Part shown: positions 1 to 40,766 of the stretch, in pieces | Layout of the letters: every line of letters begins with the position of its first letter | Numbering within the stretch: position 1 is the first letter of the stretch | Origin: Kagunavirus LF7074P3 | DNA: 40,766 nucleotides | Direction: 5' to 3' (one strand) | Sequence record: OZ035791.1 | Made by a program: the position numbers and the translations under genes | Notes under the pieces: generated by a model | Database searches by the model: none | Told to the model about the DNA's origin: nothing | Seen by the model: the letters and a program-made list of their open reading frames with translations, nothing else

Positions 1-33
1 GTAACAACGAATATGGGCGAGGTAGAGGAATGA
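1..33 (+). CDS. terS: putative C-terminal 10 codons + stop of terS, if window end joins window start
   Basis: Frame from 40251 continues in phase through 1..30 and stops at TGA 31-33, overlapping terL ATG (30-32) as ATGA. Confidence 0.5.
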   Translation, partial: VTTNMGEVEE

Positions 34-1280
34 GTATTCAGCTATCCGCCCCTCAGGCACTGTTCCTGAATTGTGACAATAAATACAAGGCCTACGTCGG
101 TGGCTTCGGCAGCGGCAAGACGTTTGTCGGCTGTCTTGACCTGCTTACATTTATGCTCAAGCACCCCGGTACGCGCCTCGGATACTTCGGCCCGACATAT
201 CCGGCTATCCGTGACATCTTCTACCCGACATTTGAGGAAGCCGCTAACCTGCTCGGCCTCGATGTGCTGGTTAAATCTGGCGACAAAGAAGTCGTGGTTA
301 CTCGCGGTAAGACGGTGCTCGGTACAGTTATCTGCCGTTCTATGGATAACCCAGGCTCGATAGTCGGCTTCAAAATCGCTGCTGCGGTCGTGGATGAGCT
401 TGATGTATTGAGCCGTGAGAAAGCTGAGCTGGCGTGGAACAAAATAGTCGCCCGTATGCGTCTGGTTATCCCCGGCGTAACTAACCACATCTCTGTCACC
501 ACGACACCGGAAGGGTTCAAGTTCGTCTACGCCAAGTTCAAAGAGAACCCGACGCCGAGTTACTCGATGGTGCAGGCTTCTACACACGAGAACGCGCGAT
601 TCCTGCCGCCTGACTACATTAGCTCACTGACCGAGACTTACCCCGCGCAACTGATTAACGCGTACCTGAACGGTGAGTTCGTTAACCTGACATCCGGCAG
701 CGTGTATTATGCGTATGACCGTCGCAAGCACCGCAGCAAAGAGACAATTCAACCGGGCGATACACTGTACATCGGGCAGGACTTCAACGTTACGAAGAAC
801 GCCAGCGCCGTGTATGTGCAACGTAAAGACGGCTGGCACGCGGTGGCAGAACTGAAAGGTCTGTTTGATACGCCGGACACCGTGCGTGTAATTACTGAGA
901 AGTGGAAGTCGCAGGGCCACCGCATAGTCGTTTACCCGGACGCCAGCGGCAAGAACCGCAAGACCAACTCGGCGTCAATCTCAGATATTGCGTTACTCCA
1001 GCAGGCCGGTTTCGATGTTCGCGCTAAATCCGCCAACCCTCCGGTTAAAGACCGTGTTTTAGCCGTGAATACTGCACTGGAAAAAGGTAAGCTGTGGGTT
1101 AATGACCACTTATGCCCCGAGATAGCGAAGACGCTGGAGCAGCAGGCATACGATGATAACGGAGAGCCAGCTAAAGACGGCATCATTGACCATATGGCGG
1201 ATGCTCTCGGCTATCCTGTAGTTTACGAGATGCCGGTGGCTAAACCAGTAATCAACATCCCGGTGACTTTCGCACTTTAA
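30..1280 (+). CDS. terL: terminase large subunit
   Basis: 416-aa ORF with Walker-A-like GGFGSGKT near N-terminus; ATG at 30 overlaps (ATGA) the stop of the terS frame if window ends are joined; RBS GAGG upstream. Confidence 0.85.
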   Translation: MSIQLSAPQALFLNCDNKYKAYVGGFGSGKTFVGCLDLLTFMLKHPGTRLGYFGPTYPAIRDIFYPTFEEAANLLGLDVLVKSGDKEVVVTRGKTVLGTVICRSMDNPGSIVGFKIAAAVVDELDVLSREKAELAWNKIVARMRLVIPGVTNHISVTTTPEGFKFVYAKFKENPTPSYSMVQASTHENARFLPPDYISSLTETYPAQLINAYLNGEFVNLTSGSVYYAYDRRKHRSKETIQPGDTLYIGQDFNVTKNASAVYVQRKDGWHAVAELKGLFDTPDTVRVITEKWKSQGHRIVVYPDASGKNRKTNSASISDIALLQQAGFDVRAKSANPPVKDRVLAVNTALEKGKLWVNDHLCPEIAKTLEQQAYDDNGEPAKDGIIDHMADALGYPVVYEMPVAKPVINIPVTFAL

Positions 1281-1291
1281 GAGGACAACAA

Positions 1292-2785
1292 ATGGTTTCC
1301 GCAAACATTAACGCAGGGCAAGGGCAGAACGTTAAAACCCGCCACCGCCAGTACGAAGAGTATTTCCCTAAGTGGCAGAAGGTGCGACATGCGCTTTCTG
1401 GCGACCTGACATCGTATCTACGTGACGTCAGTAAGAACGAGCCGGACCCGGTTTACGGTCTCCAGCGTCAGGCTGAATACGAAGCGGGGGCAATTTGCTA
1501 CAACTTCACCAAGCGAACGCTTTCAGGCATGGTCGGCAGCGTAATGCGCAAAGACCCCGAGATGATTATTCCGTCTCAGATGGAATACCTGACCACTAAC
1601 TGTGACGGGTCGGGCGTTGGCCTGTGGCAGCACGCACAGGATACTCTGTATGAGATTGATGCTGTTGGTCGCGGTGGTTTGCTGGTTGACGCCCCCGCGG
1701 TAGAAGTAGCTACCATGGCAGAGCAAAACGAGGGTTTACTAAACCCAACAATCGCTTTCTACACCGCAGAGAATATCATCAACTGGCGTCTCCAGCGCGT
1801 CGGGTCTGTTAATCGTGTGGTTATGGTTGTATTGCGTGAGGAATACGAGTACACCGATGGCGCGAATGAGTTCCGCCCCAACTACGGCGAGCAATACCGA
1901 GTCCTTGATATTTTCGAAGGCCAGTATCGCCAGCGTCTGTACCGCTTTAACCAGAAAGGTGCACTGACGGAAGGTGGCTATATCGAAATATTCCCGAAAC
2001 TCGGTAATATTCCGGTCGGGGTGATTCCGTTCACGTTCATCGGCGCGGGAAATAACGACTCAACCCCTGACGATGCACCTTTGCTGCCGTTGGCTGAACT
2101 TAATATCGGGCACTACCGCAACAGCGCGGACAATGAGGAGTCCAGCTTCGTCGTAGGCCAGCCTACTCTGTTCATCGCCCCCGGTGAGAACATGAGCATG
2201 GGACAATGGAAAGAAGCCAACCCTCGCGGAGTGCGTATGGGGTCACGTTCTGGCCATAACATCGGTTACGGCGGCAATGCGTTTCTGGTCCAGGCCGGTG
2301 AGAACAACCTAGCCAAGCAGAACATGTTGGATAAAGAGAACCAGGCAATCCAGATTGGTGCACAGCTTATTACCCCGACGCAGCAAATCACCGCGGAATC
2401 GGCACGCCTGCAACGCGGCGCTGATACGTCCGTTATGGCAACAATCGCACGTAACGTAAGCATGGCGTATACCGATGCGTTGCGCTGGGTCGCGGGTATG
2501 CTTGGGCTTAGCGACAGCACTGAAATTGAGTTCAAACTGAACATGGAGTTCTTCCTGCAACCAATGACCGCTCAGGACCGCGCGCAGTGGATGGCGGATA
2601 TTAACGCGGGCCTGTTACCGGCTACCGCTTACTATGCTGCGTTGCGTAAGGCGGGGGTAACTGACTGGACAGACGAGGACATTAAGAACGCTATCGAGGA
2701 TGCGCCTCTGCCATTAGGTGCTGTTGCTCAGGTGGCTGGGGAGATTCCGCAGTCGGCGCAGCAAAAAGACCCCACCCAGCAGTAA
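1292..2785 (+). CDS. portal protein (positional call)
   Basis: 497-aa ORF 12 nt downstream of terL, size and position typical of portal; no motif verified. Confidence 0.7.
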   Translation: MVSANINAGQGQNVKTRHRQYEEYFPKWQKVRHALSGDLTSYLRDVSKNEPDPVYGLQRQAEYEAGAICYNFTKRTLSGMVGSVMRKDPEMIIPSQMEYLTTNCDGSGVGLWQHAQDTLYEIDAVGRGGLLVDAPAVEVATMAEQNEGLLNPTIAFYTAENIINWRLQRVGSVNRVVMVVLREEYEYTDGANEFRPNYGEQYRVLDIFEGQYRQRLYRFNQKGALTEGGYIEIFPKLGNIPVGVIPFTFIGAGNNDSTPDDAPLLPLAELNIGHYRNSADNEESSFVVGQPTLFIAPGENMSMGQWKEANPRGVRMGSRSGHNIGYGGNAFLVQAGENNLAKQNMLDKENQAIQIGAQLITPTQQITAESARLQRGADTSVMATIARNVSMAYTDALRWVAGMLGLSDSTEIEFKLNMEFFLQPMTAQDRAQWMADINAGLLPATAYYAALRKAGVTDWTDEDIKNAIEDAPLPLGAVAQVAGEIPQSAQQKDPTQQ

Positions 2786-2795
2786 GTTCACATAT

Positions 2796-2816
2796 AGCCC
2801 CGAAAGGGGCTTTCTT
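2796..2816 (+). terminator. rho-independent terminator
   Basis: AGCCCC-GAAA-GGGGCT hairpin followed by TTCTT, 11 nt after portal stop. Confidence 0.6.
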
Positions 2817-2821
2817 ATAGT

Positions 2822-3898
2822 ATGCTATTAACTTTAGCGCCACAGGGTTTATCTATGAGCTTACTTACATCACTAATCAGCCACCAGATATGGCTGCAAC
2901 GAACCGCATCCGGTGAGGTGAAAGACCTCGCGCCGTTCATTAAGGAGATGCGGGACGAAATCAAACGGCAGGTGCTGCTATTCGGCGACGGCGGTCGCAG
3001 CACTGCGCGACTGAATAAACTGTTACGTGACCTTGAAGAAGCACTGACAGGACTTACTGGTGACTGGCAAACAAAGCTGGCAGAAGACCTCAAGGAACTG
3101 GCGGTGTATGAAGCTGAGTGGAACGTAAAGACCCTGACCGCCAACGTAGATGCGGAATTTGTTACGCCCACCGCCGAACAGGTGTGGGCCGCTGCTGAGT
3201 TTCAGCCATTATCATTGAGTGGCAAGCCAGTTGATTTCACTAAACTGATGTCAGGTTGGGGTGAAACGGAAGTAGCACGTCTTGTAACCGGCGTTAAGAT
3301 GGGCTTTGTACAAGGTCAAACAACACGGCAGATTGTTAAGAATGTAGTAGGCGCCGGTGGGCTGGCTGACATCTCTGAGCGTAACGCCGCTACCGTCATC
3401 CGCACCGCGCTGTCTCACGTGTCCAACGAAGCCCGTAACGAGACGTACCGCCAGAACGACGACATCATCGAGAAGTACGAGTGGGTGTCAACGCTGGACA
3501 GCCGTACCAGTACGATTTGCAGAGCCAGAGACGGAATGACGTGGGAAATTGGTAAAGGGCCGATGCCCCCTGCCCATCCGAACTGCCGGTCGTGCACGGC
3601 TCCGGTAATCAGTTCCGAGTTCGACTTCCTCGATAAAGGCGCAAAACGCGCGGCTAAGGGCGCCGAAGGCGGTACTCAGGTAAGTGCGGACACCACCTAT
3701 TACGAGTTCCTGAAACAACAACCGGCATGGTTTCAGGACCAGGCGCTCGGCCCTGTTCGCGGTAAGATTTTCCGTAACAGCGGTATATCGCCGGAAGAGT
3801 TTCGCGTAATATCTGTAGATGGTTTCGGGAACCCGCTGACGCTTAAGCAGATGGCGGAACTCGATAAACGTGTTGCTGATTATCTGAAAGGGGAATAA
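2822..3898 (+). CDS. head morphogenesis / minor head protein (positional call)
   Basis: 358-aa ORF following portal; start codon uncertain (2822 or 2855); stop overlaps next ATG (TAATG). Confidence 0.55.
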   Translation: MLLTLAPQGLSMSLLTSLISHQIWLQRTASGEVKDLAPFIKEMRDEIKRQVLLFGDGGRSTARLNKLLRDLEEALTGLTGDWQTKLAEDLKELAVYEAEWNVKTLTANVDAEFVTPTAEQVWAAAEFQPLSLSGKPVDFTKLMSGWGETEVARLVTGVKMGFVQGQTTRQIVKNVVGAGGLADISERNAATVIRTALSHVSNEARNETYRQNDDIIEKYEWVSTLDSRTSTICRARDGMTWEIGKGPMPPAHPNCRSCTAPVISSEFDFLDKGAKRAAKGAEGGTQVSADTTYYEFLKQQPAWFQDQALGPVRGKIFRNSGISPEEFRVISVDGFGNPLTLKQMAELDKRVADYLKGE

Positions 3899-4359
3899 TG
3901 ATGGGCTTTTTCAAAGTAACTGACGTACCGTCTCGTCGCGTAGTCCAGTACGCCCGCGTGTCTGGCTCTGGCGAGAACGTGGTGTTTATTGAAGACGAAA
4001 GTGTACTCGGAACACCAGTGGACGATATGCCGTTTGCGGACAAGACCGGTATTGCGCTGCCAGCGGCAGGTATGCTTTATGAGATTCAGTACCTGGCGGA
4101 TGCTGGTGATGTGTATTTCTCCGTACAACCGCAGGACGCTGAACTGGCAGACGGCAGCGCAAATATCGCTGTCGAAGTTAAGGCGGGCAAAGCACCATAT
4201 GCGCTGACCTGGTACAAAGACGGGAAGGAAGTGGTAAACGCCCCGGAAGAGGCTCTGTCTCTGACGGTTAACGCAGTTGGTGAATACTTCGTTAAAGTCA
4301 CTGATGCCGATGGTATAGAGGCCGTAAGTAAAGCAGCGAAGGTTACTAAGCCAGAATAA
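3898..4359 (+). CDS. structural protein with Ig-like C-terminal domain (putative head decoration)
   Basis: 153-aa ORF; C-terminal beta-rich segment ...PYALTWYKDGKEVVN...EYFVKVTDADGIE resembles Ig-like fold; followed by strong terminator. Confidence 0.45.
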   Translation: MMGFFKVTDVPSRRVVQYARVSGSGENVVFIEDESVLGTPVDDMPFADKTGIALPAAGMLYEIQYLADAGDVYFSVQPQDAELADGSANIAVEVKAGKAPYALTWYKDGKEVVNAPEEALSLTVNAVGEYFVKVTDADGIEAVSKAAKVTKPE

Positions 4360-4363
4360 ACTG

Positions 4364-4385
4364 AAGCCCCGAAAGGGGCTTTTTA
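4364..4385 (+). terminator. rho-independent terminator
   Basis: AGCCCC-GAAA-GGGGCT hairpin + TTTTT immediately after 3898..4359. Confidence 0.8.
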
Positions 4386-4448
4386 GTGCCTGTGATTATT
4401 CCAGTTATTCCACTCAATTGTAAATGTTGGAATAAACTATTCGAATAG

Positions 4449-4477
4449 TTGACTTTTCACCAAAAATGTGCTAAGCT
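4449..4477 (+). promoter_or_regulatory. sigma70-like promoter (TTGACT-N17-TAAGCT with TGn extended -10)
   Basis: TTGACT 4449-4454, 17-nt spacer, TGcTAAGCT; abutted upstream by perfect palindrome CTATTCGAATAG (4437-4448). Confidence 0.5.
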
Positions 4478-4654
4478 CCACCTGAGCTTGTGAAGTATGA
4501 ACAAGCGACCGCGGCGCGGGCAGGTAACGGAGCGGGACGTAAGTCCTGAGTGTAGTTACGCTGACGCGTTCGGAAGGGCCATACTCTATTGCTTGTGTAA
4601 AAAGTAACTGGTTTACTGAGATTACGCCGTTTCTATGTTTAAATGATAAGGACT

Positions 4655-4681
4655 AGCGCCCCGCTTTAAGGCGGGGCTTTA
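4655..4681 (+). terminator. weak terminator / attenuator hairpin
   Basis: GCCCCGC-TTTAAG-GCGGGGC hairpin followed by only TTT; lies 20 nt before Rz start. Confidence 0.45.
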
Positions 4682-4701
4682 CTTATCGAGAAAGGGGAAA
4701 C

Positions 4702-5088
4702 ATGAATCTTAAAGCAACTGTCGTAGCGGGAGCATGTTTCATCATCCTGGCTTACGCACACGGCATCTACCAGTATCGCAGCGGCTGGAACGGAGGCCGG
4801 GCGAATCTCGTTTCGCAGCAACAGCAGAAAGCACAGGCTGAGTTAGCTAAGAAAACACAACGGCAGCGGCAGGATGAATCGAAGGCCGCCGCCGCTGATA
4901 ACGAAGGCAAGACGAAATCAGAGGTAATCACCCGTGAAGTCGTTAAGTACATTAAAACGCCTGGCCGCAGCGTGTGCACTTTTGACCCTGAGCGCGTGCA
5001 GCTCAAGTCCCGCGCCGTCGCAAACGCCAATTCCATCCCCGGATACGACGATGATGCAGCCGCCGTGCAAACTGGCACTGCCAAGTAA
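4702..5088 (+). CDS. Rz: Rz-like inner-membrane spanin (i-spanin)
   Basis: 128-aa ORF: N-terminal hydrophobic TMD (VVAGACFIILAYA), charged coiled-coil-like periplasmic domain; contains overlapping lipoprotein ORF in +1 frame; RBS AAAGGGG. Confidence 0.75.
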   Translation: MNLKATVVAGACFIILAYAHGIYQYRSGWNGGRANLVSQQQQKAQAELAKKTQRQRQDESKAAAADNEGKTKSEVITREVVKYIKTPGRSVCTFDPERVQLKSRAVANANSIPGYDDDAAAVQTGTAK

Positions 5089-5197
5089 CGACGCGGACGA
5101 GGATTTAGCTATTGACGTCCAGAACGCAGAATGTGTACGGCAACTGAGACTTAAAGTGTTCATGTTGCAGGATTACGTGAGGAATATTCTGGAATAG
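4934..5197 (+). CDS. Rz1: Rz1-like outer-membrane lipoprotein spanin (o-spanin)
   Basis: 87-aa ORF (GTG start) beginning inside Rz and extending past its stop; signal peptide with lipobox LSAC, Pro-rich mature region SPAPSQTPIPSP. Confidence 0.8.
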   Translation: MKSLSTLKRLAAACALLTLSACSSSPAPSQTPIPSPDTTMMQPPCKLALPSNDADEDLAIDVQNAECVRQLRLKVFMLQDYVRNILE

Positions 5198-5226
5198 TTG
5201 CCTTGTATGTTGGAATAATTTATTCT
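5198..5226 (+). promoter_or_regulatory. candidate promoter for scaffold/capsid genes (TTGCCT-N17-TATTCT)
   Basis: Hexamers with 17-nt spacer; overlaps 19-bp repeat ATGTTGGAATAAtttATTC (5207-5225). Confidence 0.3.
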
Positions 5227-5276
5227 TGACATGTAAATCCGGGTGGCCCGGATTCCAACGTCCAGGGGACATACTG

Positions 5277-5903
5277 ATGAGCGAAGAAGTGAAAGACGAA
5301 ACTATCGAACAACAAGAGACTAAGACCACGTTTACCAAAGAAGAAGTTGACGCGCTGGTATCCGGTCTTAAAGCTAACAACGAGAAACTCTTGTCTGAAA
5401 AGAAAGCTGCCGCCGCTGCCGCGAAAGAAGCCGCAGATGCGAAGCTGAAAGCCGAACAGGAACGCGCAAAACAGAACGGCGAACTTGAGGCATTCGAGAA
5501 AACGTTGCGCAGTCAGTATGAGCCAGTACTCGCCGAGAAAGACGGTAAGATTAGCAAAATGGCTGAGCGTATCCTCGGCGCAGAACGTAAATCAGTTATC
5601 AGCCAGTTGTCTGGCATGTTGATTGATGCGAGCGCAGCGGATATTATCGCTATGATGGTCAAGACCGAATTTGACGGCGATGACGTTGTGACCAAGTTCA
5701 CAGGTGCAGATGGTAATGTCATCACCACCGACGCAGAGCAATTTAAAAAGTATCTGCGTGAGCACAAAGCATTTTCGCATCTGATTAAAGCAGATGCAGC
5801 AACCGGCGGCGGGGCTTCCGGTAACAAAAATTCTACTGGCGGGGCCGGTGGTGCGGACGTAATCCAGCAAAAACTTAACGCCAAATACGGCAAACGAGGA
5901 TAA
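5277..5903 (+). CDS. head scaffolding protein (putative)
   Basis: ATG 5277 with RBS AGGGGA; Ala/Glu/Lys-rich coiled-coil-like 208-aa protein directly upstream of capsid gene. Confidence 0.6.
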   Translation: MSEEVKDETIEQQETKTTFTKEEVDALVSGLKANNEKLLSEKKAAAAAAKEAADAKLKAEQERAKQNGELEAFEKTLRSQYEPVLAEKDGKISKMAERILGAERKSVISQLSGMLIDASAADIIAMMVKTEFDGDDVVTKFTGADGNVITTDAEQFKKYLREHKAFSHLIKADAATGGGASGNKNSTGGAGGADVIQQKLNAKYGKRG

Positions 5904-5909
5904 CAGAAT

Positions 5910-6878
5910 ATGTCTCTGTCAGATATGAAGGTTTATAACGACGATATCGTCGGTACCACTATCGAACTGCTTGGCCAGAAAACTGACCAGTTTAACGCAG
6001 CCTCCGGTGGCGCAATTGTACTGTCTACCGCTTCATGGCGCGGTGACTTCTCCCGTGAGTCTTTCTTTAACCAGATTGCCTCCGCTAAACGCCGCGTTGA
6101 CCGTTACGCCGATATCGCGTCTCAGGCAGCTACCGCGCTGACTCAGGGCGAGCATGTAGGCGTTAAAGTCGCTGGCGGCTTCGGACCGGTACTGTTCGAG
6201 CCTGCGCAAATGACCTGGCTGAACGAAGACCCGGCGAGCGCGATTCGTGCTATCTCCGAAGGGTTCTCTGACGCACTGTTAGCTGACCAGCTTAACACCG
6301 CTGTTGGTGCCGCCGTTGCCGCGGTATCAGGTCAGACTGCACTGGTTAACGATGTATCCGCGACCGCTGGCTTGACCCTGAACGTGCTGAACAACAGCCA
6401 CGCTAAATTCGGCGACCAGTCTCAGTTGTTGGTCACTGACATCATGACCGGCGCGGCCTACCACACTCTGGTGGACAAAGCGCTGACCAACGCAAACCAG
6501 TTGTTCGTTGCTGGCAACGTTATGGTTGTCGATGTTCTCGGCAAGCGTTACGTAATCTCTGACATTCCTGCGCTGTACGAGGCCGGTACTCCGAACAAGA
6601 CTAAGGTCCTGTCCGTAGTTGCAAACGGCATCATCGTTGATAATGCTTCTGACATTATCAGCAACATTGACACCAGCAACGGTAACACCCGCATCCAGAC
6701 CACCTGGCAGGCGGACTACAGCTTCGGCCTGAAACTGAAAGGCTACAGCTGGGACGTTACCAACGGCGGTAAATCTCCGCTGGACGCAGAACTGTTCACC
6801 GCGACTAACTGGGACAAAGCTGTTGCCGAGAACAAGCACACCCTCGGTACTCTGGCAATCGCCGACGCAGACCTGTAA
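5910..6878 (+). CDS. major capsid protein (positional call)
   Basis: 322-aa ORF after scaffold, followed by strong terminator; typical late-operon position. Confidence 0.65.
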   Translation: MSLSDMKVYNDDIVGTTIELLGQKTDQFNAASGGAIVLSTASWRGDFSRESFFNQIASAKRRVDRYADIASQAATALTQGEHVGVKVAGGFGPVLFEPAQMTWLNEDPASAIRAISEGFSDALLADQLNTAVGAAVAAVSGQTALVNDVSATAGLTLNVLNNSHAKFGDQSQLLVTDIMTGAAYHTLVDKALTNANQLFVAGNVMVVDVLGKRYVISDIPALYEAGTPNKTKVLSVVANGIIVDNASDIISNIDTSNGNTRIQTTWQADYSFGLKLKGYSWDVTNGGKSPLDAELFTATNWDKAVAENKHTLGTLAIADADL

Positions 6879-6897
6879 CACGGTTAGTAGTAAAAAC

Positions 6898-6919
6898 AAA
6901 GGGGCTTCGGCCCCTTTTT
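6898..6919. terminator. rho-independent terminator
   Basis: GGGGC-TTCG-GCCCC hairpin flanked by A-run upstream and TTTTT downstream. Confidence 0.8.
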
Positions 6920-6935
6920 ACTAGGAGAAATTAAA

Positions 6936-7103
6936 GTGGAAATTAAATACGTACCAATGCCAATTACCATCGAGCAGAAGCGCGAGTATAACCGTCAGGG
7001 GTTCCGTGTGGTAGATGCTCGTTTCGCACCAGAAGGCACCGTGGTAGAATCGGCTAAAGAAGAGACACCACGCCGCCAGCGCCGGGCGAAATCAGAGGAA
7101 TAA
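6936..7103 (+). CDS. small hypothetical protein (55 aa)
   Basis: GTG start 8 nt after AGGAG; uninterrupted 55 codons; not in ORF track (below 60 aa). Confidence 0.4.
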   Translation: MEIKYVPMPITIEQKREYNRQGFRVVDARFAPEGTVVESAKEETPRRQRRAKSEE

Positions 7104-7106
7104 TTT

Positions 7107-7619
7107 ATGCCGCTAATCGTGGAAGATGGGTCGATAGTACCTGATGCCGACAGTTACATTAGTCTGACTGACGCCCGCGCGTTAGCGGCTAATTATGGTC
7201 TGGAGTTACCGGCAGACGATACTGCCGCAGAGGTGGCCTTACGTAACGGTGCTACTTATGTCGGGCTTGCAGAACCGCAGATGTGCGGTCGTCGGGTATC
7301 CGCTGAACAGTCTCTGGCGTATCCACGCACCGGTGTTACGTTGAATGGTTTCCCCGTAGCGAACAATGTCATTCCGAAGCAGGTGATTCTTGCGCAGGTA
7401 ATCGCCGCTGCTACATATGGCGCAGGTACTGAGGTGCGGGCTAACTCTGACGGACGTTCGGTACAGACCGAGCGCGTAGAGGGCGCAGTAACCGTCACCT
7501 ACTTCAATAACGGCAACAGTGGTTCTACAACCGCGATTACCGCCGCTGACGACGCCTTACGCCCGTTACTGTGTGGTGGTCTTAACAATGGCTTCTCGTT
7601 TAATGTGTACCGGGGTTAA
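7107..7619 (+). CDS. hypothetical structural protein (head-tail connector region)
   Basis: 170-aa ORF with RBS GAGGA; tightly packed in late operon. Confidence 0.5.
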   Translation: MPLIVEDGSIVPDADSYISLTDARALAANYGLELPADDTAAEVALRNGATYVGLAEPQMCGRRVSAEQSLAYPRTGVTLNGFPVANNVIPKQVILAQVIAAATYGAGTEVRANSDGRSVQTERVEGAVTVTYFNNGNSGSTTAITAADDALRPLLCGGLNNGFSFNVYRG

Positions 7620-7621
7620 AA

Positions 7622-8236
7622 ATGGCGAAGACTAAATCAGAGATGTTCACCCTTATCGGTGCGAACCTCCCCGATAACACCACCGGACTTATTACCCCGG
7701 CAGCATTGCGCGAGGTAATGACGCAGATGGCGGACTCGCCTATTTACGCCACTCCTGGTGTTAAAGAGGTTGAAGTTCTCCGCGCCGCGTCGACAGTAAC
7801 ACAAGCGCCTGCCGCAGTAGATACGGCATTGCAGGTATCGTTCGGCTCTGCCCAGGGAAGCGCATCTGACCCGGTAATGATTAATGCTGCGGGGCTGGTT
7901 ACGTTCAACACAGCGGGTAACTACGCCGTTCGCATCAAGTTACAGGCGGGCCGTACAGGGGCCAGCGGTACATCTATCCTGCTATCGCGCATCCTCGTCA
8001 ACGGTGCTCAGTACGGCTCACCCGCCGCCACGAAACTGGTAAGCGCCGACGTAACAATACCGATTGAGTCCCGCGTCGTTATTAACCCCACCGCAGGCCA
8101 GACGTTTGCCGTTCAGATTATGCGAGATAGCGCCGGAAGCAACTACGGCGGCGTGTACCCACAAGCCGCTACCGTAACCGCATGGGGCACAGCACCGTCC
8201 GCGCTACTGGTTATTTCGAGACTGGAGGCAGCGTAA
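7622..8236 (+). CDS. hypothetical structural protein
   Basis: 204-aa ORF, 3-nt gap from previous gene. Confidence 0.5.
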   Translation: MAKTKSEMFTLIGANLPDNTTGLITPAALREVMTQMADSPIYATPGVKEVEVLRAASTVTQAPAAVDTALQVSFGSAQGSASDPVMINAAGLVTFNTAGNYAVRIKLQAGRTGASGTSILLSRILVNGAQYGSPAATKLVSADVTIPIESRVVINPTAGQTFAVQIMRDSAGSNYGGVYPQAATVTAWGTAPSALLVISRLEAA

Positions 8237-8595
8237 TGAGCACCGCTTTCAGTAAACGTATGCAAGGCGTGGGTACGCGCCTGCTAACCAAATTCGGTAG
8301 CACGGTATCTCTGATTCGCGCTGGTTCAAAAGTATGGGATGAAGTTCTCGGTGAGTACGTCTGGTCTGCGGATGAAGTGTTGCCGTTGAAGGCCGTTCCG
8401 GTTCCGGTAAACGCGGGACTGGTAAACGGTACGACGATTCAGGCTGGCGACATGATTGTTAAAGCCGATTACAGCGTCGTTCCGAAGATGGAAGACAAGG
8501 TGCAATTCGGCGGCGAGCAATGGTCCATCGTAGCTATTGAGAAGAAGATGGTTAACGATGACGTCGTGGCGTACTTTATTCAGGTGAGAAAATGA
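8236..8595 (+). CDS. hypothetical head-tail joining protein
   Basis: ATG at 8236 overlaps previous stop (TAATG), RBS GGAGG; track ORF 8182 start judged N-terminally extended. Confidence 0.5.
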   Translation: MSTAFSKRMQGVGTRLLTKFGSTVSLIRAGSKVWDEVLGEYVWSADEVLPLKAVPVPVNAGLVNGTTIQAGDMIVKADYSVVPKMEDKVQFGGEQWSIVAIEKKMVNDDVVAYFIQVRK

Positions 8596-8987
8596 GTTTC
8601 GCGCTCGATGTCTCTAAGTTCGTGGAAAAGGCGAAGAAGAACCCTGAGAAGGTGATGCGTCAGGTGTCTATCAAGCTGTTTTCCGCTATTATAAAGGCGA
8701 GTCCGGTAGACACGGGCCGCTTTCGTATGAACTGGATGGCATCTGGCGGTACTCCTGCTTCCGGGATTACGGACGCTACGGATAAATCAGGAAACACAGC
8801 AACCGGAAACGCTACGAGTTTCGTGCTGAAAGCCGCTGACTGGCATGAGTTCACGCTGACAAATAATCTGCCGTATGCGCAACGGCTGGAGTATGGTTGG
8901 TCGCAACAGGCGCCAGCCGGGGTTGTCAGGACTAATGTGTCTCGCTTCCAGCAACTCATTAACGAAGAAGCCAACAAGGTGAAATGA
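8592..8987 (+). CDS. HK97 gp10-like tail-component protein (putative)
   Basis: 131-aa ORF with ...VDTGRFRMNW... segment reminiscent of HK97 gp10 family; ATGA overlap with upstream gene. Confidence 0.45.
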   Translation: MSFALDVSKFVEKAKKNPEKVMRQVSIKLFSAIIKASPVDTGRFRMNWMASGGTPASGITDATDKSGNTATGNATSFVLKAADWHEFTLTNNLPYAQRLEYGWSQQAPAGVVRTNVSRFQQLINEEANKVK

Positions 8988-9400
8988 TGGGCTACTTTGA
9001 GGACTTAACAAAAGCGTTCGATGTTCCGCTGGTAGCCTTCGGAACCACCAACGGCATCAAAGTCGCGCTTGAAAATATCGACGCGCCGACGTCAACAGAT
9101 ACCCCGTATCTGGCAAGTTACATGTTACTTGCGGACACCGAGCAGGCGGATTTGTTCTTCACGGAACAACGCGCGGGCGTCTATCAGGTTGACATTAACT
9201 ACGCATCGGTGAAAGGTAGCGCGCCAATCAATAAAATGGCAGACTTACTTAACACAGCGTTTAAAGCAGGTAAGTCATTTTCACGTAACGACATCTGCGC
9301 CGAGGTTCAATCGGTTAGCCTGGGGCCGCTGATTGTAGAAAACGGATGGGCCAAAAGACCATTGTCAATTAACTTTATTGCATTCACCAAGAGGCTGTGA
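8984..9400 (+). CDS. hypothetical tail completion/terminator protein
   Basis: 138-aa ORF, overlapping starts/stops with neighbours, immediately upstream of major tail gene. Confidence 0.45.
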   Translation: MMGYFEDLTKAFDVPLVAFGTTNGIKVALENIDAPTSTDTPYLASYMLLADTEQADLFFTEQRAGVYQVDINYASVKGSAPINKMADLLNTAFKAGKSFSRNDICAEVQSVSLGPLIVENGWAKRPLSINFIAFTKRL

Positions 9401-10569
9401 ATATGGCTACAACTCCTTTTAAGGGCGCGAATACCGCGCAATTCTATGTGGCGGAAACTACCCCGGGCGTAACACCAAGTAACCCGGTATGGTCACCATT
9501 GCGCAACACAGGTGGCGTTCCAGCGGTAACCCGCGATGCGCTGACTTCCAACGAACTCGACGGCAGCCGTGAAACTACATCCATTCGCACCGGTAACAAG
9601 CAGGTTAGCGGGGAGTATGCCATCGAACTTAGCTCACGTAGCCAGGATGACTTCCTTGCGGGGGCGATGACTTCTACGTGGCAAGCTGGGGTAGAGATTA
9701 CGGGCGCCGAAATTACGGTCGCCCCCGCGGGTAAAACATTCACCCGCGCTGCCGGTAGCTTCATTACTGACGGTGTAGAAGTTGGTGACCTGATCGCGTT
9801 CACCGACTTAACCGGCGACAACGCAAAACCGTTTATCGTGACCGCGGTTTCTGCTCTTGTAGTAACAGGCGCGGGCATTCAGCACACGCTGACAGCAGAG
9901 ACAGTAACCACTGACGCAAAAACTGGCGACAAACTGGAAACCGGTAACGCATGTAAGACGTTCTCCATCCTGACGTGGTTCAAAGGCCAGTGCGGCAACC
10001 CTGACGCATACATGCTGACCAAAGGCGTGGAAATCTCCGGTTTCACCATTGAACAGGCCGTAAACGCGATGGTGACAGGCAGCTTCCCGTTCATCGGTCT
10101 AAGTCAGGAAATTCTTACCACGCCGCCAGCAGGTTCCGACTTCTCTCAGGTCACATTCACCGATGAGCCGTTCTCTTCTGTGGATGTGTCTGTGTTCGAC
10201 GGTTCTACACCGTTGCGTTGCGACACACTTACCATCACCAACGACAACGGCGCTTCCGCACAGTTTGAACTAGGAAACAGTAGCGTTGCGTTCGTGGAAC
10301 GTGGTCGCGCGGCTAACACCTTCTCCATCTCCGGTAAGCTGTACGACATGGCGATGATTCAGAAGTTTATCAACGAGCAACAGGTGGAGATCAACTCTAT
10401 TCTGGCGGGGGTAAACGGGGCTATGTCTTTCAGCCTGAAACGTGCAGAACTCACGGCAGTTACGCCAGAGATTGGTGGACCTGAGTCGATCACTCAGTCT
10501 ATTGAAGGGCAGGCTACTGGCAACCAGTACCAGTCGTCTATTGTTATCCAGCGTATCACCTACGCATAA
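9397..10569 (+). CDS. major tail protein (positional call)
   Basis: 390-aa ORF, last gene before strong terminator. Confidence 0.6.
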   Translation: MNMATTPFKGANTAQFYVAETTPGVTPSNPVWSPLRNTGGVPAVTRDALTSNELDGSRETTSIRTGNKQVSGEYAIELSSRSQDDFLAGAMTSTWQAGVEITGAEITVAPAGKTFTRAAGSFITDGVEVGDLIAFTDLTGDNAKPFIVTAVSALVVTGAGIQHTLTAETVTTDAKTGDKLETGNACKTFSILTWFKGQCGNPDAYMLTKGVEISGFTIEQAVNAMVTGSFPFIGLSQEILTTPPAGSDFSQVTFTDEPFSSVDVSVFDGSTPLRCDTLTITNDNGASAQFELGNSSVAFVERGRAANTFSISGKLYDMAMIQKFINEQQVEINSILAGVNGAMSFSLKRAELTAVTPEIGGPESITQSIEGQATGNQYQSSIVIQRITYA

Positions 10570-10574
10570 AACTA

Positions 10575-10597
10575 AGGCCCCGAAAGGGGCCTTTTTC
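10575..10597. terminator. bidirectional rho-independent terminator
   Basis: AGGCCCC-GAAA-GGGGCCT hairpin + TTTTT; sits between convergent genes (9397..10569 + and 10598..11152 -). Confidence 0.8.
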
Positions 10598-11152
10598 TTA
10601 CAAACCTAATTTTAAAGCAATGTCTATAACGTTCGATTTAACGTCACCTGGTAGGATGTAGGTGTCGTAATCTTTTACACCGCTAACATCATACAGATAA
10701 CCGCGGCTGTCCCCCTCAAACGTATAGCCTTCTCGGTGCAGGCGAACGATTCTTACATCATGACCCGCGGCGACGATAGGGGCCACTTCGCTGGCGAACC
10801 CGCCGTCGGACACTACAAAAACTTCGTTGCCGTCGGGCAAGTTTTCAGCAAGATACTTACCGAAATAATCACTACCAAGTACCGGTTTAATGAATTGCTC
10901 AGATATAGCAATCATGAACTGACGCCGCGACAAGCCATTAAGGAAGCCTTCTGGCTTTTCTTTCCGCGCTCGGTCGTCGTAGCCGTCGAGAAACTCGTGG
11001 TAAGCACCCGGGCCTAACGCTGCCAGAGCAATATTGAACATTGGATTCTTGAAACTGGTAGTTCCCTTCGCAAAGCCCATCTCTACCAGCGCCATAGCAA
11101 GTGTGTCTTTCCCGCAACCCGCAGGGCCATTAAGAATAATTACCATAGCCAT
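10598..11152 (-). CDS. P-loop nucleotide kinase (dNMP-kinase-like)
   Basis: 184-aa ORF with Walker A GPAGCGKDT at N-terminus (SGKDT resembles T4 gp1-type dNMP kinases); start overlaps upstream stop (TAATG). Confidence 0.55.
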   Translation of the reverse strand: MAMVIILNGPAGCGKDTLAMALVEMGFAKGTTSFKNPMFNIALAALGPGAYHEFLDGYDDRARKEKPEGFLNGLSRRQFMIAISEQFIKPVLGSDYFGKYLAENLPDGNEVFVVSDGGFASEVAPIVAAGHDVRIVRLHREGYTFEGDSRGYLYDVSGVKDYDTYILPGDVKSNVIDIALKLGL

Positions 11153-11637
11153 TACTTATCACTCCCGTGCGATTTTAAGTGTGTAGAGTTCCCGTTACAG
11201 TCGTATTCAGTAACCGCGTGAGTGGTTATACCGAGGCCACGGAAATGCTTTATTACCGCTGGCGAGTCGTCGAATGCGCACAAGATTCTTTCCAGCCCGA
11301 TAGTACGTAGCACCTCTTCCTTAATTACGATGTCTTTTCTGTTGTCGTGTTTGCTGCGCATGATTAACTGATAAAATTCGACGCGGTGGCGCTGCAACCA
11401 CATTCTGGTTTCTTTTTCCGCGTCATCACTACGGCCTGTTAAGATAATAACGGCATAGCGACGATTAAGGGCGTTACACAGTTCGATGTTATCTTTAATG
11501 GGTGCATCGTCTTTGCACGCCATGTTAAATGGTTTCCACGCCCAGGTTTCGCCGTAGTTATCTTTCGGCAGCAGGTGTAAACGATGAGCACCATCTGCCA
11601 ATGTCCCGTCTAAATCGAAAATCACAATATCTTTCAT
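11152..11637 (-). CDS. HAD-family phosphatase, T4 Pnk 3'-phosphatase-like
   Basis: 161-aa ORF; N-terminal DLDGTL (DxDGT nucleophile motif), later TGRSDD, RKDIVIKEEV and AFDDSP segments paralleling T4 polynucleotide kinase phosphatase domain (recall-based). Confidence 0.65.
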   Translation of the reverse strand: MKDIVIFDLDGTLADGAHRLHLLPKDNYGETWAWKPFNMACKDDAPIKDNIELCNALNRRYAVIILTGRSDDAEKETRMWLQRHRVEFYQLIMRSKHDNRKDIVIKEEVLRTIGLERILCAFDDSPAVIKHFRGLGITTHAVTEYDCNGNSTHLKSHGSDK

Positions 11638-12770
11638 CCAAGCATCTCCGGTGAAATAGTTAAACGTGCGACCTCGCCATATTCGGCGCTATAAGTAATT
11701 ACGTTTGCACTGCGGCCCGACATCCACCCACCGCGGGAGGCATATGCATCTTTAGCCGCGAGAGTGCGGTGTTGCTCAACAATCATGTTACGGCTTTCTA
11801 CAATCTTTTGGTGGTGCAGGTGACCCACGTGGGCGTAGCTGTAAACACTCTCTCCGAACGCTTTGCGGAACTTGGCGATCATAACCGGTTCGATAGCGTC
11901 GAATCGTGCTTTATGCCCATGATGGAAGAACAGCGTCGTTTTGCCGTGTTGCACCATCTTGTAAACATCCGGCGACGTATCGACGAACACACGCGGCTCA
12001 TTGTCGTACAGCGTACTAAACATCTCAGCTAACCAAATCATTCCGCTTTCGTCGTGGTTACCTTGCACGATAAGCAAGCGAACATTTTTATGTTTAACGA
12101 GAGCCATATCAATGACACGGCGGACCATACGAATCATGTAGCGTACAAGTTTCTGATAGCGGGTGTCAGCGTCAAGAACATGGCCACTTGCGGGTGTAAC
12201 GGCATCCAGACTATCGAAGTGCGCGAAGTCACCTAGCAGGTTAATAACTCCTGTTCCCGCATCTGGCGCTTTCTGAAACGCTGCGTCGAACCATCGAGAG
12301 AACAGGTCTTCTGCGATTTTCATATCCCAGTCGTCGCCGCTCTCGTCGGCCCATGCCAGCATACCGAGATGAAAATCAGATACAGTGTAAAGATTGAGTA
12401 GCTTGTCGTCACGTTTGGTGCGCACGGCTTTAACCGGCGCAACGGGGGTAATCTCTGACTTCATGCCCTCAATTACGGCTTTCATAGCCTCTAACTGTTT
12501 CTCTTTATCCGGCTCGGAAATCACCCACGTCATCACCTCTTCGCCATTAGCCTTTACGCAAGCGGATATTCTTTTAGCAGAGAACCCTTCCGCTATGCGT
12601 TTGGATATTACTGGGTCGTTCCCGTGACCTATGCCCTTCTTGGCTAATCGTGCTTTACGGATACGAATTACGCGGTCTGAGATGCCGTATTTACGGGCGA
12701 TGTCTATATTCCTCATCCCGGCGCTCAATTCTTCCTGTAACTGTTCGTCGGTTATTTTCTTCTGGGCCAT
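11634..12770 (-). CDS. metallophosphoesterase with N-terminal HTH domain
   Basis: Calcineurin-like motifs SDFH, GDFAHFD, GNHDE, HHGH, GHLHH; N-terminal HTH-like ...IDIARKYGISDRVIRIRK...; ATG 12770 chosen (RBS GAGGAAG); track ORF extends to 12875. Confidence 0.65.
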   Translation of the reverse strand: MAQKKITDEQLQEELSAGMRNIDIARKYGISDRVIRIRKARLAKKGIGHGNDPVISKRIAEGFSAKRISACVKANGEEVMTWVISEPDKEKQLEAMKAVIEGMKSEITPVAPVKAVRTKRDDKLLNLYTVSDFHLGMLAWADESGDDWDMKIAEDLFSRWFDAAFQKAPDAGTGVINLLGDFAHFDSLDAVTPASGHVLDADTRYQKLVRYMIRMVRRVIDMALVKHKNVRLLIVQGNHDESGMIWLAEMFSTLYDNEPRVFVDTSPDVYKMVQHGKTTLFFHHGHKARFDAIEPVMIAKFRKAFGESVYSYAHVGHLHHQKIVESRNMIVEQHRTLAAKDAYASRGGWMSGRSANVITYSAEYGEVARLTISPEMLG

Positions 12771-12808
12771 GCTTACTTCCTCGTGTTTAGGATTTGTCCT
12801 ATAGTAGC

Positions 12809-13000
12809 CTACTTCTCTTTCACGTTCGAGTTGCAAGCCCAGATTAAAATAAAGACCCACGGCAGCAGAACCCAACCAAGAAACAGATTAGCCATGAATA
12901 TCGCTAACTTCGCTTTATGGTTACGGAAGTACGCAACCAGGAAAGGCGCGAAATAAGCGAGCAGTGCAAACAGAATTAAGGAAACTGGTAAACTGGACAT
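12809..13000 (-). CDS. small 2-TM membrane protein, superinfection-immunity (Imm) family-like
   Basis: 63 aa from ATG 13000 (RBS AAGGGG); ...AYFRNHKAKLAIFMANLFLGWVLLPWVFILIWA... resembles Imm_superinfect-type small membrane proteins (recall-based). Confidence 0.45.
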   Translation of the reverse strand: MSSLPVSLILFALLAYFAPFLVAYFRNHKAKLAIFMANLFLGWVLLPWVFILIWACNSNVKEK

Positions 13001-13030
13001 TTTAAACCCCTTCATTGTTGGTGTAAGTGA

Positions 13031-13059
13031 ATAGTACCCTATTATATTGGGGTGTGCAA
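13031..13059 (-). promoter_or_regulatory. sigma70-like promoter TTGCAC-N17-TACTAT driving the minus-strand island
   Basis: Minus-strand reading cTTGCACaccccaatATAATAGGGTACTATTCAC; 32/34 identical to promoter at 34757-34790. Confidence 0.6.
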
Positions 13060-13167
13060 GTAATGTGATAGAATAAGTTTGCGCCTAGTGTCGCACACGA
13101 AAAGCGGGTGGTTCCCGTCTGGCGCATTTATCGTTAACCTGTAACCTCTTAACCAAAGGATTAAAGA

Positions 13168-13584
13168 ATGAAACTTTCTGATTTTTATTTCGAAGAGAAA
13201 GCACTGGTAGGCAAGAAGATGCCCATTCTGCTGCCAAACGGCGAAGACTCCGGTGAATGGCTTAACGTTGTAAGTCCCGATGCGGATGTCGCCGTTAAAG
13301 CGGGGCGTGCTTTCATTATTGCGTACCGTCGCGGGTTGGCGCGTTTCGAAGAACTGGAAAAAGCCGCCAAAGAATCCGGCGACTATACTGAATATAACCT
13401 GGCTATTAACGAACTGGCGGAAGACCTCAACCGGCAACTCGCGGCAGAAGTCGTAAACGGCTGGAGCTTTGATGAGCCTTTCTCTAAAGAAGCATTTAAC
13501 AAATTGCTGGACCAGTTCAAGGCATTAGGCACACAGGTAGCAGCGTTCCATAACGCTGAGCGCAAAGCATTACAGGAAAAGTAG
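13168..13584 (+). CDS. tail assembly chaperone (G-like)
   Basis: 138-aa acidic ORF immediately upstream of tape measure gene; RBS AGGA; ends at slippery G GAA AAG TAG. Confidence 0.55.
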   Translation: MKLSDFYFEEKALVGKKMPILLPNGEDSGEWLNVVSPDADVAVKAGRAFIIAYRRGLARFEELEKAAKESGDYTEYNLAINELAEDLNRQLAAEVVNGWSFDEPFSKEAFNKLLDQFKALGTQVAAFHNAERKALQEK

Positions 13585-13949
13585 ACGCGCTGTACAGGTT
13601 CGCCACCTATGAGTTTGTGGATAAGCATAAAATCAGAGAGTTTGATTCTATAGCCGACGGACACGAACAGGCGCTTATCGCGATGGGTGTAATCGATAAG
13701 AAAAAACGTGCAGCGCGACGGGGTGGGCCAGAATGCCCGCCCCTTTTTATATCCACCTTCGAGACGTACTGCGACATTAAGTTTACGCGACACGTGCGCG
13801 AGGACGCTGTAGTATTGTTCGCAAGAGAATCCGTTACGTGGCAAGACCTGAAAGCCTATCTCGATGTTACGCAAAAACAGCTTAGCCTGTTCGAGATAGA
13901 CATTATCATGGGCTTAGAAGCAATCTTTGAAGGTAGAAATCATGGCTGA
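13560..13949 (+). CDS. tail assembly chaperone -1 frameshift extension (T-like)
   Basis: -1 frame is open from 13560 to 13949 overlapping the end of 13168..13584; slippery heptamer G GAA AAG at 13575-13581 resembles lambda G-T site G GGA AAG. Confidence 0.4.
   Translation, partial: AQSITGKVDALYRFATYEFVDKHKIREFDSIADGHEQALIAMGVIDKKKRAARRGGPECPPLFISTFETYCDIKFTRHVREDAVVLFARESVTWQDLKAYLDVTQKQLSLFEIDIIMGLEAIFEGRNHG
13575..13581 (+). other. candidate -1 programmed frameshift site
   Basis: G GAA AAG immediately before stop TAG of the chaperone ORF. Confidence 0.4.
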
Positions 13950-16215
13950 TACCGCTAGCTTGATCGTACGAGTATCATCGACCGGCGTCGATAAAACCAC
14001 ATCACAACTGAACGGGCTTACCAAAGCCGCGGGGGCCGCCGCCGCTGCCGTTGTCAGTCTGGAAACTGCCAAACAGGTGTTCAGTGCGCTGGTGGACTCC
14101 CAGCGCAACTTCGATAAGCTGAACTCCGGCCTCATCACAATGACCGGGAGCGCTGAGAACGCGGCTAAGGCTTTCAGCGTCCTGCAACAGTTCGCAAAAG
14201 AAACCCCATATGGTCTTAACCAGGCGGTGGAAGGCTTTACTAAGCTGGTGGCCCTCGGCCTGAACCCAAGCAAAGAGGCGTTAATCTCCTACGGCAACAC
14301 CGCGGCGGCTATGGGTAAAGACCTTAATCAGATGATTGAGGCGGTTGCCGACGCCAGTACCTTTGAGTTTGAGCGACTGAAAGAGTTCGGTATCAAGTCT
14401 TCCCAACAGGCAGATACCGTTTCGTTCACGTTCCGCGGCGTCACCACCACGGTTAAAAAGAACTCCGAAGAGATTCAGAAATACCTGCTAAACATCGGCA
14501 ACACCGATTTCGCCGGGGCGATGGAGACGCGCTCTAAGACGTTAGACGGTCAGTTGTCGAGCCTGGCGGACTCCTTTGATGGCCTTGTACTTGCGGTAGC
14601 GCAATCCGGTTTCGGCGACGCCGTAGGTGAGCAAGCCGCGAAGGCAGAAGACGCTATTTCGGCACTCACCGACGCCATTGCGTCTAATGAGATAGCCGCC
14701 ACGCTCCAGGATTGGGTGACACTGTTCAATGAATCATTCAAGTTTATTTCTGATGCCTTAAACGACCTGGCATACGATACCGAGGACAAATCCGCGGATA
14801 TGTCAGACTCGCTGGGTACTATACCGGATGCTATCCGTGAATGGTTGCCTGACATCCAGCAGACGTTTCACGAGGTTATTGCGTGGTTCCAGCGCATTGA
14901 CGATTACGCCGTAGCGTTAGGTCAGACCCTCGCAGACGTGTTTGATCCGAGCAAAACGGCAGCACTCACATTTAAAAACCTGACCGCAGAAGCTGACGCC
15001 GCATACGCCGCCAGCATAAAACGCGCCGAGGCCGAATCACAGGCCATCACCAACAGGTCTAAGCAGCGTAAGAAAGAAATTGAGGAACAGCGCAAGCAGT
15101 ACAACGAGCGTAAGAAGCAAGAAATAGACTTAGCCAGCCTTGTTAATAAAAAGGGCGGAACTGGTGGGGCAGGAAATGCCAACGACAAAGACGCGAAAGC
15201 CGCCGCTAAGAAAGCGGAGCAATTGCGCAAACAAGCCCAGGATTACCTCGACACTTTGGCCCGTCAGAACAACGACGAGTTAAAGGCTATCGACGCGCAG
15301 GAACAGCAGAAACTGGCTAAGGCAAAAGAGTTCTACAGCCAGGGCGCGTTGTCCCTGAAAGAATATGAACAAGCTAAAACAGCTATCGTCCTCGAAGCCG
15401 GGCAAAAACGACAAGATGAACTGGATAAACGCCAGAAAGAAGCCCAGGAAAAGCAACAGAAAGGTGACGACTTCATGGCTCAGATTATGGGTCAGAACGC
15501 TACTGAGCTTGAGCTTCTCGACATCCAGGAACAGCAGAAACTGGCGGTAGCGGATAAGTACCGCGAGCAGGGTTTTATTAGCGAGAAGCAGTATCAGGCC
15601 GCTCTTAACGCCATCAACGAGCAATACGCAACCAAACGTGCCGATGCAACGGCAACGGCCTTTGGTAACATGGCCTCAAACATCGGGTCTGCGTTGGGTG
15701 AGGCTTCTGGCGCGTACAAGGCATTCGCTATCGTACAGGCAACTATCGCCACGTACACCGCAGCTATTGAGGCGTACAAGTCAACGGCAGCTATCCCTGT
15801 AGTTGGCCCGTTCCTGGCCCCTGTAGCCGCTGCCGCTGCCGTTGGTGCAGGTATGGCGCAGGTTTCCGCTATCCGGTCCGCGCGTGAACAGGGCGGACAG
15901 TTATCCGCAGGGCAGGCTTCCACCATCGCAGAACGCGGTAAACCAGAAGTTATTATGCCGGCTGGCGCATCTCGTGTTCGCACAGCACAGCAGATGAAAG
16001 AAATTATGGGGCAAAACGGGTCTTCTTCCGGCCCGTCTAATGTTACTATCGTAAACAACACGAGTTCTCAAATCGGCAACGTATCCACTGAGCAAGATGA
16101 CGAAGGCCGTTTGCGAATCATCATCGAGGAGCAGGTGGCTGCCTCTTTGCAGAATAGCAACAGCAAGATTAGCAAGGCCCGCAAAGCCACAAGAAATGCG
16201 CCGGGGTTTAAATAA
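13942..16215 (+). CDS. tail tape measure protein
   Basis: Longest tail-region ORF; coiled-coil-rich, Ala/Gln/Lys-rich, internal 20-bp exact direct repeat; ATG 13942 preferred over TTG 13927. Confidence 0.8.
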   Translation: MADTASLIVRVSSTGVDKTTSQLNGLTKAAGAAAAAVVSLETAKQVFSALVDSQRNFDKLNSGLITMTGSAENAAKAFSVLQQFAKETPYGLNQAVEGFTKLVALGLNPSKEALISYGNTAAAMGKDLNQMIEAVADASTFEFERLKEFGIKSSQQADTVSFTFRGVTTTVKKNSEEIQKYLLNIGNTDFAGAMETRSKTLDGQLSSLADSFDGLVLAVAQSGFGDAVGEQAAKAEDAISALTDAIASNEIAATLQDWVTLFNESFKFISDALNDLAYDTEDKSADMSDSLGTIPDAIREWLPDIQQTFHEVIAWFQRIDDYAVALGQTLADVFDPSKTAALTFKNLTAEADAAYAASIKRAEAESQAITNRSKQRKKEIEEQRKQYNERKKQEIDLASLVNKKGGTGGAGNANDKDAKAAAKKAEQLRKQAQDYLDTLARQNNDELKAIDAQEQQKLAKAKEFYSQGALSLKEYEQAKTAIVLEAGQKRQDELDKRQKEAQEKQQKGDDFMAQIMGQNATELELLDIQEQQKLAVADKYREQGFISEKQYQAALNAINEQYATKRADATATAFGNMASNIGSALGEASGAYKAFAIVQATIATYTAAIEAYKSTAAIPVVGPFLAPVAAAAAVGAGMAQVSAIRSAREQGGQLSAGQASTIAERGKPEVIMPAGASRVRTAQQMKEIMGQNGSSSGPSNVTIVNNTSSQIGNVSTEQDDEGRLRIIIEEQVAASLQNSNSKISKARKATRNAPGFK

Positions 16216-17615
16216 TGAGCGACTTATATTTCCCACGTAGCCTTAAGCCAATTGTATCGAAAGGCTACTCAATGACCAGACGTAACAACGTCTGGAGTGT
16301 AGATTTAGCCGGTGGCGGGGTGCGTCAGGGCCGTGACACGTATTACGACGTGTTCCCTGTTAGCGTAACCCTGATTACATCCGCAATGGGGCGACAGGCG
16401 TTTCTGTCGTTCCTCGAAAAAGTAGACGGCGGTGCGTCAAGTTTCTGGATGGCGCACGACTTCGGCATGGGCATCGAAGATTATCAGGTAACCATTACGT
16501 CCACTATCGCCGAGTCCACCGAAGACGGGATTAACTGGACAATCACCTTCACGGCAACCGCCGAGAAATCGCCGTTCCAGGACCTTGAGAACCAGTGCCT
16601 GATTAACAATCTGCCAGATTTGTACGGCTGTTACGGGGATTGTCTGGGTAGTTTCCTGAAAATATACGCGAACTATGAGACGACGTTCCCTCGCATCTGG
16701 AGCGACGAAGGTCCTGCCGGATATCCGCCGATTAACATGCTGGCATCTACGCTTGATAGCCGCATTGTTTATGAGGGGCCGCAGGTTTATTACATCAACC
16801 ACAACGGTAATCTTGTGCAGTCCGTCGTCAATGAATGGCCTCTTACGTTTATTGACGGGGTTGCTGTCGGGCGTGTGCCGCCAGAGGTATCAGTAACTAA
16901 CAGATTCCTATATTCAAGCAATTTCTCTTCGTCAAACTGGAACAAAGGTTTGGTTGGGGTATCAGTATCTGAAACAGGTGTTTTAACAGCCGCGGGCACG
17001 TACGACGTAACTGCTACCGCCACAAGCGGTAACCACCTAATAAACCAGACTGTAGATGTTAGCGTCGGTGTTGGCGACAAGGTGACTTTTAGTTTCTTCG
17101 CAAAAGCAAACGGATACAATTTCATACGGATGTACGTGCGAGAACTTCCTACAGTATTAGGCTCGGCAGTTGTGGATTTGCGGGATGGTAGCATTTATTC
17201 CGGCCCAGGCGGTACAGATGTAACCGACGTAGGTGGAGGGTGGTTCCGAATATCGGAGACGGTCAACGCGACAGAAGATAAAACAATGAGCATACGGATG
17301 GACACATGGATATATTCAGACGGAGTTACCGGGTCATTTACGGGGGATGGCGTTTCAGGGATTAAATTATCCGCGGCTACTGTAGAGGTAAACCAAAATA
17401 CAACATCACCAATAATTACGGCGGCGTCTCCTGTAACACGCCCCGCGGCATCGGCAAAAGTAGTAATGAACGGCGCAACAAGCATCGGCATTACCTACTC
17501 CGACGGCTCTGTGGTAGACGTTCAGGCTGTTGACGGTTACGCCACCATCCCACAGGCGGATTCTGCGTGGGGTAGTAAATACATCACCCGTATTGATTTT
17601 AATGTGGACGGTTAA
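16215..17615 (+). CDS. minor/distal tail protein
   Basis: 466-aa ORF, ATGA-type overlap with tape measure stop. Confidence 0.55.
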   Translation: MSDLYFPRSLKPIVSKGYSMTRRNNVWSVDLAGGGVRQGRDTYYDVFPVSVTLITSAMGRQAFLSFLEKVDGGASSFWMAHDFGMGIEDYQVTITSTIAESTEDGINWTITFTATAEKSPFQDLENQCLINNLPDLYGCYGDCLGSFLKIYANYETTFPRIWSDEGPAGYPPINMLASTLDSRIVYEGPQVYYINHNGNLVQSVVNEWPLTFIDGVAVGRVPPEVSVTNRFLYSSNFSSSNWNKGLVGVSVSETGVLTAAGTYDVTATATSGNHLINQTVDVSVGVGDKVTFSFFAKANGYNFIRMYVRELPTVLGSAVVDLRDGSIYSGPGGTDVTDVGGGWFRISETVNATEDKTMSIRMDTWIYSDGVTGSFTGDGVSGIKLSAATVEVNQNTTSPIITAASPVTRPAASAKVVMNGATSIGITYSDGSVVDVQAVDGYATIPQADSAWGSKYITRIDFNVDG

Positions 17616-17618
17616 TTT

Positions 17619-18134
17619 ATGAGTCAGGAATCAGTAGAAGCTGCCTATCGCCGTAAGTTGGCATCAAATCCAGACGGCGAGATGGACTACGTAACGTTGC
17701 AAATCAGCCACCCGTTGCTGTCGAAGACGTACTATCTTGTGCGCGGGCTGCAGGAACTTACGGCGACACTGGAAACCGGCGAAACTATCACATTCGAACC
17801 CACCCCGATGGAAGCGTCGGGGGCTGCTAACAACAGTGATATGGACCAGACTACCACGTTTACTCTACCGGATATTCTCAATCAACTGGATGATGAGATG
17901 GATAAAATCCCGATGAGTAACACCGAGTTGCCGAAATTCGTCTTCCGCCGTTATGTCAGTACCGACCTGTCTTATCCGGCGGACGGCCCGGTCGTGTACG
18001 AGTTACAGGCTATCAACCAGGAGAAAGGCGAGTTCTCCGCAGATGTCGGTACACCTATGCTGAACCAACGGAGCACTGGTATACTGATGACACCTAAAGA
18101 GATACCGTTATTGCGCGGCCTGTTGACCACATGA
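17619..18134 (+). CDS. minor tail protein
   Basis: 171-aa ORF in tail tip gene series. Confidence 0.5.
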   Translation: MSQESVEAAYRRKLASNPDGEMDYVTLQISHPLLSKTYYLVRGLQELTATLETGETITFEPTPMEASGAANNSDMDQTTTFTLPDILNQLDDEMDKIPMSNTELPKFVFRRYVSTDLSYPADGPVVYELQAINQEKGEFSADVGTPMLNQRSTGILMTPKEIPLLRGLLTT

Positions 18135-18496
18135 ATATTAACGACTACACGGGAATACCTTACGACTTTCGCAAACGTAATTGCTGGCACCATGTGCGCA
18201 TTGTCCGCGCGGATGCCGGGTTAGAAACCCCGGCGTTCGACGTTACAAGCCCAACGGCAATTAACGACGCGTTTGACGAAGGCCACCGCAACACGAAGGG
18301 GCTTACGAAAATTGATAAGCCTGAAAACTTCTGTGCGGTGCTTATGGGGTATCGCCGTGGCGGTCGTATTGTGTGGCACGCGGGAGTTTACTTCGACGGG
18401 ATGGTTAGCCATTGCGAACTTGCTTCACGTCAGGTACGGCTGGACAGGCTGGCGGACCTCAGAGACACGTACACGGAGATTGAATTTTGGCGATAA
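18131..18496 (+). CDS. tail assembly protein (hypothetical)
   Basis: 121-aa ORF, ATGA overlap with upstream gene. Confidence 0.5.
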   Translation: MNINDYTGIPYDFRKRNCWHHVRIVRADAGLETPAFDVTSPTAINDAFDEGHRNTKGLTKIDKPENFCAVLMGYRRGGRIVWHAGVYFDGMVSHCELASRQVRLDRLADLRDTYTEIEFWR

Positions 18497-21042
18497 TTCT
18501 GCACTACACGCGAAACGCTGATGGCGCTTTCGGCCGTACAAAACACGTCGGGATGCCGATGGAGTTTGTCGTTAGTCGTATCCCTGACGGCGTGCCGGTG
18601 CGCGTCTACCTCGGTGAGATTGGCGATGATACAGACGTAACGGACGACTTCGACGCGCTTAAAGATGAAGACGCTGTGTACCACATTATTGAGGGTGCGG
18701 GTAGCGGGGCGCTCGGTGCGGTTAGTAAGGTGTTTGGTTTTATCCTTAAGCCAATCGCCAAGTTGTTTGGCCTGAACACGGCCGCCAACGCCAACTACAC
18801 GGCGACTAACAACCAGACAACATCACCAAATAACAGCCTCACAGACCGCTCAAACAAACCACGCCCTTACGAGCGCTCCTATGACATCTGCGGGACTGTG
18901 CAGACAATCCCTAATGACCTGATGCAGACGTATAAGGCGTTCAACTCCACTGGTGCTTTGCTGGAGTATTCGTACTATGACGCAGGGCGCGGACATCTGC
19001 ATATTGAGGCTGATGGCGTCACAGAGGGCGACACCATGATAAGCGACATCACAGGTTCATCTGTTGCCGTATATGCGCCGTATACGTCACCGAACAACAC
19101 CGCATCTCCGCAACTACAAATCGGCGACGTCATTGACCAGAAACTCTATGTGACATACTCCAACGACGACGTTGACGGTATTGTGCTGAAAGCGCCAAAC
19201 GACATCGGAGCTAACCCAAGCGCCGACGGCACAGCTAAACGTATTTCAAACACCGGCTACATCTATGACCCGTCAGGAGACTCTGCTTTTTCTGAGTTTC
19301 TTAGCGTCGGTGATGTGGCGGTGCTGAGCAACTTTGACGTTGCTGATGTCACTAACCTGAACGGCTCGTTTGAGGTTTTATACGTTGACGACTTCGAAGT
19401 AAGATTAGTCGTAAACGGTGCGTCTAACTGGGCCGCGTTGACCAGCGGACAGACGTACACGCTAACAGAGCGTTCAGATACGTTTATCGGCCCGAGCAAC
19501 ACATATGACGTATCTCTTACGGACTGGTATTACATGGTACGCGGAGAAGTTGACCGGGTACTTGCTAACGTTGCCGGGCAGAACGGCCTCTACAAATACG
19601 ACGGAGGCTATAACCGCACCAGTGTAACGGTGGAACTCCAGTACCAGATGATTGATTCTCAGCGTAACCCGTTGAGCGATATTTACACGGTACAGGCCAC
19701 AATTACAGGCAACAATACGGATTACGTCGGTACGTCTATCTACGGGCAATTGCCGACCGCGTCCCGTTTCCGCGCCCGTATGCGTCGTGTAACTAATTTC
19801 GATAAAGACTACGACGGTACGGTAAGCGACGAGATAACATTCATTAACCTGTATGGGCAGTCTCTGGACACCACTCCACACTACGGCAACAGAACTACCG
19901 TACATTGCGCCCGTAAACAGACGCCGCGTGCCGCCAGCATAGACAACCCGGAACTGCGCATGATTGCAACCGAGATGTGTTACAAATACCTCGGCAATGG
20001 GGTATTCGATACAGTAATGACACCGAACACGCAAGCCGTACAATCTCTAATTCGACTGGCGCGCGACCCCGCAGTAGGCAATCTGGAACTGACAACGGCA
20101 AACATGGACAAGTTACTTGCTGTGCAGGAAGAAATTGAGTCCTATTTCGGAAGTGAATTAGCAGGGCAATTCTGCTACACGTTCGACGACTATGACACAA
20201 CCATGCAGGACATCGTCCAGACCATAGCGGAAGCCGTTTTCTGTACTGCGTACCGTAAAGGTGCGGATATTATGCTGCGATTCGACCGTCCTGTCGCGGG
20301 GCCTGAAATGGTGTTCACCCACCGCAGCAAAACTACCGGTACCGAGAAATGGACCCGCACGTTCAACGATTCGACAACCTACGATAGCCTGTCGTTCTCA
20401 TACATCGACCCGGATACTAACGTACAGGAAACGATTTACATCCCGGAAGAACTGGGTGCAAATACGGAGGAATACGAATCAAAGGGCGTGCGTAACTACC
20501 AACAGGCATATTGGCTGGCGTGGCGTCGCTATCAGCGCAATGCGTTAAGTAAAGTTGTTGTAGAGTTCGAAGCTACGGAAGAAGGTGCGCTCGCTACGCC
20601 CGGTGGGGTAATCAGCGTAGTTAAAGGTTCACGTATCGCGCCACAGGACGGCTATGTTGTTGCCGTTAACGGGCTTACACTTACGCTATCCCAGCCTGTT
20701 ACGTTTACTCCTGGCGACGACCACTCCATCATTCTTAAGAAGCGCGATGGCTCAGTGCAGAGTATCTCTGTCATCAAAGGAAGACACGACCGCGAAGTGA
20801 TTATGCTCTCCGCGCCGGAGGAGGCAATCTACACGGGGAATAGCGCACTAAAAACTGAGTTTTCATTCGGCAACGAAGCAAGGCATAATGCCCAGAAGAT
20901 AGTTGTTTCTTCAATCGACCCTGGCGACGACCGCACGGTCAAGATTACTGGCTACAACTATGACGACGGATTCTATAAATACGACGGCGTCGCGCCATAC
21001 GGCAGCGGTTTCTCCGACGGATTCAGCAATGGTTTTAATTAA
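18487..21042 (+). CDS. tail tip / central fibre protein (gpJ-like, positional)
   Basis: 851-aa ORF; TTG start at 18487 with GGAG 8 nt upstream (alternative ATG 18553). Confidence 0.6.
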   Translation: MAIILHYTRNADGAFGRTKHVGMPMEFVVSRIPDGVPVRVYLGEIGDDTDVTDDFDALKDEDAVYHIIEGAGSGALGAVSKVFGFILKPIAKLFGLNTAANANYTATNNQTTSPNNSLTDRSNKPRPYERSYDICGTVQTIPNDLMQTYKAFNSTGALLEYSYYDAGRGHLHIEADGVTEGDTMISDITGSSVAVYAPYTSPNNTASPQLQIGDVIDQKLYVTYSNDDVDGIVLKAPNDIGANPSADGTAKRISNTGYIYDPSGDSAFSEFLSVGDVAVLSNFDVADVTNLNGSFEVLYVDDFEVRLVVNGASNWAALTSGQTYTLTERSDTFIGPSNTYDVSLTDWYYMVRGEVDRVLANVAGQNGLYKYDGGYNRTSVTVELQYQMIDSQRNPLSDIYTVQATITGNNTDYVGTSIYGQLPTASRFRARMRRVTNFDKDYDGTVSDEITFINLYGQSLDTTPHYGNRTTVHCARKQTPRAASIDNPELRMIATEMCYKYLGNGVFDTVMTPNTQAVQSLIRLARDPAVGNLELTTANMDKLLAVQEEIESYFGSELAGQFCYTFDDYDTTMQDIVQTIAEAVFCTAYRKGADIMLRFDRPVAGPEMVFTHRSKTTGTEKWTRTFNDSTTYDSLSFSYIDPDTNVQETIYIPEELGANTEEYESKGVRNYQQAYWLAWRRYQRNALSKVVVEFEATEEGALATPGGVISVVKGSRIAPQDGYVVAVNGLTLTLSQPVTFTPGDDHSIILKKRDGSVQSISVIKGRHDREVIMLSAPEEAIYTGNSALKTEFSFGNEARHNAQKIVVSSIDPGDDRTVKITGYNYDDGFYKYDGVAPYGSGFSDGFSNGFN

Positions 21043-21054
21043 AGAGGACTCTAT

Positions 21055-23082
21055 ATGTCAAGCGGATGCGGTGACGTTCTAAGCCTGGCGGATTTGCAAA
21101 CCGCCAAGAAGCACCAGATTTTCGAAGCCGAAGTTATCACCGGTAAATCCGGTGGTGTTGCTGGTGGCGCTGATATCGATTACGCGACAAATCAGGTTAC
21201 CGGGCAGACACAGAAGACGCTTCCGGCCGTGTTGCGCGATGCAGGTTTTTCTCCTGTATCGTGGGACTTTTCCACCGGCGGTACGTTAACAGTTAATGAC
21301 CGCGACAAAGTGGTGTATGACCCTGTAAGCAAGACGTGGTACTCGTATGCGGGTACGTTGCCGGTTGTTGTCCCCGCATCGTTTAACCCGGTTGGTAACT
21401 TTAACTGGAAGCCGCAGACCGACCCGAATTTACGCTCAGAGCTAGAATCTTCACAAGGCGCTTCGCTTATTGGGGTTTCCCCATCAGGAAATGTACAATC
21501 GGGGCTAGACTTCATAAACGATGGTCTGTATTACGTTACACCGGAGCAATACGGCGCTATTGGTGACGGGGTACTACATCCGTTATCCGAGTTTTTTGCC
21601 GATTTACCGTCGGCGCAAATCGTGTATCCGTTGGCTACTAGCCTCTCGCAGAGTATTGATTGGGCCGCAATGCAGAAGGCCGACACGGAAGCCCGTGCGT
21701 CTAAGCGGTCCGTACGGGTTCCCGCACAGAAGGTGTATTATTTTTCCTCTCTGGATACCCTGATGTTAGATATCAATAGTTGTTTTATCGGAGGACCGCA
21801 GAGCGACCACTTCAACGGCACCATGATTAAGAAGGATAAACCACCGGCATCCGACGCCACTAACATCGGCGACATCTGCATAGTCAAAGTCAAGAAAGCT
21901 TCTGATACAGCGTCTACTAACGGATTTGTTAATGGTGTAGTGTTCCAAGGATTTAGCTTAGAATGGGCTAACGTTGTATGGGAAACTCCTCTTCAGGGAG
22001 ACCTGTCCATCTGCTTACACATGAATGACGCTATTAAAGCTAAAGTGGATGTAAGCGTATGGGGTGGCGAATTCGGGGTTTACGGTTACGGATGCTGGGG
22101 GATGGTCGGCACTATCCGCGTGCTTAGTTGCCATAAAGGTATTTATATCGACCCGGTCGCAGCAACTCCTGAACATCCCACCTCAGTGGGTTCAACAGGT
22201 TCAACAACGTCCTTTGATTTACGCGTGGAGATTGGCGGAACGGTTTACCCTATCTATCTGGATAAATGTCAATATAGCCGCTTTCGCGGGTATATCGAGG
22301 TTCTAGAAGGGTCAATATGGGACCAGACAAACGAAACTCCAGTAGCGATTCAGTTAGGTAGTGAGTGTGTCGGTCTTAAGTTCGAGTTGGCACTGGAGTT
22401 CTGGAACGGCGTATATTTCTTATGTGACCTGAACAATAAAGACATCGTTATTGATTCTGAGTTCATCTACACATATACATATAACGACGCTTCCGGCCCT
22501 CGCACCGCGAGACATACCATTGCAAATAAATACGGACAAACGGCGGTAACCATCCCATCGGCTAGTCGCGCGATATTCGCGTTCAATAATGTCGGCAACG
22601 ATATTACTGTTAATGGGATGAATCTATCCGCCTCGGCGCAAAGTTTTAATAACCTGGAGGCGGTGGATAAATATCTATACGCCTCGTTATCAGGTAATCG
22701 TCTGTTCTTTAATGGAGGCAATGTCGCCCCCACCGGTTACCTAAAAGTTACCCGTGCAAACAAAAGGGTTATTGATTTCTTCCGAAACAACGGTCTTGCG
22801 GATGCGTTACGACCCGGAGTTGGTTGGTTTTACGTTGGCGGTGGTATGTATGAAATGTCTACATGGGAACAGTTGACGACCGACGGCACGGGGGCCGCGT
22901 GGTTAGACGCTCCGGCAGGTTTTAACTTACAAACTGTTAACGCTTTCCCTGTGGGTGTCGGTGGGCTGCCTCATGCAATGGGGATTACCGCCGTACCTAC
23001 CGGGACAACTCTACGTTTCATAATCGATAGTGGAGCTAACAGGAATATTGCGTATAAAATGACCGCAGAGCTTATTAACTAA
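21055..23082 (+). CDS. tail fibre / tailspike (receptor-binding) protein
   Basis: 675-aa ORF, last gene of tail module, RBS AAGAGGA, followed by bidirectional terminator. Confidence 0.6.
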   Translation: MSSGCGDVLSLADLQTAKKHQIFEAEVITGKSGGVAGGADIDYATNQVTGQTQKTLPAVLRDAGFSPVSWDFSTGGTLTVNDRDKVVYDPVSKTWYSYAGTLPVVVPASFNPVGNFNWKPQTDPNLRSELESSQGASLIGVSPSGNVQSGLDFINDGLYYVTPEQYGAIGDGVLHPLSEFFADLPSAQIVYPLATSLSQSIDWAAMQKADTEARASKRSVRVPAQKVYYFSSLDTLMLDINSCFIGGPQSDHFNGTMIKKDKPPASDATNIGDICIVKVKKASDTASTNGFVNGVVFQGFSLEWANVVWETPLQGDLSICLHMNDAIKAKVDVSVWGGEFGVYGYGCWGMVGTIRVLSCHKGIYIDPVAATPEHPTSVGSTGSTTSFDLRVEIGGTVYPIYLDKCQYSRFRGYIEVLEGSIWDQTNETPVAIQLGSECVGLKFELALEFWNGVYFLCDLNNKDIVIDSEFIYTYTYNDASGPRTARHTIANKYGQTAVTIPSASRAIFAFNNVGNDITVNGMNLSASAQSFNNLEAVDKYLYASLSGNRLFFNGGNVAPTGYLKVTRANKRVIDFFRNNGLADALRPGVGWFYVGGGMYEMSTWEQLTTDGTGAAWLDAPAGFNLQTVNAFPVGVGGLPHAMGITAVPTGTTLRFIIDSGANRNIAYKMTAELIN

Positions 23083-23085
23083 AAC

Positions 23086-23111
23086 AAAAGGCCCCTTACG
23101 GGGCCTTTCTT
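23086..23111. terminator. bidirectional rho-independent terminator
   Basis: AGGCCCC-TTAC-GGGGCCT hairpin with A-run upstream and T-rich run downstream, between convergent modules. Confidence 0.8.
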
Positions 23112-23189
23112 CACTTCTCTGTTAAACACTCTGCTAACAGCACCGTGTAACCAATCAAATCGATTAACGTGTCGGTCGGGTCGCTGCCG

Positions 23190-23381
23190 TTATCCTTGCT
23201 GCACTGAATGCTGGATACCCCTACAGTTTCGAGAATCTCTTTTGCTTTCATTAATATTCTCCAGTACAAACGACAGTTGCGCATTAGCGGCGTCTCTCTG
23301 TTGCCGTAGTCGTAGAACCTCCTCCTCAAGTTCCTTGATACGTTTTTGCAAAGCTGGAATCGGGGCTATGATGTTCATCAT
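23190..23381 (-). CDS. hypothetical protein (coiled-coil-like)
   Basis: 63-aa ORF with RBS GGAG and ATGA overlap with upstream gene; preferred over overlapping 23111..23329. Confidence 0.4.
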   Translation of the reverse strand: MMNIIAPIPALQKRIKELEEEVLRLRQQRDAANAQLSFVLENINESKRDSRNCRGIQHSVQQG

Positions 23382-23572
23382 TCGAACTCCACAAGGTCGT
23401 TGCCGTTAGCAGAGCCTATCTCAAAATAGCCCGTTTCATCATTGTAACCCGCGAAAAACACAGAGCCGTACTCACTAAAAACACGAAATCCGCCACCAGC
23501 AAACTCCGCTGTATATTCCTTACCTTCTTTGAACACTGACGACATTTCTGAGCTTACGCAAAACAATTTCAT
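23378..23572 (-). CDS. hypothetical protein
   Basis: 64-aa ORF, start/stop coupled to helicase gene. Confidence 0.4.
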   Translation of the reverse strand: MKLFCVSSEMSSVFKEGKEYTAEFAGGGFRVFSEYGSVFFAGYNDETGYFEIGSANGNDLVEFE

Positions 23573-24993
23573 TTCTTACCTCGTCTCTTCATGTAATTAA
23601 GCAACTCTTCCTGTACCGATTTCTTCTCGTCCGTACGCGCGGCAACAACCTCGTCCAGCGTGTCTTTAGCGACTATGTGATACAGGAACACAGGGCGCCC
23701 ATGCCCGGCCTGCTTCTGGCGCACTGGGCCTATACGCTCAACAACCTGCAAATAGTGTTCAAGGTTCCAGCCTTGCGAAATAAACGCCAGATGGTGTCCG
23801 CCGTCCTGTAAATTCAAACCATGCCCGGCTGACGCAGGATGTACACACAAAATCTCTATCTCGCCGCGGTTCCACGCGTCCATCTGCTTATTACCCTTAG
23901 CACCTTTGGCAAACGCCTGTGCCTGCGGGAATCGCTTAAGGATGCGCTCCAGTTCGTGCTTGAACTGATAGGCTACCAGTAATGGCGCACCCTGCAACTC
24001 CTCAACAATGGACTCAAGCGCATCCAGTTTCGTGTCGTGCACCTTCTCCCAGTCTTTCGTTGCTTCGCCATCAGGCCCCGACACATACACGGCACCAGAT
24101 GCAATTTGCAGGCACTTAGACGTCTTCGCCGCAGCGTTAGCCGCTTCAACTTCTCCGCTCTCCAGCTCCGCGAATAGCTTCTCCTCCATATCGAGGTACG
24201 CCTGCCGCGCTTTCTTCGGCAGGTCGATTTCAACCGGTACGATAACAGGCGCTTCACACCCAAACCACTCTGCGGCGTCAATCGTGAGACTAATGTCTTT
24301 CATCTTCTGGTGGATTTCATTATCCGCACCAGGACGCGCATGATACTCCCGCGCCATCGCCGACTTACCTTTTTGCACAGAGTTGAACCAGCGGTCGGTG
24401 AACGCAGTGTACGATGAACCGAGGCGCTCGCCAGCGTCGATAAACCAGTTCTGGCCCCACAGGTCTTTGAGGCCGTTAGGCGACGGTGTGCCCGTCAGAT
24501 TGATGAAACGCTTAACTTTACCGAACGCCACTTTGCTGAGCGCCTTTGCCCGCTTGCTACCACCAGAACGGCTACGGAATGACTTCAGTTTCGTACTCTC
24601 ATCCGCAACGATAACCGTAAAAGGCCAGTCGTCTTTGCCGTAGTAGTCAATCAGCCACTCGATAACTTCGTAGTTGGTACACACCACGTTAGCATCTGAC
24701 TCCAGCGCCGCGATGCGGCGCTTCTCTGAACCTGTTGCATCTACGACACTCAGACATGGGAAGTCCCAACGTGCCTGTTCTGCAGGCCACGTACCGGAAG
24801 CAACACGTAAAGGAGCCAGAATTAACACGCGGTCGTCATCATTAAGTTGGCCGTTGCGGAACAGTCGGTTGAGTACCCACAACGTTGCGGAACTTTTGCC
24901 CGCGCCCATCGAAGCCCAAATATTACAGCGAGGATGCCGCAGCATGAATGAAGTCATGAGCTTTTGGTACTCTCGACGGATAAATTTAGACAT
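23569..24993 (-). CDS. SNF2/DEAD-like superfamily-2 DNA helicase
   Basis: Motifs GAGKS (Walker A), ADEST (DExx), LTGTP; ATG at 24993 (RBS AAGGG) preferred over TTG 24999. Confidence 0.8.
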   Translation of the reverse strand: MSKFIRREYQKLMTSFMLRHPRCNIWASMGAGKSSATLWVLNRLFRNGQLNDDDRVLILAPLRVASGTWPAEQARWDFPCLSVVDATGSEKRRIAALESDANVVCTNYEVIEWLIDYYGKDDWPFTVIVADESTKLKSFRSRSGGSKRAKALSKVAFGKVKRFINLTGTPSPNGLKDLWGQNWFIDAGERLGSSYTAFTDRWFNSVQKGKSAMAREYHARPGADNEIHQKMKDISLTIDAAEWFGCEAPVIVPVEIDLPKKARQAYLDMEEKLFAELESGEVEAANAAAKTSKCLQIASGAVYVSGPDGEATKDWEKVHDTKLDALESIVEELQGAPLLVAYQFKHELERILKRFPQAQAFAKGAKGNKQMDAWNRGEIEILCVHPASAGHGLNLQDGGHHLAFISQGWNLEHYLQVVERIGPVRQKQAGHGRPVFLYHIVAKDTLDEVVAARTDEKKSVQEELLNYMKRRGKK

Positions 24994-24995
24994 AA

Positions 24996-25190
24996 TCAAC
25001 CCTTAATGTAGAGTACCAGCTCTTTACGCCCGAACGCCGTAACGTTACCCGTTACATCTTCGATAACCAGTTTACCGTTTGACTCGACGTACACCGTATC
25101 AACGGCAACAGGGTGGCGGGTCTTAACGTTGAAAATCATATCGCCAGGTACGATGTCACGTGCTGGTTTGCGGTCATATTCGTGTTTCAT
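24996..25190 (-). CDS. hypothetical protein
   Basis: 64-aa ORF with RBS AAGGA, directly downstream of promoter at 25224-25252. Confidence 0.45.
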   Translation of the reverse strand: MKHEYDRKPARDIVPGDMIFNVKTRHPVAVDTVYVESNGKLVIEDVTGNVTAFGRKELVLYIKG

Positions 25191-25220
25191 TTCTCAATTC
25201 CTTATATTGTTGGTGTGTGA

Positions 25221-25505
25221 TTAACTATAATAGCTCGCTATTAGGTCGTCAACCTGTTTAAACGAACCAACGACAAAAACATTCGCACCACGTTTACGCA
25301 TCCGCTCGTGCTCACGTAACTGGTGTGGGTCTGGCTTCGTGTTTTCGTCTTTCTTAACCTCGACGAACAAGACGATGCCGCCGGGTAGAATTACCAGCAG
25401 ATCGGGAGCGCCGGAGCGCCCCTCATAGGAAAGTTTACGAACGAGGCCGCCGATAGCCTCGAATCGCTCTTTTGCGTATTTCTGGATGCGCCCCTCTTTA
25501 GTCAT
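25221..25505 (-). CDS. VRR-NUC domain nuclease (PD-(D/E)XK)
   Basis: 94 aa; ...GAPDLLVILPGGIVLFVEVKK... matches PD..(D/E)xK core of VRR-NUC family. Confidence 0.65.
   Translation of the reverse strand: MTKEGRIQKYAKERFEAIGGLVRKLSYEGRSGAPDLLVILPGGIVLFVEVKKDENTKPDPHQLREHERMRKRGANVFVVGSFKQVDDLIASYYS
25224..25252 (-). promoter_or_regulatory. sigma70-like promoter TTGACG-N17-TATAGT (minus strand) with ATAG-N4-CTATTAG dyad in spacer
   Basis: Minus-strand gTTGACGacctaatagcgagctatTATAGTt; lies inside 3' end of VRR-NUC ORF. Confidence 0.6.
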
Positions 25506-25654
25506 GAGCGCAGAATCCAGGTAATGAAAGCCCCGCCTAGAACGGCGACACCGGCAAACTTAAAGAACAGGCCATAACAGAACATCGCGGCTATTCCTGC
25601 ACCGAGTAGCAGTGCGAGCATGGTTACTATCACCCGAAATACGAACATTGTCAT
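25502..25654 (-). CDS. small membrane protein (50 aa)
   Basis: MTMFVFRVIVTMLALLLGAGIAAMFCYGLFFKFAGVAVLGGAFITWILRS; stop overlaps VRR-NUC ATG (ATGA). Confidence 0.35.
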   Translation of the reverse strand: MTMFVFRVIVTMLALLLGAGIAAMFCYGLFFKFAGVAVLGGAFITWILRS

Positions 25655-25740
25655 AATACGCACCCCTCCCGTTTCGTATGCGCGATACCGCAGCGAGGGC
25701 AGATTCGACAGTCTTCTTCGTAGAACCAGTAAATTTTCAT
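25651..25740 (-). CDS. small Cys-rich protein (29 aa)
   Basis: MKIYWFYEEDCRICPRCGIAHTKREGCVL; ATGA overlaps on both sides. Confidence 0.3.
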   Translation of the reverse strand: MKIYWFYEEDCRICPRCGIAHTKREGCVL

Positions 25741-25868
25741 TCCAGCACCCACAGATAAATTGCGATGAATATACCCAATACGGCTACCATCATGCCGTAT
25801 CGCCCCTCATGACAGTAGACACCCGCGGCGAATCCCGCCAGTACCGCAATAATCAGTTTACTTAGCAT
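25737..25868 (-). CDS. small membrane protein (43 aa)
   Basis: MLSKLIIAVLAGFAAGVYCHEGRYGMMVAVLGIFIAIYLWVLE; ATG lies 10 nt inside the 3' end of the polymerase ORF in another frame. Confidence 0.3.
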   Translation of the reverse strand: MLSKLIIAVLAGFAAGVYCHEGRYGMMVAVLGIFIAIYLWVLE

Positions 25869-28107
25869 ATCGCTTCATCTCCGCACCTTCAGCTACAAGA
25901 GGGAACCCCTCCGCCCATTCCGGTAATTCGCACATCAATCGTTCCAGTTCTGCTACATTATATTCCGGTGAATCTGGTGTCTCGCAGATAATCTCATCGT
26001 GTACGTGAAGTACAATCGGGTAGCCGTTTGCTTCTACGTTCAGCAGGGCATTAGCCAGCAAATCGCGGCACAGCGCCTGAGTGCAGTTTTCCACCAGTTT
26101 GCCTGAGTACGTGTACTGGAATCCCCACTGACGAGTTAACTGGTTCTCCCCCTGATACTTGATGCGCACGTTAGTAGAAACTTTCCCGTCTTCGTCCGTC
26201 TCTTTCGATACGCTCAATCCGACGCCAGGGTAAGACATTACGCGGCCTGACGGCAACGTCATACGCAACCACCAACCAGCGACTTTGTTGCCGTTGTTGT
26301 CTGTCTCCACGTTACGCGAAAACTTAACGCCGCGCGGCCCCGCGGTGAACTCTTTACCGGGATTGCGGATAGCCGCCATAGCTGCGTCTTCAATATCTCG
26401 CCAGAAAGCTACTGTTTCAGGATGAGACTCGCGCCACATACGCTTGATAGCGTCGCAGGTACGCCACACTTTCTTGTCCAGAATATATGATGGTCGGTCA
26501 TCTTTTTCACCGGGACGTGGTGGTCTCTTGGCTTCCTGAATACGCGCCCACTCATAACCCCGCGCGGTAGCGGCCCATATATGGCCTGGGAAAGTACCGT
26601 CCATTGTTTTAGCCATATCAAAAAGGTTTAAGCCGAGGTTTTTAGCAAACTGAACGAAAGCACCGACACCACCTGCATAGCCGAGGCCCAATTCACATGC
26701 TTTACCAATCTGGCGCAGGTCACTACGGCTTTCGAGAATGTAATCAGGGTCCATGCCAAACATCTTACCTGCAGTTACGCAGTAAATATCCAATCCCGCA
26801 CGGAAGGTATCTAGCGCGGTTTCTTCTCCTGCCAGCCATGCCAACCCGCGTCCTTCGACGTTAGAGTAATCGGCGACTACAAACTTATGTCCGGCTTCCG
26901 GTATGATGCAACTACGCACCGTCGACGCCGTTAGCTTGGCTACATCAAAACGGCGATGCGCACGACCTTTAAACAACAGGTCGATTCCGTAGGACAATGG
27001 GTGTGTTACTCTCCACCAGTCCTTCTCTGACATCCAGTCATAACGTACTTTCTTCTTTTTATTCTTCGGGTCGTCGTGATAGTACCCGCGCGCCAGGTTC
27101 TGCGGCTGGAAGCCTTTACCCGCAAACCGTAATGTACGCTTTGCCCCACCGTACTGGATGCAACCGCGGCGTCGGTCGTCCGACGAGCGACCTAACAGCA
27201 GCGGGTTATATTTCGTTGACGCGGTAGACGCGGCCCCGAGTCGCATCTCGATAATCGCGCTGGCGTCGTCCGGTAAATCGTCGTCAGCAAGCAGGTCGTT
27301 AAGCGTTGACTTCTGTGCGTTGTGAATACGGTGCGCCGGTGCGAGTTCACGCAGAATCGGAAGGAAGTCCTTTCCGGTAAGCGAGCCGCCGTATTTACGT
27401 TGGGCTTCTTCCTGTAACTGTGCTTTGTGCTTCTCCACGGCTTCAATCGCGGCTTCCGCCAGTGCCACGTCAACCTTAAACCCGCGGTCATTTATTAACT
27501 GATCCAGTTCCAGTACCCGGTCCTCGAATTCAGAGTTACCCCAACGCGGCAGCTTATAGAAGACTTCACGCATCGCAGTGATGTCGCTCACAGCGTACTT
27601 GATGAACAGAGCCCACTCGTCAGGGTGAGTTTCTGCGGTGTAGCGGCGGATTTTGTAGTTCTTTGGCGTCGGTTTAGAGAAACGCTTAATCAGCGCCTTG
27701 CCGCGTTTATCTTTCGCGTTGTCCGCGGATACACCCAGCACTTCGCACAACGCATCAAGTGAACCAGGCAGCGCGTGACGAAACGCCCAAATCATCGTAT
27801 CAATGGTGTTGCTTACCGGAATATCAAAGCCCCAGCAGTGTTTCATGATGAGCCTGTCGAACATTGAGCCGTTATGCCACACCATCTTGATGCGACTGTT
27901 TGGCTTCACCAGACGGCGTAACGCGCGGTGCAAATCCCCCGGCATGTCGCTGCCGTCTGTGCAATCCCATACCCGCACAGGCTCGTCGTCAAAAGCATAT
28001 GTACAAATAAGGACTTCGGTAGTTGGATGCTCAGCGTAAGCGTAGGAACCAACTTTCTTCAAATCGGCTTCGGAGAATGTTTCAAAGTCTAAGAACAGGT
28101 AACTCAT
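25858..28107 (-). CDS. family A DNA polymerase with 3'-5' exonuclease domain
   Basis: 749 aa; exo motif DFETFS near N-terminus; pol motifs DYSNVEGR (motif A), RQIGKACELGLGYAGG (motif B), HVHDEI (motif C). Confidence 0.9.
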   Translation of the reverse strand: MSYLFLDFETFSEADLKKVGSYAYAEHPTTEVLICTYAFDDEPVRVWDCTDGSDMPGDLHRALRRLVKPNSRIKMVWHNGSMFDRLIMKHCWGFDIPVSNTIDTMIWAFRHALPGSLDALCEVLGVSADNAKDKRGKALIKRFSKPTPKNYKIRRYTAETHPDEWALFIKYAVSDITAMREVFYKLPRWGNSEFEDRVLELDQLINDRGFKVDVALAEAAIEAVEKHKAQLQEEAQRKYGGSLTGKDFLPILRELAPAHRIHNAQKSTLNDLLADDDLPDDASAIIEMRLGAASTASTKYNPLLLGRSSDDRRRGCIQYGGAKRTLRFAGKGFQPQNLARGYYHDDPKNKKKKVRYDWMSEKDWWRVTHPLSYGIDLLFKGRAHRRFDVAKLTASTVRSCIIPEAGHKFVVADYSNVEGRGLAWLAGEETALDTFRAGLDIYCVTAGKMFGMDPDYILESRSDLRQIGKACELGLGYAGGVGAFVQFAKNLGLNLFDMAKTMDGTFPGHIWAATARGYEWARIQEAKRPPRPGEKDDRPSYILDKKVWRTCDAIKRMWRESHPETVAFWRDIEDAAMAAIRNPGKEFTAGPRGVKFSRNVETDNNGNKVAGWWLRMTLPSGRVMSYPGVGLSVSKETDEDGKVSTNVRIKYQGENQLTRQWGFQYTYSGKLVENCTQALCRDLLANALLNVEANGYPIVLHVHDEIICETPDSPEYNVAELERLMCELPEWAEGFPLVAEGAEMKRYAK

Positions 28108-28123
28108 TATTTTCGACCCTTAG

Positions 28124-28147
28124 TAAAAAGGCCCAATGAAGGGCCTT
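28124..28147 (-). terminator. partial terminator/attenuator between SSB-like gene and polymerase
   Basis: Minus-strand AGGCCC-TTCATT-GGGCCT hairpin followed by TTTTA. Confidence 0.4.
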
Positions 28148-28166
28148 AGTTAAATTGATTCAGATA

Positions 28167-28793
28167 TTATCGGCGACGACGTTCGCGGCGCGGTGCTTCA
28201 TCCTCTTCATCGTCTTCAAGGTCATCGACGCTTGCGGCTACTTTAGAACCGCCAAACGCTTTACCTTCACCAACGTATTTAATAGCCAGCAGGTTAACGC
28301 CGAGGACTTTGTATTTCTGGCTGAACCAGATTTCAACGCTTACGTTAGCGACGCAGCCGCTGTAAACCTGTTCACCTTCAATCTGTTCGCCGTCTACGTT
28401 GAAGTCCTGCTCTACCTGAGTCTCACCTTTTTTAGAGGTTACAATCAGCGGCTGCTTCTGTGCCTTCGCTTTGAAGTAGAAGCCTTCTGGGAAGTCTTCA
28501 AACGGGTTATCACGCTCAGCAATGTCTTTAATCGCGCATTTATCCATGTGCTTACCTTCGCCGTAGTTGGACTTCATCCATTTCTCGGCAGCAGCTGCGC
28601 CTAACGCTTCTTCAACTACAGCGTAAACAGTGTCGTAGAGTGCATCGATTTGAGCGTGGTCAGGCGGCAGGATGATAGTCGCGCTATACTGGCCTTTAGT
28701 GATGGAGCCATCATCGTTTTCACGGTCTTTTTCGCGTTCGAATACGTTAACCCATGCAGTGTTTACTTTACGCAGATTCAGTTTAATTCCCAT
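28167..28793 (-). CDS. ssDNA-binding protein-like (DUF2815-like)
   Basis: 208 aa with acidic C-terminal tail DDLEDDEEDEAP followed by RRERRRR; adjacent to Cas4-like nuclease as in known DUF2800/DUF2815 phage pairs (recall-based). Confidence 0.55.
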   Translation of the reverse strand: MGIKLNLRKVNTAWVNVFEREKDRENDDGSITKGQYSATIILPPDHAQIDALYDTVYAVVEEALGAAAAEKWMKSNYGEGKHMDKCAIKDIAERDNPFEDFPEGFYFKAKAQKQPLIVTSKKGETQVEQDFNVDGEQIEGEQVYSGCVANVSVEIWFSQKYKVLGVNLLAIKYVGEGKAFGGSKVAASVDDLEDDEEDEAPRRERRRR

Positions 28794-28847
28794 CTTAATT
28801 TCTCGCTTTTCAGTTTACTCCTGGAAGCTGCCAGGCCAGTGATTAGA

Positions 28848-28876
28848 ACTATAATAGCTAACTATTCAGGTGTCAA
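28848..28876 (-). promoter_or_regulatory. sigma70-like promoter TTGACA-N17-TATAGT (minus strand) with ATAG-N4-CTATTCA dyad
   Basis: Minus-strand gTTGACAcctgaatagttagctatTATAGT; 55 nt upstream of SSB-like gene start. Confidence 0.7.
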
Positions 28877-28880
28877 CAAT

Positions 28881-30122
28881 TTATTCTAAATCTTCTTCAC
28901 TAACCCGATTCCACTCAGGACGTTTGTCGTTTGCCGTTGCGACACATGGCGCTCCTGGCTTACGGGTAATGAAGTCTTTCAGTTCATCTTCCGGTATGAC
29001 TTTAACAGCTTCGGTTGGCGTCATGAGCACTTCTTTAGTCAGCTTGTCGCCGTAGAGTTCTGTTACTTTCTCCGCGTCTTTCCACGCACGGTTGCCCATC
29101 TTACCTTCAACCAGCTTGTACCCAGGAACTTTCTTACCGGAATGCAATGCGGCGGTCATCGCTTTCTCAACCTTGTCGATGTGCTGGCGTAACAGCGGCA
29201 ACTTCTCATACTCAACTACGAGTTGCTCCGTCGTCAGTTCCAGCGCAAAGTCGTCTTCCAGTTCTTCCGCCAGTACAGAATTAACCGTCTTTGTACGTGC
29301 GGCACACTGTTCAGAGAACCGGCACCACTGGCAACCATCGACCGACGGTTTAAAGTCCGACGCTTTCAGGTTCTTCTTTCCACGGAAATAAGCATCAAGC
29401 GCTAACAGTGCCCGTTTCTGTGCGAACTTAGCGAACAGTTCCAGACCTTCGACCGAGATGTCCCACTCTGACGCACCCCCTGCGTACGGCTGGAAGATGA
29501 CCAGGCGCACTACTGTGATGTTATAACGTCTCTTGAGTCGGCGATAAACACCGAGAGCGTAAAGCATAAGCTGCTTGTTTTCTTTCGCTTCGACACGATG
29601 CCGTCCTGTTTTAAGGTCGCCGATAATTAGCATGTGCTCATCGGTGTTAGCCAGTTCCTGAATGGCAACAAGGTCAGCGGTTCCGAACGTCTCAACGCCT
29701 TCATATCCCGGATGCAGCACCTCAGTAAGATTGACGCGCATTTCCAGCTTGGCATAAGTCGCTACGTCTATAATCGCTTTGCAGTAGTCGGTGTACTTGC
29801 GCACCTGCTCAATCATGTCCGCCGTGATTAGTACAGCGCCTTTCATCTGACTAATTAGCGCCTTAATCTGGCCTTTACCCTCGTCCAGCACGTAAGCGCC
29901 GACTTCACGCTCTAGCGGCAGTGCATTGCCGCGGATATAGGCGTTGAGATGTACCTCAGCTATGGTGTGCATAGCCGTGCCTAATACCGCGGCTTTACCG
30001 GACGTGTTGGGGATATCTTTCTCACAGGCCAGTGATGCGGCGCAGCTTAGCCACTTTTTAGCCCCGGACGGCGATAGTAAAGCGTGTACGTCGTTATTGC
30101 CACCGCGTTCTTTTAGTTTCAT
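28881..30122 (-). CDS. PD-(D/E)XK nuclease, Cas4/RecB-like (DUF2800-like)
   Basis: Motifs GTADLV ... IIGDLKTG ... QLMLYA and C-terminal Cys cluster CQWCRFSEQC; ATG 30122 with RBS GGGAG preferred (track start 30143). Confidence 0.7.
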   Translation of the reverse strand: MKLKERGGNNDVHALLSPSGAKKWLSCAASLACEKDIPNTSGKAAVLGTAMHTIAEVHLNAYIRGNALPLEREVGAYVLDEGKGQIKALISQMKGAVLITADMIEQVRKYTDYCKAIIDVATYAKLEMRVNLTEVLHPGYEGVETFGTADLVAIQELANTDEHMLIIGDLKTGRHRVEAKENKQLMLYALGVYRRLKRRYNITVVRLVIFQPYAGGASEWDISVEGLELFAKFAQKRALLALDAYFRGKKNLKASDFKPSVDGCQWCRFSEQCAARTKTVNSVLAEELEDDFALELTTEQLVVEYEKLPLLRQHIDKVEKAMTAALHSGKKVPGYKLVEGKMGNRAWKDAEKVTELYGDKLTKEVLMTPTEAVKVIPEDELKDFITRKPGAPCVATANDKRPEWNRVSEEDLE

Positions 30123-30277
30123 GCTCTTAAACTCCCACCCCATTTAACTTTACGCGTTTTGCGTTTATATGCGCACGTGTCGCCGCTACGGTTGAATATA
30201 ATCAGCCAAGTCGAGTTGCTTACTCGAAAAGGCTGGTGGCGTTTAATAAAGAGAAGTCGCGCTTTACGGTTCGTCAT
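30119..30277 (-). CDS. small basic protein (52 aa)
   Basis: ATG with AGGAG 8 nt upstream; stop overlaps nuclease ATG (ATGA); not in ORF track. Confidence 0.35.
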   Translation of the reverse strand: MTNRKARLLFIKRHQPFRVSNSTWLIIFNRSGDTCAYKRKTRKVKWGGSLRA

Positions 30278-30317
30278 TCTGTAAACTCCTAAATCCACGC
30301 GAAATCAGAATACATAA

Positions 30318-30596
30318 TTACAAACATGCTCTGTTCTCCCACTGGTCAATTAAATGTCTGGTCTGGTGCTGGCAATGCATGGCCCATCCATACATCGACT
30401 CGAAGACATAAAAGTCAGGCTTGGCAAAAGTCGTGCGCTTAATCTGCGACACATGACGGCCTATATCTTTAGCCCGCGGTACTTTGCCTAAGTACGCCAT
30501 CTCTTCCATCTGGTGTGCACCGGACGGCGCACGCAATAACCATAGCGCCTCTGTGTTATCCCGCCGGTCAACGGCGCGGTATAGTTGGTAAATCAT
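30318..30596 (-). CDS. hypothetical protein
   Basis: 92-aa ORF in leftward operon. Confidence 0.45.
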   Translation of the reverse strand: MIYQLYRAVDRRDNTEALWLLRAPSGAHQMEEMAYLGKVPRAKDIGRHVSQIKRTTFAKPDFYVFESMYGWAMHCQHQTRHLIDQWENRACL

Positions 30597-30639
30597 AATC
30601 CCGACCCTCAGTTAAAGCGGCCCGAAGGCCGCGAGATAA

Positions 30640-31107
30640 TTATTCTTCTTCGAAATACTTGTTCTTGATTGCCGTCAGGCGTTCCAGGTATTCAGCAAGG
30701 TCTTCGTCTTTAATCGCGGCAATCTTCATCTTCTTACCGGTGAACTCTTCCAGCAGTTCATCGGAATCATCGCACGCGGCGTCGCTCGGACCTTCGTTAA
30801 TTGCATCGTCGATAGCCTGAATCTGGTCACGCAGAGACTGGTAATCTACTTCTTCCTTCTCTTCCGGTTCTGGCGTCGGTTCCTCTACTTTAGATTTACG
30901 CGGCTTGCGTTTCGGCTTCTCTTCTTCTGCTGGTTTAGTGTCAACGATGTCTTCACCTTCAACCGGGATTTCTTTTGTTGCTTCTTTTGCAACATCAGGC
31001 TCGGTTGTTGCGGTTTCAGCAACGACAACTTGTTTCGCGCTGTTCGCAGCAATCAGTTCATGGGCTACTACGAAACGTTCCAGTAATTTTAAGAATTGGT
31101 CTAACAT
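30640..31107 (-). CDS. highly acidic hypothetical protein
   Basis: 155 aa, long Glu/Asp-rich stretches with one KRKPRKSK patch; first gene downstream of leftward promoter 31139-31168; RBS GAGGAG. Confidence 0.5.
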   Translation of the reverse strand: MLDQFLKLLERFVVAHELIAANSAKQVVVAETATTEPDVAKEATKEIPVEGEDIVDTKPAEEEKPKRKPRKSKVEEPTPEPEEKEEVDYQSLRDQIQAIDDAINEGPSDAACDDSDELLEEFTGKKMKIAAIKDEDLAEYLERLTAIKNKYFEEE

Positions 31108-31138
31108 TTGTTTCTCTCCTCTCGTTTGGTATGGGTTA

Positions 31139-31168
31139 ACTATAATAGCGAACTATTCATGATGTCAA
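31139..31168 (-). promoter_or_regulatory. sigma70-like promoter TTGACA-N18-TATAGT (minus strand) with ATAG-N4-CTATTCA dyad
   Basis: Minus-strand aTTGACAtcatgaatagttcgctattATAGT. Confidence 0.65.
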
Positions 31169-31173
31169 TGGGC

Positions 31174-31204
31174 TTTTCTAAAATAATTAATATGGTACTA
31201 TTCA
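31174..31204 (+). promoter_or_regulatory. candidate rightward promoter/operator for cro-like gene
   Basis: ATAT-ggta-CTATTCA dyad (31190-31204) with TACTAT -10-like hexamer; -35 poorly defined. Confidence 0.3.
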
Positions 31205-31232
31205 CATATCAACTGACTAAGGAGTAATTGAC

Positions 31233-31448
31233 ATGCAACCATCTGAACTAGGCATCCGTGTAGAGCAACGCCGTAAAGAACTCGGTATCTCCCAGCGCCA
31301 TCTGGCTGTCCTGGCCGGTGTTTCCCAAGGCGCGATTAACCAGCTGGCACTTGGAGTAACTCAGGACGTCCGCCCGGCGACGCTGTTTAAACTGGCGGAA
31401 GTGCTGGAAGTAGACGCCAAGTGGCTGGCGTTCGGTGAAGGGGCTTAA
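31233..31448 (+). CDS. Cro/CI-type (XRE-family) HTH DNA-binding protein
   Basis: 71 aa; ...ELGISQRHLAVLAGVSQGAINQL... HTH; RBS AGGAG; transcribed opposite to surrounding leftward genes. Confidence 0.75.
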   Translation: MQPSELGIRVEQRRKELGISQRHLAVLAGVSQGAINQLALGVTQDVRPATLFKLAEVLEVDAKWLAFGEGA

Positions 31449-31463
31449 CGCCCCTTTCTTTTT
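31439..31463 (+). terminator. rho-independent terminator (rightward only)
   Basis: AGGGGC-TTAAC-GCCCCT hairpin + TTTCTTTTT overlapping cro-like stop. Confidence 0.7.
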
Positions 31464-31465
31464 AC

Positions 31466-33673
31466 CTATTCCAAATCCTCTTCTGTCACCACCAGCATTT
31501 CATTCGGTTCGTATATTGTCTTCGGTCTTAGTCTATCCCCTATTCTTTCAGGTATACGATACGTTCTCGGTACTACTTCGCCATTAGCATCACAGCCTAG
31601 CATTAGTTCACCATCTTTCAGCATTTTATCAAGATGGGTGTTAGTCACAGAAAAGTCACCGGAACGGGCCACTATCTGCTGCTGAGTAAAACCGCGACCT
31701 GTGTCATCTGACTGTTGCAGGTCTTCCAGTGCCGAAAGTATCGACTCCTTCCTTACTTCATCCCTGCCGCGTTTAACTTCTTCCTTTACTTTTTGTTTAC
31801 CTTCGTTAGTTAACCCTTCTTCCCGCTCTTTCTCCTCGTCAGTTTTGAACGGCTCGAAGCCCCACGGCATCAGAACAAGCGCCTTGTGTGGTTCCGGCAG
31901 GTCGAGGTTTACGATTGTGCCGTATTCCTCTGTGCTGCCCAAGAACTCAACAGCACGGTACTCTTTCGGCGGTGGTGCTTCACGGAACTGTACAGACTCA
32001 AGTACCATGCCAACCGTTTTCTGTTGAGGCCCGTGCTTAAATTTCGAGTGGTATACGTTTATCTGACGGTCGGTTGCACGTTCTATTGTCAGTTCCACAT
32101 CGACACCCGCATACAGCGCCCCGCTGCCACGGGCTTTCTTTCCGCCCTTCGGTGTATGGTGGACGACGCCCACCGCGGCTTTAGTTGCGTCACGTACTTC
32201 TTTAAGGATGGCGATAACTTTACCCATGCCGATTGCCGTTGATGAACTGTTCTCGTCGAACTTATCAATCGTCATGGCCAGTGTCTGGTTAAGGGTGTCG
32301 AACGCAACCATCCCAATTGGCTCGTCACCCGCAGTTTCTCGCATTAGCTTAATCAGGCTTTTCAGTTTGCCAACTTCGCCCATATCGATGACATGTACAT
32401 AATCTTTACCTTCCTCGCCGTATTTAGCCGCGAGTGCATCAATACGGGTGCGTGTGGCAGCACCGCCCTCACCGTCAATATAGAAATGGTGGCAACGCTG
32501 TGTATCAGCGCCTGCAAACCGGTACCCGGCGGCGCTCAGGTACATCATACCCAGCGTATAGAATGATTTATATGTGCCGGATTCCCCGACGATGTCCCAG
32601 ATGCAATCCGACGGCATGTACCCTTCAACGACGAAATCAGCCTTTACCGGTTCAGGTAACTCGTCATCGTCTTCAAGGTCTTCCAGTGTACAAGTTACAG
32701 GCTCCTCGTTCTCTGTGCGGTGCAGTTCTTCAATCTCTTCATCCGGTAAATCAGGCAGAGCCGCACGAATGCTGTTAATACTGATAGGTTGCTTGTCTAC
32801 GTTAAGCTCGTCCGGAAGGCCGCACATACGCAGGGCCAAATGTTGTCGGCGGTTAAGCTCAGTGCAAGCACCGTTGTTTGTGTGCTGGCACACGAAGCGC
32901 ACTTCTTTACCGTCGAGCATGATGCTGGTGGAGCCTTTGCCGGTGTGCAGGTGTTCGTTAGGGCAAGGCACTTCGTACCCGCGACCGGAAGATAAAGCGT
33001 CAAGGCCAAGCTCCGCTTCGCAGAAATGCGCTATATCCGCGTTAAGCCCATGCTCATCGGCAGCAAGGGTCTTAGCTTCACGCTTACGCAACCCCATTTC
33101 TTCGGCTTTCTTGATGTACCGCTCGGCACGGATAACACGCCCTTCTGTAACCGTTATCTTCGACTCTTTATGCGGCAGGTAGATAAGGCGGTTGCCATCT
33201 TCTGTGCAGTGGTCGCGCAATGCTTCGTCTATTTCTAACTCAGCACAAATAGCACGTTGCACCATCCACGCGTCGTTAGAGTTAAACGGCGTGCGGGCCG
33301 GTACAAGAACGCGGAAAGCGTAGTCACCGTTTTTACACGCGTGCTGGTGCGACGCCGTTGTGTGCAGAATATTGAAGAACGGCGCGTTCTTGAATTTGCG
33401 GGTGAGGTCGCGGTACTGGGTACGGTTTAGATGGTCGAAATCGAACTTAACCACACTGTCTTCCAGAATCGCGTTCTTACGGCGACCGCCAACCGGCGCA
33501 ATAGCTTTCTGCTTAATCTTGGCCGCGTCGTACTCTTCCTTAGTCCATGACGGGTCTACGGACAGACGCTTCGATGTATCGCAGACATACTCTACAAACT
33601 GCTCCAGTGGCATTTCACGGGCTACCGGGTTTTTATCGAAAGTGTTACGCAGCGTTGCAAAAACAATATTCAT
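31466..33673 (-). CDS. DNA primase / RecA-like ATPase (primase-helicase-like) replication protein
   Basis: 735 aa; central Cys/His zinc-binding-like segment (CPNEHLHTGK...C), Walker A-like GESGTYKS and Walker B-like VAFDTL. Confidence 0.7.
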   Translation of the reverse strand: MNIVFATLRNTFDKNPVAREMPLEQFVEYVCDTSKRLSVDPSWTKEEYDAAKIKQKAIAPVGGRRKNAILEDSVVKFDFDHLNRTQYRDLTRKFKNAPFFNILHTTASHQHACKNGDYAFRVLVPARTPFNSNDAWMVQRAICAELEIDEALRDHCTEDGNRLIYLPHKESKITVTEGRVIRAERYIKKAEEMGLRKREAKTLAADEHGLNADIAHFCEAELGLDALSSGRGYEVPCPNEHLHTGKGSTSIMLDGKEVRFVCQHTNNGACTELNRRQHLALRMCGLPDELNVDKQPISINSIRAALPDLPDEEIEELHRTENEEPVTCTLEDLEDDDELPEPVKADFVVEGYMPSDCIWDIVGESGTYKSFYTLGMMYLSAAGYRFAGADTQRCHHFYIDGEGGAATRTRIDALAAKYGEEGKDYVHVIDMGEVGKLKSLIKLMRETAGDEPIGMVAFDTLNQTLAMTIDKFDENSSSTAIGMGKVIAILKEVRDATKAAVGVVHHTPKGGKKARGSGALYAGVDVELTIERATDRQINVYHSKFKHGPQQKTVGMVLESVQFREAPPPKEYRAVEFLGSTEEYGTIVNLDLPEPHKALVLMPWGFEPFKTDEEKEREEGLTNEGKQKVKEEVKRGRDEVRKESILSALEDLQQSDDTGRGFTQQQIVARSGDFSVTNTHLDKMLKDGELMLGCDANGEVVPRTYRIPERIGDRLRPKTIYEPNEMLVVTEEDLE

Positions 33674-33798
33674 TTCTTTTTCTCCGCGCGTTCTAAGGCT
33701 TCCTGCATACGACGCATTGCGCGGTTCATCTTTACCGGTGCGAAGAAATCAGCGCCGTGTTTCTGGCGGCGCAACTGTGGAACTATTAACTTCGTCAT
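33670..33798 (-). CDS. small basic protein (42 aa)
   Basis: RBS AAGGA; stop overlaps primase ATG (ATGA). Confidence 0.3.
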   Translation of the reverse strand: MTKLIVPQLRRQKHGADFFAPVKMNRAMRRMQEALERAEKKK

Positions 33799-33838
33799 TG
33801 TATAATCCTTGTGCTTACTTTGATGATTTGTGCTTCGG

Positions 33839-33869
33839 CCCCGACGTTCTAGCGTTGGGGTTTCTTTTT
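33839..33869 (+). terminator. plus-strand hairpin + T-tract inside leftward operon
   Basis: CCCCGACG-TTCTAG-CGTTGGGG (one G-U) followed by TTTCTTTTT; hairpin weaker on minus strand. Confidence 0.4.
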
Positions 33870-34158
33870 ACCGTTTAGCCAACTCTTCCAGCAAATTTTT
33901 ATACTCTTCAAAATATTCCTCGACCAAATCATCGCCGAAATAGAAGTCGATATACTCGAGATTATCTCTTACGTTAAGCGACGCAGACATGGTGCTTAGT
34001 TGGCGTAAGCTAATTAGCTTCATTTCTGTTTCTACACAGAAAGGCCGGTAGGTATCGAGGTGGCAAGAGATGTTGAAGCATAAAGCGAACTCTCCCGCCA
34101 CGGAGTGAACCATATACACTTCGTTTTCTGCTTTATTGTGGAAAATTACACCTTTCAT
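33868..34158 (-). CDS. hypothetical protein
   Basis: 96-aa ORF, ATGA overlap with upstream HTH gene. Confidence 0.45.
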   Translation of the reverse strand: MKGVIFHNKAENEVYMVHSVAGEFALCFNISCHLDTYRPFCVETEMKLISLRQLSTMSASLNVRDNLEYIDFYFGDDLVEEYFEEYKNLLEELAKR

Positions 34159-34337
34159 TTCACATTCTCCTTAATCCATTCTTCAACTTTATTACGGTCA
34201 AATGTACCTGGTAAACGGCGACCCATAACCTTAATACAACAATCAGGGAATTTACCACTGCGCAACCAGTTATTAATTGTCTGACGTGTTACCCCAATAC
34301 GCTCGGCTACTTCATTCTGGGTCATGTAATGTTGCAT
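34155..34337 (-). CDS. small HTH DNA-binding protein (AlpA/excisionase-like fold)
   Basis: 60 aa from ATG 34337 (RBS AGGAG); ...MTQNEVAERIGVTRQTINNWL...; track ORF to 34451 judged an extension across promoter DNA. Confidence 0.55.
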   Translation of the reverse strand: MQHYMTQNEVAERIGVTRQTINNWLRSGKFPDCCIKVMGRRLPGTFDRNKVEEWIKENVK

Positions 34338-34368
34338 TTTTATATCTCCTGTTTGTTTGGTGAAGCTG

Positions 34369-34397
34369 AGTATAGGATAGCGGGAATGTAAAAGCAA
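34369..34397 (-). promoter_or_regulatory. leftward early promoter TTGCTT-N17-TATACT
   Basis: Minus-strand hexamers with 17-nt spacer, about 25 nt upstream of ATG 34337. Confidence 0.5.
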
Positions 34398-34434
34398 CCA
34401 ATCCCTGCAATATTTAATCTTTACAAAAAAGTTA

Positions 34435-34464
34435 TTGAAAGTTCTTGACACATGTTTGTATAAT
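34435..34464 (+). promoter_or_regulatory. rightward promoter TTGAAA-N18-TATAAT
   Basis: Consensus -10 TATAAT at 34459-34464; divergent from leftward promoter; no ORF for about 350 nt downstream. Confidence 0.5.
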
Positions 34465-34491
34465 GGTTTTGGGACTTGTATATATTACGGA

Positions 34492-34523
34492 GTTGACGAA
34501 CCCTCCCTGAGGGATTCGTCAAC
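34492..34523. repeat. 32-bp near-perfect palindrome GTTGACGAAcCCTCcctGAGGGaTTCGTCAAC
   Basis: 14-bp arms with one bulge; read directly. Confidence 0.8.
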
Positions 34524-34663
34524 CCCTCCCAGACAGCTGAGATGCTTGTTTTAGGGTTTAAGGATAAGTGTATCTAAATCTCATTTAAAGAAGTAACCCA
34601 CTGAAATATCTACTGTTTCTTAATGTGCCGTAGATTCGCAACCGTAAAAATGTAACGATTATT

Positions 34664-34691
34664 GGGCAGGCTTAAGGCCTGCCCTTTAGTT
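34664..34691 (+). terminator. rho-independent terminator
   Basis: GGGCAGGC-TTAAG-GCCTGCCC hairpin followed by TTTAGTT. Confidence 0.6.
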
Positions 34692-34756
34692 ACCAAGTAA
34701 TAAGAATAAAGGCACAACCTTCCCCGAAGAATCGCAACGGCAGCGTAACTATTCTC

Positions 34757-34785
34757 TTGCACACCCCAACATAATAGGATACTAT
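34757..34785 (+). promoter_or_regulatory. sigma70-like promoter TTGCAC-N17-TACTAT with ATAG-N4-CTATTCA dyad
   Basis: cTTGCACaccccaacATAATAGGATACTATTCAC; near-identical copy on minus strand at 13027-13060. Confidence 0.65.
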
Positions 34786-34819
34786 TCACTTATCGGAACG
34801 AGACAGAGGAGTTGGGGTT

Positions 34820-35005
34820 ATGTTTAAGAAGGGTCAGTTGGTGAGAACCAGACACCATGGCAAAGGTGTAATTAAGCACGTTTCGCAGAGAGTTGCAGAT
34901 AGGTATCTTCTTACCAATCCGTATTGGGATTTTGATATGTATTTCCAGGGACGCGAAATAGTAGAGCTCATCGGCAACAATTTTAAATTCAAAGGGGCGA
35001 AGTGA
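34820..35005 (+). CDS. hypothetical small protein
   Basis: 61-aa ORF, RBS GAGGAG. Confidence 0.5.
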   Translation: MFKKGQLVRTRHHGKGVIKHVSQRVADRYLLTNPYWDFDMYFQGREIVELIGNNFKFKGAK

Positions 35006-35190
35006 TGGAAGAATTAATTTACGACGTATACGTCGACGGGGTCATAACAGAGACGACAAGTAATAAAGATTACGCAATAAAGCGGTATGTGTATTATGCC
35101 GCAGTGGTAGGAAGGATGGTAGAAGTGCGGGAGCAAACGGCATCGAATCATGATGCTCGTGCCGACGACTCTGAGGGAGGTTGCCGTTAA
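35005..35190 (+). CDS. hypothetical small protein
   Basis: ATG 35005 overlapping previous stop; RBS AGGGG. Confidence 0.45.
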   Translation: MEELIYDVYVDGVITETTSNKDYAIKRYVYYAAVVGRMVEVREQTASNHDARADDSEGGCR

Positions 35191-35345
35191 TGCGAATCCG
35201 TATAACTGACCGCAGGCTTATAGATTTCGGTATCTCGGTAGGTGATGTTTTTCTGGCGTTCAGCAGCAACCATTATGGTTTTATGATTGAGTACAAAGGG
35301 TCGTTATTGTTCGTGTATCGGGATGAATGTGAGGTTCTGGTATGA
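35190..35345 (+). CDS. hypothetical small protein (51 aa)
   Basis: TAATG overlap, RBS GAGGGAGG; not in ORF track. Confidence 0.4.
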   Translation: MRIRITDRRLIDFGISVGDVFLAFSSNHYGFMIEYKGSLLFVYRDECEVLV

Positions 35346-35485
35346 GAGAAGCATTTGAACGGTGGGCTGTGGTCGAGGGTCTGCCGGTTAACAAGGGTTC
35401 AAAGAAAGAGTACCTGAACGTTAAGACCCGTCTCGCGTGGCGGGCGTTGAAAGCTGGTGTGTTGTCTGTTGCGAATCCGAGGTGA
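35342..35485 (+). CDS. hypothetical small protein (47 aa)
   Basis: ATGA overlap with upstream ORF; not in ORF track. Confidence 0.35.
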   Translation: MREAFERWAVVEGLPVNKGSKKEYLNVKTRLAWRALKAGVLSVANPR

Positions 35486-35488
35486 GAT

Positions 35489-35689
35489 ATGAGCGAGTGG
35501 ATTAAGTGTAGTGAGATGCTGCCAGGTAATGGGTATACGGATAAAGAGTTCCTGGTGTATGAAACGTTAAATAACGCAGTTCAGCACGATTATTACATAG
35601 TTCCTGATGACGGGAGAAAGCCTTTCTGGAATCACTACGATAAGTACGTGACGCACTGGATGCCGTTACCCGAGCCGCCAGAAGTGTGA
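35489..35689 (+). CDS. hypothetical protein (DUF551-like C-terminus)
   Basis: 66 aa ending ...VTHWMPLPEPPEV, reminiscent of DUF551 phage proteins (recall-based). Confidence 0.45.
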   Translation: MSEWIKCSEMLPGNGYTDKEFLVYETLNNAVQHDYYIVPDDGRKPFWNHYDKYVTHWMPLPEPPEV

Positions 35690-35822
35690 TGTTCAATAGT
35701 TTGGGATCTTACTGAGTGACTTACGCTGCTACACAGCAGCGTACAACTTTAACTTAGTGTCGTCAAAGGCGACACTTTCATCAAACGCAACAATCGAAGC
35801 GACTATTGCAGGAGATGCAACA

Positions 35823-35996
35823 ATGATTACTAAAGAACAGGCTGAACGACTAATCACGTTAATCGACACGATGATTGACGTAAAAACCGATTTAGCAACG
35901 GCAACAGAGGAATCCGCTACCTGGTCGCTTGAAGAAAGAGAAGCAGAAGCGGAAAGGGAGTTACTGGCGTTCATCGACTCTATAACACACCAATAA
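35823..35996 (+). CDS. hypothetical small protein
   Basis: ATG 35823 with GGAG 8 nt upstream; in frame with track ORF 35757..35996. Confidence 0.4.
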   Translation: MITKEQAERLITLIDTMIDVKTDLATATEESATWSLEEREAEAERELLAFIDSITHQ

Positions 35997-36003
35997 AATT
36001 TAC

Positions 36004-36032
36004 TTGCACACTAAGATAGAATAGGCTACTAT
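36004..36032 (+). promoter_or_regulatory. sigma70-like promoter TTGCAC-N17-TACTAT with ATAG-N4-CTATTCA dyad
   Basis: aCTTGCACactaagatagAATAGGCTACTATTCA, 32 nt upstream of gene at 36064. Confidence 0.6.
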
Positions 36033-36063
36033 TCATTTACACAAACGAGAGGGGAGACAGAAT

Positions 36064-36612
36064 ATGAAAGATTATAGCGAAGTAACTTTAGGTGAGTTGC
36101 AGGACGAGTACGAAGATATGCTCTACCCGTTCATCTGCGACGGGGACTACAACGGCGTCTATAACGGGGTGAGCGAAGACCTGGCGCATGAGGTGCAGAT
36201 TAAGGAGTTGCGGGAAGACAACATTAAGAAATCTGAGCACATATCGCACCTAACAGGGCAAGTTAAGGAGTTGCGTCTGGCATTGGCCAAGGCTACTGGT
36301 GACGTGGAGGCATACAAACTTATCCGCAAAGGTGCGTACGGTTCGGAGCAATCTGGTTGCCGAAAAGAAGATACGCAGGAATGTGACCACAATTGGATTA
36401 TCGCTCCAGGATTGTTTATTGCCGAAGGCCACAAGGACAACGTGCCCGGTAGCCTGTTTTGCTGCGAATGCGGCAAGCGTGAGTGGGACGGACTTGAGTA
36501 TGGGCCAACAGCCTGTACACGGGAGTGCAAACACAGTTTCTATTATGTAATAACAGATGGCTCCGCGCCGTTCGGTACGAAAGTATGTAAAACGTGCGGG
36601 GAATACTTCTGA
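36064..36612 (+). CDS. Cys-rich (zinc-ribbon-like) hypothetical protein
   Basis: 182 aa; N-terminal coiled-coil-like region, C-terminal CxxC...CxxC clusters. Confidence 0.5.
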   Translation: MKDYSEVTLGELQDEYEDMLYPFICDGDYNGVYNGVSEDLAHEVQIKELREDNIKKSEHISHLTGQVKELRLALAKATGDVEAYKLIRKGAYGSEQSGCRKEDTQECDHNWIIAPGLFIAEGHKDNVPGSLFCCECGKREWDGLEYGPTACTRECKHSFYYVITDGSAPFGTKVCKTCGEYF

Positions 36613-36815
36613 TGACCAGCATCTTATTTATCTGGGTGCTGTCCACGGGTCAGATGCATCTGGCGGCATCAGAAACGTTTTACTCGATGGAGGCGTGCCA
36701 GTCAGCGGCACGCGCCGCAGAGAACGCGCACTTCCTGTTTCAGGGTGACAAGCCTAACGATTCAGAGGTACGCGCTATCTGCTCACCTAAACGTATTGGT
36801 AAACAGGAGAAATAA
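36612..36815 (+). CDS. small secreted/membrane-anchored protein
   Basis: 67 aa from ATG 36612 (overlaps upstream stop); N-terminal hydrophobic signal-like segment MTSILFIWVLSTGQMHLAAS. Confidence 0.45.
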   Translation: MTSILFIWVLSTGQMHLAASETFYSMEACQSAARAAENAHFLFQGDKPNDSEVRAICSPKRIGKQEK

Positions 36816-36816
36816 C

Positions 36817-37020
36817 ATGGTACAGAGATATTTATTACAAGGCGGTTTAATTGGGCCGCACGACGCAGGTGATTGGGTTGGCTATGAAGATTACGCAAAA
36901 CTTGAGGCCGCCGTTATCGCCTTACTTATGGATATAAATCGACGCTACCCTGGAGAAGGGTTTAAGTGCCCGTTAATACTTAAACTCGCGGAGATTGTGG
37001 AACATGAGCCTGGCAACTGA
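36817..37020 (+). CDS. hypothetical small protein
   Basis: ATG 36817 with AGGAG upstream; 67 aa. Confidence 0.45.
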   Translation: MVQRYLLQGGLIGPHDAGDWVGYEDYAKLEAAVIALLMDINRRYPGEGFKCPLILKLAEIVEHEPGN

Positions 37021-37297
37021 CATCCTTAAACGCAGCGGCCTTGCGCCGCTGTCGCCGAGAGCGAATACACGAATACACAAGCGCCGCCGTAATGCACTGT
37101 ACCCCGAGATTCAGGCCAGGCGCAAAGCGGTCCGCGCCTGTGGATTCCAGAACGGGAAGGCCGTGAATCTCGGTGAGTTTAAAACGCAGGAACGTGCAGC
37201 TATCGCTAATCGGCTATTTAATTACTGGAAATCGCTGGGGTACGTGGATATTCCGACGAAACCACAGAGACGACAATACATCTGGCGGCATAAATAA
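37004..37297 (+). CDS. AP2-like DNA-binding domain protein (putative)
   Basis: ...GFQNGKAVNLGEFKTQERAAIANRLF... resembles AP2/ERF-type three-strand + helix DNA-binding domains found in phage proteins (recall-based). Confidence 0.4.
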   Translation: MSLATDILKRSGLAPLSPRANTRIHKRRRNALYPEIQARRKAVRACGFQNGKAVNLGEFKTQERAAIANRLFNYWKSLGYVDIPTKPQRRQYIWRHK

Positions 37298-37327
37298 ACC
37301 GTTATTAAGATAATTCCTACCCGTGGT

Positions 37328-37368
37328 ATCCTCCAGTTACTGCATACTTAATACGCACCTGGAGGATT
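37328..37368 (+). promoter_or_regulatory. hairpin sequestering the holin RBS
   Basis: ATCCTCCAG (37328-37336) pairs with CTGGAGGAT (37360-37368), 23-nt loop; 3' arm contains GGAGGA Shine-Dalgarno 6 nt before TTG start at 37373. Confidence 0.5.
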
Positions 37369-37372
37369 CATC

Positions 37373-37681
37373 TTGGATAAATTTACTGAAACAGTGACAG
37401 GCTGGCTTCTCGCCGCCGCGCTCGCCGGAGGGGTCATCGGACTACGACAACATAAGTCCGTTATTTCTGGCCCTATCGACGGATTCTGCTTTATTGCTAC
37501 TGGTTTCGCCTGCGCTGTATTTGGCGCACCTCTCGCGGCTCAATGGTTCGGTATCACGGGCGACCGTGAAATCGCTGGCCTTGGCTTCATCATCGCTATT
37601 CTCTGGATGCCTATCTATTCCCGTCTCTCCAGTATCGTCGCTGGAGAATACATCGCACGTCGAGGAGGCACAGATGAATGA
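37373..37681 (+). CDS. holin (3-TMD, class I-like)
   Basis: 102 aa with three hydrophobic segments and charged C-terminus; TTG start; directly upstream of lysozyme gene. Confidence 0.6.
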   Translation: MDKFTETVTGWLLAAALAGGVIGLRQHKSVISGPIDGFCFIATGFACAVFGAPLAAQWFGITGDREIAGLGFIIAILWMPIYSRLSSIVAGEYIARRGGTDE

Positions 37682-37946
37682 GTTATTCTGGTTCGGCGGT
37701 ATGCTGGCAATCGGCGGCACATCGCTGTTTAATGTATACCATCCGAGCGTGGATGACGGGCTATTTGGTCGGGTGCTCTATATCCTGACTGCTATCGTCT
37801 GCGCTGCCGGATGTATCCACCTGTTACAGGGCAGCATGTCGCCGACGCTGCCTGAGACATTAATCACATTAGTTGCGCTGCGTCAGATTCGTCAGGCGTG
37901 GCTGTCATACGGAGGACATAAGCGTGTCTCGAAACATTTCAGATAA
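37674..37946 (+). CDS. second holin-like 2-TMD membrane protein (holin/antiholin candidate)
   Basis: 90 aa from ATG 37674 with strong RBS AGGAGG; two hydrophobic segments; overlaps both neighbours. Confidence 0.5.
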   Translation: MNELFWFGGMLAIGGTSLFNVYHPSVDDGLFGRVLYILTAIVCAAGCIHLLQGSMSPTLPETLITLVALRQIRQAWLSYGGHKRVSKHFR

Positions 37947-38412
37947 TGGATTGCATTTTACCGCCGCGTTTGAGGGGTTCCGCGGAACTGCGTATCGTGC
38001 TACGCCATCGGAAAAATACTTAACTACAGGCTACGGTCATTACGGGCCGGACGTGGCCCCAGGCAAGACCATCACGCCAGGGCAAGGCCTCCTGTTACTG
38101 AACCGTGATATGGCTAAGGCCGTAGCTGCGGTTGACGCAGCGGCGCACCATTCGCTAACACAGGCGCAGTTTGATGCAGTGTGCGACCTGGTCTATAACG
38201 CGGGGGCCGGCGTTATTTCGGCTACTACCGGTACAGGTAAGGCACTGCGCTCCGGTGATATCGCGACGTTACGGGCTAAACTGGCGCTGTTCATCAACCA
38301 GAACGGCAAACCGTTACTGGGCCTTCGCCGCCGTACCGCCGGTCGCCTGGCGCTGTTTGACGGTAAACCGTGGCAAGAGGCGGAGGCTATCGGGCGCGCG
38401 GTGAAAGGTTGA
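37924..38412 (+). CDS. endolysin (phage lysozyme, GH24-like)
   Basis: ...AFEGFRGTAYRATPSEKYLTTGYGHYG... lysozyme-like catalytic region; GTG 37924 with AGGAGGA upstream. Confidence 0.7.
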   Translation: MSRNISDNGLHFTAAFEGFRGTAYRATPSEKYLTTGYGHYGPDVAPGKTITPGQGLLLLNRDMAKAVAAVDAAAHHSLTQAQFDAVCDLVYNAGAGVISATTGTGKALRSGDIATLRAKLALFINQNGKPLLGLRRRTAGRLALFDGKPWQEAEAIGRAVKG

Positions 38413-38476
38413 CACCCAAGACTAATCCGATGATACTTAAATCACCTCCTGTTCCATCCCTCTGCTCTCCAGTTTT

Positions 38477-38509
38477 ATCCCGGCCCTGACCCAGCCGGGA
38501 TTTTTTTTA
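38477..38509 (+). terminator. strong rho-independent terminator
   Basis: TCCCGGC-loop-GCCGGGA hairpin followed by T8. Confidence 0.85.
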
Positions 38510-38530
38510 TCTATTTTCTGCAATGACTAG

Positions 38531-38559
38531 TTGACTATTATCCTAGACCCTACTATATT
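38531..38559 (+). promoter_or_regulatory. sigma70-like promoter TTGACT-N17-TATATT
   Basis: Hexamers with 17-nt spacer, 34 nt upstream of ATG 38593. Confidence 0.55.
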
Positions 38560-38592
38560 TACTTCATCGACAACGAGAACGGAGTAGAGAAG

Positions 38593-38742
38593 ATGAAAAT
38601 CACAGATACCGAAGCATTCGAAGACGCGCAACTGATGGCGCGCATTGCCGTTAGTCACCGGGGTGGGAGCATTCCCGCGGACTCGTTCTGGTTCGCTGCG
38701 ATGCAGACACTGAAAGCAGCTTATGCAGGAGAGAAGAAATGA
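38593..38742 (+). CDS. hypothetical small protein (49 aa)
   Basis: RBS GGAG; first of nine translationally coupled small ORFs. Confidence 0.4.
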   Translation: MKITDTEAFEDAQLMARIAVSHRGGSIPADSFWFAAMQTLKAAYAGEKK

Positions 38743-38933
38743 AAAATATAGTCCCAGAAGTCGGTAAAGGTTGCTTCGTTGTTTCTTATTTCGATGGGGA
38801 CGAGTACGTTGATTGCGGCCAGTTTCATCAATCTGGTGATGCTGGTGCTTACGCCGCGAAGTTAGTAGGTACTACGCCACTGGAAGACATTCGTATTGTA
38901 TTCAATATGGAACTTGCAGGAGATAAGAAATGA
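38739..38933 (+). CDS. hypothetical small protein
   Basis: 64-aa ORF, ATGA overlap. Confidence 0.45.
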   Translation: MKNIVPEVGKGCFVVSYFDGDEYVDCGQFHQSGDAGAYAAKLVGTTPLEDIRIVFNMELAGDKK

Positions 38934-39088
38934 GCGAACACGGTGAAGTAAGCCAACCATTACGAGTAGGCCGTAAAGTCAGTCACACCCCGTTCCCGAC
39001 ACGCGAGGAACTGATGAAACGTAATAGTTTCCCGGGGCCGGACAAGAACAAGTATCTCAATCGCATGTGGGGAGAGCGTAAAGAATGA
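38930..39088 (+). CDS. hypothetical small protein (52 aa)
   Basis: ATGA overlap with neighbours. Confidence 0.35.
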   Translation: MSEHGEVSQPLRVGRKVSHTPFPTREELMKRNSFPGPDKNKYLNRMWGERKE

Positions 39089-39258
39089 CTAACAACGAAT
39101 ACGAGAAACTTAGCGTCGAATCTGCGACCGGTGAATCAGAAATAGCATGGATTGACGCCCACATTGAGCACTACTTACGGCAAGTAGACGCCCTTATGGA
39201 ACGCCGCCGCGAGCTGATTAACCGCTTCAACCTGAACAAAGGTGACACCAATGCCTAA
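39085..39258 (+). CDS. hypothetical small protein (57 aa)
   Basis: ATGA overlap with upstream ORF. Confidence 0.35.
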   Translation: MTNNEYEKLSVESATGESEIAWIDAHIEHYLRQVDALMERRRELINRFNLNKGDTNA

Positions 39259-39454
39259 AATCACAATCGCATCACTCGAGCGCCGTATTCTGGTGCTTGA
39301 GTCAGAGAAACAGACGTTAGGCGGACAACTGTCAATTAACGGTGAGTTTCAGCTGGAGGCGTTTAAGTTGTTGCTCGGGAAATTGAAGGAAGAAGAGCAG
39401 AAGCTACTACTCTCCCCTGAGTTCGATTACGGTGTTGATGATGAAAGCGCCTGA
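39251..39454 (+). CDS. hypothetical small protein (coiled-coil-like)
   Basis: ATG 39251 overlapping upstream stop. Confidence 0.4.
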   Translation: MPKITIASLERRILVLESEKQTLGGQLSINGEFQLEAFKLLLGKLKEEEQKLLLSPEFDYGVDDESA

Positions 39455-39623
39455 ACCCGTAGTTATCGATGGCGTCCTGTGGAAACCATACTCGGTTAAC
39501 CACATCGACGCCGACGGGAAGAAGTTCAGCTTCTACATTTTTGCAATTAGCCGTGAGCACGCCGCTTGTGTGGTTGATGATATACGAGAAACAGCGTGGC
39601 TTGGTGATGAGATAGTGGGGTGA
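39438..39623 (+). CDS. hypothetical small protein
   Basis: ATG 39438 in frame with track ORF 39432..39623. Confidence 0.4.
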   Translation: MMKAPEPVVIDGVLWKPYSVNHIDADGKKFSFYIFAISREHAACVVDDIRETAWLGDEIVG

Positions 39624-39627
39624 GAGT

Positions 39628-39798
39628 ATGTTCAGTGACATCAACGCAGCAATCGAAGAAGCAATCTGGCGCAGATACAACGGCGAGCAACAACGGCACT
39701 TCTGCCTGGTGCAACGTGGAAACATGATTGCCGTAGTGCAGGACCGCGATAACAAATATCCGAATGCGATGTGGACAACGAGGAATTTTGTAGGATGA
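39628..39798 (+). CDS. hypothetical small protein (56 aa)
   Basis: Uninterrupted frame, coupled to next ORF by ATGA. Confidence 0.35.
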   Translation: MFSDINAAIEEAIWRRYNGEQQRHFCLVQRGNMIAVVQDRDNKYPNAMWTTRNFVG

Positions 39799-40031
39799 TT
39801 ACCAGCATTCCGAACCTGATTAAAGAATACGGCACGATGGCGGAGACATGCCGACAAACCGGCATCAACGAAATGACGATTGCCAAGTACCGCAACGACG
39901 TGAACTGCGAGCGCCACGTAATTTATAACAACCGTCTTATGACGCACGTTAAGACAAGCCCGGTGTTATTCACGCGCCGTGGTATCACTAAAACTGAGCA
40001 ACGTATTGCTAAAGAGGAGAGCGGAGAATGA
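39795..40031 (+). CDS. hypothetical protein with HTH-like segment
   Basis: 78 aa from ATG 39795; ...TCRQTGINEMTIAKYRN... Confidence 0.4.
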   Translation: MITSIPNLIKEYGTMAETCRQTGINEMTIAKYRNDVNCERHVIYNNRLMTHVKTSPVLFTRRGITKTEQRIAKEESGE

Positions 40032-40129
40032 GACTGCTAACCATTCCGAATGCCTGGGCTATTGCCGTAGCTAACGACCATTACGGCGGCGGTGGTAAAA
40101 GAGCACCACGACATGGCCTATACAACTGA
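40028..40129 (+). CDS. hypothetical small protein (33 aa)
   Basis: ATGA overlap with upstream ORF; followed by terminator. Confidence 0.25.
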   Translation: MRLLTIPNAWAIAVANDHYGGGGKRAPRHGLYN

Positions 40130-40133
40130 TACA

Positions 40134-40156
40134 AGCCCTCTACGGAGGGCTTTTCT
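40134..40156 (+). terminator. rho-independent terminator
   Basis: AGCCCTC-TACG-GAGGGCT hairpin + TTTT. Confidence 0.75.
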
Positions 40157-40185
40157 GTACATCCTGCCTAATCCCCTTATATAAT
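40156..40185 (+). promoter_or_regulatory. candidate late promoter (weak -35 TGTACA, consensus -10 TATAAT)
   Basis: TATAAT at 40180-40185; upstream of terS. Confidence 0.35.
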
Positions 40186-40191
40186 CCCTTT

Positions 40192-40235
40192 AGACGCGTA
40201 GGGCGCGTCTGATGCGCTCTGATGGTCAGACGCAT
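40192..40235. repeat. clustered inverted and direct repeats (AGACGCG/CGCGTCT; TCTGATG x2; AGACGC x2)
   Basis: AGACGCGtagggCGCGTCTGATGCGCTCTGATGGTCAGACGCAT, flanked by 9-bp inverted repeat AATCCCCTT (40170-40178) / AAGGGGATT (40240-40248). Confidence 0.8.
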
Positions 40236-40250
40236 ACGCAAGGGGATTCT

Positions 40251-40766
40251 ATGAAGCTGAAACTCAAGCAGCCATCGCCAGAGGTGGTGCAAGCTGCACA
40301 TGAAGAAGCTGTTAGCGCAAACCGTCGACGTAAACGACCGCGCGGTAAACAGAGCCTTTATCAATCGTCCCGTAATTCCGCCGCGTTGTGGGACCCGGAC
40401 TATTGCGACGAATTGATTCGTTTCTTCGACCGCACGTCATGGGAGTCTATGCCGACCGGTGCACACGGAGACTACAAAGCTGTCATTGCGGACAAGCCAC
40501 CGTCACTGGCCCGCTTTGCATTGCACATCGGCGTCACTATCCCGATTATTAAGTTGTGGCTGCGTGAGATTCCAGCTTTTGCAGAAGCATATGAAACAGC
40601 ACAGGCGCTGGAAGAGGCATACTTCACTGAGACGGGGGCCGCGGGTATCTCCGCTACGTTTGCTGCCGCGAAGCTGGGCCTCGGTAAAGAGAAACCAGTT
40701 GAATCTACAGAAGAAACAGCACCGACTGAGATTATTTTCAGTGTTGCAGAGCCTGTAGGTAAAATC
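40251..40766 (+). CDS. terS: terminase small subunit (putative), 3'-truncated by window end
   Basis: ATG 40251 with RBS AAGGGGA; frame open for 172 codons to the last base; basic N-terminus RRRKRPRGK; position immediately before terL if ends are joined. Confidence 0.6.
   Translation, partial: MKLKLKQPSPEVVQAAHEEAVSANRRRKRPRGKQSLYQSSRNSAALWDPDYCDELIRFFDRTSWESMPTGAHGDYKAVIADKPPSLARFALHIGVTIPIIKLWLREIPAFAEAYETAQALEEAYFTETGAAGISATFAAAKLGLGKEKPVESTEETAPTEIIFSVAEPVGKI

Follow-up and report, generated by a model that had tools for sequence, protein, structure and literature searches.

The DNA directly upstream of the terminase small subunit gene (terS) of Kagunavirus LF7074P3 contains a dense cluster of repeats, which raises the question of whether this region serves DNA packaging, the regulation of transcription or the expression of the packaging genes at the RNA level. 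We analyzed the complete circularly permuted genome of this phage (the window, 40,766 bases). LF7074P3 belongs to the subfamily Guernseyvirinae; over the region tested it shares 99.5% identity with Kagunavirus LF7074P1, and its identity to phages K1G and K1H is about 90%. Members of the Guernseyvirinae (Kagunavirus, Jerseyvirus and relatives) count among the E. coli and Salmonella phages that are isolated most often for therapy and biocontrol, and they are also in use as small chassis in phage engineering. To our knowledge, gene regulation in this subfamily is essentially unstudied, and the searchable literature yielded no transcript ends, half-lives or reporter data for its phages.

Every feature that a preliminary description had listed for the region was found where it had been placed. 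These are a 9-bp inverted repeat, AATCCCCTT (40170-40178) and AAGGGGATT (40240-40248), an inner hairpin AGACGCG-TAGGG-CGCGTCT (40192-40210), TCTGATG direct repeats (copies at 40208 and 40218), a second copy of AGACGC (40228), and TATAAT (40180-40185). TGTACA lies 18 bp 5' of the latter. The density of the cluster is unusual. Six 7-mer inverted-repeat seeds occur per 95 nt, compared to 0.21 in 2000 dinucleotide shuffles (P = 0.0005), and this count was matched by none of 1627 other windows of the LF7074P3 genome. The predicted RNA folding energy of the cluster is -35.1 kcal/mol (z = -3.5 versus shuffles), within the lowest 2% among genome windows.

Terminator, promoter and ribosome-binding site at the gene junction

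The terS gene occupies 40251-40766 and continues across the junction of the record to a stop codon at 31-33, so that its 3' end overlaps the start of the large subunit gene (TerL, position 30). The encoded protein (TerS) was identified by a match to PHROG phrog_3064 'terminase' (E = 6.5e-70). TerL has Terminase_6N/6C domains and belongs to the PBSX-like family, a common type among headful packagers. terS and all the elements that we describe between it and the preceding gene block are on the plus strand. On the upstream side, a 33-aa open reading frame (40028-40129) has a stop codon that ends 4 nt before an intrinsic terminator (40133-40155), which was absent from the preliminary list of features. 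The terminator consists of a hairpin, AAGCCCTC-TACG-GAGGGCTT (40133-40152), followed by TTTT. It combines a GC-rich stem, a U run and a location at a gene end with compensated stem changes (T:A to G:C in Jerseyvirus and C:G to A:T in the locus L108), and its loops are free to vary. A simple terminator scan missed it because the T-run rule was counted from the end of a longer stem. This terminator closes the upstream lysis/nin-like gene block.

Immediately downstream is a sigma-70-type promoter (40156-40185), with the -35 hexamer TGTACA at 40156-40161, an 18-bp spacer and the -10 hexamer TATAAT at 40180-40185 (10 of 12 matches in a promoter scan). A hexamer pair is found in all clades at a spacing of 17-18 bp, and the spacer sequences have diverged. 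The corresponding promoters are TGTACA-18-TACAAT in the Jersey clade, TTGCCT-17-TATAAT in Cornell-like phages, TTGCTA-17-TATAAT in Hafnia phage TS33 and TTGCCA-17-TATAAT in Pantoea phage AH01. The first hairpin of the cluster (HP1) starts 6-7 nt 3' of the -10 hexamer in all lineages (6 in Kagunavirus and, measured to the retained AGACGCG, in AH01). Transcripts from sigma-70 promoters start about 7 nt 3' of the -10 hexamer, and the predicted start here is at about 40189-40192. The outermost HP1 pair, 40191-40211, covaries, suggesting that the RNA includes position 40191.

The TerS start codon, ATG (40251-40253), is preceded by a strong Shine-Dalgarno sequence, AAGGGGA (40240-40253 for the ribosome-binding site with the start codon), and six unpaired bases lie between this sequence and the second hairpin (HP2). 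A strong Shine-Dalgarno sequence is found 5' of the TerS ATG in all clades, in forms such as GGGGA, GAGAGGA and CAGGAGA. The terminator, the promoter and the ribosome-binding site are ordinary parts; the two-hairpin leader between the promoter and the ribosome-binding site is the exception.

Two conserved hairpins with RNA-type pairing constraints

HP1 (40191-40211) has the structure (U)AGACGCG-UAGGG-CGCGUCU(G), with a stem of 7-8 bp and the loop YAGRG. HP2 (40212-40235) follows directly and consists of two 5-bp helices split by a bulge, with the loop UGG: AUGCG[C]UCUGA-UGG-UCAGACGCAU as RNA, ATGCG[C]TCTGA-TGG-TCAGACGCAT as DNA. RNAfold of 40192-40270 returned exactly HP1 and HP2, and RNAalifold gave the same structure. 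Folded by itself as a single sequence, the leader is only moderately more stable than its shuffles (z = -1.8).

The second hairpin had been parsed differently in the preliminary description, and the actual one explains several of the listed repeats. The second TCTGATG and the second AGACGC are present because both fall within HP2. The first TCTGATG is made of the 3' arm of HP1 and the linker, the second of the upper arm and loop of HP2, and the 'second AGACGC' is the 3' arm of HP2. As selected elements, the direct repeats and the proposed pairing of the second AGACGC do not hold up, being lineage-specific or by-products of the hairpins. An alternative hairpin in which the 'second AGACGC' pairs with the 3' arm of HP1 (GCGTCTGA/TCAGACGC) was rejected: 75.9% of its cells are paired, it lacks covariation, and it is broken in the Jersey and Cornell clades. 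We also rejected the TCTGATG repeats as a protein-binding array, in that copy 2 changes to TATGATG along with its RNA partner while copy 1 stays unchanged.

We collected homologous regions from IMG/VR (50 loci via TerS and 25 via a DNA pattern), from 43 metagenome loci, from one genome collection and from GenBank phage records. The groups compared were Kagunavirus, Jerseyvirus, two Cornellvirus/phiEap-2-like groups, Hafnia phage TS33 and Pantoea phage AH01. The terminator, the -35/-10 pair, HP1, HP2 and a strong Shine-Dalgarno sequence before a start of the type MK... were present in every relative examined. Comparison of the genome with Cornellvirus-like contigs revealed that the DNA of TerL and portal is 66-73% identical. 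The terS DNA is unalignable, the TerS proteins are 28-30% identical, and 40178-40248 aligns at 77-84%. Next to the diverged terS, the element thus forms a conserved non-coding island, and the two hairpins are the most conserved non-coding stretch among the regions compared. Another island, at 37001-37040, was considered as a further element and proved to be a conserved gene start.

The element occurs once per genome, with no further copies in LF7074P3. A 151-base query spanning it matched about 470 of 50,697 phage records, and those examined were all Guernseyvirinae. No host or prophage copies were detected in 5,426 complete E. coli genomes. Scanning 39500-40766 against Rfam 15 with cmscan (E up to 10) returned only chance-level snoRNA/rsmX matches of at most 16 bits, none of them on 40191-40235 as a unit. 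The two-hairpin leader is previously undescribed and specific to Guernseyvirinae.

To compare pairing among lineages, we aligned 21 distinct cores in a fixed register, an alignment built because MAFFT mis-registered the 3' arm of HP2 in the Cornell clade. The pair counts rest on this register, which was set by hand with NN padding. The register of a covariance model agrees for TS33 and one Jersey-type sequence; in AH01, the model skips the outer arm of HP1. Under the two-hairpin structure, 96.8% of cells are paired, compared to 89.2 +/- 0.9% in shuffles (0 of 500 reach the observed value). The covariation score is 0.266 versus 0.137 (again 0 of 500; 21 cores), and sliding the partners by 1-3 columns as a control left 17-53% paired. 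The pairing test was also run as a 16-sequence version. Judged from these aligned sequences, the base pairs of the leader are maintained beyond the controls, as expected for a structured cis-acting RNA leader.

The individual substitutions follow the same pattern. Double changes that keep a pair (C-G to A-U to G-C, and twice G-C to U·G) were found at HP2 pair 40219-40229 (C-G in Kagunavirus, A-U in Jersey and Cornell phages, G-C in Pantoea), at HP1 pair 40198-40204 (G-C to U·G in Jerseyvirus) and at HP2 pair 40216-40231 (G-C to U·G in PhiSTP2). The outermost HP1 pair, 40191-40211, occurs as five types (U·G, G-C, C-G, U-A and A-U). Four other positions switch from Watson-Crick to G·U, two of them clade-wide. 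Most of the changes are G·U wobbles. On the opposite strand, or in duplex DNA, such wobbles are A·C mismatches or asymmetric half-sites; they pair only in the plus-strand transcript, which points to RNA. We counted 41 G·U cells and about 4 A·C cells (read by eye from the variant sequences). When events rather than cells are counted, there are about 9 changes that create G·U versus 4 that create A·C, a modest strand asymmetry.

Changes that do not pair are located at helix ends. Pantoea AH01 no longer forms the three outer HP1 pairs, and outer pairs are weakened in three other isolates. The HP2 bulge, the linker, internal-loop bases and a 2-nt insertion are free to vary. The terminal loops are almost invariant, with YAGGG in HP1 (CAGAG once) and UGG in HP2 (UGA once). 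Of the three interpretations offered in the preliminary description (late-promoter activator site, structured 5' leader, packaging recognition region), the structured 5' leader is the one supported, by this RNA-type covariation in both hairpins, together with a -35/-10 spacing that is kept in all clades while the spacer has diverged.

Packaging site, operator, masking and coding as alternatives

A pac site must exist somewhere in a headful-packaging phage, usually in or near terS. The preliminary description had proposed a packaging region bound by TerS, and the element might be a pac site or part of one, in which TerS binds the duplex repeats and headful series start here, as at SPP1 pacL. 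The location directly 5' of terS, the TerL family (Terminase_6N/6C, PBSX-like), the single copy per genome and the two TCTGATG copies 10 bp apart would fit, as would the 'P1-like headful' call by PhageTerm for Jerseyvirus K47, a call without a submolar fragment or a stated position. For other relatives, no obvious termini (fBC-Eco01) and redundant random ends (Jerseyvirus SeF1) were reported, so that the relatives analyzed have neither fixed termini nor a submolar pac fragment. One paper groups the TerL with HK97-type cos terminases, a placement not suggested by the Pfam domains that we identified. GenBank and IMG records that begin inside the element were considered as physical ends and rejected, as they start at different places (ATG-1, the ribosome-binding site, the HP1 loop) and follow annotation conventions. 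The site does not co-vary with the DNA-binding part of TerS: the element is about 80% conserved, whereas TerS is 28-30% identical, including a putative helix-turn-helix whose putative recognition helix differs at most positions, which by inference speaks against recognition by TerS. A substitution disrupts the direct repeat in both Jerseyvirus and Cornellvirus, and its compensation is seen in the RNA partner instead; the DNA half-sites also become asymmetric through wobble-type changes. Given the conservation of the element next to a diverged TerS, the loss of the direct repeats and the substitutions by RNA rules, TerS recognition is an unlikely origin of the constraint, and we regard a pac site here as unlikely. 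The same asymmetry bears on a second DNA-level reading, in which HP1 and HP2 are palindromic operators at +1 to +44 through which the packaging promoter would be switched by a dimeric phage or host regulator. In Kagunavirus, HP1 forms a perfect 7-5-7 palindrome and lies over the predicted start site. Another palindromic operator-like motif is used at other promoters of the phage, indicating that regulated promoters exist in the genome, but this motif (AATAGT-N3-CTATTAT) has nothing in common with the element. In other clades the half-sites are asymmetric, for example GAGGTGCG versus GAGACGCG, always in an RNA-compatible way, and the double changes in HP2 keep the pairing and not the half-site sequence. 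An operator is thus very improbable.

Two further readings concern translation. Tandem AATCCCYTT copies (40170-40178 and 40183-40191, spanning 40170-40191) lie in the promoter spacer, the -10 hexamer and the discriminator. Each copy is complementary to the ribosome-binding site, and together they account for the 9-bp flanking inverted repeat. In read-through RNA, AAUCCCCUU or AAUCCCUUU could pair with AAGGGGAUU and form a three-way junction that hides the TerS ribosome-binding site, leaving only transcripts from the local promoter to be translated. The predicted fold of 40125-40270 forms this junction (-53.7 kcal/mol, z = -4.2), the duplex in LF7074P3 is calculated at -13.5 kcal/mol (P = 0.013), and Kagunavirus has two redundant anti-Shine-Dalgarno copies. 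However, the arms change without compensation within Kagunavirus (AATCACCTT, AATCCACTT, AATCCATTT). Pairing with the ribosome-binding site exceeds chance in Kagunavirus alone (P ~0.01-0.1); in Cornellvirus the complementarity is no better than chance (P ~0.8), and it is weak in both Jerseyvirus and phiEap-2. Read-through may also be rare given the terminator upstream. We consider such masking quite unlikely; the flanking repeat, which the preliminary description had listed first, shows no conservation beyond Kagunavirus and is possibly a lineage-specific extra outside the core element. Alternatively, HP2 could be coding, with TerS starting at the (A/G)TG at 40212 and its Shine-Dalgarno sequence supplied by AGGG in the HP1 loop, giving a 13-15 residue extension or a short upstream open reading frame. 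In Kagunavirus, Jerseyvirus and most Cornellvirus sequences, this codon is in frame with ATG 40251 and no stop intervenes, the distance between the two start codons is 39, 42 or 45 nt, and AGGG lies 8 nt 5' of the upstream codon. The frame is lost in four lineages, by TGA in two Cornell-type sequences (L054/L055), by +1 nt in phiEap-2-like contigs (L071/L093), by a 46-nt distance, likewise a frameshift, in Hafnia TS33 and by ATG-TAG in Pantoea AH01. Nor is there a synonymous bias: fixed differences are non-synonymous yet preserve pairs (Ser/Tyr with Gln/His, Arg to Leu with Arg to Gly), and GGT, a four-fold degenerate site, does not vary. The upstream position is GTG in most Kagunaviruses, every clade has a separate strong Shine-Dalgarno sequence before ATG 40251, and the predicted stems bury the upstream start codon as well as the flanks of AGGG. 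All of this makes a coding role for HP2 highly improbable.

By sequence comparison, ATG 40251 is the conserved TerS start. Nevertheless, terS is annotated from the upstream codon in many GenBank records (among them Shemara, celemicas, Jersey UPWr_S1, KE06, SE126 and Hrm2), and several deposited genomes 'start' inside the element because the upstream ATG was annotated as the start of terS; SETP3-type records begin exactly at this codon. Our analyses resolve this inconsistency: many records place the terS start 13-15 codons too early, inside the hairpin.

Proposed role and comparison with known systems

We interpret the element as a cis-acting two-hairpin 5' RNA leader of the packaging-operon mRNA that probably has an RNA-level role in stability or translation. 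The region would be the junction of two transcription units in a virulent Kagunavirus. The upstream lysis/nin-like genes would end at the intrinsic terminator, and the host sigma-70 promoter would then give rise to the packaging-operon transcript, covering terS, terL, portal and perhaps genes beyond. Two adjacent stem-loops would start at most about 3 nt from the 5' end of this transcript, followed by a ribosome-binding site that is left unpaired and then by the TerS start codon. HP1 and HP2 probably both act in cis, as RNA. Their most likely role would be that of a 5'-terminal structure that shields the mRNA from 5'-end-dependent decay and sets the translation of TerS, and the invariant loops are probably the contact for a conserved host or phage factor.

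A plain stabilizer leaves the invariant loops unexplained. An action of the leader on the host expression machinery, either by modifying RNA polymerase in a put-like, protein-independent way, so that transcription continues past the terminator-like hairpins of the structural operon, or as a ribosome-loading 'standby' element, would explain why the loops are invariant in phages of Escherichia, Salmonella, Enterobacter, Hafnia and Pantoea despite the divergence of TerS. The 'standby' form would use the AGGG loop, which resembles a Shine-Dalgarno sequence, together with the (A/G)UG buried in the stem. We consider such an action improbable.

For the phages themselves, the packaging-operon promoter and its leader are now defined, and the leader adds a conserved RNA motif outside Rfam. 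If the loops contact a host factor, they could offer a handle on late gene expression in engineered phages; if the leader is only a stabilizer, the element is ordinary.

Among known packaging sites, those of P22 and Sf6 lie inside terS, and that of SPP1 consists of pacL, pacC and pacR, with pacL upstream of terS and bound as duplex DNA with repeated boxes. The element resembles these sites in its proximity to terS in a phage that is most likely headful-packaging. Unlike SPP1 pac, its repeats are not maintained, its substitutions follow RNA pairing rules, and it is conserved next to a diverged TerS. Two loci with distant TerS homologues (L128 and L129) share the layout of a terminator, a TATAAT promoter, a short structured leader and terS. 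Their leader is a single GC hairpin with a U run, attenuator-like and without sequence or model similarity to HP1 and HP2; the covariance model scored 14.7 and 11.3 bits on these loci, both on the terminator.

The put RNAs of phage HK022 (putL and putR) are factor-independent antiterminators (PMC9378689). putL is encoded immediately 3' of a sigma-70 promoter, with structure from +3, and forms two stem-loops that act in cis on the transcribing RNA polymerase (PMC9378689). The leader likewise has two stem-loops encoded just 3' of a promoter, and the terminator-like hairpins within the late/structural operon (2796-2811 and 4658-4677) lend a put-like action slight appeal. The start of putL, AGACG...GGCGCGUCU...AUGCG, also resembles the leader. 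The element spans 44-47 nt, compared to about 72 nt for put, and has no equivalent of the put triple-helix strand or stem II. A covariance model of the element (R1) had no match on putL or putR. Local alignment of the LF7074P3 leader with putL was not significant (P = 0.17), and every leader against putR gave P >= 0.57. We rejected homology based on the shared AGACG..GGCGCGTCT..ATGCG, which is not significant and whose blocks are confined to non-conserved parts of put, in which putL and putR are unlike each other. We likewise rejected a pseudoknot of the put type, between 40201-40205 and 40215-40219, as it is contradicted by which partner compensates; the covariation supports HP1 and HP2. Without a model match or a significant alignment, and with covariation for HP1 and HP2, the leader is not a member of the put family, and a put-like mode of action, in which terminators are suppressed via the zinc-binding domain of the RNA polymerase beta' subunit, would be an analogy only.

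The closest functional analogue would be the 5'-terminal stabilizing hairpin of the ompA type, the 5' UTR stem-loops that Emory, Bouvet and Belasco reportedly described in 1992 for enterobacterial mRNAs. As in that type, the predicted 5' end is at, or only a few nucleotides from, a hairpin that is succeeded by a second one, the ribosome-binding site is single-stranded, and the element is cis-acting with no need for a dedicated gene. The ompA-type spacing, with the hairpin about 2-4 nt from the 5' end, would hold only if the predicted start site is right. Stabilizers of this type lengthen the half-life of the mRNA in a manner that depends on RNase E and RppH. In the ompA type the hairpin sequence is largely irrelevant, whereas here both loops are nearly invariant in phages of five host genera. 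The invariant loops exceed what a stabilizing role needs.

Start codon and split reading frame of terS

Public records conflict over the TerS start codon, with roughly half of those sampled beginning the protein 13-15 codons upstream, within leader hairpin HP2. The start corresponds to window position 40212 in loci L053, L134, L135, L137, L138 and L140 and to 40251 in L133, L136, L139 and L001, and genome records of the SETP3 type open with the upstream start codon inside HP2. Comparative data favour the downstream ATG at 40251 as the likely start. The TerS ORF is missing from the ORF listing because the window is an entire, circularly permuted genome that was opened inside terS, which leaves the ORF divided between the window ends (1-33 and 40251-40766).

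TerS homologues and their leaders on contigs assigned to bacteria

A Jerseyvirus-type terS and leader (60 bits for the leader) were present in NZ_JACVEL010000022.1 (L127), an 18,987-bp contig of the genome assembly of Taishania pollutisoli (Bacteroidota). The contig probably entered the assembly as contaminating phage DNA. L128 (930-1040) and L129, phage-like contigs whose binning as Candidatus Saccharibacteria is doubtful, carry distantly related TerS homologues (31-36% identity). Both match Kagunavirus in their terminator-promoter-leader layout. However, their leader differs in carrying a GC hairpin followed by UUUUUU, an attenuator-like arrangement that abuts the Shine-Dalgarno sequence.

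Palindromic motif and the terS-terL-portal block

The palindrome AATAGT-N3-CTATTAT occurs 11 times in the window against 0.6 expected copies, with sites at 2816-2831, 5193-5208, 13030-13045, 25227-25244, 28851-28866, 31142-31157, 31187-31202, 34771-34786, 36018-36033 and 38526-38541. Near-consensus TTGACA-17-TATAGT promoters lie at 25227, 28851 and 31142 (- strand), their spacer and -10 element filled by the palindrome, and the sites at 13030, 34771 and 36018 belong to a second motif class, GTGAATAGTANCCTATTAT-NTTGGGGTGTGCAAG. A published Kagunavirus paper named the motif a 'phage RNA polymerase promoter', but no such enzyme is evident. The palindrome looks like an operator common to many promoters; the TerS promoter is without it.

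Directly 3' of the portal gene stands a terminator-like hairpin (AGCCCCGAAAGGGGCT plus TTCTTAT), abutted on its 3' side by a copy of the motif (both within 2796-2831). The terS-terL-portal block may therefore form a separate short transcription unit. A comparable hairpin follows the portal gene of phage phiEap-2 (L078:8989-9016).

Leader elements compared with known systems

In Jerseyvirus and Cornellvirus, the upper part of the HP2 5' arm (window 40218-40223) reads TATGAT, which agrees with a -10 hexamer at 5 of 6 positions and, counted along the predicted transcript, lies at about +27 to +32; Kagunavirus has TCTGAT. The TATGAT hexamer could induce a sigma-dependent promoter-proximal pause in those two groups. 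The Kagunavirus leader and the antiterminator RNA putL of phage HK022 (L132:8240-8311, - strand) share TAGACG, GGCGCGTCT and ATGCG in identical order, and in both the shared blocks begin at the transcript 5' end. Despite this identical position, the resemblance is probably coincidental, since the match is statistically weak and its blocks fall outside the portions of put conserved in putR.

Follow-up and report, generated by a model that had tools for sequence, protein, structure and literature searches.

The question raised by this locus is whether the two ends of the sequence belong together. The window, by which we mean the whole stretch of 40,766 bp that was analysed, ends inside a reading frame on the plus strand, the strand on which the features described below around the join also lie. 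From an ATG at 40251 the frame runs through 172 sense codons, the last of which closes exactly on base 40766. Bases 1-33 continue it (GTA ACA ACG AAT ATG GGC GAG GTA GAG GAA TGA) with ten further codons, VTTNMGEVEE, and a TGA at 31-33 that overlaps the ATG of the large terminase gene, terL, at 30-32. The original prediction took this phase-exact closure as a sign that the window is a whole genome whose end joins its start, and read the interrupted frame as the small terminase gene, terS. The frame and its closure were confirmed as described, and after concatenation of the end to the start the terS frame proved to be the sole forward frame open over the join. The argument from chance fared less well. 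Joins of base 40766 to each genome position in turn produced an ATGA-type closure onto an ORF of 100 aa or more at 2.8% of positions, and within 15 codons at 0.9%, so that a chance closure is only moderately unlikely. By itself the phase argument is weak; the decisive evidence for the join, which is real, is provided by homology and by an independent, read-based assembly.

The evidence from homology comes from several kinds of record. In MZ234048, PV040721 and KY295895 the homologues of bases 40766 and 1 adjoin with no gap, and the annotated CDS (181-194 aa) ends in the same VTTNMGEVEE, followed by the stop, and overlaps the terL ATG by four bases. A 600-nt query consisting of the joined window ends was matched as a single piece, over most of its length, in 36 phage records that are opened elsewhere; among these 36 best matches listed, query and record spans were equal, with no net indel. 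The exact 52-nt junction also lies in the interior of three IMG/VR contigs (UViGs). The RefSeq entry of phage K1H is a circular record in which the terminase CDS, 41049..4, passes over the origin and overlaps terL by 4 bases.

The read-based evidence is a Logan assembly of ENA run ERR12949690. Its contig ERR12949690_1 (23,335 bp) encodes the exact 195-aa form of the protein that crosses the join, and consists of window positions 35,482-40,766 and, immediately after them, 1-18,050, with 100% identity over 40,766|1. The contig is covered entirely by two overlapping pieces, each exact against the window, which are substrings of the doubled window at 35,482-50,799 and 6,272-18,050. The other contig, ERR12949690_0 (17,369 bp), is window 18,082-35,450. 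Together the two contigs tile the circle except for two breaks of 31 nt, at 18,051-18,081 and 35,451-35,481, both far from the join, and 23,335 + 17,369 + 31 + 31 gives 40,766. A shared 31-nt repeat was considered as the cause of the breaks and rejected, as the two 31-mers differ; no exact repeat of at least 25 nt was found in the window on either strand, nor was a terminal direct repeat of at least 5 nt. Judging by the exact matches, the reads evidently derive from the same phage as the window. The window is moreover colinear round the whole circle with LF7074P1 (41,071 bp), K1H (41,632 bp) and UTI89UKE1 (41,265 bp, opened elsewhere), and complete relatives measure 40.6-45.8 kb. Because the two contigs and the two breaks add up to the full length and the complete relatives are colinear, no part of the replicon is missing, and the last base runs directly into the first. 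The claim of a whole genome therefore stands on the contig over the join, the contiguous relatives and the colinearity with complete genomes. The window can be used as a closed circle, and no gene is missing at its ends.

To which phage does this circle belong? By its sequence it is a member of Kagunavirus (Guernseyvirinae), a virulent siphovirus of E. coli in the K1G/K1H group. The ICTV rule for a genus is a nucleotide similarity of about 70% or more over the genome. Here LF7074P1 aligns over 37,066 of the 40,766 bases at 93-98%, and K1H over 30,880 at 75-97%; the best matches of both window ends are likewise Kagunavirus records. The order of genes found in K1H and UTI89UKE1 is kept, with terS, terL, portal, head, tail and tailspike genes, a leftward replication block, and lysis and nin-like genes, and is borne out by the Pfam labels of the Logan contigs. 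All differences from LF7074P1, K1H and UTI89UKE1 are internal, none being located at the ends. At 16.7-17.6 kb an ORF has been replaced, at 21.2-23.6 kb the tailspike is a different one, a methyltransferase gene of K1H has no counterpart in the window, and the small early genes vary. The 466-aa form of the ORF that starts at 16215 is not on record in the protein collection searched, which does contain a 447-aa form. The window itself is absent from the phage collection searched, in which the variable middle region was not matched by any record at 99% or better.

Where does the interrupted gene begin, and what might its product be? The 13 codons before 40251 are open in this frame as well and include an ATG at 40212, from which many database entries call a product of 194-195 aa. 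On sequence grounds we consider 40251 the better start, because several relatives carry GTG at 40212, because homologues that are 55-60% identical start at the corresponding MKLKL/MALR position and lack the upstream extension, and because 40251 has a Shine-Dalgarno-like motif of its own. This motif, AAGGGG at 40240..40245, lies 5 nt before the ATG and is kept in relatives as AAGGGG or as AGAGAGG / GAGG. The extension at 40212..40250, MRSDGQTHTQGDS, coincides with the second hairpin of the leader described below and is probably untranslated. With the start at 40251 the gene has 182 codons, of which codons 1-172 occupy 40251..40766 and codons 173-182 with the stop occupy 1..33, and it should be annotated as join(40251..40766,1..33). 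The first part rests on its translation, the protein-family match, the homologues and a profile link; the tail is present in MZ234048, PV040721 and KY295895 and in the product of ERR12949690_1. In a collection of 15 billion proteins the exact 182-aa joined protein was not found, and the 195-aa form was present. Full-length homologues in relatives have 181-194 aa. The ORF that runs off the end of the record is an artefact of layout and not a truncated or unusual gene.

The label terS itself held in part. In its favour are a match of the 182-aa protein to PHROG 3064, 'terminase' (E = 6.5e-70), its position, and a transitive link through profiles; a direct match to a curated family was not obtained. 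Searches of the protein against Pfam (E <= 10) and NCBIfam (E <= 1) returned no match, and thus no curated TerS family, and neither the single sequence nor its profile found a match in the PDB. A profile of the terS family gathered 507 matches at E <= 1e-3 among 1.84e9 representative proteins. When 60 sequences, namely 58 remote profile hits and two close family members, were scanned, Pfam GP3_package was recognised in 45 (best 3.7e-13) and Sf6_terminase in 20; the closest intermediates fell mostly just under the Pfam gathering cut-off, and one was above it. A broader terS profile retrieved only chains of Sf6 gp1 from the PDB, in the helix-turn-helix region and at a non-significant E of about 0.1. 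The AlphaFold2 model, built on an alignment of 18 sequences, was poor (pLDDT 52, pTM 0.28), and it is within this low-confidence model that helices are placed at 86-94, 98-106 and 108-128. A search of metagenome and viral contigs for more distant terS loci, with the distant sub-alignment as query, found none. From the transitive evidence together with its position, the product is, we believe, a divergent member of the P22 gp3 / Sf6 gp1 small-terminase superfamily.

The neighbouring genes fit this picture. The terL gene occupies 30..1280 and encodes 416 aa with Pfam matches to Terminase_6N (3.5e-21), Terminase_6C (5.9e-11) and Terminase_3 (1.3e-7), and its homologues in relatives are annotated as terminase large subunit; against the PDB no significant match to TerL was found, even at E <= 10. 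The portal gene follows at 1292..2785 (Pfam DUF4055, 1.6e-24; PHROG 145 'portal protein', 7e-147) and completes a terS-terL-portal packaging module. As is usual for a small terminase gene, terS overlaps terL as ATGA and the portal gene comes next. Inside the terS tail, at 19..22, a GAGG lies 7 nt before the terL ATG and may act as its Shine-Dalgarno motif. The standard reading of an ATGA overlap with a GAGG inside terS would be translational coupling of terS and terL. Overlaps of the ATGA style are also seen at the window junctions 8592/8595, 8984/8987 and 18131/18134, and the terS-terL overlaps of four distant relatives measure 1, 11, 29 and 11 nt.

Based on these observations, we propose that the window is a complete, circular-map Kagunavirus genome that was cut inside terS, with a coupled terS-terL pair and, by extension from relatives, headful packaging; we would put the probability of this reading as a whole at about 0.93. 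The linear string would be 40,766 bp of non-redundant sequence, obtained by opening a circular assembly map. The opening would lie inside terS, 33 bases before the end of the gene and 29 before the terL start codon, which would place codons 1-172 at the end of the window and codons 173-182 and the stop at its start. Virion DNA that is circularly permuted and terminally redundant yields reads that assemble into a circle. The point at which the circle was opened would be a convention of bookkeeping and not a physical end of the DNA, and it appears to be arbitrary. Packaging initiated at pac and proceeding by the headful, with a TerS of the P22/Sf6 kind, would be the most likely picture.

How do other explanations compare with this one? 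One of them, that the closure is a coincidence and the window an incomplete contig whose ends are not adjacent, draws on the rate of 0.9-2.8% at which random joins close in the ATGA manner. It is already refuted by the read-based contig that is exact over the join, by a C-terminus of ten residues that is identical in homologues, by the lack of any net indel in the 36 best matches listed and by the colinearity with complete genomes, and we give it practically no weight. A second proposal is that base 1 is a real terminus, the precise point of pac cleavage within the 3' end of terS. In one ENA project, five Kagunavirus records (OZ035752, OZ035758, OZ035738, OZ035812 and OZ035783) that differ by up to about 9% here share their opening base, by homology, with the window, and in the well-studied pac phages P22, P1 and SPP1 the pac site is situated in or next to terS. 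A reorientation based on homology accounts for the shared base equally well, however, and the methods of the likely source study consist of SPAdes and Bandage only, with no determination of termini and no procedure for reorientation. Records from other laboratories are opened at many other positions, including the terL ATG, the terS ATG and the terS stop, the Jerseyvirus records from the PhageTerm work have their ends in the leader before terS, and the Logan contig runs straight through base 1. A true terminus at this base is, in our judgement, very improbable.

There remains the explanation that the sequence is circular-complete and yet the virion DNA has fixed ends elsewhere, in the form of a short direct terminal repeat or a cos site that was collapsed by the assembler. 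Any terminal repeat would likewise produce a circular assembly, and the two internal Logan breaks indicate that something perturbed the assembly; a linear genome, however, predicts one break and not two that are 17.4 kb apart. P22 and Sf6 are pac phages, and the relation of TerS to P22 gp3 and Sf6 gp1 also speaks against fixed ends. The TerL families found here, Terminase_6N/6C and Terminase_3, are generic. Published data on relatives agree with headful packaging. The genomes of the Kagunavirus phages G/L/P AB-2017 were closed into circles by mapping of reads, and the TerL proteins of these phages fall beside headful clades (PMC5582158). For Jerseyvirus K47, of the sister genus, PhageTerm indicated P1-like headful packaging; its restriction map was of circular type and its PFGE band diffuse (PMC10783031). 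In the Kagunavirus fBC-Eco01 no termini were detected by PhageTerm, in a paper that also mentions a cos site in generic terms (PMC9825357). Fixed ends are thus unlikely, though more probable than either of the two preceding explanations. We infer headful, circularly permuted packaging from relatives only; if packaging is headful, with terminal redundancy, then 40,766 bp would be the length of the unique sequence and the virion DNA would be somewhat longer.

The region upstream of terS deserves separate description. Within a leader of about 115 nt, 40135-40250, a terminator-like hairpin, a promoter-like site, two hairpins and the terS ribosome-binding motif are arranged in this order. The hairpin at 40135..40156 resembles an intrinsic terminator (GCCCUC-uacg-GAGGGC, then UUUUCU) and may close the upstream block of early and NinH genes. 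It carries a compensatory change from U-A to G-C in Jerseyvirus (GCCCGC/GCGGGC), and distant relatives have an analogous G+C-rich hairpin with a U-run. The promoter-like site at 40156..40185 is of the sigma-70 kind, TGTACA-18 nt-TATAAT, with 10 of 12 positions matching. Its -35 hexamer is invariant in Kagunavirus and Jerseyvirus, where the -10 is either TATAAT or TACAAT, and four distant relatives also have a TATAAT/TACAAT hexamer upstream of the hairpins. The double hairpin itself spans 40192..40235. The first hairpin, 40192-40210, has 7 bp and a UAGGG loop; after one unpaired base, the second, 40212-40235, has 5 + 5 bp, a bulged C and a UGG loop.

Several observations bear on the conservation and folding of this leader. 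The leader is 95-98% identical among E. coli Kagunaviruses, in comparison with 88-92% for the adjacent terS-terL coding DNA, and its predicted fold (z = -3.87) is stronger than that of 200 out of 200 shuffled sequences. Jerseyvirus shares this architecture, made of other stem sequences, as do four distant relatives with a TerS only 55-60% identical. A covariance model of the double hairpin (R1) scores 93 bits at this place, its sole plus-strand match in the window, and a model derived from the closer sequences recovers, in the position expected, two of three left-out distant leaders (E = 2e-5 and 0.017). In the alignment of the hairpins 97.8% of cells are paired, a share that drops to 18-47% if the partners are shifted along, and two-sided changes occur in 10 of 17 pairs, counts that come from an alignment fitted to the model and from only about six independent lineages. 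G-U wobbles are tolerated in the hairpins, which points to RNA rather than DNA. Against Rfam, at the gathering cut-off and at E <= 10, the leader gave chance-level matches and no family, and a tRNA search found none. A long-range helix, AAUCCCCUU/AAGGGGAUU, that would sequester the terS Shine-Dalgarno motif was considered and rejected, since transcription probably starts downstream of its 5' arm, and in several relatives a C to A change disrupts that arm with no compensating change.

What are the implications of such a leader? The double hairpin at 40192-40235 could be an undescribed cis-acting RNA that heads the late operon, with its packaging and structural genes, in Guernseyvirinae and relatives, and that acts as a put-like, factor-independent antiterminator, as a translational operator for TerS or as a pac recognition element. 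We put this forward as a speculative proposal with the odds well against it. A put-like element might let RNA polymerase pass terminator-like hairpins downstream, such as those in the intergenic gaps of the late operon at 2796, 4658, 10574 and 13720. The leader may equally be a TerS operator or a pac element, or it may serve as a 5' stabiliser or as an RNase III site. The arrangement at the join is already known, being annotated in the reference genomes of the genus, and is a matter of record layout and not new biology. The feature that may be new is the two-hairpin leader and not the join, and the leader, with its terminator, promoter and double hairpin and no described RNA family, is the one element here that may be worth pursuing.

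It is instructive to compare the locus with systems already described, beginning with the closest. The nearest record, LF7074P1 (OZ035758 / OZ035752), is opened at the very same base as the window; identity is 100% over bases 1-1300 and 99.6% over the final 1000 bases, and identity times coverage, calculated by hand from the alignments, amounts to about 88% of the window. The two differ in that 16,675-17,618 and 21,250-23,568, the latter being the tailspike region, are unrelated, and the spike of LF7074P1 is a 984-aa protein of the endosialidase type. The type phages of Kagunavirus, K1H and K1G (NC_027994, NC_027993), provide the next comparison. K1H shares with the window the order of genes round the circle and the terS-terL-portal module; about 76% of the window aligns, at about 75-97% identity in nucleotides. 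The K1H tailspike, a K1 endosialidase, and a DNA methyltransferase that K1H also carries are both lacking in the window, and where the window has an ORF of 447-466 aa K1H has one of 166 aa. Its record is opened at the terL ATG, whereas that of the window is opened 29 nt earlier. The Jerseyvirus phages of Salmonella (Jersey, SETP3, Kenya-K47) belong to the same subfamily. Some members have about 87-91% DNA identity at the terS-terL junction, and the architecture of the leader is as in the window; the host and genus are different, however, and many members have another TerS tail (...EVTIKVVSGER). The packaging data cited for Jerseyvirus come from those phages and not from the phage of the window.

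Beyond the subfamily, the P22 gp3 / Sf6 gp1 superfamily (PF16677 GP3_package, PF20901 Sf6_terminase) offers the model for terS: a gene for a small protein directly upstream of terL and overlapping it, as in the window. The terS of the window itself matches neither GP3_package nor Sf6_terminase, even at E <= 10; its central motif, PPSLxxFAxxxGVxxxxxxxW..P.F..A, aligns weakly with the helix-turn-helix region of Sf6 gp1. For the leader, the comparison is with the put RNA of phage HK022, a double hairpin located early in a long transcript, just past the promoter (PMC8632103). The put element is about 65 nt long and the double hairpin of the window about 44 nt; the two have no relation in sequence or in Rfam, and the leader stands at the head of the late operon and not of an early one. 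The likeness, which is a resemblance only, is that in the window, too, two hairpins come directly after a promoter-like site and before an operon that contains terminator-like hairpins.

Directly upstream of the terS start, the plus strand of the window carries a double-hairpin leader (40189-40253), which we propose is possibly a new cis-regulatory RNA. The two hairpins, with compensatory changes, are kept in Kagunavirus, in Jerseyvirus and in four more distant relatives, and the leader is more conserved than the coding DNA that adjoins it. A comparison of 40189-40253 with Rfam matched no family. What might such an RNA do? Possible roles include those of a put-like antiterminator, comparable to the HK022 RNA of that name, a stabiliser, an operator for TerS or a pac element. 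The leader is preceded, on the same strand, by a terminator-like hairpin with a U-run and, directly 3' of it, a conserved promoter-like site, TGTACA-18 nt-TATAAT (40135-40185). In Jerseyvirus this hairpin has G-C in place of U-A, a compensatory change, and the region probably separates the nin-like early genes from the late packaging operon.

An alternative in-frame start on the plus strand, ATG 40212, is used by many database entries and would make a 195-aa TerS. The additional stretch (40212-40250) overlies hairpin 2 of the leader; the ATG codon is GTG in several relatives, and distant homologues are without it. We consider that this extension is probably not translated. At the other end of the protein, the tail (residues about 144-182; window 40680-40766 joined to 1-33) is predicted to be disordered and, unlike the nearly invariant TerS core, exists in the family in two unrelated versions, one ending in EPVGKIVTTNMGEVEE and the other in EVTIKVVSGER. 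The tail may be a TerL-binding module that is swapped together with terL. The long rightward late operon contains further terminator-like hairpins, strong, G+C-rich and with U-runs, in its intergenic gaps or close to them (plus strand, 2796-2811, 4658-4677, 10574-10593 and 13720-13743), the one at 10574 being bidirectional. Their presence within the operon implies read-through, antitermination or internal promoters.

The Logan assembly of run ERR12949690, made independently, is broken at exactly 18051-18081 and 35451-35481, 31 nt each, a length that is presumably the k-mer size of the assembler. The two segments do not repeat one another, and a search for repeats of at least 25 nt in the window found none; polymorphism and contaminating related sequence are both possible sources of the breaks. 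As to the opening base, every Kagunavirus record of a single ENA project (OZ035752, OZ035758, OZ035738, OZ035812 and OZ035783) is opened at the homologue of window base 1, which lies 29 nt upstream of the terL ATG and in no obvious gene-start frame.

The window's 735-aa primase-helicase is identical to those of the neighbouring Logan run ERR12949689 (locus L014) and of LF7074P1 (locus L012, record OZ035752), and this identity suggests that the phage comes from the same collection as a sibling isolate whose differences lie mostly in the receptor-binding modules. In the window an ORF of 447-466 aa (16215-17615, plus strand) without a match in Pfam separates the tape-measure gene from the DUF1833 minor tail gene, whereas K1H and LF7074P1 have a 147-166-aa ORF at this position; a similar 447-448-aa version occurs in some metagenomic relatives (loci L015, L017 and L018). 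The DNA methyltransferase gene of K1H (24972-25796 in its record) has no counterpart in the window, where the homologous flanking blocks are just 36 bp apart (about 24975-25012). The 675-aa tailspike (21055-23082, plus strand) bears no relation to the 984-aa K1 endosialidase spike found in the nearest relatives, LF7074P1 and K1H, and matches Tail_spike_N only weakly, which implies that the phage uses a different surface-glycan receptor.
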